This document shows positions 1 to 64,000 of a stretch of 64,000 bases of DNA, in pieces. This stretch comes from a virus. Where the stretch lies: the IMG/VR virus record IMGVR_UViG_3300032285_003468, positions 5,214 through 69,213 of that record. One strand, written 5' to 3'. Below the pieces are notes generated by a model that saw nothing but the letters and a program-made list of their open reading frames with translations, was not told where the DNA came from and did no database searches. Each line of letters starts with the position of its first letter. The stretch's first letter is position 1. Position numbers and translations under genes: made by a program.

Positions 1-1704
1 GACGTCTACCTCGTCAGCATCGCCACTGACACAGGGGTTAAATTCGTCGGACACCCCAAAGACTTTGACTGGAGCCAAATTGCAGGCCCCGATTGGGCCT
101 GGCTTGCGCACAACGTCGGGTTCGATTGGCCCGTTTTTATGCGACTCCAGGAAATCGGAGTCGGAAATACTCAATCGGTTACCGAAATTAAAGACTGGTA
201 CGACACGGCAGATTTAACTGCATTCCTCGGATACCCAAGAAACCTGAAATCTGCGAGTTACTTCCTCCTCGGGGAAGAAATCTCGAAGGACGTACGAGAT
301 CAGATGAAAAACAAGCGTTGGGAGCAGATGACCCCCGATTTTCGCAAGAAAGTCGAGGACTATGCCCTCAAAGACGCTGAAAACTGCCTGAATATATGGC
401 TCCAACACGGGCACAAATGGCCCGAAAACGAGCGAGAAATCAGTCAAATGACCCGGGAAATGGCTTTCCGAGGCGTACCAATCGACGCAGAAGGGCTTAA
501 TCAAGACATCATCAAGCTAGAAACCGACCTTTTCAAGATTCGGTCAGGTATCCCTTGGAAAAACGACCCCCACAGGGATCCGGCCAAAGCCAAAAAAGGC
601 GAAACAATGGCCATCCTGTCGCCGATAGCGATCCGAGAGGAATGTCTCAAACACGGGTTGGTCGCACCAGTCTCTTTTGCGAAAGACGACCCGGAAGCTG
701 AGGCATTTTTTGAGGAGAACGCTGAAAAGCACCCCTGGGTGCGAGCAGTTCGCGACTATCGAGCAGCAGCCAAGCATCTGGCCACACTCAAGTCGATGCA
801 GACTCGTATGCGTGATAACGCATGGATGCCATACGGATTAAAATATATGGGGGCCCACACCGGGCGCGACAGCGGAGAGGCTGGGATTAACCTCCAGAAC
901 CTCCCCAAAGGCGTAGTCGCCGGAGTGGATGTCCGATCCAAAATCCAAGCACCCAAAGGCTATACTTTGGCCATCGTCGACCTGTCTCAGATCGAGCCTC
1001 GCTGCCTGCACTGGCTAGCCGACGACGTCAAAACCCTCGATTACATCCGCCAGATACCCGACCTCTACGAAGCCCAGGCTCGCGCTTGGGGAATCTGGGA
1101 CGGGGAAGGGGAGATGAAGAAATCAGCCCCAGATATACGACACATGATGAAACAGCTTGCACTCGGCCTGGGCTACGGCATGGGCCATCGCAAGTTCAAA
1201 GACGTAGCCGGGGTGCCGGAAGGAGAAGCTATCCGACTTACAGCCCTCTATCGCAAAAAGAATCCCAAGATCTTGGCGCTATGGAAGAAGCTAGAGAGTG
1301 GACTGAGCGATTCCCTCAAGGATCCGGACCGCACCTTCTATCTTCACCTACCCTCGGGCCGAACCATGAATTACCGCAACGTAACCCGGGAAGGCGACCG
1401 ACTATCGGCAGCTATCTCTCGTCAAGGAAAATTGATGCAGCAGGGATTTTGGGGCGGGGTCCTTACGGAAAATCTGGTACAGGCCACGGCACGCGAGGTA
1501 TTCATGTACCAGTGCGCTCAAATCGAGAAAGCCGGAATCCCGGTGCTCATGCGAGTTCACGACGAAGCGGTCTGCCTAGTGCCCGAGGAATCGGCTCAAG
1601 AAAGGCTTAATCAGATCATCGAGATCATGTCCACACCACCCGAGTGGGCTTCTGGTCTACCCCTATCCGCAGACGGTTCCCTATCTAAAGTCTACAAAAA
1701 ATAA
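1..1704 (+). CDS. DNA polymerase family A with 3'-5' exonuclease, 5'-truncated by window edge
   Basis: Frame open from base 1 (AHNVGFD exonuclease II motif before the ATG at 139); motif A DLSQIEPR, motif B RHMMKQLALGLGYG, motif C VHDE; HTGR and NLQNLP motifs. Confidence 0.95.
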   Translation, partial: DVYLVSIATDTGVKFVGHPKDFDWSQIAGPDWAWLAHNVGFDWPVFMRLQEIGVGNTQSVTEIKDWYDTADLTAFLGYPRNLKSASYFLLGEEISKDVRDQMKNKRWEQMTPDFRKKVEDYALKDAENCLNIWLQHGHKWPENEREISQMTREMAFRGVPIDAEGLNQDIIKLETDLFKIRSGIPWKNDPHRDPAKAKKGETMAILSPIAIREECLKHGLVAPVSFAKDDPEAEAFFEENAEKHPWVRAVRDYRAAAKHLATLKSMQTRMRDNAWMPYGLKYMGAHTGRDSGEAGINLQNLPKGVVAGVDVRSKIQAPKGYTLAIVDLSQIEPRCLHWLADDVKTLDYIRQIPDLYEAQARAWGIWDGEGEMKKSAPDIRHMMKQLALGLGYGMGHRKFKDVAGVPEGEAIRLTALYRKKNPKILALWKKLESGLSDSLKDPDRTFYLHLPSGRTMNYRNVTREGDRLSAAISRQGKLMQQGFWGGVLTENLVQATAREVFMYQCAQIEKAGIPVLMRVHDEAVCLVPEESAQERLNQIIEIMSTPPEWASGLPLSADGSLSKVYKK

Positions 1705-1708
1705 TCCT

Positions 1709-3874
1709 ATGAAATTGTTCTCTCTCCCAAACCTTACCAGTCACTCGGTCTCCATCGCCGACGACGTAACCCTAAGCACCGCCGTAAATCCCCGTCCAGG
1801 AAACCTGGACAAGAAGCAGTACAACGACTGGTGCAGAGCCTCCTCAACGCAGAGTAACTTTATCTCCGCATGGGAAGGTCTCAACCCCCAGGGACGTGTA
1901 GTAGCTCAGAACCCCGGCCGCTTGCTGCATGGGATCATTGCCGACTACGACAACCCCAACGCAACGTCACTTCTACAAGATCTCCCAAAGAACACCGGAC
2001 ACCTGCCGACATGGGTGATCGATAGCTTTACCCCCGGGAAGTGCCGTCTGATCTGGCCCTTCGAGGTTCCTGTCAACGCCTACAACCCGGAGCTGACAAA
2101 AACCTTCCTGAAGGTTCTCAACGAGAAGATCAAAATTAGCGAAGCACTGCCCGGATTTGATGAATCCAGTTGGAAAGATACTCAGTACTTCGAGATGGGC
2201 ACCAACTGGAGGAACGTCACCGGGGCCGCCCCAATCCCAGAAGCCGTTCTACTCCAATGCATGATGGAGGCAGGAATGCGCAAGCCTGTCGAAAGCGGCG
2301 ACGTCGAGATCCCCATGGATGTCGTTGCCGAAGAGGTGGAGAAGCGTTGGCCAGGTCGTTGGCCAGTTGGTAACTTCATGGAGGGTGCCGTAGGACCCCT
2401 CTTCTGGGTAGAGCCTTTCGTCAATCACCGTAGCTGCTCAGTCGCCGCCAACGGAATGATCTGCTATTCCGACCGCGCCGCCAGCAACTTCATGCCATGG
2501 CGTGCAATCTTTGGAAACAAGTTCGTCGAGAAATACGAGCTAGACCGCGCTGCCAAGCTAGCAGACATGTTCTGGTTCGACGGAAACAACTACTGGTCAG
2601 ATCGCAATACCCCGGGCTTCTGGAGGACTGTTAACCGAACCGACGCTCAGATCCCAATCAAGAAAGCCGGGTGCAACCCCAGGCCGAAGAAGGGTCAGCA
2701 GGTCTCAGAGGTTGAAGAAGTTCTCAACTACATCCAAGAGCAGCGCCGGGTGAACTGCGCGGTACCCCTCCTCTTCGAGAGTGAGAAGCTAGTCGAATAC
2801 AACGGAAAGCGACTCCTCAATATCTCCAGCAAGCAGGTAATGCAGCCAGCGGAATCCGGAGACCCGGAACAATTCCCTTGGATCTACGACTTCGTGATGA
2901 ACGCCTTTGACGGCGCACAAAGCGGTGTCCCGGCCAAAGAATACTTTATCGCATGGTTCAAGAGGTTCTACGAAAGCAGCTACCAGCAGGACCCACAACA
3001 GGGTCAGTCGATCGTCATCGCTGGCGAAGCACACGCCGGTAAGAGCTTCTTTGCCAACTGGATTATCGGGAAAGCAATGGGCGGTAGCTGCGATGCCTCC
3101 GATATCCTCCTGGGAAACACCAAGTTTAACGAGAATGCCGCACATAACGCCGTATGGCTCTGCGACGACGCAGTAGCCCAGGGCGACTTAAAGACACGCC
3201 AGGAGCTAGCCCTCCGTCTCAAGGCAATGGCAGCCAAACCAATGATGCGCTACGAACCCAAGTTCGTGAACGCAGTCGACCTACCCTTCAAGGGCCGGGT
3301 TATCGTCTGCGGAAACATCGATCCGGAATCCCTGCGCATCCTCCCCACCATGGACGGAACGATCAAGGACAAGATCATGCTCTTCCGTATCGACCCCAAG
3401 TATCGGCCGCATTTCTTCAACAAAAACTCCGACAACGAGAGCCGGGCGGTAAACGAATTACCCTTCTTCTTGCGCTGGATCCTCAACTACGAAGTAGACT
3501 CCAGGGTAGTAGACCGGGACAACACTCGCTTCTCAGTCAAGAGCTTCCACCACCCAACCCTCGTGTTAGCCGCAAACGTGGAACAGCCTGAGGCACGACT
3601 CGCCGAAATCATCTCTCTCACAATGGAGACGATCAAGGGAGACGTGAAGAAAGGGGCGGTAGTAACAATGACCTCCACCGAGTTCTGCCAGGCCGTCCAC
3701 ACAGCCCAGCTTAACTCCCACCTTCAACAACTTGGGGGAATCCGGAACGTTGGGAAATTACTTCACAAAGTGGTCGAACAGAAGTTATCACCTTTCCTGA
3801 CACAACAACCCAAAGTATCCGGCGGATATCACAAGTACACTTTCGACCCCCACGCAGAGGACATAACTCCATGA
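1709..3874 (+). CDS. Primase-helicase (N-terminal primase-like, C-terminal SF3/DUF5906-like NTPase)
   Basis: 721 aa directly after the polymerase; Walker A GEAHAGKS, Walker B VWLCDD; N-terminal IIADYD. Confidence 0.8.
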   Translation: MKLFSLPNLTSHSVSIADDVTLSTAVNPRPGNLDKKQYNDWCRASSTQSNFISAWEGLNPQGRVVAQNPGRLLHGIIADYDNPNATSLLQDLPKNTGHLPTWVIDSFTPGKCRLIWPFEVPVNAYNPELTKTFLKVLNEKIKISEALPGFDESSWKDTQYFEMGTNWRNVTGAAPIPEAVLLQCMMEAGMRKPVESGDVEIPMDVVAEEVEKRWPGRWPVGNFMEGAVGPLFWVEPFVNHRSCSVAANGMICYSDRAASNFMPWRAIFGNKFVEKYELDRAAKLADMFWFDGNNYWSDRNTPGFWRTVNRTDAQIPIKKAGCNPRPKKGQQVSEVEEVLNYIQEQRRVNCAVPLLFESEKLVEYNGKRLLNISSKQVMQPAESGDPEQFPWIYDFVMNAFDGAQSGVPAKEYFIAWFKRFYESSYQQDPQQGQSIVIAGEAHAGKSFFANWIIGKAMGGSCDASDILLGNTKFNENAAHNAVWLCDDAVAQGDLKTRQELALRLKAMAAKPMMRYEPKFVNAVDLPFKGRVIVCGNIDPESLRILPTMDGTIKDKIMLFRIDPKYRPHFFNKNSDNESRAVNELPFFLRWILNYEVDSRVVDRDNTRFSVKSFHHPTLVLAANVEQPEARLAEIISLTMETIKGDVKKGAVVTMTSTEFCQAVHTAQLNSHLQQLGGIRNVGKLLHKVVEQKLSPFLTQQPKVSGGYHKYTFDPHAEDITP

Positions 3875-4062
3875 AATACCGAATTACAAAAAACGGAAAC
3901 GACGAGTATTTTATCGAAAGGAAAGTTTTATTCAGTTGGGGCCGGGTAGGGGGAGTTTACGACAACTATCGATATTACTCTTTGCGGGGAGCCCAGGAAG
4001 CATTGAAAGAACTTCTAGGGAGCCGAAAGTTTACCGTCGTCTGGGAAGGAGAAGTCAAATGA
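3871..4062 (+). CDS. Hypothetical protein
   Basis: 63-aa ORF with ATGA overlap on the primase-helicase stop. Confidence 0.7.
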   Translation: MKYRITKNGNDEYFIERKVLFSWGRVGGVYDNYRYYSLRGAQEALKELLGSRKFTVVWEGEVK

Positions 4063-4277
4063 GCGCATACACCGAGACCAACTTCAACGCCTGCCTGGAT
4101 CACATCATCGAGATCAAGAACCAGCGTGACGAAGCGATCCGGATTGCCACCCTATTAGAAATGTTGGCCGAAGAGGATCTGCCGGAGTACCATCCGGAGT
4201 TCGGACTACTGGGGAAACGACTCTCGGACCTGAAGCTCAAGGTAATTGCGTACCAGAACAAGCTACAGAAAAAATGA
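4059..4277 (+). CDS. Hypothetical protein
   Basis: ATG at 4059 overlaps the previous stop (ATGA); 72 aa MSAYTETNF... Confidence 0.7.
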   Translation: MSAYTETNFNACLDHIIEIKNQRDEAIRIATLLEMLAEEDLPEYHPEFGLLGKRLSDLKLKVIAYQNKLQKK

Positions 4278-4713
4278 ATTTCGGAAGACAGACGGGTGTC
4301 CCGATTGGGGCTGCCACGAGTGCAAAATACAACGAGAACAAAAAAACCAATAGGTTATTTGAGGTCTTGGGAGTTTTGGGGAAACGCTCGGAACAACTTG
4401 AAGCAACCCGTCTGTCTTTCGTTCTCTTCTGGCACCGGTGGGCATCAACTTGCAGCTTGTGTAATGAAATGATTACCCGGCGTTAATAAAACGACGCCGT
4501 ATTTTTAACAGGGTCAGATAAGCACAGCATGCTAGGGTTACTATTCATAAGTGGTGGAAGTGCTTTACCATCAAAGTCTAGTAGGGTGTCCGGTTTATTC
4601 AGACTTGTCAGAAACTCTGTATAGTTTTTCCGTCAGATGTTCCCGATCGCGCACATTCGTTATGAGTTAACGATCATAAACAGGGATTATACCCGCTCGG
4701 TAATAAAACCCCA

Positions 4714-4771
4714 GAAAAGGCGAGTTAAGGCACCCGATCGGGGTTAAAACACCCGAAAAGGCGAGTTAAGG
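4714..4771 (+). repeat. 17-bp direct repeat GAAAAGGCGAGTTAAGG x2
   Basis: Exact copies at 4714-4730 and 4755-4771, just upstream of the promoter at 4809. Confidence 0.9.
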
Positions 4772-4808
4772 GGCCAAAAACGTAACGCAATCCAAGTTAA
4801 CGGAAACC

Positions 4809-4836
4809 TTGACAGATATTGATAAGTGCATAGGAT
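4809..4836 (+). promoter_or_regulatory. Sigma70-like promoter for the candidate ncRNA
   Basis: TTGACA (4809-4814), 16 nt, TAGGAT (4831-4836); no credible ORF downstream. Confidence 0.6.
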
Positions 4837-4840
4837 TTGT

Positions 4841-5111
4841 AACGCCTGACCACTTTGCGGCCAATGGACGCAGGAGCGAGGGCTTTGGATTCCTCCCGGG
4901 GATCTTCGGTGAACCGGTGCGCTGATCGAAAGGTTGGCCGTTAAAATCGGGGGAGGCAGTGAGGGGTCTTGCGTAGGCGGGCAAACCACCGTTGTGTTAG
5001 GCAAATGCCGAAGAGATAGCGACCTGACCCTCCCCCGACCCTTGTAGTAGTTCACAAGCATATCTCCGTTCACGGTAGCGTAAACGCTACAACCCTAGTG
5101 AACGATTTTTT
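4841..5111 (+). ncRNA. Candidate structured non-coding RNA, about 270 nt, with pseudoknot
   Basis: Several complementary helices (4843-47/4975-79, 4868-75/4967-74, 4921-27/4932-38 with GAAA loop, 4947-56/5029-38, 5013-20/5058-66, 5067-73/5098-5104); bounded by promoter and T tract. Confidence 0.6.
5067..5111 (+). terminator. Intrinsic terminator-like stem closing the ncRNA
   Basis: CGTTCAC/GTGAACG stem enclosing GTAGCG-TAAA-CGCTAC, followed by ATTTTTT. Confidence 0.55.
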
Positions 5112-5399
5112 GGGTTTTCGTGCATTAGATCATAGCCTAATCGAACCGACGATTGTTTAGATTATAGTCGATAGATGAAGCGTGAGTTGATTATCTCGCG
5201 CAGAAATAATCACCCATGAGGGGAATTCTAATACCCTGGATAAACAACCCGGCCCGATTGATTCGATCCGTTCGATCTCCGGTTTGCGTTTAAAGAAGAA
5301 GTTAAGTAATTGTTATATTGCAACCCTGCATCCCCGTGTCCCTGATCCATTATTTCCGATGTTTGCTAACATTGTGCAGGACTTAACTTTCCTGGGTTG

Positions 5400-5790
5400 C
5401 AGGGTTGCAGGGTACTTAACGTATTTATTCAACTAAAAAGTGGGGGATGTAATTTTCATCCACCATGGGTTTTGGCTCATCCACCAATTTACAAGACACT
5501 GTAGACAAGGACTTTGCGACAGCCCAGGTGGATTGGTGGATGAAGTGGGTCATTTTGGAACCGCTAATAATATGTAATGTGTATAATCATAATAATATAA
5601 CATCTATCTTTTTCTATATCTATTCTATTCTATCAATTTTAAACATTTTAATCCACTCATCCACCAATAGAAAAATAAATATATGAAAATCAAGGACTTA
5701 GCTTTGGTGGATGAAAATTTTTATATCCACCAGTTGATCCACCACATCCACCAATCGTCTTTGGCCTGTGTCTGGTACCCTGCAACCCTG
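5400..5790. repeat. Origin-like region: 16-bp inverted repeats around about 9 ATCCACCA-type iterons and an AT-rich core
   Basis: CAGGGTTGCAGGGTAC (5400-5415) and GTACCCTGCAACCCTG (5775-5790) are perfect reverse complements; ATCCACCA or TGGTGGAT near 5458, 5479, 5534, 5659, 5705, 5725, 5737, 5746; AT-rich 5565-5690. Confidence 0.75.
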
Positions 5791-6138
5791 TCGCATTTGT
5801 GCCCGGCGACCCGGTACCTAGAAAGCCCCGCCGTGGCCCGTATTGCCGCCCAGGACTCCTCGGAACGTCTCAATAAGGTGATGACAGCGGACCCACCCCA
5901 TTTTACTCAGACGGCTTTTTAAAATGCCCCGTAAACGTCTTTAAATTGTCTGTATCGAGTTTTTCTCTGTTACCAGGTTGCCCTGGTGCAGGGTTTTTGT
6001 CCGGCCTGGTCAGCCAGCCTGGGGTTTGTATACCGGAACATCCGGAACAAAAATTTTGCTAACCCTTCATTCTACTAGCGCTGCCTCGTGGGAGCCCCCT
6101 ACCCACCCAGGGGACGGCGGGGGGTCCTGGCTCTCTGA

Positions 6139-6771
6139 TCAGACACAACCTGGGCCGGTCGCGTCGGGGTCGTCGTCAGAGTCGGAACCGGGTTGGGTAC
6201 CCGGTGCCCCCCTCTGTAGGACCGGGGTTGGTGACGCCTCGGTGACGCATTCCTCCACCATCAGACCCTCGACTATGTCATCTTGCGAGGCCCGGAGTCG
6301 GTCGTTGACTACCTGAAGCTGAACGATGGTGGATGCCTTGCTCTCCTCTGTATCGAGGCCCAGAGCCCGGCGCGTCAGGTCGTCGAGGATCTTCATATCC
6401 TTCCAGTTTCGGGGCGGTGCGATCACCGACTGCGAGAAGATCTTGAAAAACTTGTCCGCCGCCCTCTCCCGGTAGCTTTTGGACAGGGTCTCAAGGTCCG
6501 TTGTAGATGAAGCGCCGGGTCCCGGAACCAACACTCCCTCATTAAGCTGTTCCGAAAGAGAGGAATTCTCTGCAACCCTGTTTTCATGCGCCCGGGTGAC
6601 CTTTTGAATCTTATTCGCGAGTCTCTGGGGAGTGTTCCAATGCTCCCGGGATGATCGCATCCGGATTGTGTGGGGAGAGATGTTGAAGAGCTTGGCGACT
6701 TCCTGTTGGCTGGTGCCTTTTTCGCATGCTTCGCGGATCTCTTTCCAAGGTACGTTTAGAGCTTTTCCCAT
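6139..6771 (-). CDS. Terminase small subunit-like HTH protein
   Basis: N-terminus WKEIREACEKGTSQQEVAKLFNISPHTIRMRSSREHW has the typical TerS HTH pattern; acidic disordered tail. Confidence 0.7.
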   Translation of the reverse strand: MGKALNVPWKEIREACEKGTSQQEVAKLFNISPHTIRMRSSREHWNTPQRLANKIQKVTRAHENRVAENSSLSEQLNEGVLVPGPGASSTTDLETLSKSYRERAADKFFKIFSQSVIAPPRNWKDMKILDDLTRRALGLDTEESKASTIVQLQVVNDRLRASQDDIVEGLMVEECVTEASPTPVLQRGAPGTQPGSDSDDDPDATGPGCV

Positions 6772-6797
6772 GAGGTGTTATGTGGTGGAGGCGTTGC

Positions 6798-6826
6798 CTC
6801 ATACCCTGCAACCCTGCATCTGTCAA
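6798..6826 (-). promoter_or_regulatory. Putative terS promoter with a CCCTGCAA repeat in the spacer
   Basis: Minus strand TTGACA (6826-6821), 17 nt, TATGAG; the spacer is the TACCCTGCAACCCTG motif also flanking the origin-like region. Confidence 0.45.
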
Positions 6827-6884
6827 CACTGAAATCCTGCGACCGGGAGGCAGGTTGCAAGGTTACCGGGCATGGAGAGTTACC

Positions 6885-7052
6885 ATGAACAACTTGATCA
6901 ACATCCTCTTCTTCTCCTTCATCATCCTGACCATTGCCGCTGGCGCTTGCTTCATCCTCTCCGCTGTCCTTGCAAGCCCTGTCCTGCTTGTCACTTGCTT
7001 TGCTCTCTTTGTTTTGGAGTTGTTCCTCGGCCTGATCATCTCCTGCCTCTAA
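6885..7052 (+). CDS. Small membrane protein
   Basis: 55 aa, almost entirely hydrophobic (MNNLINILFFSFII...). Confidence 0.6.
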   Translation: MNNLINILFFSFIILTIAAGACFILSAVLASPVLLVTCFALFVLELFLGLIISCL

Positions 7053-7101
7053 ATCACCCGGCATTAACTACTGACAGAACATCAACCCCAACCCTGAAAC
7101 C

Positions 7102-7332
7102 ATGACCAACATCAAGAAAGCCCAAGTTGAAATTGCCCACGCCATCCGCGCCTACATCAAGGAAGCAAAGAGCCGGGGCGTAGTCGGGGTGACCCTCGAT
7201 CACCTCTTCCTTTGCGTCCCTGCTGTCCCGGAGGCTTACCGCGCCTTCGCCGGGACCAACGGACGCTACTTCTACAAGCAGGAATTCTACGTTGTCGCCG
7301 GGAAGGTTGCCCGTCACTTCCTGATCGGCTGA
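7102..7332 (+). CDS. Hypothetical early protein
   Basis: 76 aa between repeat copies 7056 and 7332. Confidence 0.8.
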   Translation: MTNIKKAQVEIAHAIRAYIKEAKSRGVVGVTLDHLFLCVPAVPEAYRAFAGTNGRYFYKQEFYVVAGKVARHFLIG

Positions 7333-7360
7333 CCCGGCATGTAACCCTGAACACCTCACC

Positions 7361-7453
7361 ATGACCACCACCATCCAACCTCGCCCACCTATCGGAGCCG
7401 CTGAATACTCACGCATTCTTCAGGCTAAAATCGCCTCCGCTCGTAAATCCTAA
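7361..7453 (+). CDS. Small peptide, 30 aa (MTTTIQPRPP...)
   Basis: ATG 29 nt after repeat 7332 with CACCATG context; below ORF-track cutoff. Confidence 0.55.
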   Translation: MTTTIQPRPPIGAAEYSRILQAKIASARKS

Positions 7454-7473
7454 CCCCAACACCCTGAACCACC

Positions 7474-7623
7474 ATGCATAGCATCCAAGAAATCCGATAC
7501 GCTAATTTAAACGCGGCCCGAAAGGCCCGGGCCCGGGCGCTGGTAAAGCGCCGCGAGGCGGCCCAGAGGGTGATTGCCGAGAGGCTCGCCATCTCCCGGG
7601 GAATCCCTGTCTGCCACCGATAA
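7474..7623 (+). CDS. Small basic protein, 49 aa (MHSIQEIRYAN...)
   Basis: Same A/C-rich leader (CCCTGAACCACCATG) as its neighbours. Confidence 0.6.
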   Translation: MHSIQEIRYANLNAARKARARALVKRREAAQRVIAERLAISRGIPVCHR

Positions 7624-7650
7624 GTTAACCTCCAACACCTGAACATCACC

Positions 7651-7926
7651 ATGAAGATTGCCTACTTTAACCGCTTCCACATTGAACTTCCCGAGGATGC
7701 CGTCCGGGATTGCCACCATCAGGGTGCATGCGATCAAGACGTTGCCCATTGGCACCGCAAGTTGCCCGACCTCTTCGCCGGGGTCGACGCGGATGAGATC
7801 CGCTCCGAGTTGGCCGAGTATGGCGCATGGGACGCGGAAGAACTCGCGGACCCGGTGGAGAATGAGAAGCGCCTTCTCTGGATCGCGGCCGGGAACATCC
7901 AAGAAGAAGAGCGTCTGGAGGATTGA
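7651..7926 (+). CDS. Hypothetical early protein
   Basis: 91 aa, acidic, ELAEYGAWDAEEL; stop followed by repeat 7931. Confidence 0.8.
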   Translation: MKIAYFNRFHIELPEDAVRDCHHQGACDQDVAHWHRKLPDLFAGVDADEIRSELAEYGAWDAEELADPVENEKRLLWIAAGNIQEEERLED

Positions 7927-7975
7927 GTCCACCCGGCATGTAACCCTGAAGACCTGAACCCCAACACCCTGAACC

Positions 7976-8104
7976 ATGAAGACCATCAAGAACCTCCTTA
8001 TCGCCCTGTTCTGGGCACTCCTGATCCCGGTGATCGCTATCTCCCTGACGCGCTGGATCCATCAGCATGACCTCGCCATGGAGAGGGCCTACTCTGGGAA
8101 GTAG
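7976..8104 (+). CDS. Small single-TM protein, 42 aa
   Basis: MKTIKNLLIALFWALLIPVIAISL...; flanked by repeats 7931 and 8106. Confidence 0.7.
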   Translation: MKTIKNLLIALFWALLIPVIAISLTRWIHQHDLAMERAYSGK

Positions 8105-8157
8105 CACCCGGCATGTACTGCTGACAGCACCTGAACCTTCAACCCTAACACCTGACC

Positions 8158-8370
8158 ATGAGCCAACATCACCTGAACTCCTACTGCATCGTCCGCTTCG
8201 TCCACAATGTCGGCCGCGACATTGTCCTCCGGGGCCTGACCTACGAGGAAGCACTCGAACATTGCAACGATCCCGAGACCTCCTCCACCACCTGCTCCCG
8301 GGAGACCTCAAAGCGTCTCGACCTCGTCGGGTTTGATTGGTTCGACGGGTTCGAGAGGGAGTTGATCTGA
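8158..8370 (+). CDS. Hypothetical early protein
   Basis: 70 aa; stop codon overlaps repeat 8370. Confidence 0.8.
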   Translation: MSQHHLNSYCIVRFVHNVGRDIVLRGLTYEEALEHCNDPETSSTTCSRETSKRLDLVGFDWFDGFERELI

Positions 8371-8420
8371 CCCGGCATGTACTGCTGACAGCACCAACCC
8401 TTCAACACCTGACCCTCACC

Positions 8421-8723
8421 ATGAAAAACCTGTTCCTCATCTCTCGCACCTTTGATGTCGTCACCCCCGAAAGCGCCCAAGAGGGGGACATTGCAGATAG
8501 CGGTTTCATCTTCAAGGACCGCCCGGCAACCCTCCGGGAGTGCCTCGACGAGGTGAAGACCCTCGGCGGGATCGACTACCATGACGGGGAGAACTTCTAC
8601 CCCTGCGACTCCTCGGTCGACTACTGCACCGGGGAAAGCACCCGGGAGTTTGTCCACATTCGCGCCCTGACTCCCTCCGCCGGGAGAGCATGGAACCGGG
8701 CGCTCGCCATCGTGAACCTCTGA
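8421..8723 (+). CDS. Hypothetical early protein
   Basis: ATG 8421 after standard leader; 100 aa; stop overlaps repeat 8723. Confidence 0.8.
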   Translation: MKNLFLISRTFDVVTPESAQEGDIADSGFIFKDRPATLRECLDEVKTLGGIDYHDGENFYPCDSSVDYCTGESTREFVHIRALTPSAGRAWNRALAIVNL

Positions 8724-8769
8724 CCCGGCATGTACCGCTGAACACTTAACCCTTCAACACCCGACCATC

Positions 8770-9105
8770 ATGTTCACAAGAAAACAATACCTCGACCGGG
8801 AGTGCAATCACCGGGAGTACTACGCGCAATTTGTCACGCCCGGCGTGAAGCAAAGGGTACTCCAACGCTTCGGGATCGATGCCCTGAAGGCGAGTGAGGA
8901 ACCCTCCTTCAACGACCTCCCCCTTGCGGTATGGGACAGCCTCCTCGTCCCGGTCCCTTCGGAGATCGCCTCCAAGCTCCGGGAGTGTGGCGACTATGCC
9001 ACCCTTTCGGGATGCGTCTGCATCCTGAAGGAAGCCGCCCGGCAACTGGTGGAAGCCCGATCCACCCGGCATGTAACCCTGAAGACCTCAACCCTAAAAC
9101 CCTGA
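8770..9105 (+). CDS. Hypothetical early protein, reads through repeat 9064
   Basis: 111 aa; CGA sits where a TGA would precede the repeat. Confidence 0.8.
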   Translation: MFTRKQYLDRECNHREYYAQFVTPGVKQRVLQRFGIDALKASEEPSFNDLPLAVWDSLLVPVPSEIASKLRECGDYATLSGCVCILKEAARQLVEARSTRHVTLKTSTLKP

Positions 9106-9110
9106 CCACC

Positions 9111-9299
9111 ATGCAAAAGATGATCGACAACCTAATCAACGGCAACCTCCTCGACGCCCGCAAGGCGGCAAAGCGCTACGGGTTCATGAAGATCCGCCAG
9201 CACATGCTCGACCTCGGATACCCGGAGTCGGAGGCCAACGCCACGGCATGGTATCTCAAAGGTCTCATGACCTTCCAGAGGTACTGCGACTCGAAGTAG
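9111..9299 (+). CDS. Hypothetical early protein
   Basis: 62 aa MQKMIDNLING...; between repeats 9064 and 9301. Confidence 0.8.
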   Translation: MQKMIDNLINGNLLDARKAAKRYGFMKIRQHMLDLGYPESEANATAWYLKGLMTFQRYCDSK

Positions 9300-9350
9300 C
9301 ACCCGGCATGTATCCCTGACAGCACTTCAACCTTCAACACCCTGACCACC

Positions 9351-9677
9351 ATGACCAAAGCAGAAGAACTCACCATCCTCGACTCCGCCATCAACAAACT
9401 TGGGGCCGATAGCTACCTCGGACCTTGGCTCAACGAGATCCGCAACGAGGTCGAGGGCCTGATCCGGGCCGACCTCTTCCCTCACCTGTCTCTCGACGCG
9501 GCCCGCAAGAATGCCGCCGAGACCCGCGAGGATGCCCGCCGGGATGCGGAGGCAATCATCAACTCTGCCAAGGTGAAGGCGGAGAGCATCGAGGACCACG
9601 CCCGGAGATTGTCCGGGGAGATCCGCCAGAGGTGCGCTCACCTCCTCCGCGAGTCCCTCGACTCGCTCAAGGTCTGA
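9351..9677 (+). CDS. Coiled-coil early protein
   Basis: 108 aa, helical Ala/Arg/Glu-rich C-terminal half; between repeats. Confidence 0.8.
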   Translation: MTKAEELTILDSAINKLGADSYLGPWLNEIRNEVEGLIRADLFPHLSLDAARKNAAETREDARRDAEAIINSAKVKAESIEDHARRLSGEIRQRCAHLLRESLDSLKV

Positions 9678-9721
9678 ACCACCCGGCATGTACTGCTGAC
9701 CACCTCAACACCCTGACCACC

Positions 9722-9946
9722 ATGCAAGCCACCATCGAAAACATCGACCACCTTACCCGGGACGAGCAGACAGCAGTCAAGATTGTCGCCAGCACCATCA
9801 ACACTCCGATCAAGTGCAAGAGCCGGGAGGATGCCCTTAACTGGACCCGACTCCTCGAACCTTGGTTCATCTACGAGGGAGGCAACCACCTCGCCGTTCA
9901 CCGGGCTAGTGGAGACACTCGCAGAATCCTGATCGTCACCCTTTAA
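9722..9946 (+). CDS. Hypothetical early protein
   Basis: 74 aa MQATIENID...; ATG 41 nt after repeat 9681. Confidence 0.75.
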   Translation: MQATIENIDHLTRDEQTAVKIVASTINTPIKCKSREDALNWTRLLEPWFIYEGGNHLAVHRASGDTRRILIVTL

Positions 9947-9966
9947 ACTTCAACCCATCAACTATC

Positions 9967-10242
9967 ATGACCACCACCACCCAACACCTGATCGCAGTCG
10001 TCGTAAAATATCTCGGAGCAACTAGCTTCCGGGGGTCTCGCGTCAAGCTATCTCTTCCCCGGTTCAAAGCCTCCAAGACCATCTCCTACGATTATTCCTT
10101 CAACTCCTCGGAGGATATAGCGGAAGCCTACCTCAATAAGAACGGCATCGTCCCGGTTGGCGAGGCGGATCTCGGGGATGAACACCTCTTCCTCCTCTCC
10201 TGGGATGACATCAAAAAAGTCGAGTCGGTCCTCCTTTCCTGA
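9967..10242 (+). CDS. Hypothetical early protein
   Basis: 91 aa with KYLGATSFRGSRVK; A/C-rich leader, no repeat. Confidence 0.8.
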   Translation: MTTTTQHLIAVVVKYLGATSFRGSRVKLSLPRFKASKTISYDYSFNSSEDIAEAYLNKNGIVPVGEADLGDEHLFLLSWDDIKKVESVLLS

Positions 10243-10265
10243 ACCTTCAACCCCTGACCATCACC

Positions 10266-10502
10266 ATGAAAGCTATCTTCACCACTTATCAGCACTCCAC
10301 CATCGGCTTCCCCAAGGTCATCTTGAAATGGCATGAGGAGAACGGCAAGGCCCTCGGCGCTTATGTCACCCGGGACGGCATCATCATTGGCCCTTGGGCA
10401 TGGCACAACGACAACCCGGTGCCATTCTACCCGGCGGAGATCGAGCGCTTTGACCATCATGTCCGCGCTCAATATGCGGACGACCCGAGCGTGCAAGGCT
10501 AA
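10266..10502 (+). CDS. Hypothetical early protein
   Basis: 78 aa, standard leader. Confidence 0.75.
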   Translation: MKAIFTTYQHSTIGFPKVILKWHEENGKALGAYVTRDGIIIGPWAWHNDNPVPFYPAEIERFDHHVRAQYADDPSVQG

Positions 10503-10548
10503 AGCCACCCGGCATGTATTGTTGAACCTTCAACCCCTGACCACCACC

Positions 10549-10833
10549 ATGATCACCGCACAAGAACGCAAGAATGAAGTCGACATCCTCGACTACGAAC
10601 CCTACCTCGACAAGTACGGCAACGTGAAGCAGTACGGCCCGGACGAGATCCCTGATGCCCTGCATCCCTGCACCATCTGGACGTGTCTCGATGCCGGGTG
10701 CGAGTGTGACGCGGAGGAGGCTATTGACTGCGAGTGCGAGCCTGTCCGCATTGTCGCCGGGAAGCATTATGTCAACCGCTTGTATTACGTCATCACCCGG
10801 AAGCCTTGGGTGACTGGCGACGAGTGGGAGTGA
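10549..10833 (+). CDS. Hypothetical early protein
   Basis: 94 aa with two CEC motifs and HYVNRLYYVITRKPW; between repeats 10507 and 10839. Confidence 0.8.
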   Translation: MITAQERKNEVDILDYEPYLDKYGNVKQYGPDEIPDALHPCTIWTCLDAGCECDAEEAIDCECEPVRIVAGKHYVNRLYYVITRKPWVTGDEWE

Positions 10834-10887
10834 AATCCACCCGGCATGTATTACTGACAGCAACCTAACCCTAACCAACCCACACCA

Positions 10888-11262
10888 ATGACCACCACGC
10901 TTAACCTTAAAGACCTAGCCACCAAAGCAATCGTCGACTGCGACCCTGAAGATTACGTCGATCAGATCCACAACGCTATCCGCAAACCTGTCCGGGAATT
11001 CATCGATCAACTCCTCGCCGAGGAGGGTGTGCCCGAGTCTGGTAGTGGTTGGCAGATCGGAGACATTGAACTCCTGCTCGTGAAGCGCGACGCGGGTTAC
11101 GTCCCGAGTGTCCGCTCCCCGGAGTTGGATGCACCTGCTAGCACCTACGGCGAGGGCACCGAGGAAGAGGACCCGGCCGAGGCGCTGACCTTCGGGCTAT
11201 CAGATGCCCTTGCCTACGAACTCGCGGCCGAGTTGTCCCCGGAGGATGAGGACGAGGAGTAG
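10888..11262 (+). CDS. Highly acidic early protein
   Basis: 124 aa, D/E-rich C-terminus; between repeats. Confidence 0.8.
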   Translation: MTTTLNLKDLATKAIVDCDPEDYVDQIHNAIRKPVREFIDQLLAEEGVPESGSGWQIGDIELLLVKRDAGYVPSVRSPELDAPASTYGEGTEEEDPAEALTFGLSDALAYELAAELSPEDEDEE

Positions 11263-11304
11263 ACCACCCGGCATGTATTACTGACACCTAACCAACCCAC
11301 ACCC

Positions 11305-11505
11305 ATGAGCAAAGCAACCACCTATCCCATCGAACTCACCAAGACAGAATTGGAGGCCGCGATCTTCGCCGTCGATCAGATGCTTCAAACCATCGAGTCG
11401 GACGACGAGTTGTCCAAGGACCCCCGGATGGCCAGGCAATACCGGGCCCTGAAAAAGGCTTATACGAAACTCTACCTACCAGCAGTCCACGCATTCATCT
11501 CCTAA
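11305..11505 (+). CDS. Hypothetical early protein
   Basis: 66 aa after repeat 11266. Confidence 0.75.
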   Translation: MSKATTYPIELTKTELEAAIFAVDQMLQTIESDDELSKDPRMARQYRALKKAYTKLYLPAVHAFIS

Positions 11506-11514
11506 CCAATACCT

Positions 11515-11649
11515 ATGACCACCATCAAGAAAACATCCATCCAAGCCTCCGGGCTCTTAATCGTCGGGCTGACCTTCGTCGGCTTCGTAGCCATCGTACC
11601 CCTCACGATGTTCACCATCTCTCGCATCATCTACTGCTTCTACAAATGA
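11515..11649 (+). CDS. Small membrane protein, 44 aa
   Basis: MTTIKKTSIQASGLLIVGLTFVGFVAIVPL...; stop overlaps next ATG. Confidence 0.6.
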   Translation: MTTIKKTSIQASGLLIVGLTFVGFVAIVPLTMFTISRIIYCFYK

Positions 11650-11993
11650 TCCCGGACCCTAACGCACTGGACCCCTGCGACCCTGATTCTCCGCAACCCG
11701 AGCGCCGTGTTAAGGAACTCAAGCCCGGGGTTGTCTACCGCGTCCTCTGCGCGGAGTGGGAGAGCAATGTCAAGCCGGTCCGCCGGTGGGACTACGGCAT
11801 CCTCAACGAGGAGACCGGAGGTCTATATCTCACGTCCGGGGGTTGCTATCCTTCCGACTGGATCCCCGAGGAACACTACTGGATCGAGGAGACTGATCAT
11901 CCGTTCGAGGAGTATGTCCCCAAGGTCAGGAAGGGCATGGCTCATTCCCGGGCAGTCGGGGAATACTGCGAGTCCCGGAACTGGTACGATTAA
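11646..11993 (+). CDS. Hypothetical protein
   Basis: 115 aa, ATGA-coupled to the previous ORF. Confidence 0.7.
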   Translation: MIPDPNALDPCDPDSPQPERRVKELKPGVVYRVLCAEWESNVKPVRRWDYGILNEETGGLYLTSGGCYPSDWIPEEHYWIEETDHPFEEYVPKVRKGMAHSRAVGEYCESRNWYD

Positions 11994-12064
11994 ACCTGAA
12001 AATCTTACTTGGCATGTATAGGTGACAGCAAACCCTTAACCCTTACCCCTGACCACCGACCATC

Positions 12065-12283
12065 ATGAAACAAAAGATCAAACGTCTGGCCGAAAAACTC
12101 GGATGTAAATTTACCGACGAAACTCCCGGCGACCAGGTGATCTATGTCGATGCCCCGAAGGGTATGTGGTTCCAACATTCCTTCGAGGATTCTCTGGTCT
12201 ACGGGCTGGAGGAAGATCGCTCCGGGAGTCTTCGTGAATGCTACGAGGCCCTGAAGATGGGTCTCATCCCGGCGAGAAACTAG
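12065..12283 (+). CDS. Hypothetical early protein
   Basis: 72 aa between variant repeats 12007 and 12282. Confidence 0.8.
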   Translation: MKQKIKRLAEKLGCKFTDETPGDQVIYVDAPKGMWFQHSFEDSLVYGLEEDRSGSLRECYEALKMGLIPARN

Positions 12284-12332
12284 TCGGCATGTATTAGCGA
12301 ACCAACCACCACCAACCCACACCGCCCGCACC

Positions 12333-12560
12333 ATGAAATACCGCATCGAAGGCACTCACCGGAACCGCACCTCGTATGTCCTCACCGGGGAGGGGACCAA
12401 CGAAAAGATCCTGTTCGTGATCGAGCGGGAGGATAGCCACTTCATGAACTCGGTCACCGGATCGACTTACATCGTCCGGAAATGCGAGACCCACCACGAT
12501 AGCTTTCTGGCCGATAGCTGGAGAGAGGTGGCTCAGAAACTTCACGCCCTGCTTTCCTAG
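12333..12560 (+). CDS. Hypothetical early protein
   Basis: 75 aa between repeats 12282 and 12569. Confidence 0.8.
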   Translation: MKYRIEGTHRNRTSYVLTGEGTNEKILFVIEREDSHFMNSVTGSTYIVRKCETHHDSFLADSWREVAQKLHALLS

Positions 12561-12617
12561 TCGGTCTCACCCGGCATGTACTAGCAAACACCAACCCACC
12601 AACCCACCACCCGCACC

Positions 12618-12926
12618 ATGACGACACTTCTCAGCAAACCCGTTCGCCGCAAAACCCGCACGACCCTTGGATGGGGTTACGGCGCTGACACCGGCCGCCA
12701 TCTGGTGGTCACGATCGAGTCGTCCAGCAAGGGCGACACCCTCAAACTGCGCCCCCTCGGGACGCGCCGCGAGGAAGCGGTCCTGATCGAGGACATCTAC
12801 CATTGGGCGATCCGTAGCCGTTGCCAGAAGGCGCACCTTGAGAAGGCCCGCGCCCGGAAGGAGGCCCTCCGCGCTCGCCGTGAGGCCGCCGAGATCCGAC
12901 GTAGGTTCCGGGTCACGATCAAGTAG
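12618..12926 (+). CDS. Basic early protein
   Basis: 102 aa, Arg/Lys-rich; follows the last repeat. Confidence 0.8.
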   Translation: MTTLLSKPVRRKTRTTLGWGYGADTGRHLVVTIESSSKGDTLKLRPLGTRREEAVLIEDIYHWAIRSRCQKAHLEKARARKEALRARREAAEIRRRFRVTIK

Positions 12927-12961
12927 TCGGACAACACTCACCAACCCCTAACCCCACACCC

Positions 12962-13537
12962 ATGACCACACCCACCACCAAGCTAGCAGTCCTCCCCCGG
13001 TTCCCGGGATTCTACGAGTCCATCCTCACGAGCATCATCGACCGGGAGATGGAGTACGAGATGCAAGAGAGCGGAGACAACTACGACGAGATCGAGAAAC
13101 GTTTTGATTACGGCGAGGCAATGGAGTCGGTAGCCCGGGGATGGGTGCAAGCCTTTGCCCAGGAAACCGGAGTGCCTGTGGAGTTTGAGAGTCTCAAGTC
13201 TCCGCGCCAGTACAATTTCACTACCGACCGGGTCTATGTCTTGTTGCCCGAGTCCTATGTCATCAAGATGCGTGAGGAGGTAGACCCAAACACCCTCCGG
13301 TCCGTTGTCGAGAAATACTTCACCAGTTGCGACGGGTTCATCTCTCACTACTCGCCTGACATCGAGGACGATTCTTGGAAGCGCCCGGTAACCGAGTGGG
13401 ACCACAATGAACTCATGGCCTTGCTGGATGCTTGGCTGACCGACCTCGGCCATGACGATTGGGATTTCGAGGAGACCCTTTCCGACAATCCCCTTGTCTA
13501 TGAATCCGCGCAAGGGGGATGGAAACAAATCCCTTGA
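12962..13537 (+). CDS. Acidic phage early protein
   Basis: 191 aa with FPGFYES, SPRQYNFTTDRVYV and FTSCDGFIS motifs I recognise from phage early regions; function unknown. Confidence 0.85.
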   Translation: MTTPTTKLAVLPRFPGFYESILTSIIDREMEYEMQESGDNYDEIEKRFDYGEAMESVARGWVQAFAQETGVPVEFESLKSPRQYNFTTDRVYVLLPESYVIKMREEVDPNTLRSVVEKYFTSCDGFISHYSPDIEDDSWKRPVTEWDHNELMALLDAWLTDLGHDDWDFEETLSDNPLVYESAQGGWKQIP

Positions 13538-13586
13538 CCAATCACCACACACCACCACACACTAACCACCCTACCTTAAACATTCT

Positions 13587-13772
13587 ATGCACGACCCGAC
13601 CCTCGATGCCGCGTTGGCGTTTGTTCGCCGTCAGACACCTCGACTTTGGATCCGGCTCTTTGAGCCCCATCCGACTTCGCAACCATTGCTTAACTGGAGT
13701 CCCTTCCTCATGCACCTGGAGCAGCGCGGGCTGATTGGATCACCCCGGTATCAATCCACTATCACGCCATGA
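13587..13772 (+). CDS. Hypothetical protein
   Basis: 61 aa after an A/C-rich leader. Confidence 0.6.
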   Translation: MHDPTLDAALAFVRRQTPRLWIRLFEPHPTSQPLLNWSPFLMHLEQRGLIGSPRYQSTITP

Positions 13773-13942
13773 ACCGCCCACCCTCACGCAAGCACATAGC
13801 CTCTATGAATCAACGGATCAAAGAGTTTGAGACTCGCGCATCCGGATCCAACTCAAACCCCTGTAGGGTGTGGGTATCTGAAATTGATCATCACAAATTC
13901 ACCGGAAATTCCAACAAACCAACCCCTAATAAATCCGTATGA
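13769..13942 (+). CDS. Hypothetical protein, 57 aa
   Basis: ATGA overlaps with neighbours at both ends. Confidence 0.5.
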   Translation: MNRPPSRKHIASMNQRIKEFETRASGSNSNPCRVWVSEIDHHKFTGNSNKPTPNKSV

Positions 13943-14148
13943 ACTCCATCACCATGCTAAAAGAAGTTGAAGATTGCCTTGCCTTTGCTCTCAAGCAAGC
14001 GGACGCCTGTGGTTCCCTTGGCTACGTCCCGATCACCCGCGCCCGGGCTAAGACTCTGCTGAACGACGTCCGGAAGATCCGCCATGAGGAGAAGTCTGCT
14101 CCTCGTCCCCAATCGCGGCCCGAGCCTGCTTGGCTATCTGCGCCCTGA
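13939..14148 (+). CDS. Hypothetical protein
   Basis: 69 aa; 3' end overlaps the convergent gene. Confidence 0.55.
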   Translation: MNSITMLKEVEDCLAFALKQADACGSLGYVPITRARAKTLLNDVRKIRHEEKSAPRPQSRPEPAWLSAP

Positions 14149-14497
14149 GATGTTTGATGCACCTCTCAGTCAGGTTGTCGAGGAGGTAGGCGGCGGCCTC
14201 TTCGTTGCCCTCTTCCTCCTTAACCCCGGCCGCATGCAGTACGTTAAACGTCGCATGGCACAACTCATGCACAAGAATGCTGATGCCGTGCGGCGTATCG
14301 TCGTACTTGTGCATAAAAATAAAATTACCAGCGGTGGTGTAAAAGGTAACCGCGTCCTGGGCATCGTAATCCTCCAGGTCTACGTCCTGATCAATTTTCT
14401 TTTTCTTCAGCCACACGTAGGCATCCTCCTTGGAGCATGGGCAGAACAAGTACAACGCGTTCTTGTATGGGTCTATTGTGAATCTTTTAGGCTTCAT
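14048..14497 (-). CDS. Putative zinc metallopeptidase-like protein (HExxH)
   Basis: LVHELCH plus downstream EEAAAYL. Confidence 0.65.
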   Translation of the reverse strand: MKPKRFTIDPYKNALYLFCPCSKEDAYVWLKKKKIDQDVDLEDYDAQDAVTFYTTAGNFIFMHKYDDTPHGISILVHELCHATFNVLHAAGVKEEEGNEEAAAYLLDNLTERCIKHLRAQIAKQARAAIGDEEQTSPHGGSSGRRSAES

Positions 14498-14913
14498 ATT
14501 GTGGGTTCCATGTGTGCCCCGATGTCCAGCAACCCTGCATGGCGCTCCCTATGACACCGGCAACAAAGAAGAAGACATTTGGCGGCCTCTTCGATCGCCT
14601 GTTGCATATAGCTCCGGATGTCGCTGACACCCTTGACCTTGTCTTTGGGGTCGATGTGATCGAACTCCAAGGCTTCGAGGCACTTGTCGTATCCGCATAC
14701 CGCGCAAGCGGCCCCGTGGGAAGCCTTCAGCTCCCGGGAGATTCTTCGGCGTCGGCTCCGGTTTCGGTACACCACCTTTTCCTTGGCACCGGGAGTCAGG
14801 AAATAATGGACGCTCGCGGGACTGCACGGGATTGCTTTGGCGATGGCTTTATAGCTCATGCCTCGCGATCGGAGTGCTTTAATTTGGTCGCCGAGAATAG
14901 TCACAAATGCCAT
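14494..14913 (-). CDS. HNH endonuclease with N-terminal HTH
   Basis: GMSYKAIAKAIPCSPASVHY; CAVCGY, LEFDHIDP, CCRCHRERH. Confidence 0.9.
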   Translation of the reverse strand: MAFVTILGDQIKALRSRGMSYKAIAKAIPCSPASVHYFLTPGAKEKVVYRNRSRRRRISRELKASHGAACAVCGYDKCLEALEFDHIDPKDKVKGVSDIRSYMQQAIEEAAKCLLLCCRCHRERHAGLLDIGAHMEPTI

Positions 14914-14974
14914 AAGGAGTACCTTGATACGAACCCCCCGGTCAATGGTATATTACTTTTGTGCGTTCCTCCGC

Positions 14975-15002
14975 TTGACAACGCAAAAAAGTACCCTAAT
15001 GT
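14975..15002 (+). promoter_or_regulatory. Sigma70-like promoter
   Basis: TTGACA (14975-14980), 16 nt, TAATGT, ahead of ATG 15028. Confidence 0.45.
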
Positions 15003-15027
15003 GCGCGACTTTAACCATATTAACACC

Positions 15028-15261
15028 ATGACCATTGCCTCAAATCCTACTATACAAGACCTTCTCAACCTCCTTGATGACCACACCCTCGAACGATTGT
15101 CTCAGCGACTGCATCAGGTTTTTAAAGATTCGACTGATTCCGACAAGGCTCAACTCCTCTTTGAATACATCGAGGCGGGTGTGGCGGCCGAGGAGGAATA
15201 CGAAACCTGCCCCGATCGTCTGGTGATGGTCCAGGCAGTTTTAAATCAACTAAACCCCTAA
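15028..15261 (+). CDS. Hypothetical protein
   Basis: 77 aa MTIASNPTIQDLL... Confidence 0.7.
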   Translation: MTIASNPTIQDLLNLLDDHTLERLSQRLHQVFKDSTDSDKAQLLFEYIEAGVAAEEEYETCPDRLVMVQAVLNQLNP

Positions 15262-15263
15262 TA

Positions 15264-15458
15264 ATGAGTTCCTTATTCAACAATTCTGCCCTTAAAAAGC
15301 ATCTTCTTGAACGGATCAAAGTAGTCAATCCCGGGCGCGGAAACAAGTTTACCCAGGTCTCGGCTCAAGCCGTCATTGATCTGGACGCCCGTTTTCGTGC
15401 GGTTGTCGACGCGTACCTCCGCGCACAAACCACCGGCAAGACAATCACCACCCCGTGA
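15264..15458 (+). CDS. Candidate histone-fold protein, alpha3-truncated type
   Basis: Pattern LFNNSALKKHL...QVSAQAVIDL...GKTI resembles bacterial histone Bd0055 by eye. Confidence 0.5.
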   Translation: MSSLFNNSALKKHLLERIKVVNPGRGNKFTQVSAQAVIDLDARFRAVVDAYLRAQTTGKTITTP

Positions 15459-15513
15459 TTTTCTTGTTGACGGCATCACATACCACAACCAACATACGAA
15501 CCATTCGATCCTT

Positions 15514-15849
15514 ATGACTACCAAAGACCATCCCGGGAGTCCGGAAATTACACTCCATTCCTCGTTTCGCGAGGGGGGTTCTGACCTTCATGAAATCCTA
15601 AATTGCGCAGTTTCTTTTCTCCGGGGGGATTGCGGCGAACTTGACGATGAGGATTCCGTCATGGAATTCCTCAGCAAAGGAATTAAGAACGAAATCCGTT
15701 ATGGGGTGTACGAAACCGAGACCGGGGGCCGCGTTCACGTGATCGGTGACGACAAAAATCTAGCTATTGTTCCGGACATCATATTCGCGCAGGGGGTTCA
15801 TGGCGCTCCCCCTTGTGAAGATTCCAACTGCGAGTGCCGAAAACTCTGA
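15514..15849 (+). CDS. Hypothetical protein
   Basis: 111 aa MTTKDHPGSPE..., acidic. Confidence 0.7.
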   Translation: MTTKDHPGSPEITLHSSFREGGSDLHEILNCAVSFLRGDCGELDDEDSVMEFLSKGIKNEIRYGVYETETGGRVHVIGDDKNLAIVPDIIFAQGVHGAPPCEDSNCECRKL

Positions 15850-15853
15850 CCAC

Positions 15854-16111
15854 ATGGCCACAAAACGTAATTACTCCTACGATAAAAAGTACGAGTCCTC
15901 CCCGGAACAAATCAAAAACCGGGAAGCTCGTAACCTCGCTCGCGCTCACGCCGCCAAGAAACTTGGCAAGTCTGCGATCCGGGGGAAAGACATCGACCAC
16001 ATCAAACCACTATCACGTGGCGGATCCGCTTCCGATAGCAATACCCGCGTTCGCTCGGTGTCTAGTAACCGGGGGGACAAATCCATGTTCGATCACCGCC
16101 ACGGAAAATAA
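15854..16111 (+). CDS. Small HNH-family protein
   Basis: GKDIDHIKPLSRGGS..SNTRVRSVSSNRG. Confidence 0.8.
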   Translation: MATKRNYSYDKKYESSPEQIKNREARNLARAHAAKKLGKSAIRGKDIDHIKPLSRGGSASDSNTRVRSVSSNRGDKSMFDHRHGK

Positions 16112-16124
16112 CCCAATCAAAACC

Positions 16125-16310
16125 ATGTTTGTTAAAATCAAAAACATCTATATCAATACCGATCACGTCAGCATGATCTCCCTCAAGGAAGACTGGACCC
16201 TCGTCGTGGATTTCTCTTACTCCAAAGAGGATGGTCAGCCGGTATTCCTAGCCTTCTCTTTCGACGACGAAGAGGCGGCCAATGCGGCGCTTAACACCCT
16301 CCTCGCATGA
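16125..16310 (+). CDS. Hypothetical protein
   Basis: 61 aa MFVKIKNIYINTDHV... Confidence 0.7.
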   Translation: MFVKIKNIYINTDHVSMISLKEDWTLVVDFSYSKEDGQPVFLAFSFDDEEAANAALNTLLA

Positions 16311-16645
16311 GCAAAGAGACCATTCACCAAGACCAAGAGGCTCACGATCAGGTCATCCAACATGACGTGACCCTGGCGATCGTCAAGGCTGAGGAGTCCG
16401 GTCATCTTGCCGGTATCGAAGCCCCGGTCTATGCCTGCCACACCTTCCTGCCTACGGGAGGGGGAGACGTCTATGCACGAGTGATCACCCGTCAGCTCAA
16501 TCACCTGGCGAAACAGCTTGGCGTTCTGGGATTCCAGGTTCTCTACAAAGAGGACACCTTTAAGACCGATGCCATCAAGCCAGACCACGGGTATTTCCAG
16601 ATTCGTGTTTTTGCGGATACCCCCGCCACAACGGACGAAGAGTAA
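16307..16645 (+). CDS. Hypothetical protein
   Basis: 112 aa, ATGA-coupled. Confidence 0.7.
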   Translation: MSKETIHQDQEAHDQVIQHDVTLAIVKAEESGHLAGIEAPVYACHTFLPTGGGDVYARVITRQLNHLAKQLGVLGFQVLYKEDTFKTDAIKPDHGYFQIRVFADTPATTDEE

Positions 16646-16729
16646 CCTTCCCCCCATTACACTACAAACTGAACGCCCGGGATGCGAGGCGTGGCGGTCC
16701 GGAGAGACGGACACAACCCTTAAAACAAT

Positions 16730-17044
16730 ATGCCCACCTACGAAGATTATCGTGAAAGTTGTGTGAGCCCATACGAGCAGGCCATTGCTCGGTACGAGTC
16801 AGAGGTTCTCCCCGTTCAGCTTCGTGAACAACTCCTTTACCGAAGGGGTGAGTTAAGACAACAACGAGAAGCTAGAGCCATTTCCGAAAGGAAGTACCGG
16901 AAAGCTATGCAGAAAGAAAATCTGCGCAGGAAAAAGTTATCCCTGGAGATACAGAGACGTTTGGAGATGGCCGAAGATCGAGCTAGAGCCGACCGGCTTG
17001 AAATCCAGCGCAAGCTATTAAAACAGCAAACCCTTAAAAGCTAA
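16730..17044 (+). CDS. Basic coiled-coil protein
   Basis: 104 aa, R/E/K-rich. Confidence 0.7.
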   Translation: MPTYEDYRESCVSPYEQAIARYESEVLPVQLREQLLYRRGELRQQREARAISERKYRKAMQKENLRRKKLSLEIQRRLEMAEDRARADRLEIQRKLLKQQTLKS

Positions 17045-17307
17045 TGAAACGCTTACTAATTGCAGCCCTGGTACCCTGCATCCTTTCAACTTTGCATTCC
17101 GAGTACCCTGAACCAGTCTTATCAATCGGCTCAGATAGGATATCCGAAGGGGTTTCCTACGGCCCGGTTTATTCGGTCTGGGACCGAGGTGGTAAAGACC
17201 ATACTGGAGTGATCGTCGGCGACCAGGACTTCTCCCTGGTGGTGCCCCTGGATCACAAGGAGACCCCGGTCATGCAGTCCGGGGGGTTGATTATTCCTTT
17301 AGATTGA
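17044..17307 (+). CDS. Putative exported protein
   Basis: 87 aa, N-terminal signal-like MKRLLIAALVPCIL. Confidence 0.6.
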   Translation: MKRLLIAALVPCILSTLHSEYPEPVLSIGSDRISEGVSYGPVYSVWDRGGKDHTGVIVGDQDFSLVVPLDHKETPVMQSGGLIIPLD

Positions 17308-17535
17308 ATCTACCCGGTGGCAGATACCCTCTCCCCACTCGTTCTGTTCGCACATCTCGTCCTGTAGGTAGCCTGACAAATCCTCGGGCATTACCATGTG
17401 GTTTGCCGTCATGTAGGCTCGGACGTTTTCTAAAAGCTCCGGGAAGAAGTCTGCCTTGAACCGGATTCCATGTTTCTTGCAGTACCACCGGTACCCTCCT
17501 GGGGGGATTAGGGATATGTCGTTGAGTCTTTTCAT
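17299..17535 (-). CDS. Hypothetical late protein
   Basis: 78 aa coupled to the stop of the giant gene; PPGG and Cys motifs. Confidence 0.7.
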   Translation of the reverse strand: MKRLNDISLIPPGGYRWYCKKHGIRFKADFFPELLENVRAYMTANHMVMPEDLSGYLQDEMCEQNEWGEGICHRVDSI

Positions 17536-20500
17536 TTCATGGCTAATTGGGTCTTCCGGGTGGCCAGAACGATCTTCGGGTCAGCGGGTTTGATCTTCCC
17601 GGAGATCATCATCTTGTCTACCACCGAGGCGGCGTAGAGGTTGGCAGCGCCGTTGACGTTGGTTCCCTGGAGGAATGATTGAGCCATGTCCTGGGGCATC
17701 TTGACGAGCTGTTGCACGGCCTCCGGTGTCAGTACCTTGCGGAGATACTCTCCACGGGCTAAGACAAACTCCCTCCAAGCGTCGTTACCGAGGTCTCCGA
17801 CCCGGGCCATCGTACCCTTGCTGTCTGCAAATACGGGGGTGCTCTTGTTGGCTTTCGGAATGAAGAGCCCGTGCTCGGAGAGCGGAGTGAGAACCGGGTG
17901 ATTCTCGGTCGACGAGTGGATCCAGCGATCGAACACGGGGTCCAAGGCGTTCTTGGTGATGGGCTCTCCAAGCTGATTGAGGGCGGGCTTGTCGTATCCG
18001 ATGTAGGCAGGAGAGAAAGCCCAGAGCTTGTTGAGGATCGAACTTTGATCCAGGACCGGAGTCTTGTGTTCGGGGTTGATAAGACCCTCTCCGACCTGAC
18101 GTGCGGTGCGGAGGATCGAGGGGTTGGTGAACTGAGTGGCGGGGCTGAGGACAAAGTTCTCGATTCCGCGCACACCCTTCTCTCCTTCTCCGCCGAAGAA
18201 GATGTCGACAAGGTTCTTGGCTCCGTTGAGGAAGTGGTGCTGGAGGGGGGCGCGGAAAGCCGCGACGGCCATGCCGAGCAATTTCTCCTCGCTCATTGAA
18301 ATGGTTGCACCCGGAGCGATCCTTCCGTTGACCCTCGGAGGAGGATTGTTGTAGACCACCTCGTCGTGGATTTGCCCCAAGACGGGCAGGAGTAGGTTAA
18401 AGCCGGGGATTGCCTTGTAGGGGAGGACCTGGCCACCGATGCGGATTGAGTTGGGCATCCATCCTGTGGACATCAACTGGCTTTTCTTGGCGGCATCCTT
18501 CGGACCCTCTCCATAAACCGCAAAGGTAGGCGAGGGCTCCCCGGTCTCAAGCTCGTGATTCAATTCCTTGAGGAAAGCTATTACGACTCCTCCCATGAGG
18601 GTTGTTCCAATTACCGAACGCGCCATCAAGGCGGTGGTCCTTGGGTCACCGGGCTGATAGCGCTCGTGAGCATAAGGGGAGTCCGAACCAAAGAAGAGGT
18701 CCGAGGGGTTGATGTTCTTGGCCTTGAGGAAACCGAAGGGAGTGTACTCCAAACCAGAGTTGGTGACGGTGGCCAGGATTCGGATGAAGGGGAAGCAGTA
18801 ACGCATGACCGGGAACTGCTGAGTCATCTTTCCAATGGCGGCCGCAGTATACCCCGCAAATCCCGTCATCTTGCCCTTGAGGGTGGCCTCCTTGGCAAAG
18901 TCCAGGGCGTTCTCCTGCACGTCTGGATTGACTGCTTCGGGCAAGTTGTTCTGGAGGTGGAGCTGATCCAGATGCCAGGCTTTAGCAAACTCTGCTGTCT
19001 TCTCGTCAAAGCCCTTAAACATACCTGCTTTCGCATCGTCCTCCAGTTGCTTGCGGGCAGCGGCCATCTCTTGCTGAGTGGGCTCGAAGATGCGGCGGAC
19101 CTTCTCGTCAAGCTCGCGTCCCTTGATTCCTCCTTCGAGGTAGGCGGCACGGGTGGCAAGACGCATGGCAAGCTCCCGGGTGGGTCCGAAGTTGATTGCG
19201 TCAAAGGCCATCATGGCCCTGCCACCGATTGCGGCGAACCGGTTGTATCCCCGGAAGAACTTTCCTGCGGCTCCGTCTCCACCCCAATCGCTGTCCGCAA
19301 TCGCGTCGGATCCGCGCTTGGCAATACCCATCTCACCAGCAATACCCATCTCACCAGTGCGGAGAGATCCGATCGCCTGTTTGATGTGAACGTTTCCACG
19401 GGCACCACCGGCACCCGGCAGAACCATCGAGTTGAGGAAGTCTTTCATGAACCCAAAGACCTCGGCCGTCGAAGCCCCGTTTGCCATAGCCTGGTGCATG
19501 TGTCCGTAAGCCAGGGAAGCACCCATGACTCGGGAGTTGAGTAGTCCACTGAACCCGTGCGTCATGAACGTCTGGGGCCCGGTCAGAATGAGCGAACGGA
19601 AAATCTCGGGACCGAGTTGTGACACGGCCTTCCAAACTTTCTGCCACCCATCAGCCTTGTCGAAGTCGGCCTTGAGAATGTGCATGGCAAGGGCCGAGCG
19701 ATACCGGGCCTTCTCCCATTCCTTCAGGGCCCCCTCGGGCATGTTGAGAATTCTGTTGGCGGCCTGACGCATCTCTCGGGCGGTCTTGGCGTCGTATCCG
19801 GTAATGCCGAGGGACTCCAGGACTTTCTGGTCGAGGAAATCCGCGTCGTAACCACCCGTGCGGAGCATGCCAGTCAGGGCGTTGACTACGTCTTTGGATT
19901 TGCCGCCGAGTAGATCCCCGTAAACCTCGTCCACGAGATCCGCTGCGAGACCCTTTGCCATGCGGCCGTGGGCCTGCTCGTAGAGATTGCGAAGCTGCTG
20001 ATTGAGGGCGGTCACCTTGTTGGGGTTAGCCTTGTCTCCTCCCAGGGCTTCCTTGACCACCGACTTCATGTAGTCGTAATCGGAATCGAGCATGCCCAAG
20101 TTGTCCGTAATCTTCTTGATGGTATCGGGATCTTCTATTCCGAAGGTCTCCAATAGTCTTCCTGCGGCCGACACCGCACGCTCAGCGATCTTCTGTTTGG
20201 CTTCCGCCAGGCCGTCGCGAAGCTGGTCCATGTTGATCTTCTCGGAAACGGAATCCTCGACGGTCCCTCCGATGATCGCTTTCTGGAAAGCGCGGATGTA
20301 ATCCTGTGCGCTGAACTTTGCGAGCATGCGGCGTAGCGACATTGCCTGTGCAGACTCGGTTCCGACCGCGATCGAAATACCCTCTGCCTCGCGGCGGTAC
20401 TTGTCGTAGCTGCGAAGTAGCGTGGGGTCAACGGGTTTCCCTGCGGCAATGTTGGCCCGGATCTGTTCGGCCCTGGAACCGAACTGACTTGCAAGGATGG

Positions 20501-23500
20501 TAGCCACCGCTTGCTTGTCTTTCGGTGCGATCTTTGCGTAGGGCTGCTTGATTTTATCGAGAGCGCCACGCAAATCGTCCTTGTAATTGTTAATGAAATT
20601 CTCTGCCTCGGCGGTAGTTTCCTCCTCGGTCGTCGGGATGTAGGTGAAGGGATCGTTCTCGTCGTTGTAAATTGACTCGGAGACCTTGGGCGCGGAAGCT
20701 CCCTTGCGGTACATGATCTCGTCGTCTCCTTGAGCGACTTTGCTTTCGACATCTTCGACCGAGGTTCCTTTCTTGGGGAAAACGTCCACGTCGAAATAAT
20801 GAAGTTGGCCGTTTCGGTCCCTCATTACGTTCTTCGGTCCCTGGTCGTAAATCCCAACGCCCAATCCTTTGTGCTCCCAAATGTCGGCGTCACGGCTTCC
20901 GTCCACACGGGTGAAACCACGGGCTTCTAGGTCTTTGGCGATTTCCTTGCGAGTCGCCGGGCGTCCCTCGAAGAAAGGTTGCGAGGTGACGACTTGAGGA
21001 AGCTGCCCCTCTCCGGTATTGACCAGGCCCTCGAAACGAGTGCCGGTTCCGAAGATCAGGTTGTTGAGGTGGAGCGAGGTGAGATAATCGTATGCTGATC
21101 CCTTGGCACCCAGAGACCCGTCGCCGATGTCGTCGGCGTGTGTAATCTTTACGATCCTGTTTGACTGAGGATCCAGGTATGTCGTGTGCTCGGCTCCGGC
21201 GATCGGTTCTCCGTCTTTGTCTCGGAGTAGGGTGCGGTCGTTTACAATCCGCTTAAAGAAAGCGGGAACTATGTTCAGCCCAGCTTTATCGACCGCTGCT
21301 TTTAATAGTCCGAAGGAATCTGAGAGGGAGCGTTGCGTGCGGCCATTGCTCGTATTTCCTGCTCCGACATCTTTGGCCTGTTTTGCAAGCTCTCCAAGGC
21401 CCGACGCTTTGCGGTAAGGGCTTTCACGATTGAGTCCTTCTCGGTAGAGGAAACCGACTTGTGGTGAGTTTTCGTCATGAGGGATACTATTATACTCTTT
21501 TTCCGCCCCAGAGTCAATCCCCGATTTGGCGTACAGCGGTTCCTCACTTAGTTCTTGACTTGAACTTTCCTCCGGGGGCCCCGTGCTGGGTGCCTCCTCG
21601 GTGCCAGTCTGATCTTCAGCTACTGGCTCTGGGAATCTGCTGAGGCGCTCGTCTCGGGTTCCTGAGAGGGACTCGGGGGCGTGTTGCTCGAAGGCTTCGT
21701 TGACGATCTCGGCGTACCGCCGACGAAAGCCAAGGATGTCCCGTATTTTGCTATTGCCTCCTCCGGAGACAATTTGCTCACGGTATGAATCCCCTTCTGG
21801 ATGGTCTTGCCAGTTGTTTTCATGAGAGTCTACAGTAGTCTGAACGTGATCCACCTGTAAAGGAAATTCGTTCTTGGTTCCCCAAGCTAGGATTGCGTTT
21901 TCGAGTTTTCCGGCTTGCGCTTCCGTCAAGCTCTTTGGCGTGTAGGTCCCTTTCTTGGTGCCTACAATCATAGCTCTCTCGCCGTCGCGGTAAGGCTGAA
22001 CCGTCATCCCAGATAGACCGGCTTCTTTAGCCATAGAGTCTAACTGCTCGGGTGTGAACTTACCTCCGCCCTGGGGGTGGACAAATAAAGCAAGGCTATC
22101 TTTTCCGCCCTTGTCGAACGTGGCCGTCATGGTTCCGCCTTGCTCGGAGACAAGAGCCAGCGCGTTAGACAGCATCCCGGCAGCCTCTCGGCTTCCGAGT
22201 ACCTCAATCGCGGTGCTGGGATTAGACGCACCTCCCCATCTTCCGTAAGTCGAGGAAATTGATCTTATCCGGAGAGAGCCTCCGATGATCTTGGCTAGCT
22301 CAGGCACGACTTTAGAAATGACTTGAGTCGTGATCGCGGCCTGCTTTTCGGGAGCTAGGTTTGAGATATCAGGGAATGATCCGGGCAGCCTGTTTCCGTA
22401 CGAGTAGCTTACCTCGGCGTAAATGTGGGACGTGTTCTGAGCCATCGTGCTGGCGATGGTAGATTCAGGCAACCCATACTGGCGAAGCAGTCTCATCCAT
22501 CCTACGGCTTGCACTTCGGACGGGGTCCAGTTTCCGCCTTCCCAACCAACCTCGTTAAGGTGCTTGGTGAGGTCGTTGCCCCACTCGGAAATTCCTTCGT
22601 ACTGACCCGAGCTAGGAGATCCCACTTGATCGACACCGAGGGGGATTGGCTTCTTGCCCTGAACTTTGACGCTGATCTTAGACGGCTGAACGACTTCTTT
22701 TCCTTTTACCATCGTCGACTTGGTCTGAATCACGTCAATCTTCACGGGTTTTCCGTCGATAAAAAGATCACCCTCTTCAGCCATTTCTTTAAGTCGAGTC
22801 AGGGTAGCCTGATCAACGTGACCACTATCACGGCCAGTGTGTACGTCGGCGACAAAAGGTGCTCCCGACTCCAGGCTGTGGCCCATGTAGGTGCGGGTCG
22901 AGCGTTGAAATCCAGCGTCTACAAAGTCGGTCAGCTTCTGCCCGAAACCTTTTTTCGGGACCGTGTTGGTTAGAATGCCTTCGATCTTCTCGTCAGCAAG
23001 CCCGCCCTTCTTGCCCGTGCTGATTCCGTTGAGTCGGTCTTCAACGCGGAACACGTTGCGGAGAGCACCGGCCGGTGTCTCGTTCTGCTGAGCGCCTAGC
23101 CAGGCCATCATCATGGTCGGAGCGTTCTCCTCACCGAAGATGCGCGTAAAATTATCCTTCAGCTCGTTGTACCAATTACGGAAGGAATGGATGTCCTGGT
23201 TCGATAGCCACTTCTCGGTCTCTTCGACCCAATCACCATAGGGCTTACCACCGAATTTTTTCTGCGCACCGACAACGATCGGGCGTCCCTGCTTATCCTG
23301 GAACTTGGTTAGGGGATTCCTTGCAATACCGGTTCCTTCACGGCGGTTGTTTTTCTGCGAGACGTTCTTGACGTAATTCCCGGCGGCCTCGCGCAGGAAG
23401 TCGAGACCAGTCTGGTCGAGTCCAGCTTGGCGCATGATCTCTTCTTTGGGAATGGTGTACTCTCTGCCAGAGTTGGTAAGCGTGAGAATGTGATCGACGG

Positions 23501-26500
23501 CATGGGCCAGAGCGGAGCTGTCATTAACCCCAAGACCAAACATACTGCGGACGCCTTTGACGAAAGCATTCCAGGCGTTGATTACTTTAGTGGTATTTCC
23601 AACTCCCTTGTAAAGCTCGTTCGGGTCTTCGATCTCGATCTTGCGAAGCATGTTCTGGAACGCTTCGTTGGACATGGCGTGAGTAACAAACTCTTCGATG
23701 TTGCTCCACCCGTAGTGGTTTAAATCGTCGTTGGTGAGGGCAGCGTCGGCGCGGCGGGTGGCGTCGATCTTTTCGTCAGTTGTGAGACCCTGTTTCTTTG
23801 CTTCCTGGAGGGCTCGATCATAGACTTTCTGCAACCCTGTCACAGCGCGTTTCTGAAGAGCTGACAGGGAGTCAAAGTTTTCGGGTTTCAGGAAACCACG
23901 GATCAGGGAGTGGAATGCTTCGTGCAGGAGGGTCTCTTCGTCGAGCTTTCCGTCCTTACCGGCAATCACATGGATCTCGTTAGTCTTCGGGTCCCAGTAA
24001 CCGAGGATTCCGTCTCCGAGGGACTCGTGGAAATTGGTTTTAGAATTTTCGATAGCACCCGACTGAAGGACCATCTTACCGAGAGCCTTGTAGAGCTTGT
24101 TCTCGGTCGAGTTGACCATCTTCTGGAGTAGCTTCTTGGTGCTCTCGGTACGGAGGATCGGACCCTCTTTGCCTTGCGGGGCGGAGGGGTTGAAACGGAA
24201 ACGGCGTTGTTCGTCGTTAACGTTAATCACGTCTCCCGGGAAGTTGTCCCGGCCGATCATCTGGTTAAGAGATTCGGGGCTCCGGAAAGCCTTTGCAATG
24301 GGGTCGCGGTCGCTCATTGGGCGGGCCCCGTTGCGGGCTGCCTCAAGCGATTCCTGATTCCCTGCAACAATGGACTTCAGCTCCCTGGAGTCCTCTTGCG
24401 AAACTCCGCGATTGGCGATCAAACGGAGTGCGACTGCCATGCGCTTAACGAGATCGTTGTTCTCGTTGCGAACAAAATCCATTGCGTCGGAAATCTGGCT
24501 ATCGCTATAAGATTTTTGAGTTCCCTCGTAGTCGGCTCCGGTGGCACCCATGTCAGGGCCTTCGGGTTCTTCGGGGGTTTCTTCGCCGGTAGCCTGGGAA
24601 CGAACTTCGTCCTTCCAGTTTTCTCCGTCGTCGATTATGGCGGGCCCTTCAGATACTGCTTTCTGATTTTCAAACCCCTCGTTATTCCGGGTCTGAGTTT
24701 TTCCAGTCGCCTGCGCGTTTAGCTTGACCTTTCCGATCGTGTCGGCGGCAGCTTTTAGAAGCAAATTGGCAACGCTGTAGGGAGTCTCGGCACCAGCGGT
24801 AGCTTTTACGCCCTCCTGGCGGCCTTGCCATTTCGCGAGGATTGCCTCGGCCTTGCCTTTGTCGGCGCGGTTCTTGAGATACTTAAAAGTCTCGTAAAGA
24901 GCCCCGTTACGGAGGGCCTCTACAGACTCGGGGCCTACGATTGCGGCCCACTTCGGGAATGTGTCTTGAATTGCCTTGTCGAGGTATTCCCAAAGTCCGT
25001 TGGTGAAAGGCTGCTGGTCCTCGGGGATTGAATTTGCCAGCTTGACCGAGTCCTCGGGCTTGTAGAGATCTAAGACGTCGGTCTTACCGCCGCGCTCGAT
25101 GCTGCGCTTGGCGTCGTGGAAAATGGGTTTCCCTTCCTTGTCGACTCGTCCCGTATCAACGGGTTGGATTGCCGGGGTGGGTGCCGGTGCGATGTCCTCG
25201 GGGGAGAAAGTGTTGCGGTCGTCAACGGGCTTAACCGGCTCGGCGGGTTGTGAGGCAACAGGGTTTCCTGAAGCATCCAATACAACCGGTTGGCTCGGCT
25301 CGGCGGCCGAAGATTCCAAAGGGGCCTCAGGTGCCTGTTCGACGGGAGGAATAACCCCTTCCGAGACGGGCTCAGCGGCCTGTGTGTCAGTCGGGGGCGT
25401 AGTAACTTCTTCAGCGGGCTGAGCGCCCCAACGCTGATAAATGTCGTGAACGGCGCTGAGGTTAGTCGGAGTTCCTCGGGTGGCCTCTCCTCGGGGAGAT
25501 TCACTGACGGGGGTAGGGGTGGGATTCTGGTTAATGTCGGGTCCGACCGGGTATCCTTCTCCGGGTTCCACGGGAGGCACGTACCCTGGCTCCCCGGGCT
25601 CCTGATAAGATCTCGTAAATTTGGTGCGATTTTCAGGCTCTGCCTCAGTCTTGGTCTCAGCAGCGGGTTCTTCAGTTGCCTCTTCAGCCGTACGGTCCGT
25701 AAGGGCGAGTAGCGCCTTCGCGGTCTCCGGTGCGTCGGCCTGGAGGGCGTTGTCAGAGGCAGCCTTGAGCCTTTCGATTTGCTCGGCGCTCTTTTGCTGA
25801 TCCTCTTCGGATAGACCCTCTTCCTTTGGCTTGGCTTCGGCCACGGGCTTTTCCCCTGCGACCTTGCCGCCGGGAGTAAGGCCACCCAGAATCGCCATAT
25901 CACGCATGGAATGCAGGACATCTGAGCCCGTCGGTAGGGGTGTCTCTTCGACGGTCCCGTCTCCGGCGACCGCGTTGATACCCTTACGTGCGGCGTAATC
26001 TGCATACGGGAAAGCGGCACCACCAACTCCGCTGAGAGCGGCTTTCTTGGCGGCTTCTCCAAGACCCATCTTGGCGTAATTTCCGATCGACTTAGCGGCC
26101 ATCCCACCCATGACGCCAGCGTTGCCGATTGCGGCCACATCTTTGTTTTTCTGCTGGGCTTCATTGATGGCCTGGTCGACGCCTGCGACTTGTTCGCCTT
26201 TCTTGATTGCTTTGTCGGTCAGTAGGGATCCAGCAGAAAACTCAAGTGCGGGAAGAGCAAACTCGGCACCCAGGGCTAGGGGAACCTTGACATAACTTGG
26301 GAGGGGGGCTTTGAGAGCGGCTTGAGCCAGTTTTTGGTTAACACCCCCCATAGCATGGGAGGCAAATTCACCTCCCTTCATGGAACCATACGCTTCAGCG
26401 GCGGCGGAACCACCGGCAAGTGCAGCCTGACCGGGGTCAGAGGCAATCTCTTTTCCGGCTCCCTTAACCGTATCCACGGCGCTAGCTAGGACCCCCTTAT

Positions 26501-26657
26501 TGCTTTGGGTGTTTAAGTGGTCCGAGATCTCGTCGACTGAATAGCCCGATTTCCTAGCCCCCTCGACATCAAATCCAGGGTTCTGGGTCGCAAGATAACT
26601 CTGGATTTCGTCGTCGGAGTATCCCGCTTGGCGGGCTCCGGCTAGGTCAAAGGCCAT
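17532..26657 (-). CDS. Giant polyvalent internal virion (ejection) protein
   Basis: 3041 aa; twin N-terminal GYSxDEI repeats; zincin LLHEAFH..EEF; kinase-like G-AEH..VK..D..PKNV..YFDVD; C-terminal GWMPNSIRIG segment. Confidence 0.85.
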   Translation of the reverse strand: MAFDLAGARQAGYSDDEIQSYLATQNPGFDVEGARKSGYSVDEISDHLNTQSNKGVLASAVDTVKGAGKEIASDPGQAALAGGSAAAEAYGSMKGGEFASHAMGGVNQKLAQAALKAPLPSYVKVPLALGAEFALPALEFSAGSLLTDKAIKKGEQVAGVDQAINEAQQKNKDVAAIGNAGVMGGMAAKSIGNYAKMGLGEAAKKAALSGVGGAAFPYADYAARKGINAVAGDGTVEETPLPTGSDVLHSMRDMAILGGLTPGGKVAGEKPVAEAKPKEEGLSEEDQQKSAEQIERLKAASDNALQADAPETAKALLALTDRTAEEATEEPAAETKTEAEPENRTKFTRSYQEPGEPGYVPPVEPGEGYPVGPDINQNPTPTPVSESPRGEATRGTPTNLSAVHDIYQRWGAQPAEEVTTPPTDTQAAEPVSEGVIPPVEQAPEAPLESSAAEPSQPVVLDASGNPVASQPAEPVKPVDDRNTFSPEDIAPAPTPAIQPVDTGRVDKEGKPIFHDAKRSIERGGKTDVLDLYKPEDSVKLANSIPEDQQPFTNGLWEYLDKAIQDTFPKWAAIVGPESVEALRNGALYETFKYLKNRADKGKAEAILAKWQGRQEGVKATAGAETPYSVANLLLKAAADTIGKVKLNAQATGKTQTRNNEGFENQKAVSEGPAIIDDGENWKDEVRSQATGEETPEEPEGPDMGATGADYEGTQKSYSDSQISDAMDFVRNENNDLVKRMAVALRLIANRGVSQEDSRELKSIVAGNQESLEAARNGARPMSDRDPIAKAFRSPESLNQMIGRDNFPGDVINVNDEQRRFRFNPSAPQGKEGPILRTESTKKLLQKMVNSTENKLYKALGKMVLQSGAIENSKTNFHESLGDGILGYWDPKTNEIHVIAGKDGKLDEETLLHEAFHSLIRGFLKPENFDSLSALQKRAVTGLQKVYDRALQEAKKQGLTTDEKIDATRRADAALTNDDLNHYGWSNIEEFVTHAMSNEAFQNMLRKIEIEDPNELYKGVGNTTKVINAWNAFVKGVRSMFGLGVNDSSALAHAVDHILTLTNSGREYTIPKEEIMRQAGLDQTGLDFLREAAGNYVKNVSQKNNRREGTGIARNPLTKFQDKQGRPIVVGAQKKFGGKPYGDWVEETEKWLSNQDIHSFRNWYNELKDNFTRIFGEENAPTMMMAWLGAQQNETPAGALRNVFRVEDRLNGISTGKKGGLADEKIEGILTNTVPKKGFGQKLTDFVDAGFQRSTRTYMGHSLESGAPFVADVHTGRDSGHVDQATLTRLKEMAEEGDLFIDGKPVKIDVIQTKSTMVKGKEVVQPSKISVKVQGKKPIPLGVDQVGSPSSGQYEGISEWGNDLTKHLNEVGWEGGNWTPSEVQAVGWMRLLRQYGLPESTIASTMAQNTSHIYAEVSYSYGNRLPGSFPDISNLAPEKQAAITTQVISKVVPELAKIIGGSLRIRSISSTYGRWGGASNPSTAIEVLGSREAAGMLSNALALVSEQGGTMTATFDKGGKDSLALFVHPQGGGKFTPEQLDSMAKEAGLSGMTVQPYRDGERAMIVGTKKGTYTPKSLTEAQAGKLENAILAWGTKNEFPLQVDHVQTTVDSHENNWQDHPEGDSYREQIVSGGGNSKIRDILGFRRRYAEIVNEAFEQHAPESLSGTRDERLSRFPEPVAEDQTGTEEAPSTGPPEESSSQELSEEPLYAKSGIDSGAEKEYNSIPHDENSPQVGFLYREGLNRESPYRKASGLGELAKQAKDVGAGNTSNGRTQRSLSDSFGLLKAAVDKAGLNIVPAFFKRIVNDRTLLRDKDGEPIAGAEHTTYLDPQSNRIVKITHADDIGDGSLGAKGSAYDYLTSLHLNNLIFGTGTRFEGLVNTGEGQLPQVVTSQPFFEGRPATRKEIAKDLEARGFTRVDGSRDADIWEHKGLGVGIYDQGPKNVMRDRNGQLHYFDVDVFPKKGTSVEDVESKVAQGDDEIMYRKGASAPKVSESIYNDENDPFTYIPTTEEETTAEAENFINNYKDDLRGALDKIKQPYAKIAPKDKQAVATILASQFGSRAEQIRANIAAGKPVDPTLLRSYDKYRREAEGISIAVGTESAQAMSLRRMLAKFSAQDYIRAFQKAIIGGTVEDSVSEKINMDQLRDGLAEAKQKIAERAVSAAGRLLETFGIEDPDTIKKITDNLGMLDSDYDYMKSVVKEALGGDKANPNKVTALNQQLRNLYEQAHGRMAKGLAADLVDEVYGDLLGGKSKDVVNALTGMLRTGGYDADFLDQKVLESLGITGYDAKTAREMRQAANRILNMPEGALKEWEKARYRSALAMHILKADFDKADGWQKVWKAVSQLGPEIFRSLILTGPQTFMTHGFSGLLNSRVMGASLAYGHMHQAMANGASTAEVFGFMKDFLNSMVLPGAGGARGNVHIKQAIGSLRTGEMGIAGEMGIAKRGSDAIADSDWGGDGAAGKFFRGYNRFAAIGGRAMMAFDAINFGPTRELAMRLATRAAYLEGGIKGRELDEKVRRIFEPTQQEMAAARKQLEDDAKAGMFKGFDEKTAEFAKAWHLDQLHLQNNLPEAVNPDVQENALDFAKEATLKGKMTGFAGYTAAAIGKMTQQFPVMRYCFPFIRILATVTNSGLEYTPFGFLKAKNINPSDLFFGSDSPYAHERYQPGDPRTTALMARSVIGTTLMGGVVIAFLKELNHELETGEPSPTFAVYGEGPKDAAKKSQLMSTGWMPNSIRIGGQVLPYKAIPGFNLLLPVLGQIHDEVVYNNPPPRVNGRIAPGATISMSEEKLLGMAVAAFRAPLQHHFLNGAKNLVDIFFGGEGEKGVRGIENFVLSPATQFTNPSILRTARQVGEGLINPEHKTPVLDQSSILNKLWAFSPAYIGYDKPALNQLGEPITKNALDPVFDRWIHSSTENHPVLTPLSEHGLFIPKANKSTPVFADSKGTMARVGDLGNDAWREFVLARGEYLRKVLTPEAVQQLVKMPQDMAQSFLQGTNVNGAANLYAASVVDKMMISGKIKPADPKIVLATRKTQLAMK

Positions 26658-26663
26658 GGGTAA

Positions 26664-28403
26664 TTATTTGTTGAAGCTCGAAAGAGGTGCGCGGTTAGCA
26701 GGCGGTATATTAACTCCATCCTGGCCTCCCGAGTCAACTCCTTCTTCAGGAGTCTGCTCTCCGAGTTCCGACAACTTGTTGTCCATAATCTTGATCGCCT
26801 GGTCGGTGTATTTGAGCCTCTGCTCCATCCCGGCCCTTACCTTTGGATCGATCATGGTCTGCGGATTGAGGAGTGACTTCTGGTAGTTGTAGGCATCACG
26901 CATCAACTTCTCTCGGGTGGACACAATGTGTCCGACGTTACGAGTGTTGGCCACTTCCGTTGCGCGGTTGAGGTTGTCGTAGAAGTGGCGATCGGTCTGC
27001 GCGAACTTGGCGTAATCGAGAGTCTGATTCGACTGGGCGATGTCCATTTGCTGCGCGGTCTTGTTCGCCTCCATCTCCGGTGCAAACATGGTGAGGGCGT
27101 GCTTGTCAGCCTGTGCCTGGAGGGGGTTGCCGTACTGAACAGGTGTCATTGCCATTCCGTAGGCAAGACGATCCGCCGGGTTCAGGGTCTTACCAGCGGA
27201 GGCCATACGAAGCTCCTGACGAGCCATGTCCATAATCGGATTGTGGTGGCGAGGATCCGCTTCGGGCAAGAACCTCTCGGCTGACCCGCCTTCGAGTTTT
27301 GCGCGAGTCATAGCTGCTGCGGCCACGTCGGAAGCCGCGTTGGCGTTTGCAATAGGATCGGCCGAAGGCCCGACGCCCAGGGCTGATTCCAGATTCCTTT
27401 CAGCATGAACCCGGTCGATGAAATTGTGATAACGATCTAGGCTGGCTTTTTCTGCCGCCTCTTTATTTTGCTGAACCCGATAGGAAGCAGCCTCCATCTC
27501 GGACAACTGCTTGTCTTCGTCGTCTGCGGGGGTTGCGGGAGCCGCAGGAGTTTGTGCTACTGGAGCCTGGGGGGTTTGCTGAGCAGGCTGTTCGGCCGTC
27601 TTGGGTTTGTACCCTGTAAGTTTGTCATAAGCACCCGTGGCAAGTCGCTGTCCTCCATATCCACCAAGTCCTTGAACGATAAAATCAGCGGGTCCGGACT
27701 CAATTCCTAGCAGCCCTGCGGCCGTGCGACCGGCCAAACTTCCGGCACCTGCAACGACTCCGCGAAGGGGGTCGCCACTTTCCTTGTAGGCTTCGTATCC
27801 GTATAGAGCGTCTCCCACGAGAGGAATGCTCTTCTTTCCGGCTCCCTTGAGAAGGGCACCAATACCTTTGCTTCCTGCGAGGGCCTCGCTTGCGGCGGCT
27901 TCCGCTTCGGGGGTTGCGGCTTCAGGTCGAAGCGCAAGAGTGCGATCCGGGTTTGTGTTTACCTCAGGTCCCACCCGGACAAGAGTGCGGTCCGGTTCTG
28001 CGGGCATGGTAAACTTTCCTTGGGCGGCACCCTGGGCTTGATCGACTGTTTGACGGGCTTGATTTCGTAGACCCTCAAAAGCCGTTTTACGTTGCTGGCT
28101 GGTAGGATAATTTCCTTGAGCGTCGGGTTCACCAGCGGAAATTCTCCTCATCTCTTCCACCTGGTTCTGCATCACGTTGGGCTTCGGAGCGTCCTCAACG
28201 ATCCCTCCCGACATTTGACTTGCCGAAGAAACGGGCGCAGCCGCAGGCGTAGCGGATGGCTGGCCGATAATGACGGGATCGGCATAAGCGCTACGCTTTA
28301 CGGGTTCTGCCGCAGATGCGGATGTAGCCGTTCCTGGGGCGTCCTGTTGTTGGAGCCTTTGAAGAGCGGCTTGGTATTTGTCAGAGATGGGTGCGTCGGC
28401 CAT
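26664..28403 (-). CDS. Internal virion protein
   Basis: 579 aa, Ala/Gln-rich with a glycine-rich hydrophobic segment; precedes the giant gene. Confidence 0.65.
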   Translation of the reverse strand: MADAPISDKYQAALQRLQQQDAPGTATSASAAEPVKRSAYADPVIIGQPSATPAAAPVSSASQMSGGIVEDAPKPNVMQNQVEEMRRISAGEPDAQGNYPTSQQRKTAFEGLRNQARQTVDQAQGAAQGKFTMPAEPDRTLVRVGPEVNTNPDRTLALRPEAATPEAEAAASEALAGSKGIGALLKGAGKKSIPLVGDALYGYEAYKESGDPLRGVVAGAGSLAGRTAAGLLGIESGPADFIVQGLGGYGGQRLATGAYDKLTGYKPKTAEQPAQQTPQAPVAQTPAAPATPADDEDKQLSEMEAASYRVQQNKEAAEKASLDRYHNFIDRVHAERNLESALGVGPSADPIANANAASDVAAAAMTRAKLEGGSAERFLPEADPRHHNPIMDMARQELRMASAGKTLNPADRLAYGMAMTPVQYGNPLQAQADKHALTMFAPEMEANKTAQQMDIAQSNQTLDYAKFAQTDRHFYDNLNRATEVANTRNVGHIVSTREKLMRDAYNYQKSLLNPQTMIDPKVRAGMEQRLKYTDQAIKIMDNKLSELGEQTPEEGVDSGGQDGVNIPPANRAPLSSFNK

Positions 28404-28420
28404 AAAAAGTTAACCTTGGT

Positions 28421-29488
28421 TTAACGGTAGAGACCGTTCATGAGCGGGGAATTCAGCTTGAACCCTTCAGGAAGAAATACCTGCGGAGTAACCGTTTGAG
28501 GAGGCACTACAGGCATGTTTGGAGTAACCATAGTTCCCTGAGGGTTTTGCTCGGTGGGTGGGGTAATCACTGCGCTAGGAACTGGTGCAACTGGGGCGAC
28601 CGGTGCGGGCTGAGTCTGATTCTGTCCCCAGTTTGTTCCGAAAACGTAATTCCCCATAGGCTGGAGGATATTGTGGAGTCCCCATCTTCCCGCTACTGCG
28701 GCTATATGACCGGCGTCCTGGGCTCCTGCTGCGATGGTCGAAGCCTCTCCGCGAACTAAGTTACCGGCATCCGTCATTAGGGTGTGTTTTCCCGAGCTAG
28801 GGTTCCGTAGATCATGCGTAGCACCCGTTAAAGCTGAAGGAAGTTTCCATTGATATCCGGAATCGGGGGGCTTAGGTCCGGAGGATGCGGTATTAACTCC
28901 AGGAGAACCCTGAGTCGCCGGAGCGGTAGGATTATGATTAGATTCAACCAAACCCATCTGAGGGGCGCTCTTTACTGGCGCAGCCCCTCCCGCCGGGTTA
29001 GCTCCTGCGGCGGCTTCGTTGACTCCGTTAAGAATGCCGTTGGCGGGGGCTACTGAAAGGGATCCGTTAGATCCGGCGACTGGAACGGGACTGGCGGACT
29101 GGGCGACCGAACCAGGACGATACGTGGCCTCTCCGAAATTACCGTTGGGCCCCTCAATCCGATGGTGTATGAGGCCAGTGGAATCCATCCACTCCGAACG
29201 GTTTTTCTCGCCCTTCACAGCCCCCGCATCACTAAGGCCCTGACGCATGAAAGTGGAAAGTCCCTTTTGGGGAATCTGCCAAGACTTGTTATATCCAGCG
29301 ACTTCCTCGGGGGTCATGGCTTGAGTTGTAAGAGTCGTGCCACCGGTCCCGGCAGTTCCCGGAGCCCCCGGAGTTGCCTGAGCGGGGCTACCTACCTTGC
29401 CGTCTACGGTGCTGCCCGGTCCGGTTCCATAAGCGGTTCCGTTTTTCTTGTTGTAGTCAGCGATTGCTTGATCGGGATTCTGGGCCAT
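28421..29488 (-). CDS. Internal virion protein, low complexity
   Basis: 355 aa, G/P/A/T-rich; position in late operon. Confidence 0.6.
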   Translation of the reverse strand: MAQNPDQAIADYNKKNGTAYGTGPGSTVDGKVGSPAQATPGAPGTAGTGGTTLTTQAMTPEEVAGYNKSWQIPQKGLSTFMRQGLSDAGAVKGEKNRSEWMDSTGLIHHRIEGPNGNFGEATYRPGSVAQSASPVPVAGSNGSLSVAPANGILNGVNEAAAGANPAGGAAPVKSAPQMGLVESNHNPTAPATQGSPGVNTASSGPKPPDSGYQWKLPSALTGATHDLRNPSSGKHTLMTDAGNLVRGEASTIAAGAQDAGHIAAVAGRWGLHNILQPMGNYVFGTNWGQNQTQPAPVAPVAPVPSAVITPPTEQNPQGTMVTPNMPVVPPQTVTPQVFLPEGFKLNSPLMNGLYR

Positions 29489-29500
29489 AGGGGTGTGGGG

Positions 29501-30493
29501 TTAGTAACGGGCTGGGATGCGCATCGAGGATGCGATAGGGTTCATTTGAAGAGTGATCACGGGGTCTCCCATGTCCTCTTTCAACTCAGCATTCAGAAGC
29601 TGAAGGGCTTTGTTGAAATACTCTTCGGCACGCTCGATGTCGTTTTTATCTTCATACTGAAGAGCCATGAGGGTAAGTTTCAAAGCGCCTTCGTTGGTCG
29701 GCACTATCACGGTTTCGTCGTCCGGGCCGTTAACAAGCTCCACGTAGCGACGCTTGCAGAGGCAGTTGACTCGGGTAGAAAACTCAGACGATCCCAACTT
29801 GTATCGCTTGTAGTTTGGAACGGTTTCCGTAGCCTCATAATCAGCGATCAGGCTTTTCTGAGTGAGGTCGTCCGGGTTTACCGCAAAAAGGTTTATGGTA
29901 CCCTGCGACACTGGTTTATGGATCTCTGTGATCTTGCCCCAGGTGACGGGATTGTACGTGACGTTCAGCGGCACGGTACGGTAAGCGTCTCCGTTTGAGT
30001 CAAATACGTCGTTTCCGTATTGATCCAGACCGCGAACTTTGATCGTCAGAGAGGTGTCGTCCGGGTCGGTGCTTTCAAATCTGATAAAGAAAGGCTTGGT
30101 GGGGTCGGTATAAACAGGATACCCGTCACCCATATCCACGGCCATCTGCATCGAGGTGCCGGGAGAAAGCTGTCCATTTCCTCCGGCAATGTACTCTTGC
30201 CAACGGGGAAAAACCAATCTTGGGATGGCGGGAAGCCCGGATGCCCCGAACTGAATCCCGCAAACGGACTGAAATTGCCGGGGTAGAGTGAGGTACTGGA
30301 CCGGCTCGTCTGGGAACCAATTTCCGCTTGGGACGTTGTTAAACGAAACGGTGGCCATCAGGCCCTTCCACTTTCCGGAGTTATAGATTCGCTCTAGGGC
30401 GGAGTTGATTCGTTCCGTCACGACGGCCGAATCCAACGTCGGGGAGACGTACTTGTAGAGCTTGATTCTGGCTTGAGAAAGGGTTAGTGGCAT
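29501..30493 (-). CDS. Tail adaptor / head-tail connector-like protein
   Basis: 330 aa; helical termini (ERINSALERI; AEEYFNKALQLL) around a beta core; position. Confidence 0.55.
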   Translation of the reverse strand: MPLTLSQARIKLYKYVSPTLDSAVVTERINSALERIYNSGKWKGLMATVSFNNVPSGNWFPDEPVQYLTLPRQFQSVCGIQFGASGLPAIPRLVFPRWQEYIAGGNGQLSPGTSMQMAVDMGDGYPVYTDPTKPFFIRFESTDPDDTSLTIKVRGLDQYGNDVFDSNGDAYRTVPLNVTYNPVTWGKITEIHKPVSQGTINLFAVNPDDLTQKSLIADYEATETVPNYKRYKLGSSEFSTRVNCLCKRRYVELVNGPDDETVIVPTNEGALKLTLMALQYEDKNDIERAEEYFNKALQLLNAELKEDMGDPVITLQMNPIASSMRIPARY

Positions 30494-30601
30494 CTGGAAA
30501 GGGTTGAGGTTAAACGGAAATCACCAGCCCTTTACCAGAAGGCTATCGTGGGAGAATGTGCAGGGAAAGCGTGTCATCTGTCAAGATTTAATTACGGTAT
30601 A

Positions 30602-31084
30602 TTACAAAGGGGTAGCGTTGGCATCTTTTTCTGAAAGAATGGGGTCTACCTCAAGGGGCCAGGGGATACCGCAAGAATCCCACCTGACGCATCTCTCGTC
30701 TGACTCAACTCTTGGATAATCTACGCAATAAATCACCTTTGCCATATCCGATACCGCTAGAAAACCATGAGCAAATCCCCGTGGTACTACCAACTTCTCA
30801 CTAGTTCCTTCACTTAAATAACGCCATCCGGCCTTACCGAAAGTCTTAGAATACGGCCTGACGTCCACCCAAGCGTCGAATATCTCTCCTGAAAGAACCA
30901 GGATTTCTTTTTTCTGGGGGTATTCCTCTTGGTAGTGCATACCCCTCAACACGTTTTTCTTCGATACCGAAACATTGGTTTGGCTAAACCCACTCGAAGA
31001 ACCGACCTCCGAGAAGTATCCCCTTGAGTCGTAAAACTTTTTTACGATTTCGACCACAGGACCGGATGATTTGTCAAAGTTCAT
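30602..31084 (-). CDS. rmlC: dTDP-4-dehydrorhamnose 3,5-epimerase
   Basis: DSRGYFSE, VLRGMHYQ, DVRPYSKTFG, VPRGFAHGF, ILSEKD. Confidence 0.92.
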   Translation of the reverse strand: MNFDKSSGPVVEIVKKFYDSRGYFSEVGSSSGFSQTNVSVSKKNVLRGMHYQEEYPQKKEILVLSGEIFDAWVDVRPYSKTFGKAGWRYLSEGTSEKLVVPRGFAHGFLAVSDMAKVIYCVDYPRVESDERCVRWDSCGIPWPLEVDPILSEKDANATPL

Positions 31085-31841
31085 TGGTCGTAGCTTGTTC
31101 GAGAGGGTGACGGAGGTAATCTTTTAGGATTTTAATCAAATTAAACGCCAGTCTCATACGAGATCTGCTGCCTCCCGAAAAATGTAGAAAACTAACGTCA
31201 TCAAAACATTTTGGATACTCCTCATGAAATTCGCTGTGATTAAAAATCCGAGTCATTTTTCGCGAACAATCTTTCTTTTCTACTCTATTCTTGTTCATGA
31301 CGTATCCAAAGAAAGCATCCTCAGATCTCATTTTGGTATCTAGGGAATAGATAAGATCAACGTCCAGAACTAGGTCCTTCCATACCCTGGCTCGGGTAAA
31401 ATAAGTTCCCCCCTCGAAATAGCTGTTCGGGATATCCGCAATGAAATCTCTCCAAGATACACTTTCGCCCACGTACTCGGCATCGCCCCCAAGGAAACGC
31501 ACAAAATCCAAATTTAAAACCAACATATCTACGTCAATCTTTTGAATCCAATCCGAAGTATCAGATAATTCTGAAAGCATTTTGAAAGCAAAGTATTCGT
31601 TTTTAATTAGAGCCATACCGTTGCGTTTTACCTTTCCGTGTTGCGAAATTACTATTTCCACGGGGATTCCCAGTTCCATTAGATCAGAAAGCTGAATCTC
31701 TGAAAGCGGCCTATCTGGATTTACGAAAATCCAGAACTTATCAACAAACTTGTGGTAATCTAAATACTTCCAAGTTTCCAACGACATTAAGAGATATTGA
31801 AATACCCCTCCGTCGGCTATGTAAAAGGGGACAATCTTCAC
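31074..31841 (-). CDS. Glycosyltransferase-like protein (GT-A)
   Basis: KIDVD DxD motif, GGTYF, SEDAFFG. Confidence 0.6.
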   Translation of the reverse strand: MKIVPFYIADGGVFQYLLMSLETWKYLDYHKFVDKFWIFVNPDRPLSEIQLSDLMELGIPVEIVISQHGKVKRNGMALIKNEYFAFKMLSELSDTSDWIQKIDVDMLVLNLDFVRFLGGDAEYVGESVSWRDFIADIPNSYFEGGTYFTRARVWKDLVLDVDLIYSLDTKMRSEDAFFGYVMNKNRVEKKDCSRKMTRIFNHSEFHEEYPKCFDDVSFLHFSGGSRSRMRLAFNLIKILKDYLRHPLEQATTNEL

Positions 31842-32902
31842 CGTCCCAGTATTTCTGTTAGGTATTCTTCAATAGACCTACCCATCGCGTCAGGAGTAAA
31901 TCTATCCAACCTCCCTACAGGCTTTCTATTTTTGCGGTAAGAGCTTTCTACTATTTGGAAAAACAGTTCCGTTAGGTCTCCCAGTCTAAAAAACAAAGCA
32001 TCCGGAAAAACTTTACGATAGGAACCTACGTCCGATAACAAAAGTGGAAGCTCACAGAGAGACGCTTCGATAGCCGTAAGATCAAACCCTTGATTGCGAG
32101 CGGTTAGATTCAGGTATAGATCCATCGCCGAATAGTAATCAGCCATTTTATCAGGAGGCTCCGAAGGTCTGAATATGACTTTGGGATGTCGAAACAGTTC
32201 CCCTGAAAAGGGTCCCGATCCAACGGCCAGGATCACTACGTGAGCCGGTAGTAGATCGAGCAAAGGCAGAAGCTGGCCTATCCCTTTATCTGGAACAAGC
32301 CTCCCCACTATACCCACGCAAAACTGATCTGGTTTTATGCCCAACTCATTCCTCATGTAAGTGGGATCTTTGGGATATACTCCCCCTCTACCCGCCGGAA
32401 TCACCCTTATACGATTCGGATCTCCGCCATTATCTACGATAAGATCAGCTTCGTGCGGAGCGATAGCAATGTGCCAGGGGTAGTTTAAAATATCGGTGTC
32501 GAATTTCTTGTCCTCGCAGGGAATTCCCAGTTTACGTAGGTTCAACGCATCTTGCTGACTTCCGATCCCGTGCCAATGCGCTACAACGGGAATGTCACCT
32601 CCTAGGTGACGTCTACCCGCCGAAGAATGTGAGTAGACCAAATCAAACCCTCCAATCTGAAGGAACTTTTCAAAAGACTTATCGAAGTACTCGGTAGAAT
32701 ACTTACCCTTGGGACTGTCCGAAAAATGAATTACTAGGTTTCCGTCAAACCGCTCCCGCAGTGACTGATTATCGCAACTCGTTGTAAAAACGTGAACTTC
32801 GTGGCCCAAGTTAGCCAGAACGTTTGCCGTATCTCTGGCGGCAACTTGCATACCCCCGAGTCCGTGATCAGTCCATACCCTGCAATACATAGCAATCTTC
32901 AT
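31838..32902 (-). CDS. Glycosyltransferase family 4
   Basis: GGMQ, GHEVHV, VGRLVPDKG, QGFDLTAIEA, SDVG. Confidence 0.9.
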   Translation of the reverse strand: MKIAMYCRVWTDHGLGGMQVAARDTANVLANLGHEVHVFTTSCDNQSLRERFDGNLVIHFSDSPKGKYSTEYFDKSFEKFLQIGGFDLVYSHSSAGRRHLGGDIPVVAHWHGIGSQQDALNLRKLGIPCEDKKFDTDILNYPWHIAIAPHEADLIVDNGGDPNRIRVIPAGRGGVYPKDPTYMRNELGIKPDQFCVGIVGRLVPDKGIGQLLPLLDLLPAHVVILAVGSGPFSGELFRHPKVIFRPSEPPDKMADYYSAMDLYLNLTARNQGFDLTAIEASLCELPLLLSDVGSYRKVFPDALFFRLGDLTELFFQIVESSYRKNRKPVGRLDRFTPDAMGRSIEEYLTEILGR

Positions 32903-32908
32903 AAACGA

Positions 32909-33595
32909 TTACAGGAGTGATTTTATTTTTGTGGCTATGTCTGCCACATCCACTTCTATGGAGGTCGAGTTCTTATCAGCAATTTTTATTCCTGAGGGAA
33001 TCGCTTGACTAGCTGAATACTTCAGTCCGAAAACCTCAGCCATCCTCCGATATCCTCCCCAAGAAATGCCGTGCGGATTCATTTCAATCACTAAAGACCC
33101 GGGTTGCATAAAAATCATATTCGTCAGTCCTGCTCCGTGCGCCCCGATTAACAACACTGAATCTTTTGCCTGTTGCATCTGCTGATCAAAGCTCAGTTCT
33201 TCAGCCACCATTATTTCCACTGGATATCCCAGGGACGCCATATAATCTAAAAGTACACTTTGGTTTGACAGTTTTCGTGTACTTGTTCTTTCGATTAAAG
33301 TTATTATTTCTCTTTTCCTCGTCACCCCCTCGGAAATTTTTCTCATTACGGGACGCATAGCATCGGATACCCCTCCCGCTCTAGGTACTACCACTGAATT
33401 AGATTTATAAAGTGGTCGGTTAACCTTATCGGCATACTTTAACATTACGTCCTTAAAGTCTCCTCCGTAGCAAATTTCGTCACCCGGGACATAGAGTTTG
33501 TGAAACTCCGGCATATATTCGGCCATAAAATGATAATAATTCTGTATGTGACTGCCTACAAAAAGGAGGGATTTCATAAATTTGTTTGGCACCAC
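32909..33595 (-). CDS. Glycosyltransferase family 61
   Basis: NYYHF, RKLSN, IGAHGAGLTNMIFM..GS.VIE. Confidence 0.9.
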   Translation of the reverse strand: MVPNKFMKSLLFVGSHIQNYYHFMAEYMPEFHKLYVPGDEICYGGDFKDVMLKYADKVNRPLYKSNSVVVPRAGGVSDAMRPVMRKISEGVTRKREIITLIERTSTRKLSNQSVLLDYMASLGYPVEIMVAEELSFDQQMQQAKDSVLLIGAHGAGLTNMIFMQPGSLVIEMNPHGISWGGYRRMAEVFGLKYSASQAIPSGIKIADKNSTSIEVDVADIATKIKSLL

Positions 33596-34197
33596 TCTAC
33601 CGCTTTTTGACGGTACTTCCAGTGCTCTGGGTGTTTGTGAATCGCGTACGGTGCAGGCAGAGGTAGATAGGGAACCGGGTAAGCAAAACCCCCTTTGGTG
33701 ATTCCGGATAAAAGAATGTCCTCCCCGTTTCCCACAGGAACTCCCCCAACAAATTCCTGGAATGCATTGAAATGTTGTAATGCTTTAGCGCAGATCGATG
33801 GAGACGTGATCATCCCACGGGTCAGTACTACCTGGCATTTACCAAAGCAATCTTCACCGTATTTCCCCCCTACAATTCTTCTACCCTCTATACTGTGGGG
33901 TTTTCCCGAATTAGACTTCCACATCCCATAGAGAAATTGAACCGAACTTTCCGGAATCTCCAGATCGTCGTCCGCAATTAAAACAGCGGGGGTGCGGCAA
34001 AGAGACGCTACAGCAAACCTACTAAAAAGTCCTAAATCTTCGGAAGAGGATATACAAACAGCCCCCTCGGGAAACACGGGGTCGCCGTTGTTAACCACAT
34101 ACACTTTTGAAAACTTACCGTAGTGAGCCGATAATCGGATCACGTTGTCGGGCCGTTTCCAATTAAGGATTACAGTTGATAGGGATGATGGGTTCAA
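33574..34197 (-). CDS. Glycosyltransferase family 64-like
   Basis: ILNWKR, SRF, ADDD, NGEDILLS. Confidence 0.7.
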   Translation of the reverse strand: MNPSSLSTVILNWKRPDNVIRLSAHYGKFSKVYVVNNGDPVFPEGAVCISSSEDLGLFSRFAVASLCRTPAVLIADDDLEIPESSVQFLYGMWKSNSGKPHSIEGRRIVGGKYGEDCFGKCQVVLTRGMITSPSICAKALQHFNAFQEFVGGVPVGNGEDILLSGITKGGFAYPVPYLPLPAPYAIHKHPEHWKYRQKAVEWCQTNL

Positions 34198-34939
34198 GGT
34201 CTAGGTGAGATTTGCTGAAATTGATGTTCACTCTTGCAGATCCCCAACCGGTTAGGTTGGCTATAAACTTCCCATTGCTTAAATTGTCTAGGCTCAGGTT
34301 TTGGTTTTGGCACTTGAGGTCCAGCCAGCTTTTATATCCGGTATTGGCGGCTTTATCCGCGTAATTATTTGGAACTGGAGATAAATAGTTAAAATCGACT
34401 ATCTGATTTATGCTTATCCCAGATAGAGCCGCGCGGGCTAAAATATCACTGTCTTGATAACCGTGCGGTAGAAAGGATTCATCGTAGCCCCCCAAAGCGT
34501 AAAACCATTCTTTGGCCATGCCTATTCTACCAAAAGTTCCATCGTGTACGTCAGCGTATAGATGAGCTACCTTTCGGTCGCCGTCGATCAAGTGTTCGTC
34601 CAATAGAACCCGCACTCCCTGTAGGTAATTGTCTGCGTCAAGATTCATCAAAAAAGGTGCGTCTGCCATCCGGTGAGCTAAGTTCTTCGCTTTAGAACAA
34701 TCGTAAACCGAGACGTCCTGAACTTTAACGATCTTAATTTGCCCGTTTGAAAGCAGGTTTTTTATTCCGGGATAGTGGTAAAGATACTTTTCCAAACCAT
34801 CAGAGCTTCCATAATCAACGATCACGAGTTGCTCGTCATCTTTTAAAAGGCTGAGATTAACTGGGAATGTAAAAGCAAACTGCCACAGACGATTCATTAT
34901 CTGAGTGCAGTACGAAACCTTTGGGGTGAAAGCTACCAT
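34163..34939 (-). CDS. Glycosyltransferase family 2/7-like
   Basis: VDYGSSDG, KAKNLA, NLDAD, GGYDESF..GYQDSD; likely start at ATG 34939. Confidence 0.8.
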   Translation of the reverse strand: MVAFTPKVSYCTQIMNRLWQFAFTFPVNLSLLKDDEQLVIVDYGSSDGLEKYLYHYPGIKNLLSNGQIKIVKVQDVSVYDCSKAKNLAHRMADAPFLMNLDADNYLQGVRVLLDEHLIDGDRKVAHLYADVHDGTFGRIGMAKEWFYALGGYDESFLPHGYQDSDILARAALSGISINQIVDFNYLSPVPNNYADKAANTGYKSWLDLKCQNQNLSLDNLSNGKFIANLTGWGSARVNINFSKSHLDLEPIIPINCNP

Positions 34940-35250
34940 TTGCCTAGGGGACAGGAAGCAGTAGCTAGTTTTAATTTGATAAGCGTAGAGCACCCACACT
35001 CAAGGCACTTTCCGGTATTGCTAAAAGCGGTAGGGTCAAATTTATCACACCCCCGGCAAGTCGCATTTCTTTTATCCAGGGTAGTTTCGTCCACTACCGG
35101 AAAACCCTCTTTAGCCCATTCCGAAAGGGATTTGGTAAAATCAACCGCTTTTGAGAAGGGCTGTTTAAGTAATTCCTCCCGCTTTTTCTGTATTTCCTGC
35201 CTTCCCCGCAAGAAGGGGGGTACATATTGATTGTTGTCAGATTCGCTCAT
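34933..35250 (-). CDS. Cys-rich DUF6171-like protein
   Basis: CRGC...CLECGC...SCPLGKW. Confidence 0.75.
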   Translation of the reverse strand: MSESDNNQYVPPFLRGRQEIQKKREELLKQPFSKAVDFTKSLSEWAKEGFPVVDETTLDKRNATCRGCDKFDPTAFSNTGKCLECGCSTLIKLKLATASCPLGKW

Positions 35251-35269
35251 GTTACAGCAAGATTTCACA

Positions 35270-36300
35270 TTAACCACCTTCTTGTTCGACACCGCCATTA
35301 TTCCAACCGTAATCAATGCAGTTGTCATCGTCTGCCAAGGTCACAGTTATCGTTACACTGGGGGGGGTAACCTGATCGTTTCCATCGTCTCCTCGAGTGT
35401 CGTAGTAAAGAGGTATTTCTTTACCGAAAAAAGTTAACGTGCCCGCCGATTCCCAATCAGAAAGGGGGGATGAGACTAAAGAAGTTTGATTAGTTGGATC
35501 GGACATAACTAATGAACTGCTCCACCGCAAGTATATTTGTTACCCGGGTTACCATACGCCTGTGAATTGCATCCTATTGAAGGATAGTACTCACCATTAT
35601 ATACAAGTACTGGACTAAACCCAACATTGATGCCTAGCCACGCCATTACCGAATAAGCACCATCAGTTCCCTTGTTAAGTGTGTCGTGTAAAACAAGTGC
35701 GGGATTACCGCTATAGTAGTAAAAATTACCATACTGATTGAGGCCGTAATTTGCTGAAAACGCAGCTTCTGGGTTCGCGCAAACCTTTAATGGAAATAAA
35801 TTGTCATCGTCCGATAAATCCAAATGCGTAATGTGGTCATAAGGTTTGTAATCTTGGACGTTTCCTTGAGAATCAAATTTTTCGGTTTCTGATCCTGTGA
35901 CCCTCCCCACGTATGAGCCGTAGAAGTAACTGTAGCTTTCATCTACGTAGACGTAAAAAGTGTCTTCGGCTGAATTATATGTACTGGGAGGATCTACAAT
36001 TTCATAACAACTTCCCCACGATTGAGTAGAGTATTTAGACCCGGGAGTCCCTGAGTCAATGGTAACCTTATATTGTTTAGCTCTCCAATAAAGCTGCATA
36101 AGTTCTTCAAGGCTAAACCCCACCGGATAAGCGGTTCCGTCTCCGACTACCGAAACCATTTCACTAGAAGATTTAGATGGATTACTTTGATAAAGAGTGG
36201 TTCCATCCCACCACTCGACCTTTTCCCCATCTTCCGCGTATTCTGTAATACAGTTCGGGGGAGGTAGGTACCCTTTTGTATATGTAAGAGAAATAGCCAT
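35270..36300 (-). CDS. Putative tail-associated protein, possibly split by a frameshift near 35520
   Basis: ORF 36300-35509 (MAISLTYTKG...) overlaps ORF 35530-35270 in another frame; Tyr/Ser/Gly-rich. Confidence 0.55.
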
Positions 36301-37748
36301 TAGTAGGGAATTGGGTAGTTGGCTGCCTTGCCGCCAATGCAAATAGAACTCATCACTAGATTTGTTGTGACATACTGCTCGGGGAAACCCCCAACTATCT
36401 TGGCCAAGGCTATCCTCGCTTTGTTCTGTTTCTTCGGACTACCTCCATCGTCTTCCACGTAAGAACCCGTAGTCCAGGCATTCGCCGTACCGTTAAATGA
36501 ACTGTCGCATTTAATGTTGGCTGAAGTGACGCTTCCATCACTTGTGCTGATTCCCAACTCTAAATAGACATAATTTCCGTCTGTAGCGGATACCCATCCG
36601 TTAATTCCACTGGAGTTTCGGCTGGGGGGAGTTGGGTTTTGAGTACCTCCTGAAGGGGCACTCGGTGCAGTACCCGGGGTTCCCCCAGATCCTCCCCCTC
36701 CGGTGTTAGTATCGGTGGGGGTAGATAGGAGTCCGGTAATAGATTGAGTGTCCCCCGGTTTTAGCGATTTAAAAAGATGCGAATAGTAGACCACCCCAAC
36801 TTGTGCGCTCCCGTTGGTTTCTTTCCGCATGATTACTTTGAAAGGGTGCGTAAAGGCGTCGTAATACTCGTCAGCGTTTCTAGGTACTCCGCTGCTGGCG
36901 GGCAAATTGGCAACGCTTTGAAAAGCGGCTAGAACCTTCTTTCTACCATCCGCTCTCGTCAACAATACTGGGATATACTTATCTCCCAGTTTGGACATCG
37001 TAAATGCAGCAAGGGCTTCTTTTCTCTTTTCAGGATCAGTAATCGCATTGATCCTGGAGTTCTCCGCCAATCTTTCTTGGTAATCCTTTTGACTTTCACC
37101 ATTGTGCCGATACTGGTCGGCCATCCGGGCTTTGCCAGTTTCGTACTCTTTATCCGACATACTACTGACCTTGGAGGCGTTTACCTCCATCTGATCGTCA
37201 TACGATTTGGTGGCTTGAGCCTTTGCTTCCTCGGAGGAAACCTTGCCGCCAGAGTCTTTCTGAATCTGATTCGCTATTGCTTTAATCGTGTCTTCTTTGG
37301 ACATCGGAGTAGAACTAGTTCCTAGATACGTAGCAAAATCCGAAGAAGTCTTCTGCTCTAATGCCACCCGGGTTCTATAATCTTCCGGCATCTCCATCGG
37401 AGTAGAAACCGAAACTCCCATCGACCCCGAAGCAGGTTTAGCGGCCGGTAATGGGAAATCTACCTTGCCGCCGGAAACGTCCGCAGGCTGACCAGCTACG
37501 GTTACGTTGTTCTTTACAAAATCTTTGATGGTATTGACTACAGACTCCTGGGTAACTGGTTGCGTCGGAACCCCAGATAACTGCGGCATCGGAGGGGGTG
37601 CCACATATTCTGATTTCGGTAAAGACGGAGAATTGGAGGGCTGCTGAGTAAGGGTTACCGGATCAGCAGGCGAGTTCTTCGTCAGAGGTACGTTGGGTAC
37701 CGGTGGCGGGTTAGGGGGCAGGTTGGATTTAGGAGTCTCGTCACTCAT
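36300..37748 (-). CDS. Putative tail protein
   Basis: 482 aa; Pro-rich N-terminus, HPFKV motif, Gly-rich linker. Confidence 0.6.
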   Translation of the reverse strand: MSDETPKSNLPPNPPPVPNVPLTKNSPADPVTLTQQPSNSPSLPKSEYVAPPPMPQLSGVPTQPVTQESVVNTIKDFVKNNVTVAGQPADVSGGKVDFPLPAAKPASGSMGVSVSTPMEMPEDYRTRVALEQKTSSDFATYLGTSSTPMSKEDTIKAIANQIQKDSGGKVSSEEAKAQATKSYDDQMEVNASKVSSMSDKEYETGKARMADQYRHNGESQKDYQERLAENSRINAITDPEKRKEALAAFTMSKLGDKYIPVLLTRADGRKKVLAAFQSVANLPASSGVPRNADEYYDAFTHPFKVIMRKETNGSAQVGVVYYSHLFKSLKPGDTQSITGLLSTPTDTNTGGGGSGGTPGTAPSAPSGGTQNPTPPSRNSSGINGWVSATDGNYVYLELGISTSDGSVTSANIKCDSSFNGTANAWTTGSYVEDDGGSPKKQNKARIALAKIVGGFPEQYVTTNLVMSSICIGGKAANYPIPY

Positions 37749-38341
37749 ACAAACTTGTGCCAGTTAAAGACACTTCCCCATGCTCCCTCGATCAGATGAC
37801 CAAAAGATAGGGGGTGATCTGCGCGGGATTCTTTAAGGAAGGCTTCGTAAGTAGACTTGGGGCTAGCTAGAATGGTTTCTTTGCTGACAAAGAACTGAGC
37901 CCCAATGTTTCCGGGAACCCCGGGAGGTACTTTGTCTTCGCTTCCGAAAACTCGGATAAACACATCCATAATAGGACCCATAGGCTTTTGTGACATCCAA
38001 AGGGGGAAAGCACCCATACCGCCGACATACCTCAAAGGTTCTGAGGGTATGAAGTTTTCGGTCAAGATGTCGATGACATCACGTGCGCTGTGATCAAAGG
38101 GCATCCCTTGAAAGAAAATTGTATAGTCCGAGTGATCCCCGTAATGATCTACGAGATGCTGAAAATACTGGCCCGCCTCACGACCGCCGTTAGGGACCAT
38201 GACGGGTTTTACGTCGGTCTGGAATTCGGTACGGTCTTCTTTAGCGCAATAAAGAAATACCCGCCAATGAGAGGGTATCCACTTCATCCACGATAGATTC
38301 TCGCCGTACGAGGCAATCACCAAATCAATACTGGGTTTCAT
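37745..38341 (-). CDS. DUF3431-like glycosylation-associated protein
   Basis: LVIASYGENLSW, NGGREA, FFQGMPFDH, GAQFFVSKE. Confidence 0.75.
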   Translation of the reverse strand: MKPSIDLVIASYGENLSWMKWIPSHWRVFLYCAKEDRTEFQTDVKPVMVPNGGREAGQYFQHLVDHYGDHSDYTIFFQGMPFDHSARDVIDILTENFIPSEPLRYVGGMGAFPLWMSQKPMGPIMDVFIRVFGSEDKVPPGVPGNIGAQFFVSKETILASPKSTYEAFLKESRADHPLSFGHLIEGAWGSVFNWHKFV

Positions 38342-38351
38342 AAATTTGAAA

Positions 38352-40631
38352 TCAGACGGTCTTTTGCAATAGGACTTCGGCTTTTTCGGTTACCCATACC
38401 CCATATTTCCAATGCTCACTGCTTCGGCTTCCAACCTCAATCCAGTTGCCCCAGGGCAGATCGGAATTGGAAGTTGCGGGTATGGTGACGGAAACCGAAT
38501 TTACGTAGGGAGAGGTGAGCTGAATCTCGGGGCGAAGGCACTTGGGTAGCTGAATTGAAAGTAGGTTTTTTCCGGTTGTATATCCGGCGGAACTAGAAGA
38601 ATAACTACTTGTTCCACTAGAAGTCGAGCTACTCGTTCCGCTAGAAGTAGAACTGCTAGTTCCACTAGTTGTGGAGCTGCTTGTACCGCTAGTCGTGGAG
38701 CTACTGGTTCCGCTAGAGGTTGAGCTATTGGTACCACTCGTCGTTGAACTGCTTGTGCCGCTAGACGTTGAACTGCTGGTTCCGCTGGTTGTAGAACTGC
38801 TGGTTCCGCTGGTTGTAGAACTGCTCGTGCCGCTAGTCGTGGAGCTACTGGTACCACTGGTTGTAGAACTGCTTGTACCACTCTGGGTGGAACTGCTAGT
38901 TCCGCTCTGGGTAGAACTACTGGTTCCGCTTTGATGTGAACTGCTTGTACCGCTAGTCGTGGAGCTGCTGGTTCCACTTTGAGTTGCACTATTTGTGCCG
39001 CTCTGGGTAGAACTACTGGTTCCGCTGGTCATAGAGCTGTGAGTTCCACTTCCCGACGAAGTATCGTTTGAAGAACTACCACTGTTAGTAACCCTACTTG
39101 TAACCGGGTCGCTGGTGAGTACTGCCCCGGCTCCATCATGAGTCCACGTAGTTTCCGAAGAGGAAGCACCCTTTCCGGAAATTCCGCTTTGACTGGAGCT
39201 GCTAGTACCGCTGCTAGTAGAGCTGTTTGTTCCGCTCTGAGTAGAGCTGCTGGTACCGCTGCTAGATGAACTACTGGTTCCGCTCTGGGTAGAGCTGCTG
39301 GCACCGCTTTGGGTGGAGCTGTTGGTTCCGCTAGTCGTAGAACTGCTGGTAGCGCTTTGAACAGAGCTACTAGTTCCGCTTTGGGTGGAACTGCTGGTTC
39401 CGCTTTGGGTGGAACTGCTGGTTCCGCTTTGGGTAGAGCTACTGGTTCCGCTTTGGGTGGAACTGCTGGTTCCGCTTTGGGTGGAACTGCTGGTTCCGCT
39501 TTGGGTAGAGCTACTGGTTCCGCTTTGAGTGGAACTGCTAGTTCCGCTCTGGTGAGAACTGCTAGTTCCGCTTTGAACAGAGCTGCTGGTGCCGCTGCTG
39601 GTAGAACTGTTGGTTCCGGTTTGCGAAGAGGTATTGGAACCACTTCCAGAGGAAGTGCTTTGAATGAAACGGGTCGAAGTATACTCGATAACCGCGTTAA
39701 AGGGTTGTGGGCTTAAAAGGTAATCGAGAGTAACAGACTCCTCAGTCGGGGGGCCAAAGGTGAAGGTCCTGGTGTACCTGGCTTTAAGGGGTCCGATTGG
39801 AGCTTCCTCGAAATGGGGGACGAAAGCCAACTGCTCCGAACCGACCAGTTCGGCGGAAACAAGGATCGGGGGAAGATCAGGCGCTGAACGACGCCCGTAC
39901 CAGACCTGAGGCTCGGGCAGGGCAGGTAGAATACTAGTAAGACGGGTGCTTTGGAGGGTATCGACCGGGTCGATATCGGAAGAACGGATGGATCCGTCTT
40001 GAGCGCGAATCACACTCGGTCCGACTCCTGCGGGAACCGTCTGCTTCTCTACAAGAACGGGAATGCCATACCGGGCGTCTACCTGACCCCCGTAAATCGT
40101 AGGGCCGGGCAGAGTGATATAGACTCTGGTAACTTTGATGTACTGGCTATCGAGCGATTTGTCGTCTGCGTCGGACTCGTCTTTGTAGCGGGTAACCTCC
40201 TCTGTATTGAGGACTACGTCGTTTCCATTAGGGGCCGTAGGGAAGAGGGGGTCAACAGAACCTTTCCCAAGCGGTACGTACCCGGCCCGGGGAATGGTAT
40301 AAGTACGGATGTAGGACGGGAAATTGGGGTCGGACCCAGCATACTTGATCGCGTAATTGTAAGAATCCTGATTGTCGCGGTCCGTAGCGTAGACCCGGCG
40401 GATCCACATGAAGTTCTGCTCCTGGTCGAGCGGGGTCTGATAAACCAGCTTGAGGCCGGGGAAAGAAATTTGGTCAGGATGAAGGTCTCCGTATGATAGT
40501 GTTACGTAACCAGGAACGCGGGTATCCACGTCCTGGACCACCATCAAATCTTGTACGTTGGGTGTAGGGTAACTGATTACCGGGATTTCCGGTGACAGAG
40601 CGCGGGGTGAAGGTTGTTTAGAAGCGGCCAT
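38352..40631 (-). CDS. Virion structural protein with two SGTSSSxx octapeptide arrays
   Basis: 759 aa; about 19 + 19 repeats around a short unique segment. Confidence 0.85.
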   Translation of the reverse strand: MAASKQPSPRALSPEIPVISYPTPNVQDLMVVQDVDTRVPGYVTLSYGDLHPDQISFPGLKLVYQTPLDQEQNFMWIRRVYATDRDNQDSYNYAIKYAGSDPNFPSYIRTYTIPRAGYVPLGKGSVDPLFPTAPNGNDVVLNTEEVTRYKDESDADDKSLDSQYIKVTRVYITLPGPTIYGGQVDARYGIPVLVEKQTVPAGVGPSVIRAQDGSIRSSDIDPVDTLQSTRLTSILPALPEPQVWYGRRSAPDLPPILVSAELVGSEQLAFVPHFEEAPIGPLKARYTRTFTFGPPTEESVTLDYLLSPQPFNAVIEYTSTRFIQSTSSGSGSNTSSQTGTNSSTSSGTSSSVQSGTSSSHQSGTSSSTQSGTSSSTQSGTSSSTQSGTSSSTQSGTSSSTQSGTSSSTQSGTSSSTQSGTSSSVQSATSSSTTSGTNSSTQSGASSSTQSGTSSSSSSGTSSSTQSGTNSSTSSGTSSSSQSGISGKGASSSETTWTHDGAGAVLTSDPVTSRVTNSGSSSNDTSSGSGTHSSMTSGTSSSTQSGTNSATQSGTSSSTTSGTSSSHQSGTSSSTQSGTSSSTQSGTSSSTTSGTSSSTTSGTSSSTTSGTSSSTTSGTSSSTSSGTSSSTTSGTNSSTSSGTSSSTTSGTSSSTTSGTSSSTSSGTSSSTSSGTSSYSSSSAGYTTGKNLLSIQLPKCLRPEIQLTSPYVNSVSVTIPATSNSDLPWGNWIEVGSRSSEHWKYGVWVTEKAEVLLQKTV
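38590..39650 (-). repeat. 24-nt coding tandem repeats in two blocks
   Basis: Units such as GTTCCGCTTTGGGTGGAACTGCTG at about 38590-39045 and 39185-39650. Confidence 0.95.
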
Positions 40632-40810
40632 CAGTCTTCCTCCTCAGTATGTCGTTTACGTTTGCCGTTCTTCGGAGCGTGCCGAAGGGTGAATTTACCG
40701 CTTCCGGGGTCACTTTGCTCTCCGGACAAACAAATCTCGCAGAGCCCGTTGTAAATAGCGGGCTCTTCGTCACAGAGGCGACAGAGTTGTTCATCGTGGT
40801 TGTAGTGCAT
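40631..40810 (-). CDS. Small CxxC..CxxC protein, 59 aa
   Basis: MHYNHDEQLCRLCDEEPAIYNGLCEICL...; stop overlaps next start. Confidence 0.6.
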   Translation of the reverse strand: MHYNHDEQLCRLCDEEPAIYNGLCEICLSGEQSDPGSGKFTLRHAPKNGKRKRHTEEED

Positions 40811-40834
40811 TGGAGACGCGGTATATTATTGACG

Positions 40835-41326
40835 TCAAGTCAAGATGTCTAGCCCAAGAAATTTAGCCTCGTCATAAATCCGGGCCTTCCAGCCGGAAAG
40901 ATACTCTTTAGAAGCCGGGCGGTGCTGAACAATAAGATCGAAGACATGGAGTTCGTCTTTCAGATAACCCTCCGGTGTCTTCTGACGGTTGCGAATCAGG
41001 TTAGCCTGATTACGACCGCTCATAGTGGCGCAGTTGAAGTAGATCTCCCCGTACTTAGCGGGCATCAGTTCAATCCGGTCATAGCACCAGTGCTTCCAGT
41101 AGATGGCGATAGCCTGGTCATAGGTGAGATCAGCAATCTGCTGCTCAGTAAGTTTCCACGGGGCTTCCTTGTGCTCCCCATAATCGAGACCAAATTTAGT
41201 GGTTCCTCCCGGGTCGTTTGGGTCACGCTCTACACGGGCATGGGCATAGTCGCCGTAGTGACCTTTTTCAAACTCAGTCTCGTGTTTGAGAACAAAAGGG
41301 ATAAAAGAGTTAAATCGTGAGGTCAC
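40835..41326 (-). CDS. Endolysin, glycoside hydrolase family 108-like
   Basis: HE...DPNDPGGTTKFG, AIAIYWKHW, GWKARI. Confidence 0.85.
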   Translation of the reverse strand: MTSRFNSFIPFVLKHETEFEKGHYGDYAHARVERDPNDPGGTTKFGLDYGEHKEAPWKLTEQQIADLTYDQAIAIYWKHWCYDRIELMPAKYGEIYFNCATMSGRNQANLIRNRQKTPEGYLKDELHVFDLIVQHRPASKEYLSGWKARIYDEAKFLGLDILT

Positions 41327-41762
41327 GGGATAGAAAATCCTTGGGAGATCTCCGCCCTGGGACGAAGACCTCCGTGGTGGTAGGGCTCTGCAAACCGGAA
41401 GAAAGGTCTAGGTTGCCAATCGGCTGGTTACTGGACACGTCTAAAGAATTGCTCTGGTCCAAACTGCGGACCTGCTGCTCGACTTCAGAGATTACGTTTT
41501 GGGCTTGGCTAGTTCCCATCTTCCACTCGTAGACGAGCTTTCCAGTAACCATAAAAATGATGATTGCTCCGATAACGTAAAAGGCGTTTGTCGTAATGGA
41601 GACAAACCCGGCTAGGGCGGGAGTGGGAAGGGTATAGAGGTGGCAAACAGCCCATCTCCAGCTTCCCTCAATGACGAGTACCCCCGTGACGGAAAGCACC
41701 AACCTCTGCCAAGTCGGGGGCAGTTTATCAGCTACTTTGTTGGGAGAGGGTAGTGGAGGCAT
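41310..41762 (-). CDS. Holin-like membrane protein
   Basis: Two hydrophobic segments, next to endolysin; start MPPLPSP. Confidence 0.55.
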   Translation of the reverse strand: MPPLPSPNKVADKLPPTWQRLVLSVTGVLVIEGSWRWAVCHLYTLPTPALAGFVSITTNAFYVIGAIIIFMVTGKLVYEWKMGTSQAQNVISEVEQQVRSLDQSNSLDVSSNQPIGNLDLSSGLQSPTTTEVFVPGRRSPKDFLSRDLTI

Positions 41763-41764
41763 GA

Positions 41765-42274
41765 CTAGAGATAGCGAACCCAGGTAAAAATAACGAGAAA
41801 CACAAACCCTGCGACTACGGCCCTTCCCGCTAGGAAATAAACAGCGGTCTGAGGGTTTACGTAAGGTATAAGCAAGCCCAAGAGTACAAAAGCAAGCCAA
41901 GCTGCAACAGAAGCCAGAAGAATCCCCAATAGATTGAGTTTCTTCTGATATTTACTAATAGCCTTCTCCTTCTCGATTATCTTTGCATCTTTAGTCTCAG
42001 AATCAGATTTCCACCAGTCACGCTCCCCGGCCAGCTTGTCAGCCTGAAACTGAACAAAAGATAGTTTTTGCTGAGTGCTTGCCACCTCCACTCTTCCCGA
42101 CTGAGCGATCTGGCGGATAAGTTTCCTATCGTTTTCTTTCTGAATCTTCTGGAAATCAGAGTCGATGTTGGTCAAACCCTGCGACACTGGTGCCGTGTCA
42201 ATCGAAGTCTGGCTCTTGTGAGCACAGCTACAGAGTAACAGGGTGGCAAAGGAAATAAGGGTTAATTTTAGCAT
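41765..42274 (-). CDS. Lipoprotein with coiled coil and C-terminal TM segments (spanin-like)
   Basis: Lipobox-like LLLCSC, coiled coil, two C-terminal hydrophobic helices; in lysis cluster. Confidence 0.55.
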   Translation of the reverse strand: MLKLTLISFATLLLCSCAHKSQTSIDTAPVSQGLTNIDSDFQKIQKENDRKLIRQIAQSGRVEVASTQQKLSFVQFQADKLAGERDWWKSDSETKDAKIIEKEKAISKYQKKLNLLGILLASVAAWLAFVLLGLLIPYVNPQTAVYFLAGRAVVAGFVFLVIFTWVRYL

Positions 42275-42383
42275 ATACGGTTAATGTTAAGTGAATAGCA
42301 TGGTTGAGTTACTTTGAGTGAAACTCCAACCGGAGTATTGTTTAAAATTGATAACGTCGTTTGCGAGCGCAATACCCAATATG

Positions 42384-42560
42384 TTACCGCCGGGAGGTAT
42401 AAGTAACTCCTACTTCCGCCAATAAAGGGGCTCCGGAGAACCTTCGGATCTCACAAAAGAAATGGCACGAGGTCAGATCAACTGAGGTTGAGCTAATAGG
42501 TAGAAACGCCGAAAAATCGACGCCCTGTTTAATGTTGGGGAAGTCTTGCTTTAAGATCAT
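42384..42560 (-). CDS. Short or truncated ORF, 58 aa (MILKQDFPNIKQGVDF...)
   Basis: ATGA-coupled to upstream gene; a second frame continues to about 42287. Confidence 0.4.
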   Translation of the reverse strand: MILKQDFPNIKQGVDFSAFLPISSTSVDLTSCHFFCEIRRFSGAPLLAEVGVTYTSRR

Positions 42561-42871
42561 TTTACGGGAGGGTGCTCGGAAACAAGGTGATCCTCGATCC
42601 GTTTAGTGCGGTCGTTGATTTGAGCCAACGTAGCCATGGCTCCAGCAAGAAGCTCGCGACGTTGAGCGGAGTCCTGCTGAATGGTTTCAATCACGCGATC
42701 CTGATCGCGGTCGTGGATCTCCAAGCGAGTAACACGCTCAGGGATAACTGCCCAAAATGACACGAACCCTAAAAGGGCGACGACGCCGGTAAGAGATCCT
42801 ACAATAGAATAAAACTCTTTCTTCGGCATTGTTACTGTGGCTTCTCCTGCGGTATCGGTTCCTGTAGTCAT
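42557..42871 (-). CDS. Membrane-anchored coiled-coil protein
   Basis: One TM segment followed by heptad repeats. Confidence 0.7.
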   Translation of the reverse strand: MTTGTDTAGEATVTMPKKEFYSIVGSLTGVVALLGFVSFWAVIPERVTRLEIHDRDQDRVIETIQQDSAQRRELLAGAMATLAQINDRTKRIEDHLVSEHPPVK

Positions 42872-42891
42872 AGTTGGGTAGTTGTTTAGGA

Positions 42892-42926
42892 TACCCGGCT
42901 CAGTAGTTTCCCACTGAACCGGGATA
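42892..42926 (-). terminator. Strong intergenic hairpin
   Basis: Minus strand CCCGGTTCAGTGG-GAAA-CTACTGAGCCGGG; no U tract. Confidence 0.5.
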
Positions 42927-42937
42927 TCTCATCGGGG

Positions 42938-43135
42938 TTACTTGCTGAAGCGGATGTTCAGCACGCCGGAGCCATCGGGCTGGACGTTGATCGCAACAGC
43001 GACTGCGTCGGCGAGGGAGGACTCGCTAGCCGGAAGGGTGAGAAGCGGGGTGAGCGCAGCCTTGACGGCGGCGACATCAGCAGCTTCGAGCTTGGCGGTG
43101 GCGACGATGGGTTGGGTTTGGAGGGCGATTGCCAT
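42938..43135 (-). CDS. Small Ala-rich protein
   Basis: 65 aa with A/C-rich leader. Confidence 0.7.
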   Translation of the reverse strand: MAIALQTQPIVATAKLEAADVAAVKAALTPLLTLPASESSLADAVAVAINVQPDGSGVLNIRFSK

Positions 43136-43180
43136 TGTTGTGTTTGTCCGGTTTGGTCAGTTGGACTCTTCTGGTTTCCC

Positions 43181-43981
43181 CTAGACGGGTTCCGATTGCC
43201 CACCAACTGCGCTGTTGATCGGGGTTTCGGGTTGTCCGTCGACGGGTGAAAAGGTTGAGACGCGGGAATCTGCGACTGCGTAAAGGGGGTGCCATCCGGG
43301 TTTCCAGCAAGCCATATCTCGGGGCATAAGGATCTTGTCAGCTTTGCCAGTCCAAGCGGCCCACCAGGAGAAGGTGGAGGGAGAGCACACCAGTGTTTTA
43401 GCGTTATACAGGGTGCGGTAATCATGCAAAGAATCCCCGGTCGCCGCTAAAGAGCAGCCGGGAACGAGTTGTAGAAACTTCGCTACGCGAGGGCTGGATG
43501 GTTCGTCGGTAAGTAAATAACACTCATCAGACCCCAAAGACCTAGCGGCAGAAGCGATTGTTTCGATGGGGTAAGCGTGCTCCTCAATAGTCTTAGGAGA
43601 ACCGCTAAAGTAATCCCCCAACCGCAAATGGATAACTGGGACCTCGGTAACGAAATACTTCCCATCGTCGGGGGTCAGCTTGGAGGAGATAAGATCTTTG
43701 TATGGAGAATAGTATTCGGGACAGTGAGGCCACCCGGTAACTATGAGATCAGAAGACTTGGCAAGCTCGGCCACTTTTTCAACACCTTGGGCTCTTAGCA
43801 AATCTTCAGTGACCCCAATAGCCTTGGGCGAAATAGAGGGAGTAGCGTACCCTTTGGTACCAGAGAACCCCTCGATAGGAAACGTTGCCAGGGCAGATCC
43901 ACTCAAATGCGAAAGAACCAGCCCCAGAGCAAACTGGAAAAGCCGATTACCTAAGCGACCTGTGTAGTGAACGTGAATCAT
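43181..43981 (-). CDS. Alpha-1,2-fucosyltransferase-like (GT11)
   Basis: GRLGNRLFQ, HLRLGDY, STFSWWAAW. Confidence 0.9.
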   Translation of the reverse strand: MIHVHYTGRLGNRLFQFALGLVLSHLSGSALATFPIEGFSGTKGYATPSISPKAIGVTEDLLRAQGVEKVAELAKSSDLIVTGWPHCPEYYSPYKDLISSKLTPDDGKYFVTEVPVIHLRLGDYFSGSPKTIEEHAYPIETIASAARSLGSDECYLLTDEPSSPRVAKFLQLVPGCSLAATGDSLHDYRTLYNAKTLVCSPSTFSWWAAWTGKADKILMPRDMACWKPGWHPLYAVADSRVSTFSPVDGQPETPINSAVGGQSEPV

Positions 43982-44613
43982 GCGTCGTAAGTAATAGTGT
44001 CCGAGTTATTTCGGGCAGCGTGCAGTGAACCCGTGCGATCCGAGACCGATTCCGCCGTGGTAAATGGCAGAACCGCAGGGCGATAGAGGCTCAAGCCGCA
44101 GGATCGCAAGGAAGACATAAGTACGGACTCATAGCAAAGTCCGACTGATCCATCCGTTGCTTTGCCGACTTGAGAAGTGGCCAGAATACGCCATGCGTTG
44201 AGCATGAAGGCGGATTTCTTGAGGACTGGCAGGTAGATCACCGCCTGGGAACCAAAGAAAGGCTTGTCAATCGCAGTCCAATCTCCCTTGGACTCAGTCA
44301 GTCCGTCGCCGCCAAGAATGATTGCTCCGCAGTCCTTGGGGATTTGTGAGGATTGAGAGAACTGCTGCCAGAGTGAGGGATCGAGAACCGCATCATCCTC
44401 TAAAACAAGTAGGGGTTCATTATCGGGTAGATCCGTAAGAATTGCGTTAAGATGGGAAGCGGAGCAGCCTACAATCGCCTGCTCATACGGAAGATTATTG
44501 CGCGGGGGGACGACCGCTTCGGTAATCTTAATACCCTTAAAAAACCTCATCAAAGGAAGCAGAAACTGCTCTCTATCGGTACGTTCGGATCGGTGGATGA
44601 TAACTGTTTTCAT
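43978..44613 (-). CDS. Glycosyltransferase family 25-like
   Basis: RTDR, GCSASH, LVLEDDA. Confidence 0.8.
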   Translation of the reverse strand: MKTVIIHRSERTDREQFLLPLMRFFKGIKITEAVVPPRNNLPYEQAIVGCSASHLNAILTDLPDNEPLLVLEDDAVLDPSLWQQFSQSSQIPKDCGAIILGGDGLTESKGDWTAIDKPFFGSQAVIYLPVLKKSAFMLNAWRILATSQVGKATDGSVGLCYESVLMSSLRSCGLSLYRPAVLPFTTAESVSDRTGSLHAARNNSDTITYDA

Positions 44614-45260
44614 AGTTCGGACTGTTTCAAGACGCAGTTAATAGCATTTAATTTTACGGGATTTCCCATCAAGTAATTGGCGTGGAACACAACCGTACCT
44701 TCTGGAACCGCAAAAAACTCGGGAACGAAGAACGGAATCAAGTGATCCTGGCGAAAGCCCAAGCTGTACACTTTCGGTGAGAAGAAAACTGAGCCCTCTC
44801 CCTCACCATACTGGACAACTTTATTGGCCGCCTCTTGATCCGTGAGATTCTCACTTTCGGCCAAATCCAAAACATTTTTCAAAAGCTGTTTGGTAGAAAA
44901 GTTTACTTTGGCGGCAAAGAAACCCATGCAGACCGTACCCCTATCGTTTTGAAATTTAATATCTACCCCATTTAGTTCGTCGGTAATGAAGGGAAGTAAC
45001 GGTTTTAAGAAAATCACATCCACATCTGAATAGATAAAGATTTCTCCTTCGTTCATGCTTTCCATTTGATCCAAAACACGAGACAGCTTGGTTCTAGAAG
45101 TTTTTGCCCACCCGGGGCTATTGAAAAATGCCGAGGGACATTCCTGGGGAATCTCCTGTTGCACAAGCTCGATTCCATCGTTCTGCGGAAAGGTCTTCAA
45201 GAAGGCTTCCAGAAACGCCTTATGGGAATCAGAATAGACTGTTAAAAGTTTAACGCTCAT
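44610..45260 (-). CDS. Nucleotide-diphospho-sugar transferase (GT77-like)
   Basis: YSDVDVIF, CMGFF, DQEAAN, FHAN. Confidence 0.8.
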   Translation of the reverse strand: MSVKLLTVYSDSHKAFLEAFLKTFPQNDGIELVQQEIPQECPSAFFNSPGWAKTSRTKLSRVLDQMESMNEGEIFIYSDVDVIFLKPLLPFITDELNGVDIKFQNDRGTVCMGFFAAKVNFSTKQLLKNVLDLAESENLTDQEAANKVVQYGEGEGSVFFSPKVYSLGFRQDHLIPFFVPEFFAVPEGTVVFHANYLMGNPVKLNAINCVLKQSEL

Positions 45261-45972
45261 TTTCGGAATAAATGTTTTTCACGATTGCTGTGTCGTAAAC
45301 GGCTGGGGTCGTAAACAAATGGGATGAAATGATGTCGTTGTACGGGGCGGGATGGGTCGGGTATTCCGCGTATCGGGAATCGGAATGCAAAATGATCCCG
45401 TTAGAGGCCATCAGAGTAGAAACCCACCTGTCGTCAGCCCAATCGGTAACCTCGCTTTCAGCTATCAATTTGGCGGCTTTGGGGCCTACCCAGTATCCGG
45501 CACCGCCTCTGGCACCAGTAGTCGTCACCGGAGACCACGGGGGGAGCCATGAGTATGATTTCCCGGTATACTCGTGATCCTGATACCCGCTAAACGCCAA
45601 ACGGAGGGCGTCGAAATAAGGGTCCGAGTAGCACACGAAAACGTAATCATACCCGTTCTCAATAGCCCATTTGACCTTCTCCTTGGTCTTATAGGCTACG
45701 TAAGGATATGAATCCGGAACTGGCAGTTCTACCACGTCATCCGCTGGGGGGACTTCACCGACAAATTCACCCTGTTTGTGGGGTAGGAAGTATTGACTCA
45801 GGGGTACAGGTAACTCCGTCTTGGAAGCATTCGGGCTACCCACAAATATGCGGTAATCCAATCCTTCGAGGCCGGAAACGTCCTTTAAGAACGTATCGCG
45901 GCACACTTGGTTGAACCCGTTATGCTCAAACAGCCTACAGCTACTTATTGCGATGAGCGATTTCATGGTCAC
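45250..45972 (-). CDS. Glycosyltransferase family 31-like
   Basis: RDTF, VPDSY..KT, GGAGYW, ADDRWVS. Confidence 0.65.
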   Translation of the reverse strand: MTMKSLIAISSCRLFEHNGFNQVCRDTFLKDVSGLEGLDYRIFVGSPNASKTELPVPLSQYFLPHKQGEFVGEVPPADDVVELPVPDSYPYVAYKTKEKVKWAIENGYDYVFVCYSDPYFDALRLAFSGYQDHEYTGKSYSWLPPWSPVTTTGARGGAGYWVGPKAAKLIAESEVTDWADDRWVSTLMASNGIILHSDSRYAEYPTHPAPYNDIISSHLFTTPAVYDTAIVKNIYSENER

Positions 45973-48900
45973 GCAATCTGGGTTCCGTTCCAGTAAAGGT
46001 TGGTTCCATCGGAGGTTAATGCGCCTCCTTGAAGGAACTGAACTTGTCCGAATATACCCGCGTAATACCCCCAGACAGCCGGATAATTGGGATCACCGTT
46101 AAGGTTTCCCATCCCCCACGTGGACTGGTTAAACGAACTCGGGAACAAACCAACTGTGTCTGGCCCAGATGCTACACTATTAGAAGAAATCTGAACCGCG
46201 CCGTTGGAGAAAGACGCGGAGCCGTCTGCATTTAGATAGCCAAAAGCATATCCCCAAGAAAGCCATCCTTGGTAGCCCATGCTGATTGCGGGTAAATCAT
46301 AATCGTTAGAAGGATTCCCCCAGCTAATTTGGCCGCTTTCGCCATTGTATTGATCGAGATGTGCCTTCCAAAGGCCCAACTTCATGCCGTTGCTCCAGAA
46401 GGAGCCGTCTGCATTGATTGAAGCAATCGGGAAAGCATAATTATTCGCCCACGTCCCGATTTTGATGCTACCATCAGAAGCAAGTTGGCTTGGACCGTTG
46501 GGCGCATACGGGCCTGTATTGCTAGAATTTACTGCTCCTGCCCAATCAATCGACCCATCGGGGTTGAGGGAAAGATTATCACATCCGGAGGGACCTGCGT
46601 ATCCGGAAATACTAGATGTACAAGTAAGTGCGCCATCATCCCAAAACTTTATGCGTGAAGTACTAGCAAGCCAATATGACCCCACACCCGGAAATGATGT
46701 ATATTCAGTAAACGGGCCACCACCGCCACCACCAACGGGATTGCCATTAAAATAAAGATTTAAGCCATCCGGAGTATAGAGTTTTCCGGTGGGGTCAAAA
46801 TATCCTGCGTATCCTGTGGATGGGTTTAGAGTTACCCCGTATCCAAAATAGATTCCATCGGAGGCTATTCCGCCCCATGAACTGCCCGAATAAGGGGAGT
46901 GGTTAACCGACAACGCCCCAAAATAACCCCAACCTGAGCCACTAATACTAGCCTGCCCGTAGGTAAAGCTCGCAGAACCGTCAGAAGAGATTTGAAACGC
47001 GTTATAATCATACCACGGATTGAACGGCCCCGTGATTCCAGCAAAAGTCGGGCTATCAGTCGTATTCAGTGACTGGTTGAATCCGCCAGAACTCAAAGGA
47101 AGCCCGTTGCTCAAATATGTGCCATCGGGGTTGATCTGAAAGCCAAACGTCCCAGAATTATTGTTCCACGGCCCCACAATAGTTCCGTCCTGCCAAATGT
47201 TTGTGGCTCCAAAACTACCGCCGTTGTAACCCCATACATTACCTCCGGCAAATCCTGCCAATCCGCAATCGACTCCGGCAAAAGTCGGGTTGTCGGTGGT
47301 ATTGAGTGACTGATTGAAGGGATTGCCGCCACCACCGCCAGTTATCAAATTTCCGTTACTATAGATACTACCGTCGGGGTTTAACTGGAAGGCGTATACT
47401 CCGACGTTGCCGTTGTAAGGCCCGTAGATGGTGCCATCCCCCGTAATACTCGTATTTCCAAAACTACCGCCGCCGTAACCCCAGACAGTACCGAAACCAA
47501 ACCCACTCGCGGCATTGTAGTCTTGTATTGACCCCCATGAAGTAATTTGTAACGCTCCGTTTACAAATGATGCGGAACCGTCGGGGTTCAGGGAAATGTT
47601 ATTGGCGGAATTATACCCTTGAGATCCGCTATTTCCAATTCCGAGACTTCCATCAACAAAAAGGGAGGAACCAAATTGTTTACCACCAGTATACCAAGCA
47701 CCCCAAGTAAGTAGTGCGCCGTCATTTCCCGAATGAAACGAGCCAGTTAAGTTAATGTCGGAAAACACCACGCTATCCGTCGTATTCAGCGACTGATCAA
47801 ATAGGTTGTACTCAGAAGTCAGATAACCCTGACCACCAACCCAATTCTGTACCCAATCCTGCATGGCAACACTCTGTGAACCATATTGAAGTCCAGAATC
47901 GTCGTAAAGTTGCCCGCCTCCGTTGAAATACAAACTTGCCCCGTGGATGTTCCCATAAACGTCAACTTGGAAATCATTTCCATTGCCGTAGAAACTACCA
48001 TCTGCATTGATACCAGCGGTCGGGACATAAAGACCTCCGTAGCTCCCGACATATCCGTTGTTGATCGCGTTGCCAAAAGAGTCGATTTGGAAGCCTCCGC
48101 TGGCAAAAGATGCGGAACCGTCATAATTTAAAAGGATTTTTTCAACTCCTGATCCATCCAAGTTCCTTGGCCCAACAACAAAACCGTCAGATGCAAGGTT
48201 GCCGTAAGTGTCTGTCGAAAGCACAACACCACCAAAATTAGGGGCTCCAAGATTGATCGACCCGTTGGAGTTTAGCGTGGCAGCTCCAAAATTATTTGAA
48301 CCAGCAATTACAGAACCAAACGTCAACCCGGTGAATGTAGGTGTGTCCGTTGTATTCAGGGACTGGTCGAACGGGTTGCCTGCCCCACCTCCAGCACCTA
48401 ACTGAACGCCGTTGCTCCAGAATGTACCATCGGTGTGGATTTGAGCTGCTCCGTTGGCGAATGATGCGGAGCCGTTGGCCGTTAAATTGTTAATTGATGC
48501 GTTTCCGTAGCCATCATCCAAAGTTGAATTAGGGCCACCAATGCCCATTGGGCCAACCATGCTTTGCGTATTCCCGTCGGTAAAAAAAACATTCCCATTA
48601 AATGTTCCCGCACCAAAAGTCGGGGTGTCAGTCGTATTCAGCGACTGGTCAAACGGATTGCCTGTCTGAATAGCCTCCCATGCGGCATCTTTGCGGGCGT
48701 ATTGGCTCCCGTCGCTTGGTGCGTCGTTGACCGCCGACATGGTCCCGAGGGTCGGGAAATTGGTGATGTCGGCAATAGTTAGAACAATGCTTCCGGTACG
48801 GCCTGCCACGGAATTGACATAGCTACCAGCAGGTTGTTTGCCGTCTAACGCGGTCTGAAGACCAGAGATAGCAGAGATAGCAGCTCCTGACTGAAGCGCG

Positions 48901-49319
48901 GTGTCAGCTTTCGCGCCTTGAGCGGCAGTGGCGTAACTACCGGCGGGCTGATAACTGCCTACAGGTTGTTTGCCGTCTAATGCGGTTTGAAGACCGCTGA
49001 CATCTGAAATTGGGTGAGTGTGGGCTGAGGGACGGTGGTCCTGCTCTAGCAAGGCACCTGGTCCCAGATCTTCCCAGTAAGTATTACCCCCGATAGTAGG
49101 AGTAATGGAATCGTTGGGGTGAAGAGCACGGAAAACGTGTCCTTGGTACCAGACAAAAGTGCCTATTTCGTATTGATTGCCCGTTCCGCTAGTATGATTG
49201 TCGCTCCAGGCGGTAGCGGAGAGAACAGTAGCATAAGTATTAGACCCAGGCGTCGGGGCGGGTGTATAAACACCGGTTGAACCACTCTGATCGGGAAACG
49301 GGTTCTGTGTAAACGCCAT
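45969..49319 (-). CDS. Tail fibre / receptor-binding protein
   Basis: 1116 aa, Gly/Ser/Asn-rich; HTHPISDVSGLQTALDGK and VNSVAGRTG fibre motifs; five F(D/N)QSLNTTD repeats. Confidence 0.85.
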   Translation of the reverse strand: MAFTQNPFPDQSGSTGVYTPAPTPGSNTYATVLSATAWSDNHTSGTGNQYEIGTFVWYQGHVFRALHPNDSITPTIGGNTYWEDLGPGALLEQDHRPSAHTHPISDVSGLQTALDGKQPVGSYQPAGSYATAAQGAKADTALQSGAAISAISGLQTALDGKQPAGSYVNSVAGRTGSIVLTIADITNFPTLGTMSAVNDAPSDGSQYARKDAAWEAIQTGNPFDQSLNTTDTPTFGAGTFNGNVFFTDGNTQSMVGPMGIGGPNSTLDDGYGNASINNLTANGSASFANGAAQIHTDGTFWSNGVQLGAGGGAGNPFDQSLNTTDTPTFTGLTFGSVIAGSNNFGAATLNSNGSINLGAPNFGGVVLSTDTYGNLASDGFVVGPRNLDGSGVEKILLNYDGSASFASGGFQIDSFGNAINNGYVGSYGGLYVPTAGINADGSFYGNGNDFQVDVYGNIHGASLYFNGGGQLYDDSGLQYGSQSVAMQDWVQNWVGGQGYLTSEYNLFDQSLNTTDSVVFSDINLTGSFHSGNDGALLTWGAWYTGGKQFGSSLFVDGSLGIGNSGSQGYNSANNISLNPDGSASFVNGALQITSWGSIQDYNAASGFGFGTVWGYGGGSFGNTSITGDGTIYGPYNGNVGVYAFQLNPDGSIYSNGNLITGGGGGNPFNQSLNTTDNPTFAGVDCGLAGFAGGNVWGYNGGSFGATNIWQDGTIVGPWNNNSGTFGFQINPDGTYLSNGLPLSSGGFNQSLNTTDSPTFAGITGPFNPWYDYNAFQISSDGSASFTYGQASISGSGWGYFGALSVNHSPYSGSSWGGIASDGIYFGYGVTLNPSTGYAGYFDPTGKLYTPDGLNLYFNGNPVGGGGGGPFTEYTSFPGVGSYWLASTSRIKFWDDGALTCTSSISGYAGPSGCDNLSLNPDGSIDWAGAVNSSNTGPYAPNGPSQLASDGSIKIGTWANNYAFPIASINADGSFWSNGMKLGLWKAHLDQYNGESGQISWGNPSNDYDLPAISMGYQGWLSWGYAFGYLNADGSASFSNGAVQISSNSVASGPDTVGLFPSSFNQSTWGMGNLNGDPNYPAVWGYYAGIFGQVQFLQGGALTSDGTNLYWNGTQIA

Positions 49320-49389
49320 GGGATTTTTTCTTAAAAGTTGGGTGTAGCTGGCGGGGGATAGAACCCCACCAGGCTACGGGTTTTGATTT

Positions 49390-49914
49390 TTACTTCTTGA
49401 GCTTCTTGGCCTTCTTCTCGATTGCGCTGAGGAAATCCTCGGGCTCGCCTTCGTCGTTGGCTTCGGGCTCTTCGGTCGAGGGCTCAGACTCATCTTCGCT
49501 CTCGTCGGAGTGATTCTCCTCGGACTCGTCTTCAGAAGCCTCCTCTTCGGGGGTTTCAGAAGCCTCCTCTTCAGGGGTCTCCTCCTCACTTTCAGCGCCT
49601 TCGTGCTCGTCCTCAACGGAAGCACCGTCGAGTTCGTGAAGAACGAGTTTACCGTTCTCCATTTTCAAGGTGGCCATAGCGTCGAACGGTTCCCCGTCCT
49701 TAACGCCTTCAGGCATCTTGAAGCCAGCAGGCTGTTTAAAAGTGATTTTACCGGTCTTCTTGCCGGACATTTCGTCTTCAACAAGAGGTCCGGAGACATC
49801 TTTGTTTTCGGGCGAACCGCCAGACATGGAGCCGTTAAGATATTGTTCCATCGGGTTCATGTGCTTCTCCTTAGATTTGGGTTTGCCCATTCCGATGATA
49901 AGCATTGTGCCCAT
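49390..49914 (-). CDS. Acidic hypothetical protein after capsid gene
   Basis: 174 aa with E/D-rich tail. Confidence 0.75.
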   Translation of the reverse strand: MGTMLIIGMGKPKSKEKHMNPMEQYLNGSMSGGSPENKDVSGPLVEDEMSGKKTGKITFKQPAGFKMPEGVKDGEPFDAMATLKMENGKLVLHELDGASVEDEHEGAESEEETPEEEASETPEEEASEDESEENHSDESEDESEPSTEEPEANDEGEPEDFLSAIEKKAKKLKK

Positions 49915-49938
49915 ACGGTTTGGTAATCATCTCCCGGA

Positions 49939-49968
49939 AGAGTCAGGGGTTTTTAGGCCCCTGACTCT
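49939..49968 (-). terminator. Hairpin downstream of major capsid gene
   Basis: AGAGTCAGGGG (49939-49949) pairs with CCCCTGACTCT (49958-49968). Confidence 0.6.
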
Positions 49969-49983
49969 CATTGGGAGGGTGGA

Positions 49984-51294
49984 TTAGGCTACGGTGTTGA
50001 GCGACTGACCGCTGGCAAGCTGGCTCTCGGAGAGAACAGGATTGACCAGGATGTTCGCGCTACCATGAGTCACACCATCCAGGATCAGCGGGGTGCTGGC
50101 GCGGAGGTGGCGGATGACATAGCCCCACTCAGGACGGATCGGCTTGGATCCAGAGCTCAGAATCGCCCTAAAATATCCGATTGTACCGTCCGGATTGGTG
50201 TCCGGGGTGATGATGTTCTTCCACTTGAAGTCGCCCATGTAGGAGACTGCGTCGAAGGTGACATTGCTTCCTGCGGCCGTGATGGGCTTAGGAACGAGGT
50301 TGGTGAACACATCCTGGTGGAAGATGATCGTGTCCTCGTACTGAGCGGTCTCGTAAGCGGGATTGATGTCGAACTTAACACCCTGAGTCGTGGCGACGGG
50401 GGCGTACGGGAGAACCCGGACCCAAGCACCGTTGACGAGGTTGTAGCGAGGACCCCAATCGTCCACCATGTGGAAGAAGCCAGCGTAGCTGCGCTCGATC
50501 CCGAGGGGCGAGAGAAGCTCGTTGACCTTGCTCGACCAGCGGTAATCCTGACGAATGTCGGGGTTAGCGGCGATGAGGTTGCGGGAAGCCTCGGAGGAGA
50601 GAATCGCACCGAAGACGGGGCGGCTGTTCTCGCGATCGAGGGGGTTGTTGCCTGCGCCGTCACGAATGAGCTTCATGTAGACGCGGTCAAGGATGCCCTG
50701 GACCAGAGTGCTGGTGGGGGCAGTGACCGAGAAGCTCGATCCATCGCCGGAGTTGCCGATGAGCTGGCCGTTGGAATCAACAGCAGCGTTCAGCTTGTTC
50801 TGGGCGATGCGGACGAACTCGTCGCGATAACGATCCTGCCAAGCGTAGGAGGTGTTCTCCTGGAGGATGGCGAAGATGTTGCTGAGCTGCTCCTTGCGCT
50901 TGAGGCTGAAGCGCAGATCGTTCACGGAGAGCTTGGGGCTCTCAAGAGCAGTCTGGGTCAGGTTGTAAGCACGGAGGGTCTGCGCGAACTGGATGACCTG
51001 AGCGGAAGGAACGGCGTTGTTGCCGAAACCAGTGCCCTGGGCAACCGAAGTGCCATTGACGTAGCTGCCGTCAGCGGCAGAAACGGGGTCGATGGAAATG
51101 CGGTTCCAGCTAAGGGCGTTGGCGGGAAGCGAACGCTCGTAGGTCAGAACGCGGATGGTGTCGCCCATCTCGTCCGGCCAGACGTCTTTCTTGACGAGCT
51201 TGAGCCAGGGGGAGGTGTTGAGCGTTTTGCGATAAATATCAGGGCCGATACGATTAGCTTCGTTGATCAGCACCTGTTCGATGTCATAAGCCAT
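49984..51294 (-). CDS. Major capsid protein
   Basis: 436 aa after portal and scaffold, strongly biased codons, own promoter and 3' hairpin. Confidence 0.8.
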   Translation of the reverse strand: MAYDIEQVLINEANRIGPDIYRKTLNTSPWLKLVKKDVWPDEMGDTIRVLTYERSLPANALSWNRISIDPVSAADGSYVNGTSVAQGTGFGNNAVPSAQVIQFAQTLRAYNLTQTALESPKLSVNDLRFSLKRKEQLSNIFAILQENTSYAWQDRYRDEFVRIAQNKLNAAVDSNGQLIGNSGDGSSFSVTAPTSTLVQGILDRVYMKLIRDGAGNNPLDRENSRPVFGAILSSEASRNLIAANPDIRQDYRWSSKVNELLSPLGIERSYAGFFHMVDDWGPRYNLVNGAWVRVLPYAPVATTQGVKFDINPAYETAQYEDTIIFHQDVFTNLVPKPITAAGSNVTFDAVSYMGDFKWKNIITPDTNPDGTIGYFRAILSSGSKPIRPEWGYVIRHLRASTPLILDGVTHGSANILVNPVLSESQLASGQSLNTVA

Positions 51295-51519
51295 AATGGT
51301 GAATGAATTGGGGTGTGGTTGAATAAACCCGCCACAAGAAATTGTCCCTGTGAATTAAACGGATCGATTCATGCGCCTAAGCGCAGTTGGGTTTCCCTAC
51401 CCGAGCCAGGGAGAGCAGTCCGTGAAGACTGGTTTTAAGCTCTAGAACAGTGTACTAACGAAGCATGATTGAGGCTCAGGCCGCCTTTTTTGAGTAGATG
51501 TGACTCTGGGCACGTAGGA

Positions 51520-51548
51520 GGGTTAAAGCGCGACAATCCTCATGTCAA
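51520..51548 (-). promoter_or_regulatory. Putative capsid promoter
   Basis: Minus strand TTGACA (51548-51543), 17 nt, TAACCC; weak -10. Confidence 0.45.
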
Positions 51549-51558
51549 TACTTTTTAC

Positions 51559-51592
51559 AAAAAAAAGACCGCTTCCCCGAAAGAAAGCGGCC
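51559..51592 (-). terminator. Intrinsic terminator after scaffold gene
   Basis: Minus strand GGCCGCTTTC-TTTCG-GGGAAGCGGTC followed by a T run. Confidence 0.8.
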
Positions 51593-51617
51593 CTTCTTTG
51601 TCTTGGTGGACTAAAAG

Positions 51618-52871
51618 TTAACCAAGCTGTTGGTCTAAAGCCTCAAGGAAACCGAGATCTTCGGGTACCGAACGACTGGACTCGGATGATCCGGAACCCG
51701 CTTTGGGAGAACCATTCCGATACCCAGCAATCGTTTTGTTAGCCTTGTCCAAATCCGATTTGGCCGATTTAAGGGCCTTCAGCAAATGAGGAAGCAAAGC
51801 TCCCGAATGAGCTAAATAGGATTTCAGTTCAGGGGTAGCATTGCTGTAATCACCCTTGGCAAGGCGCTGGACATCAGAGGCAATCTCCTCGTCGGAGAGA
51901 ACGGGGATCTGTTTCTTGAGATCCTCAAACACTTTCGTCGTAGCTTTCTCGTAAGCAGCTTTAGCTTCGGTAGCTGATTTCTCAGATTCCTCCTGCTGCT
52001 TGGCAATCTCAGCCTGACGCTGCTGCTCAATCTGAGCCATGCGCTCCCGGCTGGAGGATTGGTAATAATCCCTACGGCGAATGATTTCATTGTAATCATC
52101 GTTGGCAGCATAGAACCGAAGGCGGTCCCTCTCATTCATGCTGGCCGCAATGTCAGCGATCAGATCGCTTTGCCGGGCTGGATCCGCCTCAGCGAAAGCA
52201 GCAAGCATATCTTGAGAATTCAACTCATACCTTTGAGCAAGCTGACCCAGGAACCCGACAACATTGACCATGGGCTCATATACGTTTTGCTTGTACTCAG
52301 AAGTCGCCTCAACCCGGGCTGTAGCCAATTCCTTCTCATACTCGGAATTGATTTGACGAAGGCGTTCTACCTCAGAGGAATCAACAGCGGGAGTAGTCTT
52401 AACCTTCTCCAGCTCAGTTTTAAGAGTTTCGATCTCTTTCTTGTAAGCCCGGTTTTCATTCCGAAGCTCACCCCACTTTACAGCGGCCTTTTCGGTAAGT
52501 CCCTTGGGAGTTTCTTCAGAAACCTCTTCGCTAGGTTCTTCAGCCTTCGATTCATCTTCCTTAACGACTTCCTTATCCTCGATCGGTTCAGGCTCCTCAG
52601 ATTTATCTACTTCAACAGTCTTTTTGGAAGAAACCTTAGCCTTTTTTTCTTTCACGGGTTTGACCTTATCCGCCTGTTTTTCGGCAGCGGTCTTATCGCC
52701 ATCATCAACTTTTCCGTATTTGGTGGCTCCGGTCTCTTTATTGATACTGTCCATCGCCTGATCAAGGCGGCTGGCCCAGTCCATATCTCCGGAATCCGGA
52801 GTGCTTACGGGGGGTGTAACTTCCAGGTTGGCCTGGGGTGATGTTTCAATTAGGGTGGATTCTGCGTCCAT
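51618..52871 (-). CDS. Capsid scaffolding protein
   Basis: 417 aa, acidic N-terminus then coiled coil, between portal and capsid. Confidence 0.7.
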   Translation of the reverse strand: MDAESTLIETSPQANLEVTPPVSTPDSGDMDWASRLDQAMDSINKETGATKYGKVDDGDKTAAEKQADKVKPVKEKKAKVSSKKTVEVDKSEEPEPIEDKEVVKEDESKAEEPSEEVSEETPKGLTEKAAVKWGELRNENRAYKKEIETLKTELEKVKTTPAVDSSEVERLRQINSEYEKELATARVEATSEYKQNVYEPMVNVVGFLGQLAQRYELNSQDMLAAFAEADPARQSDLIADIAASMNERDRLRFYAANDDYNEIIRRRDYYQSSSRERMAQIEQQRQAEIAKQQEESEKSATEAKAAYEKATTKVFEDLKKQIPVLSDEEIASDVQRLAKGDYSNATPELKSYLAHSGALLPHLLKALKSAKSDLDKANKTIAGYRNGSPKAGSGSSESSRSVPEDLGFLEALDQQLG

Positions 52872-52886
52872 AATAAGGGGTGGGTT

Positions 52887-53183
52887 TTATTCTTCGTTTG
52901 GTTCTGACATGTATTTCCAAGGAGCCATTCCGGTCTCGTCGGGAGATTTTTGCTTCTCCACGGCTAGGGCCTTTAGGTTCTTCAGAAACTCAAAATACCC
53001 TTCACGCTTGGCGTTAAGGAGGGCGTTGTTCTCAAGCAAATTCGGTGTGTTGGCCGGATACTTGGTTTTGGGTAACCCCACGTCAGTTAAAACTGACAGG
53101 GCAGTCTGCATAGCGGGTTCGCTTAACAGGACACGAAGTCCTGCAATCAAGTCGGGCCTTTCGGCCCACTCTTTATAGGTCAT
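52887..53183 (-). CDS. Small head morphogenesis-region protein
   Basis: 98 aa between portal and scaffold. Confidence 0.7.
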   Translation of the reverse strand: MTYKEWAERPDLIAGLRVLLSEPAMQTALSVLTDVGLPKTKYPANTPNLLENNALLNAKREGYFEFLKNLKALAVEKQKSPDETGMAPWKYMSEPNEE

Positions 53184-53202
53184 TTAGGGATTTTGTTTTG
53201 TG

Positions 53203-55443
53203 TTAGGCAGAAGCGGATTGCTTCCGAATTTTTTGTGCCATTTCGGCGTCTTTTAAAGCCATTCGCTGCCGGGCCTCGGCGGCCTCTAGCTGCATTTCTT
53301 GTTCGTGACGTTGGGCCTGGATCTGCATCTCCTGCTGATGCTTCTCGGTAGCCATTTGCTGTTCGGGATTGACCTCAGGCTGCTGAGGCTGTTGCTGCGC
53401 CTGCTGAGCTTGCTGGGCCTGCTGAGCTTGCAACTTTTCTCCAGTTTGCTGGAAAATTTCACCGGCTTGAGAAAGGGCTTTCTTGAGGGGGCCGTAATCC
53501 TGTTTGCGGCTAGGATCTTGAGCAACCTGCTCCAAATGCTGGGTCGCATGAGGAAGCATAACTTGAGCGTAGGCCACGGCCTGCTGAGGATCAACCTGCT
53601 GTTGTTTAAGAGCCTGAGCCTGCTGCGTGATGTCTTGGATATGAACCTGCGCGTGAACGAAATGGTTTTCTCCGGGGGAAACCTGAATCTGTTTGCCCTG
53701 AGCCATGGCGGCATTTTCCAGCTCGGCGATCTTCTGATCGATAACCGGGCGAGAGTCGGGCTGCTTGGGAACATAGCGGTCAACCTGATCGTAGCCGACC
53801 CGGACAGCGAGGCGGTCACGAAGGACATTCTGCTTACCCTGCTCATCAAACTGGCCGAGCATCTGCATCATCTCGTCCATCGCCACAAGGCGAAGCTGAT
53901 CGGAACCTGCACCGATTGCGCGAACGGCGTTCACCTCCTGGATTTGATTGTGGAGGACGTCGAGGGGTACGCCTCGCTCGGTGCAATACTTCCAGAACGC
54001 CATGACCTGCTGGCCGCCACGTTCATACGAAAGATAATCGGCCCGGGTGGCACGCTTGAAGCATCCGCGAAGCAGGCGGGTCCAGGGCTCATAGAAAAGA
54101 TTCATCGCCGCCGAAGTCAGGCGAGCATCCCCCTGAAGCTGAGCTTGCACCTCAAACTTGGTGCGCTCTTGAGGATTAGGGTTTCCCGAGGGTGAGCTAT
54201 ACGCTCCAGCGCGGCGCTGAAGCTGCTCGGCCATGTCCTGAAGAACGGGAATGGCATTCTGCCCAAAGTTCGGAATCTGCTTGTCGACAATGTTGACTCC
54301 GCTCTGAAGAACGCTCAACGGGCCAAGATACTCGAAAGCCAAATTCTCCAGCGCATCTTCGCTTTCGGGCTGAACCAGCAAAGAGCTGCTCAACATAGAG
54401 CCGTCGATAAGCTGACAGCGCATGCGATTAGATACCTGGATATGTGGGAAAATCTTATATCCCAAACCGCGTATGCTTTGATAAAAACCGTTGGTTCCAA
54501 CACCAAAAGTGAAGGTTATGAAAGCATCGGTGGCTTTTGCGAAACGACCGCGCTTCTGATACAGAAAATCTTCGTTGCTGCCGTCGGCAAGCGAGATGTA
54601 GTGGGAAACGGTCCCATCATACTCTTTGACCCAACCGTGAATTACACGAACCTCGGAACCGGAACCGTGAGCGACAAAAACGTCGTTGTTCTTCAGATCT
54701 TCCTGATAACGCTCCCAATCGGTGATGTGATAAGTGCTTTGCGCTCCGGTATTAGCAAGGATCGCCTTCTTAACCTCGTCGAGGTTCCAACCTAGCTGCT
54801 CTGCTTTCTCTTCGTCTTTAATGAAATTGTACAACTCGTGAGCCCGCATAATCCGGGGGCTGATCGCAACTTCGATAGAATCTTCGGCCGCCCATGTTCT
54901 ACGGGGAACAAGGAAATCCCCGATCTTAGAAACCTGCCAGCGCCAGTCGTACTCGTCTTCCCAGTAGGTGACAGAAACGCCATGCTTCACAAAGTAATTG
55001 GCGTTCAACATGTACTTGGGGAAAAACTCGTCCCATTCGCGGAGCATCTGAGTAAACCCGGCAGCGATGATCTGCTCGTAATCACCCTTTTTCTGAGGGT
55101 CCTTCTCCTTTACCTGCACTGAAATCAGATTCTCAACGGAATTGATGAGATCAATGTAACCGGCCAGGGCGGCTTCAAGCAAAAACTCGGCCTCGCCAAA
55201 GTTTAAGTTACAGCGACTAGCCATACCGGCCTGGCGAAGAACGTTGTCGTCGTAGGGAGCGGCACCATCAAACATGGCGTCGACTTCGGCACGATTGCGG
55301 GCGTTCACGTCGTCCGCTTGCTTCAGGCGCAAAAAGACTTGATGCAGGGAATCCGGATCCTTGATACGGCTCGGAGGCGGCGTACCATCAGGCTTGAGAT
55401 TACCTACGAGCGGGTCGTTAACACTAGGTGAGAGATATTCCAT
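53203..55443 (-). CDS. Portal protein
   Basis: 746 aa directly after terL; ERTKFEV motif and long Gln-rich C-terminal helix as in podovirus portals. Confidence 0.8.
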   Translation of the reverse strand: MEYLSPSVNDPLVGNLKPDGTPPPSRIKDPDSLHQVFLRLKQADDVNARNRAEVDAMFDGAAPYDDNVLRQAGMASRCNLNFGEAEFLLEAALAGYIDLINSVENLISVQVKEKDPQKKGDYEQIIAAGFTQMLREWDEFFPKYMLNANYFVKHGVSVTYWEDEYDWRWQVSKIGDFLVPRRTWAAEDSIEVAISPRIMRAHELYNFIKDEEKAEQLGWNLDEVKKAILANTGAQSTYHITDWERYQEDLKNNDVFVAHGSGSEVRVIHGWVKEYDGTVSHYISLADGSNEDFLYQKRGRFAKATDAFITFTFGVGTNGFYQSIRGLGYKIFPHIQVSNRMRCQLIDGSMLSSSLLVQPESEDALENLAFEYLGPLSVLQSGVNIVDKQIPNFGQNAIPVLQDMAEQLQRRAGAYSSPSGNPNPQERTKFEVQAQLQGDARLTSAAMNLFYEPWTRLLRGCFKRATRADYLSYERGGQQVMAFWKYCTERGVPLDVLHNQIQEVNAVRAIGAGSDQLRLVAMDEMMQMLGQFDEQGKQNVLRDRLAVRVGYDQVDRYVPKQPDSRPVIDQKIAELENAAMAQGKQIQVSPGENHFVHAQVHIQDITQQAQALKQQQVDPQQAVAYAQVMLPHATQHLEQVAQDPSRKQDYGPLKKALSQAGEIFQQTGEKLQAQQAQQAQQAQQQPQQPEVNPEQQMATEKHQQEMQIQAQRHEQEMQLEAAEARQRMALKDAEMAQKIRKQSASA

Positions 55444-55487
55444 TTAGGGAAGGGTGGGCGTAGTAGAGTCGCGGTATATGATTCCTG

Positions 55488-57290
55488 TCAAGAGTATTTT
55501 AAAGAATCCATTTTTAAGCTCCTACCGAGGTTGGCGCTAAAAAGTTTACGGAATACCCGTTGTTGCCGGACCTGAATGCTAGTCTCTTTGCGTTTTTGTT
55601 GAGGAGTCATACCCCCAAAACCCAAACGTTGACGGCACAACTCGATCAAAATCATGGCTGAATCGGCTAAATCAGGAGACTCCCCGGTGCGAGCTTTCAT
55701 GTCAGTTTTAGTTTCTACGACCATCCTTAAACCCACTCCCTTTTGAGTAGTATACTTTCTACTGCACATTTCCTTGGCTAGCTCTCGGTCGATCCCCTTT
55801 AGCTGACCGGTGCGAATCAGCTCTTTTGCACCAAACCAAAGTTCGGTGACTCGATTCACATATCGATCACAAGACAACGTAACGTCCGATATAGATACGG
55901 GTAAATCAGAAGCCTTACCTCCGAATTGCACACCTAATACCTCTTCAGACCACATCATGGACACAACATCTCCAAAGGGTCCTCCAGCCCCCGACTTGTC
56001 GAACGCAGCATAAAAAGGCTCCACGCCTTCTTGCTCGCAGAGATCTTGAAATTTCCTAACGATCTGCTCGGTCCGGGTTTTCTTCCTGTCGGTGACATCG
56101 TCAGAAAGCAATTCGCGATGCGTGTACATGAGCGTGGGAATGCCGTCACGAGAAGTACCAAACAACCCAAACTGAACCGGGGTTCTATCTCCGCCGTTGG
56201 TAAAAGCAGGATCCAGGGCGGCGACTTTGACTGGGGGTTCCAACCAAATGGCATCCTGGTCGGCACCGGCTGCGATAATCTCCGTCTCGGAATAAATGTT
56301 GTCGTCCTCGCCGGTGGGAGCCCAGTACCCACGGAACATTCGATAATACGCCAACGAGTTCTCGCCAAACCTGGCTTTGGCCTCGTCGAGCTTGGCCTGA
56401 GTGACAATCCACGGATAAATGAGCTTTTGGGTGAGCACGTTCGGAGACTTCTCGCCATCGAATCGGATGCACAACCCACGTTCAGTCTCCCACTCATCCT
56501 CCAACGGGCTGATCGTCTGCCACCCGTGTTTGGGCTTTGCCAGGATGCCGAACGCGTCGAAACGACTGGCGGGGTTCCCGATCCCGATAAATTGAAACTC
56601 CGGGTTGAGAGAAAGATTGGAAGCCGACGCCTCCAAAATGGATTCGGAAAGCTCGGGCATTTCGTCGGCAATCACTATCACGCGTGTGTTCTTAAATCCG
56701 ATCAATTTGCCCACGGCCTCCTTCTCTTTCTTCTTTTCGGCGGCGATTAAGGTGATCCCACATTTGTCGCTGGTGCCGCCGGTTCCATCGTCAAAACGAA
56801 TCAGACCCATCGAGTCCACTAGCTTGCCGGGAAGCGGCGGAGCGGCTTGCCAGTAATCTCTAATACTTCCCCAAATGCGTTTGCGGGAATCTTTGAGCGT
56901 GGTGGAAGTGACCAGAACCATCGTGTCGTACGGAGCGACGATGAAGTTGACAATCGCCCAAATCGCAAAGAAATCCGTTTTACCACTCGAAGCGCATCCG
57001 GCAACGGCAAGATATTTATTGACGCAAGCGGCTTCCAACATGCGCTCTGCCCAGGGATGCCAAACGAAGGGCTTCGGACCATCCTCCGGCCAAAGTGCGG
57101 AAACGATTCGCTTAAAATGATATTCCCGACTTTCTCCCCCCTTCTCCGGCGAGACAGGATTGCGGAACGAATAAATCTCCCGATTAAATTGATCGATGGA
57201 CTTCTTCCACCAGCGGCCGTATTGCCATTCTTTGTCCGAAACGTCGACGATACGCCCGTCGGACGTTTTAACTTTGCGCTGAGTCACCAT
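55488..57290 (-). CDS. terL: Terminase large subunit
   Basis: Walker A GCASSGKT, Walker B VIADE, IGN motif, nuclease ALDPA and SPDLADS. Confidence 0.92.
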   Translation of the reverse strand: MVTQRKVKTSDGRIVDVSDKEWQYGRWWKKSIDQFNREIYSFRNPVSPEKGGESREYHFKRIVSALWPEDGPKPFVWHPWAERMLEAACVNKYLAVAGCASSGKTDFFAIWAIVNFIVAPYDTMVLVTSTTLKDSRKRIWGSIRDYWQAAPPLPGKLVDSMGLIRFDDGTGGTSDKCGITLIAAEKKKEKEAVGKLIGFKNTRVIVIADEMPELSESILEASASNLSLNPEFQFIGIGNPASRFDAFGILAKPKHGWQTISPLEDEWETERGLCIRFDGEKSPNVLTQKLIYPWIVTQAKLDEAKARFGENSLAYYRMFRGYWAPTGEDDNIYSETEIIAAGADQDAIWLEPPVKVAALDPAFTNGGDRTPVQFGLFGTSRDGIPTLMYTHRELLSDDVTDRKKTRTEQIVRKFQDLCEQEGVEPFYAAFDKSGAGGPFGDVVSMMWSEEVLGVQFGGKASDLPVSISDVTLSCDRYVNRVTELWFGAKELIRTGQLKGIDRELAKEMCSRKYTTQKGVGLRMVVETKTDMKARTGESPDLADSAMILIELCRQRLGFGGMTPQQKRKETSIQVRQQRVFRKLFSANLGRSLKMDSLKYS

Positions 57291-57510
57291 TGTGTCACCG
57301 GAAAACTGAAAAAACCGGTTTTGCTAGCGGAAAATTCCGGAGCCTACGGGGCTCGAATCTGAAACCGCATATACCAGTAGTACAGAAATGCATAAGGGTT
57401 GATGATACCTTTTCAGAGTAAATGGTCAACCGGTTTCATATACCCGTACCACAAAAAGATGCAGGTATGCACCACTTTTTCCGTTGACAGGCGTCACCAT
57501 CTGTCACCAT
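57283..57510. mobile_element. Putative attP: tRNA 3'-end core with GTCACCAT arm-type repeats
   Basis: Minus strand 57357-57338 TTCGAGCCCCGTAGGCTCCG matches a T-loop, T-stem, acceptor strand and discriminator G; GTCACC(AT) pairs at 57283/57294 and 57493/57503. Confidence 0.75.
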
Positions 57511-57530
57511 AGTAGCGGCTCCTTAAACCT

Positions 57531-58697
57531 ATGAAGACCAAAAAACCCGTCGAATATCCGTTCGTGCAATCTACGCCGTTCGGGAAAGTAAAAATCTATC
57601 GCAACTCCGAGGGAGAGCGCATTCGCTACATCGTGGCGTGGATCGACGCCGATAAAGGCCGCCAGAGGAAAGCGTTCGAGGACGAAGCCCAAGCACATCA
57701 GCGGGCCGAAGAGATTATCGAAGATTTTAAAAAGGGAACCAGCTTTCGCAACAACATCACCGCTGCCAAAGCCGTCCGCATCGCCGAATACGAAAAACTT
57801 CTTGGCGAACACAACGCCACGCTGGCCGACGCCGTCAAACACTTCCTACTTCACATAGAGCGCCAAAACGCCAAGAAAATTCTTGCGGCCGATGCAGTCA
57901 CGAAATTCCTAGAAAGCATCGAGGACAAGAAAACCCGGCACTACGATACGGCGAAATCCGTGTTAACAAAATTCGGCCGTTCTTTTAACAAAACACTCTG
58001 TTCCATCACGCTGGACGAGCTGGACCGCTATTTCCGGAGCGTGTCCCAAACAGGGCGCACTCGAAACAATCACCTCGGGTACGTAAAAACGTTTTTCAAA
58101 TGGGCCCAAGAATGGGGCGGCTACGTGCCCGAAGGTAAAATGCTGATCGAAAAAATAAAACCCTACGAGGAGCAGTCTTTCAAAATCGAGGTGTTCTCGC
58201 CGGACGAAATCAGCAAGCTCCTGAATGCGGCGACCGATAAACTGCGGCCGTACCTGGCTGTCGGAGCTTTTGCAGGAGTTCGTTGCGCCGAGATCTCCCG
58301 GCTCAACTGGGAAGACATTGATTTCGAGACCCGGTCAATTAAACTCTCATCCGAGGTGACCAAAACCAAGCGTCGCAGATTGGCCGCCATGTCAGATAAT
58401 CTGATCCAATGGCTGAACACGCACACCGGGCCAAAAACCGGTCCTCTGGTAGCCGTACCGACCCGGCTGCATAAAGACATAGCCCAACTATGCAACGAAG
58501 CCAAAGTTGCGTGGAAAGATAACGCACTTCGCAAGAGCTACATTTCCTACCGCATGGCCCAACCCGATGCCGACGCCATCCAGGTGTCCAAGCAGTGCGG
58601 AAACAGTCCCGCCATGGTGGAGGAGCACTACAAAGAACTGGTATCGCCAAAAGTAGCAGAAGAATGGTTCTCGGTGTGCCCTACCACTTTACTATGA
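57531..58697 (+). CDS. int: Tyrosine integrase
   Basis: FAGVRCAEI..L.WED, TKT, NALRKS, GNS..V..HY; adjacent attP-like site. Confidence 0.93.
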   Translation: MKTKKPVEYPFVQSTPFGKVKIYRNSEGERIRYIVAWIDADKGRQRKAFEDEAQAHQRAEEIIEDFKKGTSFRNNITAAKAVRIAEYEKLLGEHNATLADAVKHFLLHIERQNAKKILAADAVTKFLESIEDKKTRHYDTAKSVLTKFGRSFNKTLCSITLDELDRYFRSVSQTGRTRNNHLGYVKTFFKWAQEWGGYVPEGKMLIEKIKPYEEQSFKIEVFSPDEISKLLNAATDKLRPYLAVGAFAGVRCAEISRLNWEDIDFETRSIKLSSEVTKTKRRRLAAMSDNLIQWLNTHTGPKTGPLVAVPTRLHKDIAQLCNEAKVAWKDNALRKSYISYRMAQPDADAIQVSKQCGNSPAMVEEHYKELVSPKVAEEWFSVCPTTLL

Positions 58698-58776
58698 AAT
58701 TTCATGTTGCATATACCGCAAACCCGTGCTTAAATCCCCGCCAAAGTTAATCCTAACCTAGAAAGAAAATGCATCC

Positions 58777-58971
58777 ATGCCGAACAAAATCGCAGATCAT
58801 CGCCGTCGCGTTGTCTATATCGAAGAAAAAGAAAATTGGGAGATCATAAAGAAAGTCGCCAAATTCAACGGAATTCCACCTTCGGCCATCATCCGAGTAG
58901 CCACAAACCAAATGTGCGAAAAATTACGCGAGCACCCCAACACCCGGTTTATTCAACCGATATTTGAATAA
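58777..58971 (+). CDS. Small DNA-binding protein, ribbon-helix-helix-like
   Basis: Short beta strand RVVYI then two helices ending PSAIIR. Confidence 0.5.
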   Translation: MPNKIADHRRRVVYIEEKENWEIIKKVAKFNGIPPSAIIRVATNQMCEKLREHPNTRFIQPIFE

Positions 58972-59303
58972 TGAAACGAACATCCTCGCTAATACTCGAA
59001 GCCGGTCCATCCATGCGGATCACCAACTTGACCAACGGTCGAGTAAAGATTGAGCTGGAAGAAGTCGATACCACTTCCCTCGACGCCGCTGCGCCAAGCA
59101 CCGTCTACGACAAAAGCGGACTGGCTAAGCGCCTGGGTGTCAGCAAAAGGTCCATTGATAATTATATTCACCAAGTCAGGAACCCGTTGCCCTATACCAT
59201 AGCTATGGGTAGGGCTCGGTTCCTCGAAACCGACGTCATGAAGTGGCTAGTCGACGGAGCTTCCCCGGCGGCAAAACGCGTCAAAACACGACTCGGACTA
59301 TGA
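58971..59303 (+). CDS. Excisionase-like winged HTH protein
   Basis: DKSGLAKRLGVSKRSIDNY...LPY...RF..DV.KW; next to integrase. Confidence 0.7.
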   Translation: MKRTSSLILEAGPSMRITNLTNGRVKIELEEVDTTSLDAAAPSTVYDKSGLAKRLGVSKRSIDNYIHQVRNPLPYTIAMGRARFLETDVMKWLVDGASPAAKRVKTRLGL

Positions 59304-59752
59304 GTGACGCAATCCTCGCTCTCGACCTCGCAACGCAGACGGGCTGGGCCTATAAAGCTAACGGCTTGATCTCGTCAGGAAGCGAAGGATTCAAACTCAA
59401 GAAAAACGACGGCCCAGGAATGCGCTTCCTCAAATTCCGTTCGTGGCTCCGCGATCAAATCGATTCAGTCAAACCCCAAGTCGTGGTTTACGAGGAGGTC
59501 ATGCGCTGGTCATCCGGTGCCGCAGCCAAATGCTACTGCGGACTCTTGGCGACCGTTCAAACAGAATGCGAAGCCAAAGAAATTCCCTACGAAGGAGTTC
59601 ACGTAGGAACCATCAAGAAGTTCGCCACCAAAAAAGGCAACGCTACCAAGGAGCAGATGATCAAGGCTGCAATGGAGCAGGGATTTACACCGAAAGACGA
59701 CAACGAGGCGGATGCCATTCATCTGCTGCTTCTCCGGTGTAATAAACCCTAA
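59300..59752 (+). CDS. RuvC-like Holliday junction resolvase
   Basis: ILALDLATQTGWA, VVYEE, KKFAT.KGNATK, DNEADA. Confidence 0.85.
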   Translation: MSDAILALDLATQTGWAYKANGLISSGSEGFKLKKNDGPGMRFLKFRSWLRDQIDSVKPQVVVYEEVMRWSSGAAAKCYCGLLATVQTECEAKEIPYEGVHVGTIKKFATKKGNATKEQMIKAAMEQGFTPKDDNEADAIHLLLLRCNKP

Positions 59753-59763
59753 CCTAACCACAC

Positions 59764-60012
59764 ATGAAAGCTGCCCTAGAAGAACAATTAGAACCACACA
59801 TGATGAAAGCCGACGGATTTGACGACCGCATCATAGGAATCGCCGAACGATGCGGTTCACCGAACCTGCTCGCATACGACGCCCAGAAGATCTTCAAGAA
59901 ACTCGTGAAGCAGGGTATGACCGAAGACGAAGCCGTTGAATACTTTTACTTCAACATTTCCGGGGCTTACGTCGGAGAAGGCACCCCAATTTTCATTCAC
60001 AAACCCCTATGA
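59764..60012 (+). CDS. Conserved phage hypothetical protein
   Basis: ADGFDD.IIG...EA.EYF.FNI.GAYVGE.TPIF pattern. Confidence 0.8.
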   Translation: MKAALEEQLEPHMMKADGFDDRIIGIAERCGSPNLLAYDAQKIFKKLVKQGMTEDEAVEYFYFNISGAYVGEGTPIFIHKPL

Positions 60013-60842
60013 AAGATAGCACCAAGATCGTCGTGCCCTGGCACAACCTCGACCAAGTAAACTCGTTTCTCGATGCGTGGAATGCGTTTGCAGACGACGA
60101 GTACTTAGTTCTACAGCAGGACAAAAAGAAAGAAGGCTGCGCGACTACTAAAAACAAGGGAATCGAAGCCGCAATTAAAGCCGGGGCGGAAATCATCGTT
60201 GTCCTCGATGACGACTGCTTCCCCAATACGGGTGGTGGCACTAGGAACAACGAAAGCCCTTGGCTTACGATGCTCTCCGCGACGGAGTTTCCAAACACCA
60301 CATTGGAGCAGTTGGCTACAGCGCACGAACGGGCACTAGAACCTCAAAAAATACCGCTGTTTACCGCAGTAACGGAGCCTGCAAGTAGGGGAACTCCTTA
60401 TTTTGCGAAGTCAGTAGAAATGCCCGTAGCTGCGAGCATGGGTTTCTGGACTGAGATCGGTGATTACGATGCTTGCGGACAGTTGGTTCACGGAGCGACG
60501 CATCCTATGCAATTTTCCAGAGAAGCAATCTATGGACGTTACTTCCCGCTTTGTGGAATGAACCTGGCCTTCAGGGCTGAAGAATGGCCCTGGTGCAAAT
60601 TCATCGACGTCGAGCGTTTCGACGACATCTGGCAGGGATTCATCTGGCAGCGCAAAGCGTATGCGGATGGAAAATGCTTTAACCTTGGCGGACCGCTTGT
60701 ACGTCACTCTCGGCAGTCCAACGTCTGGGCAAACCTACGCGCAGAAGCAGTTAACCTGGAAAAGAATGAGACAGTGTGGCAACGAGCCGCAACGCTCCCT
60801 CTCACCAACTACGAGTCCTTTGTTAAGGAGGTACTCAAATGA
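60009..60842 (+). CDS. Reversibly glycosylated polypeptide (GT75)-like protein
   Basis: LDDDCFP, G.W...DYDA, PLCGMNLAF, RFDDIW.G. Confidence 0.7.
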   Translation: MKDSTKIVVPWHNLDQVNSFLDAWNAFADDEYLVLQQDKKKEGCATTKNKGIEAAIKAGAEIIVVLDDDCFPNTGGGTRNNESPWLTMLSATEFPNTTLEQLATAHERALEPQKIPLFTAVTEPASRGTPYFAKSVEMPVAASMGFWTEIGDYDACGQLVHGATHPMQFSREAIYGRYFPLCGMNLAFRAEEWPWCKFIDVERFDDIWQGFIWQRKAYADGKCFNLGGPLVRHSRQSNVWANLRAEAVNLEKNETVWQRAATLPLTNYESFVKEVLK

Positions 60843-61084
60843 AATCCAATCCCCGTTGGCGTCCGCCAACAATACCCAACGGATGGTCGGCATCTTACAG
60901 ATCCTTTCACGGGTACTGGGAACTGAACTGCCCCCACGGGGTAGGACACCCGGATCCGAGAGATCCAGTTCTCCAAGCCGACGAGTGCGGCGGCGTACAC
61001 GGCTGTGACGGATGCTGCACGGAGCTAGACAAACTTTTGAAAGAAACACCCGAACCAAACCACGACCTACTAAAAACCTTATGA
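60839..61084 (+). CDS. Cys/His-rich hypothetical protein
   Basis: CPHGVGHPDP...VHGCDGCC. Confidence 0.75.
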   Translation: MKSNPRWRPPTIPNGWSASYRSFHGYWELNCPHGVGHPDPRDPVLQADECGGVHGCDGCCTELDKLLKETPEPNHDLLKTL

Positions 61085-61344
61085 ACAACCTCGAAACCGC
61101 AGGATATGAGTCTCCCGTTATGAAACCCCTAACGGACCAACAAGAAACGGCCGTTCAGCTAGCCCTTGTTCATCTAGCGGCTATGTGTGGTGCCGAAGCG
61201 CACGTCCAGTTCAAGACCGGAAAAACCGAAATCGGCTACGACAAAGATTTGGGGTTCGACCGAGCTTTCTTCAACCCCCTTCCCAAAGAACACCCCGAAG
61301 CAGAAACCAAAATCATAACCCGCCTATACCGAAACAAACAATGA
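61081..61344 (+). CDS. Hypothetical protein
   Basis: 87 aa, ATGA-coupled. Confidence 0.7.
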   Translation: MNNLETAGYESPVMKPLTDQQETAVQLALVHLAAMCGAEAHVQFKTGKTEIGYDKDLGFDRAFFNPLPKEHPEAETKIITRLYRNKQ

Positions 61345-61483
61345 GCGACGCACGACTAGAACGTAACTACAAAATGGCACATGCCGCCAGCCCCAACATT
61401 AGCCTGCCTCCGAGCAAGGCTTACCGGGACAACTGGGATTCGATCTTCTCCCGACGCAGTAAAAAGAAAACCAAAAACACCAA

Positions 61484-61675
61484 ATGCAAAACCCAGACTA
61501 CAAAGCAGGTCAAGAAAACATGCGGGAGCGCATCTGCGCCCTCATCGCACACCACATGGAAGTCGCCAAGACGTTCCACGGCAAAGGATCGGACCAACAC
61601 CTCCGGTACTACAACCTCCTCGAAGACATCCGCATCGACCAAGAAGCGGAAGATCAGCACCAAGCAGCTCAGTAA
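61484..61675 (+). CDS. Hypothetical protein
   Basis: 63 aa; overlapped by a competing ORF starting at 61341. Confidence 0.55.
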   Translation: MQNPDYKAGQENMRERICALIAHHMEVAKTFHGKGSDQHLRYYNLLEDIRIDQEAEDQHQAAQ

Positions 61676-61692
61676 ACTAGGACTCGCGATGT

Positions 61693-61980
61693 ATGGAATC
61701 CGATAAAGGTATACTTCAAGAAGCTCTGGAGTGTACCTCCGGAGACCGTCGTCGTGATTACGATCACGCAAAGCCCAACCACGAGCGCATTGCTGCATTG
61801 TGGAATGCCTATCTAGGAATCCGTAAAGATCCCACGGCACCCCTTTCAGCAAGCGACGTGGCGGCGTTGATGATCCAGCTCAAGCTGGCTCGCCATGCCC
61901 ACAGCCCGAAGCGAGACAATTATACCGACATCGCCGGATACGCCAGGTGCCTATCCCAGATCGAAGGATTTGAGCCATGA
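61693..61980 (+). CDS. DUF6378-like phage protein
   Basis: GDRRRDY, RIAALWNAYL, DVA.LM..LK.AR, D..TDIAGYA. Confidence 0.8.
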   Translation: MESDKGILQEALECTSGDRRRDYDHAKPNHERIAALWNAYLGIRKDPTAPLSASDVAALMIQLKLARHAHSPKRDNYTDIAGYARCLSQIEGFEP

Positions 61981-62201
61981 GCGACACTAAAACGGCGATC
62001 AAGCTATCCAAACGCCCTTATTACTATGAGTGCGGAGATGGATGTTGCACCGAATGGGGAGAAACTTGGTATGTAGACGGCGTAGAGGTTTGCTCTGGCC
62101 CATGCGACGACAACAGGCTCCAACAACTTTTGGATCACCTTGGGTTTGATGCCCGTATCATCAACGAAAACGAAGATGGCGAGGAGGTATGTGAACTATG
62201 A
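61977..62201 (+). CDS. Hypothetical protein
   Basis: 74 aa with ECGDGCC. Confidence 0.7.
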   Translation: MSDTKTAIKLSKRPYYYECGDGCCTEWGETWYVDGVEVCSGPCDDNRLQQLLDHLGFDARIINENEDGEEVCEL

Positions 62202-62521
62202 ACCCATCCACAACACCCAACAACGAGGTCGCAAGGCTCCGTGAGCGGTTAGAAAAAGCCGAAGAACTAATCCGAGGTCTGCACGATGGATGGAAGAAAG
62301 CAAGAAAAGCTCACCTTGAAACCTGCAAAAATGCCCAAGCTGAAATCGACAAGCTCCACACAGAAAACATCTGCCTACAAGAACTCATCCAAGAATTCTA
62401 CGAGTGGTCTCGGCGAGACTACCCGACCGAAGCCGAAGTCCGAGAGATCATGGATCGCTACTACAACCTACTAAACCACAACTCGAACAATAAACCCTCC
62501 CAGTTTACTGAAACACCATAA
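62198..62521 (+). CDS. Mosaic coiled-coil protein (NEVARL family)
   Basis: 107 aa, shares DNA blocks with 62585 and 63511. Confidence 0.7.
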   Translation: MNPSTTPNNEVARLRERLEKAEELIRGLHDGWKKARKAHLETCKNAQAEIDKLHTENICLQELIQEFYEWSRRDYPTEAEVREIMDRYYNLLNHNSNNKPSQFTETP

Positions 62522-62584
62522 GTTTACTCACCAGTAAAAAGCTACACAACCAATAAAAACATCAACAACGCATTTAATAAGAAT

Positions 62585-63514
62585 ATGAACCCCGACACCA
62601 CACCAACGCCGATGACGGATGCCAAAAGAAACAAAGCCTTTTGTAATTTAAGAACCGATTATGAAGCCTATGTATACATGGCTAACCATGCTGAAACTTT
62701 AGAACGCGAACTCGCCGAGAAAACCAACGAGGTCGCACGGCTCCGTGAGCTTTTGAACAAAACCTGTGACATCATTGAGTATTCAGCCGACTTGCTAACA
62801 GAAGAAAGCCGAGTAGATACAGCGAACAGATTTAGGGCCAAAATCACTGCCGCGCCAGACGGGAAAACTTGCGAGGGATTAACTGACCCCGAAGCACGAA
62901 AGCGATACGCCGCACTCGCCCCCGCGCCAGAGGAACCAGTTATCCAAGATTTTCGGACTACTGAACTCCGAAAAAGCATTTCATCGGCAATCAACTCCGT
63001 ATCCGCAGAGAATGGTAGTGACACCCCCGACTTCATCCTTGCCGCTTTTCTTACAGACTGCCTAGAGGCATGGAACACAGCTACCAAGCGGCGCAACGAT
63101 TGGTATGCACCTAAAGGACTCGCCCCCGCGCCAGAGGAACCAGTTATCAAGGAATCCTTAACAACTGAACCCGCTCCCAAATGGCGAGACCTTGGCCCTG
63201 ACGAGGTTATCCAAGAGGGGGATGAGTGGTATGCCAAGTTTCATAACCTTGGAAGTTGGCATAAAGCAGATCCGTGGCACATAGATCACAAACCATCTGT
63301 ATTTAATTTCAGCTTCCGCACCCGCCGACCGTTGCCAAAGCAGGAACCCGATGAAGTGGCCCGTCTCAAAGCTATGGTCATGGATGCCGCAAGGCGTGGC
63401 GATGAAATGGCCGCTCACTGGAAAGAACGAGCCGAGAAAGCCGAGGCAATCATTCAGCAACTCCACCACTTCGCAGGGATCATCGAAGGGTTCCAAACCA
63501 CCACCACCAAATGA
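62585..63514 (+). CDS. Mosaic multi-module protein (NEVARL family)
   Basis: 309 aa with internal 31-bp direct repeat. Confidence 0.75.
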   Translation: MNPDTTPTPMTDAKRNKAFCNLRTDYEAYVYMANHAETLERELAEKTNEVARLRELLNKTCDIIEYSADLLTEESRVDTANRFRAKITAAPDGKTCEGLTDPEARKRYAALAPAPEEPVIQDFRTTELRKSISSAINSVSAENGSDTPDFILAAFLTDCLEAWNTATKRRNDWYAPKGLAPAPEEPVIKESLTTEPAPKWRDLGPDEVIQEGDEWYAKFHNLGSWHKADPWHIDHKPSVFNFSFRTRRPLPKQEPDEVARLKAMVMDAARRGDEMAAHWKERAEKAEAIIQQLHHFAGIIEGFQTTTTK

Positions 63515-63867
63515 ACCCCGACACCTTTAACAAGGCACTAGACGCTTGCGTTGAGTACAGAAAGCAGATTGACGAGAAAACCAACGAGGTCGCAAGGCTC
63601 AAGGAGGAAAACGCAAACCTTAGAGGAACCTTAAAATCTTTCGTGCTTGTTTCTCCGATTGAAGCCGAGCGCATGGAAAAAATGGAACAAGAATACGAAA
63701 GGCTCAAAAAACTAATGCGAAACTACATTGATTTCATCGACGCAAACATGGGAACAACTGCCGATTGGCCTATGGAAGCCGCATTCGATGACGAAACTAC
63801 AGCGCAACGCCATTGCGATTTACTGAACGCAATGAAGCGTGAAGTTAAGCCCGAAGACATCAACTGA
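63511..63867 (+). CDS. Mosaic coiled-coil protein (NEVARL family)
   Basis: 118 aa, start MNPDT shared with 62585. Confidence 0.7.
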   Translation: MNPDTFNKALDACVEYRKQIDEKTNEVARLKEENANLRGTLKSFVLVSPIEAERMEKMEQEYERLKKLMRNYIDFIDANMGTTADWPMEAAFDDETTAQRHCDLLNAMKREVKPEDIN

Positions 63868-63868
63868 T

Positions 63869-64000
63869 ATGTACGGAATCCAAGACAAGATTAACCAAAT
63901 CCTGCGAGGGGCAGAAACCATTCGTAAAAATCAATCCATGCAACCATTACAACCCGTCAATTCAACTACCACGTTCTTTGCTGGAAAGGAACTAGAAGAG
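63869..64000 (+). CDS. Hypothetical protein, 3'-truncated by window edge
   Basis: ATG 1 nt after previous stop, open to the end. Confidence 0.5.
   Translation, partial: MYGIQDKINQILRGAETIRKNQSMQPLQPVNSTTTFFAGKELEE

Follow-up and report, generated by a model that had tools for sequence, protein, structure and literature searches.

A new phage RNA family, without counterpart in Rfam, within a possible modular small-RNA operon

The locus and its promoter-like site

The window analysed here is a 64,000-nucleotide (64-kb) stretch of a phage genome, to which all positions below refer. The segment of interest, 4809-5111 on the + strand, lies in a gap without genes that also holds iteron-like repeats. 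Genes upstream of it are on the + strand and frames downstream on the - strand. DNA polymerase and primase-like genes are found just upstream, and the iteron-like TCATCCACCA repeats occupy 5456-5753, about 350-650 nt past the T6 run that closes the segment. The phage also encodes an integrase (57531-58697). ARAGORN finds no tRNA or tmRNA gene in the window or in the whole genome, and the cumulative GC skew has no turning point near 5 kb.

The segment opens with a promoter-like site of the sigma-70 type, TTGACA-N16-TAGGAT (4809-4836, + strand), which matches 10 of 12 consensus positions and had been noticed in a preliminary description of this locus. A promoter scan of 3500-7500 returned six such sites compared with 3.4 +/- 1.8 in shuffles. 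Transcription from the 4809-4836 site is predicted to start at about 4841-4844; the sequencing runs listed as containing 4300-5900 are all of DNA. The site and its TTTGTAA start region are also present in the related loci L007 and L107, and in L107 this recurring promoter immediately precedes the conserved core described below. Another form, TTGCCC...TAGGGT/TAGTCT, is found in L004, L005, L011 and L031. The preliminary description proposed an independently transcribed RNA, and near letter-for-letter conservation of the site in relatives suggests that the RNA probably does have its own sigma-70-type promoter.

The same description called the stretch free of open frames. This is not the case, as the - strand has a frame of 109 aa (4744-5073) and the + strand has frames of 38 and 37 aa. 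None of the three is conserved, and the RNA is noncoding.

A chain of modules

From 5' to 3' the segment is a chain consisting of a 5' hairpin, hairpin A, hairpin B, the core and 3' hairpins. In relatives these modules are swapped, deleted or replaced by tRNA genes; the RNA is not the single self-contained 270-nt fold that had been proposed.

The 5' hairpin, H1 (4854-4874, + strand), has the stem UUUGCG/CGCAGG and the loop GCCAAUGGA. Among six sequences 96.3% of its cells are paired and two of its six pairs are compensatory (UACG/CGUA in L005, UAUG/CAUA in L007). A CCAAUGG loop reappears in other modules of the core family. In hairpin A (4896-4917, + strand), CCGG at 4896-99 and CCGG at 4914-17 flank GGAUCUUCGGUGAA, as described earlier. 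Its loop is invariant and its stem covaries, the observed forms being CCGG/CCGG, GCGG/CCGC, GGGG/CCCC and GUGG/CCAC. This hairpin is present in 18 distinct contexts, each time 36-60 nt 5' of the core, and in several loci it comes directly after a tRNA gene. Hairpin B (4921-4938, + strand) is the GCUGAUC-GAAA-GGUUGGC element of the preliminary description, with three G-U pairs, and is a variable linker module. It has the same sequence in L004 and in L011/L112 and is exchanged for other hairpin types elsewhere; covariation within its own type is absent.

Beyond the core there is a weak hairpin, CUUGU/ACAAG (5041-5058, + strand), which is assigned by sequence and loosely kept in relatives. It is followed by the terminal stem-loop and T6 (5067-5111, + strand), composed of the outer stem CGUUCAC/GUGAACG (5067-73 with 5098-5104), the inner hairpin GUAGCG-UAAA-CGCUAC and the T run at 5106-5111; the outer stem and the T run had been noted before. 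Both the outer stem and the inner hairpin have 77.8% of cells paired, and the outer stem shows a compensatory CAU/AUG in L005. Among the relatives compared, the T run behind this stem is peculiar to the window. The terminal stem-loop and T6 are likely to be the terminator of the window's transcript. A simple terminator scan misses the structure because it takes only loops of 3-8 nt.

Single-sequence folding and the proposed pseudoknot

Taken alone, the window's copy folds no better than expected by chance. The 274-nt + strand has a minimum free energy of -98.8 kcal/mol where shuffles average -92.5 +/- 5.2 (z -1.22), a value equalled or bettered by 21 of the 200 shuffles; for the - strand z is -0.70. 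The preliminary description had named folding no better than shuffles as grounds for rejecting a structured RNA, and the lone 274 nt is indeed no better.

The perfect 10-bp pairing on which the pseudoknot was built does exist, in that TCGGGGGAGG (4947-4956) and CCTCCCCCGA (5029-5038) form an exact 10-nt inverted repeat. What does not hold up is the pseudoknot itself. Its three long-range helices are not maintained across the five closest relatives, with 70% of cells paired for CGCCT/AGGCG, 70.8% for GAGATAGC/GCATATCTC, and 89% but no compensatory change for ACGCAGGA/TCTTGCGT. The whole proposed structure has a covariation score of 0.077, equal to the shuffle mean (0.077) and reached by 255 of 500 shuffles. 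A nested alternative consists of the local hairpin at 4854-4874 and AGAU (5014-17) paired with GUCU (4966-69). It has 90.9% of cells paired vs 83.3% in shuffles and 13 double-change pairs vs 6.1, and is reached by 0 of 500 shuffles. The nested alternative is the better fit to the relatives and therefore the 10-bp pairing is the ordinary closing helix of the core, without a pseudoknot. The hairpin at 4854-4874 also excludes the helix 4868-75/4967-74 of the earlier structure. Covariation, the check that had been recommended, is found in the core (4943-5046) but does not exceed that of shuffles for the earlier structure as a whole. For the other suggestion, that GGGAGG alternatively pairs with CCTCCC at 4892-97, the partner is present only in the window and L004.

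Architecture of the conserved core

The core (4943-5046, + strand) is supported by a covariance model (R1), covariation and RNAalifold. It is hairpin-shaped, about 100 bases long, and forms a single rod according to both covariation and RNAalifold. It is closed by P1 (4947-4956 with 5029-5038, + strand), a covarying helix of 9-10 bp in the family. P1 is followed on the + strand by a CA bulge (4957-58), two covarying pairs termed NN (4959-60 with 5027-28) and GAGGG (4961-65), of which AGG can pair with CCU at 5023-25. Next come the P2 domain, a variable modular hairpin (4966-5017, + strand), then AGCGA (5018-22, + strand) and, beyond the return strand of P1, the tail CC (5039-40, + strand). The internal loop thus has GAGGG on its 5' side and AGCGACCUG on its 3' side, with the P1 return strand next. 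After P1 there is usually N-CC(A) and then a U run.

The stretch between the P1 strands measures 45-85 nt and comprises about 20 conserved unpaired bases and an inserted modular hairpin, although part of the constancy of GGCA..GAGGG and AGCGACCUG..CC among the 76 sequences discussed below is imposed by the search patterns used. P2 ranges from 16 to 54 nt across the family. In the window's subtype its base is GUCU/AGAU, which covaries to CGUC/GGCG in L003 and L006, and its interior is identical in L004, L005 and L007. Few variants of this interior are seen (L003/L006 and L038).

Distribution and covariation

A pattern for the 3' half of the core matched 35 viral contigs, all of which also have the 5' half (34 with GAGGG, one with AAGGG). 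A loop-anchored pattern matched 52 viral and 47 metagenome contigs. Together the pattern scans gave 86 distinct contexts, and the carriers are numerous uncultured phages with sizes of 40-70 kb. Among bacterial and archaeal genomes (596 Gb searched) only three contigs matched, two of which look like chance and lack P1 pairing. The sole genuine match is on a contig of a Spartobacteria metagenome-assembled genome, and R1 has no match in 150 further genomes of that phylum. Likewise, blastn of the region and two cores against cultured phages and E. coli gave no relevant match (one chance 33-nt match at E 8).

R1 scores 72.8 bits (E 7e-19) at the core, its sole match in the 64 kb, and has one match per genome in four other complete phage genomes. 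Counting the window's own, five complete phage genomes of 63-69 kb with direct terminal repeats carry the core, each in a single copy.

On 76 distinct sequences 95.7% of cells are paired, whereas shuffles reach 78.1% and sliding the partners gives 56.2% at best. Compensatory changes on both sides are seen in 12 of the 18 pairs (213 cells), and the covariation score is 0.469 vs 0.136, a value reached by 0 of 500 shuffles. De novo, RNAalifold recovers the same P1, NN and AGG/CCU pairs (14 pairs, nine compensatory). G-U pairs are frequent at two positions (30 and 42 of the 76 sequences) and therefore place the RNA on the + strand, the only strand on which they work, as had been proposed. These data show that 4943-5046 of the window is one copy of a conserved + strand RNA structure. 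A coding explanation finds little here: no frame is open through all 76 cores (the best is open in 46), and core lengths show no multiple-of-three bias (25/22/29).

The preliminary description could not assign the RNA to a known class, and a search with all 4227 models of Rfam 15 agrees, giving no match at gathering threshold in the 64-kb window. At E up to 10, only a chance snR31 match (5440-5473) appears in 4500-5500 and the tRNA family RF00005 is not reported. At E up to 1, 13 other core loci yield two tRNAs and two sub-threshold chance matches only. The literature searched holds no description of the core motif, Rfam being the catalogue compared. The core is a new RNA family without counterpart in Rfam.

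Gene context

One feature of the family is its link with tRNA genes. In 22 of the 86 contexts the 600 nt upstream of the core hold a tRNA gene of the same strand, at 65-388 nt from the core. In L008, L011, L021, L026 and L037 a tRNA stands where the window has its 5' modules. The link is frequent but not obligatory, as the window's own genome is without a tRNA gene.

Another feature is that some copies look like genes on their own. In five of the 86 contexts (L107 read directly, the other four by regular expression) a promoter-like site ends 12-13 nt before GGCA, and the start would therefore fall at the first P1 base. All five of these copies have N-CCA and then a U run. Nearby second copies with different P2 inserts occur in L009, L041, L047 (opposite strand), L064 and L107.

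The 3' tail is also shared, albeit not uniformly. Among 59 distinct cores, 49 have CC within 6 nt past P1, continued as CCA in 23, CCU in 16, CCC in eight and CCG in two. At least three Ts occur within 14 nt of P1 in 47 of the 59 and at least four in 36. In the window the tail reads CCC and P1 is not followed by a U run; the T6 comes behind a separate stem 68 nt further on. In the GGAC and GGC subtypes the CC is able to pair with an upstream GG, which speaks against their having a free CCA end.

Clustering of the open reading frames within 3.5 kb of the core gives a large terminase subunit (28 loci), a 206-aa protein (17), an 804-aa protein (12), a metallophosphoesterase (11) and a ParB-N protein (9), but no universal conserved neighbour. 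The three commonest downstream proteins show no relationship with each other or with the 210-aa protein of the window. Genes for a CCA-adding enzyme and for Ro/TROVE (PF05731) are absent from the five complete core-carrying phage genomes (0/5 each), although a Ro protein could be encoded by the host.

Comparison with known RNAs

Phage tRNA clusters have long been known to include additional stable RNAs, T4 species 1 and 2 among them. These are rnaC (139 nt) and rnaD (119 nt), which like the core are structured non-tRNA RNAs and which form the 3'-terminal part of a phage tRNA operon, directly behind tRNA-Arg in the T4 record. The second of them, rnaD, ends in CACCA. To our knowledge no function has been assigned to either. 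The likeness does not extend to sequence or structure. T4 rnaC has a T-arm-like GGGUUCGAAUCCC that the core is without, R1 run with filters off on T4 (AF158101, 68000-76000) reaches 7.2 bits at most (E 1) and reveals no homology to rnaC or rnaD, and unlike them the core family also occurs as a stand-alone gene.

A second group for comparison is the hairpin-plus-CCA substrates of RNase P, namely E. coli 4.5S RNA, the C4 antisense RNA of P1 and P7 and the CI RNA of P4. The phage members, C4 and CI, are excised from longer transcripts. All three share with the core a long hairpin closed by a G+C-rich helix, and their 3' tail resembles the N-CC(A) that usually follows P1. However, the Rfam C4 and SRP families are unmatched by the core, and we know of no counterpart of the GAGGG/AGCGACCUG loop in these RNAs. 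An antisense target of the C4/CI type in the same phage (69-kb genome) amounts to a chance-level 12-nt word only. GOLLD and ROOL are large ornate RNAs of phages and prophages, 5-10 times the size of the core. They resemble it in being phage-borne, often tRNA-adjacent, modular and without an assigned function, but their Rfam models have no match in the window or in 13 other loci.

Several other candidates were considered and rejected. The core has no ARAGORN gene, no RF00005 match and a rod-like hairpin instead of a cloverleaf, and so is not a tRNA. A YrlA-like Y RNA is disfavoured as PF05731 is missing from all five complete genomes. Kink-turn, hammerhead and HDV-like readings of the loop were dismissed on inspection against consensus features. 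The hammerhead consensus has CUGANGA and GAAA flanking stem II, whereas the core reads CA-NN-GA and AGCGA, its NN covary with N'N' as Watson-Crick pairs, and there is no Rfam match. The HDV fold has a P3 hairpin and a P1 return strand between P2 and P4. In the core the conserved 5' strand and the variable hairpin are separated by a single base, G4965, which leaves no room for an HDV-like nested double pseudoknot and makes a theta ribozyme improbable, and no Rfam HDV family is matched. Theta ribozymes are described as minimal HDV-like ribozymes adjacent to viral tRNA genes (PMC10879173). They share with the core the property of being small conserved elements near viral tRNA genes; unlike them, the core is 65-388 nt from the tRNA and not at its end.

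Proposed explanation

What, then, might the locus produce? The reading we prefer, to which we give a probability of roughly one half, is that 4842-5111 is a modular small-RNA operon making a new phage RNA with a tRNA-acceptor-like end. Host RNA polymerase would transcribe it from the promoter at 4809-4836, running through H1, the GAGG/CCUC hairpin, hairpins A and B, the core and the 3' hairpins before stopping at T6. The functional product would be the core RNA, with or without hairpins A and B, and the core may well be a gene product in its own right, as its sequence contexts suggest. Such an RNA would be stable, tRNA-sized and trans-acting. P1 with N-CC(A) would mimic the acceptor end of a tRNA, and therefore the core RNA would mature like the tRNAs co-transcribed with it. 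Its 5' end might be made by RNase P when the core sits inside an operon, its 3' end might be trimmed back to CC(A), and P1 would double as an intrinsic terminator where a U run follows. The invariant internal loop is a putative recognition site for a protein partner, with the variable P2 perhaps serving as decoration or as a specificity module. The RNase P, CCA-end and protein-binding steps are drawn by analogy with 4.5S RNA, P1/P7 C4 RNA, P4 CI RNA and the T4 stable RNAs.

A bolder version, and a distinctly unlikely one, is that the core is a new class of tRNA-acceptor-end mimic that acts as a decoy, sponge or cofactor during infection. In this scenario the RNA would be made beside or instead of phage tRNAs, and P1-N-CC(A) and the kinked loop would engage an enzyme that reads tRNA 3' ends. 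Such an enzyme could be RNase P, the CCA-adding enzyme or a synthetase, or else a toxin of a host defence system that acts by modifying or cutting the ends of tRNAs.

Perhaps the core instead acts in cis at the ends of operons, with P1 and the U run as an intrinsic terminator or 3' protective hairpin and the loop as a processing or antitermination signal on the nascent transcript. We regard this as unlikely but worth taking seriously. Intrinsic terminators are a G+C-rich helix followed by a U run, most copies of the core have at least three Ts soon after P1 (47 of 59), and the core typically comes last after tRNAs. In L010 it is immediately behind an ORF stop codon, and a short tandem repeat is present within 500 nt downstream in 22 of 77 contexts compared with 6 of 67 and 5 of 37 control regions. 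Nevertheless, terminators are without a 45-85 nt loop, conserved bases or a modular hairpin, and have no need of about 20 invariant loop bases or of P2. The window's copy has no U run past P1 and is followed by more structure, the promoter-like site in five contexts serves the core alone, and several loci have nearby second copies. A role as an antisense or immunity RNA of a temperate phage, cut from a hairpin-CCA precursor like P1/P7 C4 or P4 CI RNA and pairing through its P2 loops with phage or host targets, is quite improbable. P2 is the variable part and differs between neighbouring copies, the window's phage has an integrase, the promoter is near the sigma-70 consensus, and the hairpin and CC(A) design agrees with that of C4 and CI as RNase P substrates. 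Yet the longest Watson-Crick complementarity of 4842-5111 in its own 69-kb genome is a single 12-mer where about two are expected by chance, the Rfam C4 family is unmatched, and an identical P2 is common to phages with diverged flanks.

Conserved unpaired bases between covarying helices typify riboswitches and ribozymes, and self-cleaving theta ribozymes beside phage tRNAs are known (PMC10879173). That the internal loop is the active site of a riboswitch or self-cleaving ribozyme is still very improbable, given that no such Rfam family appears in the 1-kb region of the window (E up to 10) or in the 13 other loci (E up to 1) and that no downstream gene is conserved. The one base between the conserved 5' strand and P2 does not allow an HDV-like nested double pseudoknot to be drawn, and in promoter-proximal copies 5' cleavage would remove nothing. 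There is barely a case for a replication-origin transcript acting as a primer or activator RNA for the adjacent iteron region. It would suit the upstream DNA polymerase and primase-like genes, the TCATCCACCA repeats at 5456-5753 and the excess of tandem repeats downstream of the core over control regions, but in most other loci the neighbours are tRNAs, large terminase subunit and ParB-like genes and not genes of replication, and the cumulative GC skew does not turn near 5 kb. Evidence for the ribozyme, packaging and replication roles named in the preliminary description was not found. Finally, each of the six close relatives has 70-117 codons without a stop on the - strand, which could hint that the conservation is not of an RNA but of a coding frame or a DNA site (operator, att). 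This is extremely improbable, because compensatory changes preserve helices and not a frame, G-U pairs function on the + strand only, no frame stays open in every one of the 76 cores and the inserts do not come in multiples of three nucleotides.

The preferred reading of a small-RNA operon also changes how the original observation is best seen, with the 270-nt 'pseudoknotted RNA' becoming an operon of interchangeable RNA modules. The core defines a compact, well-covarying family in which some 20 unpaired bases are invariant, an insert is modular and the end is possibly tRNA-like. Many uncultured phages carry it, whereas the cultured phage records searched do not. Some copies, about 85 nt long, look like stand-alone genes that have their own near-consensus promoter and terminator, and are therefore easy to synthesize and to test for processing, partners and an effect on tRNA-targeting defences.

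Relatives and Structure of the Conserved Core

A neighbouring primase-like protein (79% identity) led to one close relative, whose RNA region can be aligned to that of the window and contains a nearly invariant block at approximately 4944-5040. A 20-mer from this block retrieved 5 viral contigs, and a pattern from its 3' half retrieved 35 (24 distinct), all of which also contain the 5' half. Fixing loop bases only, with the closing helix unconstrained, matched 52 viral contigs. A slightly tighter loop pattern matched 47 metagenome contigs and, in 596 Gb of prokaryote genomes, 3 contigs. Two of these three, coding sequence that lacks the closing helix, look like chance, and the third belongs to a Spartobacteria MAG. 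The scans together gave 83 distinct instances, of which the 76 with at least 5/7 outward closing-helix pairs were aligned. The 7 excluded are a second copy at locus L041 and those at L055, L066, L086, L088, L095, and L126.

The element common to these loci, the core, lies on the + strand. Its closing helix, P1, pairs 4947-4956 with 5029-5038, a perfect 10-nt inverted repeat already noted in the preliminary description. Inside it are a CA bulge (4957-58), two pairs of variable identity (NN; 4959-60 with 5027-28), GAGGG (4961-65), the variable hairpin P2 (4966-5017), AGCGA (5018-22) and CCUG (5023-26). AGG 4962-64 is able to pair with CCU 5023-25. Across the 76 sequences standard pairs fill 95.7% of cells, compared with 78.1% in column shuffles, and sliding the partners by 1-3 columns leaves at most 56.2% paired. 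Homologues covary, with two-sided changes in 12 of 18 core pairs (213 cells); another 5 are invariant because the search patterns fixed them and are uninformative. The covariation score is 0.469 vs. 0.136, and 0/500 shuffles reach it; given the kinship among the sequences, this count cannot be read as a probability. An independent RNAalifold run on the same alignment returns the same P1, NN, and AGG/CCU pairs, 9/14 of them compensatory. P1 variants include GGGGGAGG/CCUCCCCC, GGGCGGGG/CCCCGUCC, GAUGGAGG/CCUCCAUC, and GGAUUAGG/CCUAGUCC. G-U pairs are frequent at two positions (30/76 and 42/76 sequences), and read from the opposite strand each would become an A-C mismatch. The molecule is therefore an RNA of the + strand, as had been proposed from the sequence.

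The covariance model R1, derived from the 76 aligned sequences, is specific in its behaviour. Its single match in the 64-kb window is 4943-5046 (72.8 bits, E 7e-19). It finds 96 matches across 95 loci, one copy in each of 4 other complete phage genomes (63-66 kb) and 0 in 150 further genomes from the phylum of the positive MAG. A common P2 type (L012, L019, L039, L042, L063, L064, L074, and others) has GCGAAAC... opposite ...GAGUAGU, and may resemble the bulged-G module with AGUA/GAA, also called sarcin-ricin or loop E.

A Nested Fold in Place of a Pseudoknot

Viewed as a single sequence, the flagged 274-nt stretch is unremarkable in folding energy. Its MFE is -98.8 kcal/mol, and dinucleotide shuffles give -92.5 +/- 5.2 (z -1.22); 21/200 shuffles fold as well, and the opposite strand gives z -0.70. 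It had been called ORF-less, wrongly: there is a 109-aa frame on the - strand and two 37-38-aa frames are on the + strand. Several described elements are there, namely a promoter-like TTGACA-N16-TAGGAT at 4809-4836 (10/12 consensus positions), the CCGG/CCGG hairpin enclosing GGAUCUUCGGUGAA, the GCUGAUC-GAAA-GGUUGGC hairpin, and a CGUUCAC/GUGAACG terminal stem followed by T6 (5106-5111). Just 5' of the promoter (4691-4771) are two 40-nt direct repeats, 85% identical, each containing a ACCCGNTCGG palindrome and AAAAGGCGAGTTAAGG. These may be operator sites for the promoter of the RNA, and similar ACCCG(A/C)TCGG words precede the promoter in L005 and L007.

The pseudoknot was assessed on the window and its five closest relatives. 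CGCCT/AGGCG is paired in just 70% of cells, GAGAUAGC/GCAUAUCUC in 70.8%, and ACGCAGGA/UCUUGCGU in 89%, the last without compensatory change. The whole proposed structure scores at shuffle level (0.077 vs. 0.077; 255/500 shuffles reach it). A nested alternative has a local helix of 4854-59 with 4869-74, for which UACG/CGUA and UAUG/CAUA are the covarying forms, and a helix of GUCU 4966-69 with AGAU 5014-17, which covaries to CGUC/GGCG. This fold is 90.9% paired vs. 83.3% in shuffles, has 13 double-change pairs vs. 6.1, and scores 0.288 vs. 0.154, a value that 0/500 shuffles reach. On these results the 10-bp pairing is real but is the plain closing helix of the core, and no supported helix crosses it.

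Modules, Predicted Promoters and tRNA Neighbours

The "self-contained 270-nt" RNA is instead a chain of modules. In 18 distinct contexts hairpin A (4896-4917; NNGG-GRAUCUUCGGUGAA-CCNN) precedes the core, invariably by 36-60 nt, and its stems covary. The hairpin between the two is variable, with no fewer than five or six types. Some relatives lack the window's 5' modules (4842-4895), and in L008, L011, L021, L026, L037, and others a tRNA gene takes exactly the position of these modules. A same-strand tRNA gene lies at most 600 nt upstream of the core in 22/86 distinct contexts.

Downstream, a tRNA-like gene with a CAAU tetraloop at the place of the anticodon loop follows the core by 16-20 nt in 3/86 contexts (L042, L071, and L077; by eye also L019 and L034). 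It is about 71 nt long with normal acceptor, D and T arms, and its CAAU-type loop has 4 nt, not 7. ARAGORN labels it tRNA-? with a two-base anticodon, and the Rfam tRNA model at E up to 1 does not report the L019 copy. Its CCAAUGG loop is also present in the window hairpin 4854-4874.

A promoter-like site ends 12-13 nt before GGCA in 5/86 contexts, and all 5 of these promoter-proximal copies end in N-CCA and then a U run. L107, read directly, shares the window's TTGACA...TAGGAT-TTTGTA promoter, positioned so that the predicted transcription start is the first base of P1, and after P1 come ACCA and U6. With a promoter-like site directly before it and such an end, the core can by itself make up a whole gene, roughly 85 nt long. 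A further copy with a different P2 lies nearby in L009, L041, L047 (opposite strand), L064, and L107.

Across 59 distinct cores, CC follows P1 within 6 nt in 49 (next base A 23, U 16, C 8, G 2), and within 14 nt there is a run of T3 or longer in 47 and of T4 or longer in 36. The window's tail is GACCC without a U run, and its predicted transcript would continue as far as the 5067-5111 stem with its T6. A TTTCGTG-NNNN-CACGAAA palindrome is often immediately 3' of the U run. In L008, L012, L023, L026, L028, and other loci the core has downstream of it short tandem repeats with units such as AAGGCTG, TTAGGGAGT, and GAACGGCTAGA (7-16 nt); such repeats are present within 500 nt in 22/77 contexts vs. 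6/67 and 5/37 in control regions.

Identity and Possible Function

Within Rfam 15 and a literature search, to which the comparison was confined, the family is undescribed. Rfam has 0 matches in the whole window, in keeping with the earlier failure to assign a class, and at E up to 10 the sole match in 4500-5500 is a chance snoRNA outside the feature. Nor did blastn find a match in 50,697 cultured-phage records or E. coli genomes. Coding sequence was rejected: the best frame is open in 46 of the 76 cores and none in all of them, and core lengths show no preference for any residue mod 3. ARAGORN finds no tRNA or tmRNA, either in the window or in the whole genome. RNAs of this kind, structured extras within or next to phage tRNA operons, are familiar. 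T4 rnaC and rnaD are placed likewise, at the close of that phage's tRNA operon; kinship to them was rejected, with R1 scoring at most 7.2 bits there.

Structure, strand, family and modular context being established, what might the RNA do? The preferred reading, given a probability of about 0.5, is that host RNA polymerase would transcribe a small-RNA operon from the predicted promoter at 4809-4836, with the core as its functional product, a stable tRNA-sized RNA. By analogy, processing enzymes might read the P1-N-CC(A) end as the acceptor arm of a tRNA; 4.5S RNA, C4 RNA, and CI RNA are hairpin-CCA substrates of RNase P. P1 and the U run, where present, may also terminate transcription, and the invariant internal loop would bind a putative partner. 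No conserved protein neighbour was found among the loci compared, and 0/5 complete phage genomes encode a CCA-adding enzyme or Ro protein.

The main rival makes the core a purely cis-acting element at operon ends, which we consider unlikely. An antisense role is highly improbable; no target was found in the phage's own genome. Little credence goes to a riboswitch or ribozyme: an HDV-like (theta) fold cannot be drawn because the conserved 5' strand and the variable hairpin have only one base between them. An origin RNA is also hard to credit. By the origin, the preliminary description probably meant the repeats at 5451-5765.

Other Features of the Phage Genome

Those repeats comprise at least 5 copies of an iteron-like TCATCCACCA(A), found in either orientation; they include inverted pairs of 11-15 nt and overlap small frames at 5465-5686 and 5683-5922. 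GGGTTGCA is present as 2.5 tandem copies at 5394-5413 and as inverted copies at 5319-5334 and 5772-5790 (16 nt, 94-100% complementary). The source record, from an uncultured virus, is 69,213 bp long and has direct terminal repeats of 123 bp; the window spans its bases 5214-69213. An integrase is encoded at 57531-58697 on the + strand (PHROG 1, E 1.2e-25), which suggests that this phage, equipped with terminal repeats and a DNA polymerase of its own, is temperate. Finally, a 3041-aa open frame at 17532-26657 on the - strand, with a Kinase-PolyVal match (PF18762, E 1.4e-7, residues 1817-1959), looks like a giant polyvalent protein.

Follow-up and report, generated by a model that had tools for sequence, protein, structure and literature searches.

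What does a short DNA word do that recurs, always in one orientation, ahead of the small genes in one block of a phage genome? The genome record comprises 69,213 bp, and the window, meaning the whole 64,000-nucleotide stretch that was analysed, corresponds to record positions 5214-69213; coordinates are given in window numbering. The 69-kb genome, recovered from a metagenome, is that of a temperate phage whose host is probably a member of the Chthoniobacterales (Verrucomicrobiota). The word, ACCCGGCATGTA, is a non-palindromic, asymmetric 12-mer with 12 exact occurrences, all on the + strand, against 0 expected from 100 shuffles, and an exact search of the full record gave 12 forward copies and 0 in reverse. 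The preliminary description of this DNA had listed these 12 copies and three variants, all on the + strand, and each was recovered at its position (Table 1). When up to two mismatches to the 12-mer were allowed there were 19 matches versus 3.73 expected, including the variants at 7056, 12007 and 12282 and a fourth, degenerate copy at 6865, while the remaining matches at 10688 (- strand), 33830 and 52312 are at chance level. The earlier statement that no copy exists elsewhere in the window is therefore right for exact copies and has to be amended for the copy at 6865, which sits in the divergent head region common with the HTH gene; scaling the whole-window expectation to this 113-nt gap gives about 0.003 chance matches with two mismatches. 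The array thus consists of 12 exact, three variant and one degenerate copy spanning about 5.7 kb (6865-12587), and a whole-record search found no copy in the remaining 63 kb. A TGA 4 nt past the 12-mer was confirmed in 13 of 15 copies, the exceptions being 12282 (CGA) and 12569 (CAA).

Table 1. Features of the repeat array and its surroundings, in window coordinates.
Feature	Position	Strand	Remarks
HTH protein, 210 aa, N-terminal helix-turn-helix	6139..6771	-	transcribed away from block; conserved in element-free relatives
Head region, divergent	6772..6884	.	- strand sigma-70-like promoter TTGACA-N17-TATGAG for HTH gene; inverted pair of family-wide CCCTGCAA
Degenerate head copy ACCGGGCATGGA, no TGA	6865..6883	+	2 mismatches; 20 nt 5' of first gene of block
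Block of 23 small ORFs, 30-191 aa, mutually unrelated, each with A/C-rich leader, no Shine-Dalgarno	6885..13537	+	no counterpart in relatives
Variant ACCCGGCATTAA-N4-TGA, without ATG	7056..7074	+	from mismatch search and placement
Exact copy; preceding stop codon overlaps first base; heads 3-ORF unit	7332..7350	+	
Exact copy	7931..7949	+	
Exact copy	8106..8124	+	
Exact copy	8370..8388	+	
Exact copy	8723..8741	+	
Exact copy within last 14 codons of gene 8770-9105	9064..9082	+	
Exact copy	9301..9319	+	
Exact copy; heads 3-ORF unit	9681..9699	+	
Exact copy	10507..10525	+	
Exact copy	10839..10857	+	
Exact copy; heads 3-ORF unit	11266..11284	+	
Variant ACTTGGCATGTA-N4-TGA	12007..12025	+	
Variant AGTCGGCATGTA, CGA replaces TGA	12282..12300	+	TAG one codon earlier closes ATG frame
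Exact 12-mer, last copy, CAA replaces TGA	12569..12587	+	TAG one codon earlier closes ATG frame

Compared in pairs, the 12 exact copies have a mean identity of 1.00 over the 12-mer and 0.89 over the TGA; the corresponding values are 0.29 for the upstream flank, 0.43 for the 4-nt spacer and 0.445 for the 20 nt thereafter. The 12-mer is under selection, since it does not vary while the flanking sequences of the copies show no more than 29-45% identity. Conservation sets in abruptly at the first base and tapers downstream, and the element therefore belongs with the leader and gene that follow it; an invariant A lies 7 nt past the 12-mer in 15 of 15 copies. The elements begin -2 to 13 nt behind the preceding stop codon, with 9064 as the exception, and the ATG that follows lies 29-58 nt from their first base (20 nt in the 6865 copy), in line with the placement described earlier, including the read-through copy at 9064. 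Homologues of gene 8770-9105 stop short of the 3' stretch that contains this copy, so the gene reads through into element and leader. All 16 copies point in the direction of the genes, and 15 of them are intergenic; since every gene in the block shares one direction, orientation along transcription is indistinguishable from a fixed strand. The leader after the element measures 10-39 nt, at least as long as the gaps of 9-27 nt at most element-free junctions.

The ORFs were called by hand (first ATG past the leader) and not by a gene finder, and two of them are backed by PHROG hits. Each element copy is followed by one to three ORFs, giving 15-16 units. The enclosed ORFs had been described as unrelated and 30-124 aa long, and indeed no paralogy was found among the 23 proteins of the block (best BLASTP E 0.017). 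ORFans make up 21 of the 23; within this set PHROG matches numbered 0 among 8 scanned, and Pfam gave just weak sub-threshold matches for 4 of 18 scanned. The labels "early" and "host-takeover" given to the block genes are assumptions.

The block has no ordinary promoter: on the + strand between 5900 and 13600 there is no sigma-70-like site scoring at least 9/12, which agrees with the earlier remark on the missing sigma70 consensus, and in the head region only weak + strand sites occur, none comparable to the promoter of the HTH gene. Good sigma-70-like sites are found elsewhere in the phage, before int (57484), terL (57429) and the HTH gene, and at 4809. A promoter of some kind must serve the block, and the degenerate 6865 copy stands just ahead of its first gene. 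No terminator-like site was seen at any junction. With 15-16 units and no ordinary promoter, the word most probably serves as a transcription signal private to this phage, and it is best read as acting at the DNA level, in one direction, at the start of every unit in an accessory block rich in ORFans. One orientation, intergenic position, a full leader downstream, strong selection and the lack of an ordinary promoter support a role in transcription control. Our favoured but tentative reading, to which we give somewhat less than an even chance, is that the element is a compact unit promoter read via a candidate specificity factor; we infer promoter activity, a start site and the existence of a reader protein from the sequence pattern. 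The 12-mer would lie at about -18 to -7, with the CATGTA core in the -10 place, extended upstream by ACCCGG. After six bases of poor conservation, the conserved G or A within TGA would be the first base transcribed. The A/C-rich, unstructured leader, used instead of a Shine-Dalgarno sequence, would thereby be present in full on each transcript. The word is unlike the sigma-70-type promoters of this phage and uncommon in the presumed host order, so a special factor would be needed to direct the host core polymerase, either a phage protein diverged beyond recognition or a minor host sigma.

Several observations speak against a promoter. There is no T at the -7 position and no -35 partner, and identity at 12 of 12 positions exceeds the conservation usual for sigma-type promoters. 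A temperate phage would, moreover, need 15 such promoters to be silent in the lysogen. No RNA polymerase, sigma or activator was found when nearly all called proteins of at least 100 aa and many smaller ones were scanned with Pfam and PHROGs: no scanned protein has a Sigma70 domain and Pfam revealed no AAA+ activator. A search for the DxDGD motif found none either. At the sensitivity of these profiles, the earlier failure to see a phage RNA polymerase or sigma factor in the window extends to the whole genome; a sigma as divergent as T4 gp55 might be missed by profile scans. Only two proteins exceed 800 aa, a polyvalent protein whose sole match is a kinase domain and a tail-fibre-like protein of 1116 aa, and there is no Pfam or PHROG match to a T7-like single-subunit RNA polymerase, whose gene a promoter of that class would lead one to expect in the genome. 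On the host side, CGGCATGTA-N4-TGA occurs 11 times in 101 Chthoniobacterales genomes versus 6 for the reversed control, and 0 times in the two genomes carrying the attP core. The exact word is thus not enriched in the probable host order, where a small degenerate regulon could escape such a count, and this speaks against an abundant or housekeeping host promoter class.

A host sigma-54 (-24/-12) promoter was also considered. The -24 box of this class is TGGCAC/TG, which GGCATG in the element resembles, and a second short block follows here after a short variable spacer. The sigma-54 consensus, however, requires GG and GC to be spaced by exactly 10 bases, and none of 15 copies has GG-N10-GC (TG, CG or CA stands in place of the GC, and with N11 it is GA or AA). 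There is likewise no AAA+ activator and no conserved upstream activator site, and we regard this class as scarcely credible here.

The element might instead act on a polycistronic transcript, as a nuclease or RNA-binding site or as a start-stop mini-ORF catching and releasing ribosomes between cistrons. Nothing terminator-like was found in the block beyond chance, and read-through transcripts must therefore carry the word. In all 14 array copies that have the in-word ATG its frame is closed after 0-2 sense codons by TGA, TAA or TAG, with TAA doing so in three copies and TAG in two, and the leaders contain no further ATG, GTG or TTG. The two TAG copies (12282 and 12569), which are those lacking TGA, have related leaders, however, and count as one event, and TGA is retained in the three copies where TAA already closes the frame. 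A mini-ORF also leaves the seven invariant bases before the ATG unexplained, and this ATG is preceded by CCGGC, whereas most of the real starts read ACC-ATG. Nor is there a conserved fold: 15 RNA folds gave z from -1.85 to +2.51, and the absence of a hairpin noted earlier was upheld. An RNA-level function is accordingly improbable as the main role. Under the promoter reading, closing the in-word ATG could be a second job of the fixed TGA, by which ribosomes on read-through transcripts would be kept out of the next gene.

The preliminary description had also proposed a gene-capture or shuffling array, with the element as a recombination site for cassettes in the manner of integrons or PeSL. Unrelated ORFan units are indeed bounded by identical short repeats in a region without counterpart in relatives, and spacer/leader subtypes recur at non-adjacent copies (7332, 7931 and 9064; 8106, 8370 and 9681), as exchange would leave them. 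Against this, an inverted-repeat search found only two repeats, both away from the array copies and one of them flanking the head region beside the 6865 copy, and twelve bases are short for homologous exchange. The integrase (57531-58697), which is 71% identical in an element-free relative, is the only recombinase, and it adjoins its own attP-like core 44 kb from the array. None of the 23 block proteins recurs in 13 related loci, and the contigs (not reads) of the only sequencing run containing the element show no joints. Breakpoints at the element in related phages were looked for, and as no relative found carries the word, none was seen. Two features speak against an integron: the element has no imperfect inverted repeat or hairpin of the attC kind, and the array head, where an integron would have its integrase with attI and a promoter, holds the HTH gene. 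Of the roles suggested earlier, promoter and operator agree with all that was testable, whereas the gene-capture framing is without support, and recombination as the primary function is very unlikely.

The operator role takes its most concrete form in stoperator-like boxes, on which a phage protein would dock in the lysogen and block initiation as well as elongation through potentially harmful accessory genes, as the L5-type repressor does at asymmetric 13-mers and MrpR at the SPBRE of SPbeta. Stoperators are described in PMC9283540 as asymmetric sites of about 13 bp, more than 20 throughout the genome and oriented with transcription, and their repressor as a monomer that has a DNA-binding domain besides its N-terminal HTH. 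An asymmetric word in 15-16 copies, in short intergenic spaces at stops and on the strand shared by all genes of the block, would match the hallmarks given in that source. The phage is temperate, as shown by its integrase, its excisionase-like protein and an attP-like core, the degenerate copy lies in the divergent head region, and the word is private to its lineage, as immunity-specific operators are. In the relative L052 a palindrome follows 8 nt after a TTGACT where the block begins; it recurs at 7 positions in the array flank (3 of the 7 at gene junctions by our own ORF calls) and at 2 beyond the HTH gene, a layout of operator plus junction copies. The copies here are, however, confined to 5.7 kb of 69 kb and not genome-wide, no promoter is visible for boxes to repress, and about 4.7 kb of further + strand genes beyond the last copy have no box. 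The 210-aa HTH protein may be either a regulator or a small terminase; its model (mean pLDDT 66.7) matched no solved repressor and had no Foldseek match at E <= 0.001. In relative G001, which has no element copy, the HTH, RHH, Xis-like and Int proteins are all conserved at 55-84% identity. Boxes of this kind are a real contender, though we hold them to be less probable than a unit promoter.

Some relatives place other signals in the corresponding regions. G001 has one strong sigma-70-like + strand site, TTGACA-N17-CATATT, just upstream of a long small-gene operon, and L041 one strong + strand site, TTGACT-N17-TATATT, in the equivalent region. As a precedent for the promoter reading, other phages that encode homologues of gene 8770-9105 have a conserved promoter ahead of almost all their small genes, as in L092 with TTGAC-N17-TGCTATAATGC six times within 4.5 kb. 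At equivalent junctions L052 and L054 have words of their own, which are palindromic; resembling operators or hairpins, these weigh against the promoter reading. It is tempting to speculate, although we consider it rather unlikely, that this phage family has swappable junction words, each with its own candidate phage reader, the 12-mer being a new single-block promoter class whose specificity factor would bear no detectable likeness to known sigma factors or polymerases, the sister lineages having palindromes or none, and the copies serving also as joints for gain and loss of units. If so, each lineage would, through its own pair of word and reader, transcribe its accessory genes in a circuit that is private and insulated from others.

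In comparison with known systems, the Cluster A stoperators (L5 gp71, TipsytheTRex repressor) are similar as asymmetric 12-13-mers in many near-identical, intergenic, lineage-specific copies of temperate phages; the present copies differ in forming one 5.7-kb block with a fixed TGA 4 nt on, with neither a cognate two-domain repressor found nor a promoter visible. MrpR of SPbeta acts at the 15-bp SPBRE, which was long known in silico before its reader was found (PMC10516654). In another temperate phage, SPBRE likewise is a short repeat (about 15 bp) found between genes or in promoter regions, but according to that source its sites belong to the promoters of about 10 scattered genes and its reader is a repressor with a recombinase fold, whereas the only recombinase here is conserved in a word-free relative (PMC10516654). 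The T4-type PeSL also are repeated regulatory units among non-essential ORFan genes in a hypervariable region, with possible shuffling, and are described as sigma-70-like promoters plus terminator stem-loops, neither of which was found here (PMC2839356). Phage-sigma promoters, described as short, highly conserved single blocks, such as TAATGTATA of phiEco32 and TGATGT of 7-11, share with the element the single block, the one direction, a place upstream of genes, the lack of likeness to host sigma-70 promoters and an ATGT(A) core; those phages, however, are lytic, with a recognisable sigma gene and about 6-10 dispersed promoters, as opposed to a temperate phage with no sigma seen and 15-16 copies in one block (PMC4331800). 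Halovirus HF2 is an archaeal virus whose repeats are 29-58 bp long, have AT-rich boxes and are genus-wide, in contrast to a word private to one genome; as here, conserved intergenic repeats precede its gene units, and those of HF2 were shown to be promoters by reporter assay (PMC8707807).

The 12-nt word ACCCGGCATGTA is found in 12 exact copies from 7332 to 12569 (none expected), all on the + strand, with no further copy anywhere in the 69,213-bp genome of the phage (G000), an IMG/VR virus record of which the window covers bases 5214-69213. Allowing up to two mismatches gave 7 matches beyond the exact 12, where shuffled sequences predict 3.7 of any kind, and 4 of these lie inside the block of small genes on the same strand. 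When the copies were aligned on the word, the information jumped at its first base, was maximal over 12 bases and fell in the following 4-nt spacer, which is pyrimidine-rich with C at position four. Conservation returns at the TGA behind the spacer (T in 13, G in 14 and A in all 15 copies) and tapers downstream via a semi-conserved stretch such as CAGCAC. The alignment and the genome-wide search thus bear out the preliminary description with respect to the exact copies and their single strand, the three variant copies, to which a fourth (ACCGGGCATGGA at 6865) is now added, and the TGA placed 4 nt past the word in 13 of 15 copies. Among the 12 exact copies the word does not vary (mean pairwise identity 1.00) and the TGA varies little (0.89), against 0.43 for the spacer between them, 0.29 over the 20 nt ahead of the word and 0.445 over the 20 nt behind the TGA. 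The copies are thus old enough for their flanks to have diverged wherever this was allowed, and the word itself is maintained by selection. A 123-base terminal repeat in the G000 record is probably the overlap of a circular assembly; the related phage G001 (70,115 bp) shows the same 123 bases.

The word contains an ATG, and in all 14 array copies having it the frame is closed after 0-2 sense codons, by TGA in nine copies, by TAA in three and by TAG in the two that lack the TGA. Four of the 14 (8106, 10839, 12007 and 12569) have this ATG in the reading frame of the gene that follows, a register shared by the ATG-less variant at 7056. A stop codon at this place would neutralise an unavoidable start codon on read-through transcripts. 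Since the TGA is retained even where a TAA already closes the frame, and since the leaders of the two TAG copies are related, its role as a stop cannot by itself account for the TGA being fixed.

The genes of the block (6885-13537) were called by hand as the first ATG past each leader, giving 23 ORFs of 30-191 aa with clean stops throughout. Except for the copy at 9064, the element (word, spacer and TGA) starts -2 to 13 nt past the preceding stop and 29-58 nt ahead of the next ATG. Junctions with the element measure 28-71 nt and those without it -4 to 35 nt (mostly 9-27 nt), and a leader of 10-39 nt remains after the TGA; the longer junctions together with the intact leader indicate that the element is an insert between stop codon and normal leader. 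The copy at 9064 sits within the final 14 codons of gene 8770-9105 (phrog_25437), whose C-terminal tail of 14-15 residues is encoded by element and leader; its homologues cover only some 85% of its length, most of them stopping about 15 residues sooner. The earlier stops of the homologues imply read-through of the gene into element and leader, the original stop codon having been lost or overrun. G and T are almost missing from the array leaders, which offer no other start codon, and a Shine-Dalgarno sequence is absent before every gene of the genome. Throughout the genome leaders are A/C-rich and G-poor, and ACC often precedes the start (e.g. 12927-12961 and 49915-49983). The 23 array proteins are mutually unrelated (best E 0.017); no more than two belong to a PHROG family, in each case one of unknown function, and a search for close relatives of the 111-aa protein found none. 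Stop-proximal placement, distance to the next ATG, read-through at 9064 and unrelatedness of the enclosed ORFs are therefore all as originally reported.

On the + strand of the block neither a sigma-70 promoter nor a terminator was found, and no array copy lies at either of the only two inverted repeats in the block, one of which flanks the head region (6772-6884) beside the 6865 copy, in agreement with the earlier observation that the element has no sigma70 consensus or hairpin. It is improbable that the word acts at the RNA level, as the 15 copies folded with their flanks share no helix (z-scores -1.85 to +2.51). A sigma-54 promoter is the least credible of the readings considered, the GG-N10-GC pattern being satisfied in none of the 15 copies. 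A class II activator with its -10 box in the leader was rejected because the leaders lack TAnnnT. The likeness to NtcA-like GTA-N8-TAC and to the sigma-28 and sigma-32 -10 boxes is only partial. The word resembles no known promoter class, operator or RNA motif.

It also has no visible reader, i.e. a protein recognising it. Pfam and PHROGs scans of the phage proteins revealed no RNA polymerase or sigma domain, the DxDGD motif is absent, and D-x-D-[GIA]-D is absent from any frame of ORFs above 150 aa; the earlier statement that neither a phage RNA polymerase nor a sigma factor is visible holds under these scans, and a phage polymerase promoter was set aside because they yield no candidate polymerase. 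The sole domain of the 3041-aa protein is a polyvalent-protein kinase and its closest approach to the polymerase motif is only DSDYD; the 1116-aa protein looks tail-fibre-like, and PDB sequence searches with both gave no matches. The 210-aa HTH protein encoded next to the array (6139-6771, - strand), with a mediocre AF2 model and only generic HTH matches in Foldseek (E >0.9), may be a small terminase or a regulator. Unlike the 12-mer, a CCCTGCAA word around the HTH gene is common to the family. It is a likely binding site of a conserved family protein, and of the two words it would be the more probable one for the HTH protein to bind. Words of this type recur near the HTH gene in L010, L041, L050 and L054, and in G000 form an inverted pair at 6803-6863 flanking the HTH promoter. 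Several proteins specific to G000 (window 62198-63867 and genome 61-1442), none with a match in G001, share the repeats EKTNEVARLRE, APAPEEPVI and FRTRRPLPKQE, and may thus form a mosaic set of paralogues containing coiled coils.

An exact scan of a viral contig collection for the word with N4-TGA returned 26 stretches with one copy each, about as many as chance predicts. The word is absent from G001 (79% identical in primase), from three related metagenome loci and from all ten related loci fetched through an alignment of the HTH protein and its 35 homologues, while 66 loci with homologues of gene 8770-9105 gave 24 matches at up to two mismatches in 378,842 bases, also chance level. A primase-alignment profile scan of genome contigs and BLAST of the block against a phage collection found nothing, and none of the 23 array proteins recurs among 13 related loci. 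It had been proposed that the element bounds captured and shuffled cassettes, with breakpoints to be sought in relatives; as the word was found in none of those examined, no element breakpoints can be seen, and the cassette idea is so far without support. A primary role in recombination seems very unlikely. In the contigs of the probable source sample the block is one unbroken piece without joints, a result that speaks neither for nor against rearrangement.

Positions of repeated words and of the tRNA-3'-end-like core in G000 and in fetched loci
Feature	Record	Position	Strand	Remarks
Degenerate copy ACCGGGCATGGA	G000	6865	+	20 nt ahead of first block gene; search at up to two mismatches
TATCCGATATCGGATA copies	L052	1-10000, plus 10620 and 11387	reverse (1-10000)	several at stop-word-leader-ATG junctions
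CTTGTCCAG(A/T)CCGGACAAG copies	L054	1-10000	reverse	
tRNA-3'-end-like core	G000	57338-57358	-	21 nt, beside int
tRNA-3'-end-like core	L044	3663-3683		21-nt exact match
tRNA-3'-end-like core	L045	1696-1716		21-nt exact match

G001 shares its replication, integration and structural modules with G000 at about 70-85% amino-acid identity, and from window 3874 to 13788 it shares nothing except one small ORF and the HTH gene. In the equivalent block of G001, one good sigma-70-like promoter stands ahead of a long, tightly packed run of small genes; their leaders are A/C-rich, and a junction word is absent. Related locus L052 carries a perfect 16-bp palindrome, TATCCGATATCGGATA, in 10 copies, 8 in the array flank and 2 beyond, the first lying 8 nt after TTGACT at the block head; in L054 an inverted repeat with 7-bp arms stands directly behind stop codons of the small-gene block, in about 6-8 copies. 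Both words occupy the same junction type: stop, word, leader, ATG. L057 has a weaker hairpin-like repeat, and nothing comparable was found in at least six relatives examined (G001, L048, L050, L053, L055 and L056). In the unrelated phages L092, L062, L101 and L058 the homologue of gene 8770-9105 is likewise set among arrays of repeated words, different from that of G000: six canonical sigma-70 promoters, nearly identical, within 4.5 kb in L092, and a 15-bp palindrome in ten copies ahead of the genes in L101.

Among 185,579 species genomes the attP-like core adjoining int has exact matches in only two, each of them a MAG of Chthoniobacterales, where about 0.3 chance matches are expected for a 21-nt core by our own arithmetic. 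ARAGORN found no intact tRNA at either match, so that the host assignment derives from the two 21-nt matches; they speak for a host among the Verrucomicrobiota or for related integrative elements in that group. Shine-Dalgarno-like sequences precede 4 of 30 genes (crude calls) in two Chthoniobacterales genomes, a scarcity that agrees with the leaders of the phage. G000 is probably a temperate phage of Verrucomicrobiota. A common host word was rejected, the word with TGA being absent from both core-bearing genomes and occurring 11 times in 101 Chthoniobacterales genomes against 6 for the reversed control.

Clear sigma-70-type promoters are present elsewhere in G000, among them those before int (57484, + strand) and terL (57429, - strand) and one at 4809 (+ strand). 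A -10-like word, GGTATCAT, recurs in G000, G001 (63281) and L054, and near the core match in L044. Relatives head this same block with a sigma-70-like promoter, whereas G000 lacks one and has 16 copies of the word. Some promoter is required for + strand genes that run over 10 kb, and with none seen at their head the word may be the substitute. The word is asymmetric, runs with the genes, is tied to the leader that follows and has an invariant purine 7 nt past its end, which would be the geometry of a -10-type block plus start site. Phage-encoded sigma factors read short, highly conserved single-block promoters (PMC4331800), and a promoter before nearly every small gene is common in arrays around homologues of gene 8770-9105. 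On the strength of this geometry, precedent and gene arrangement we tentatively favour the word as a compact unit promoter, read via a putative specificity factor.

The main rival, a system of stoperator-like boxes (PMC9283540; SPBRE/MrpR, PMC10516654, may be compared), is possible but somewhat less probable. The temperate lifestyle, the placement at stop codons, the restriction of the word to the G000 lineage and the palindromic words of the sister phages all suit it; however, the copies are confined to one block, no promoter to be controlled is seen there, and no repressor was found. Every recognisable DNA-binding protein of G000 is conserved in G001, which is without the word. The RNA-level, recombination and sigma-54 readings trail behind both the promoter and the stoperator.

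To our knowledge phages of Verrucomicrobiota are almost unstudied, and the timing of their gene expression is not known. G000 drives or gates about 23 ORFan genes through a word fitting no known motif, while its switch points keep sigma-70-type promoters. As a promoter, the word would require the host polymerase to be redirected by some small phage protein, for which the 15 near-identical sites make a clean bait; as repressor boxes, the copies would carry silencing of the stoperator type beyond actinobacterial phages. Either way, one conserved genomic slot offers a natural comparison set, with one asymmetric word, two palindromic words and at least six relatives with none, and the word is well suited as a probe in the search for a repressor or transcription specificity factor that is new.

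That phages repeat a regulatory word between their accessory genes is known. What appears to be new here is a word unlike any known promoter class or operator, with no visible reader, in a probable verrucomicrobial temperate phage, and a slot that is filled differently across the family. Among the systems compared, the promoters of phage sigma factors (PMC4331800) are like the G000 word in being short, conserved and of a single block.
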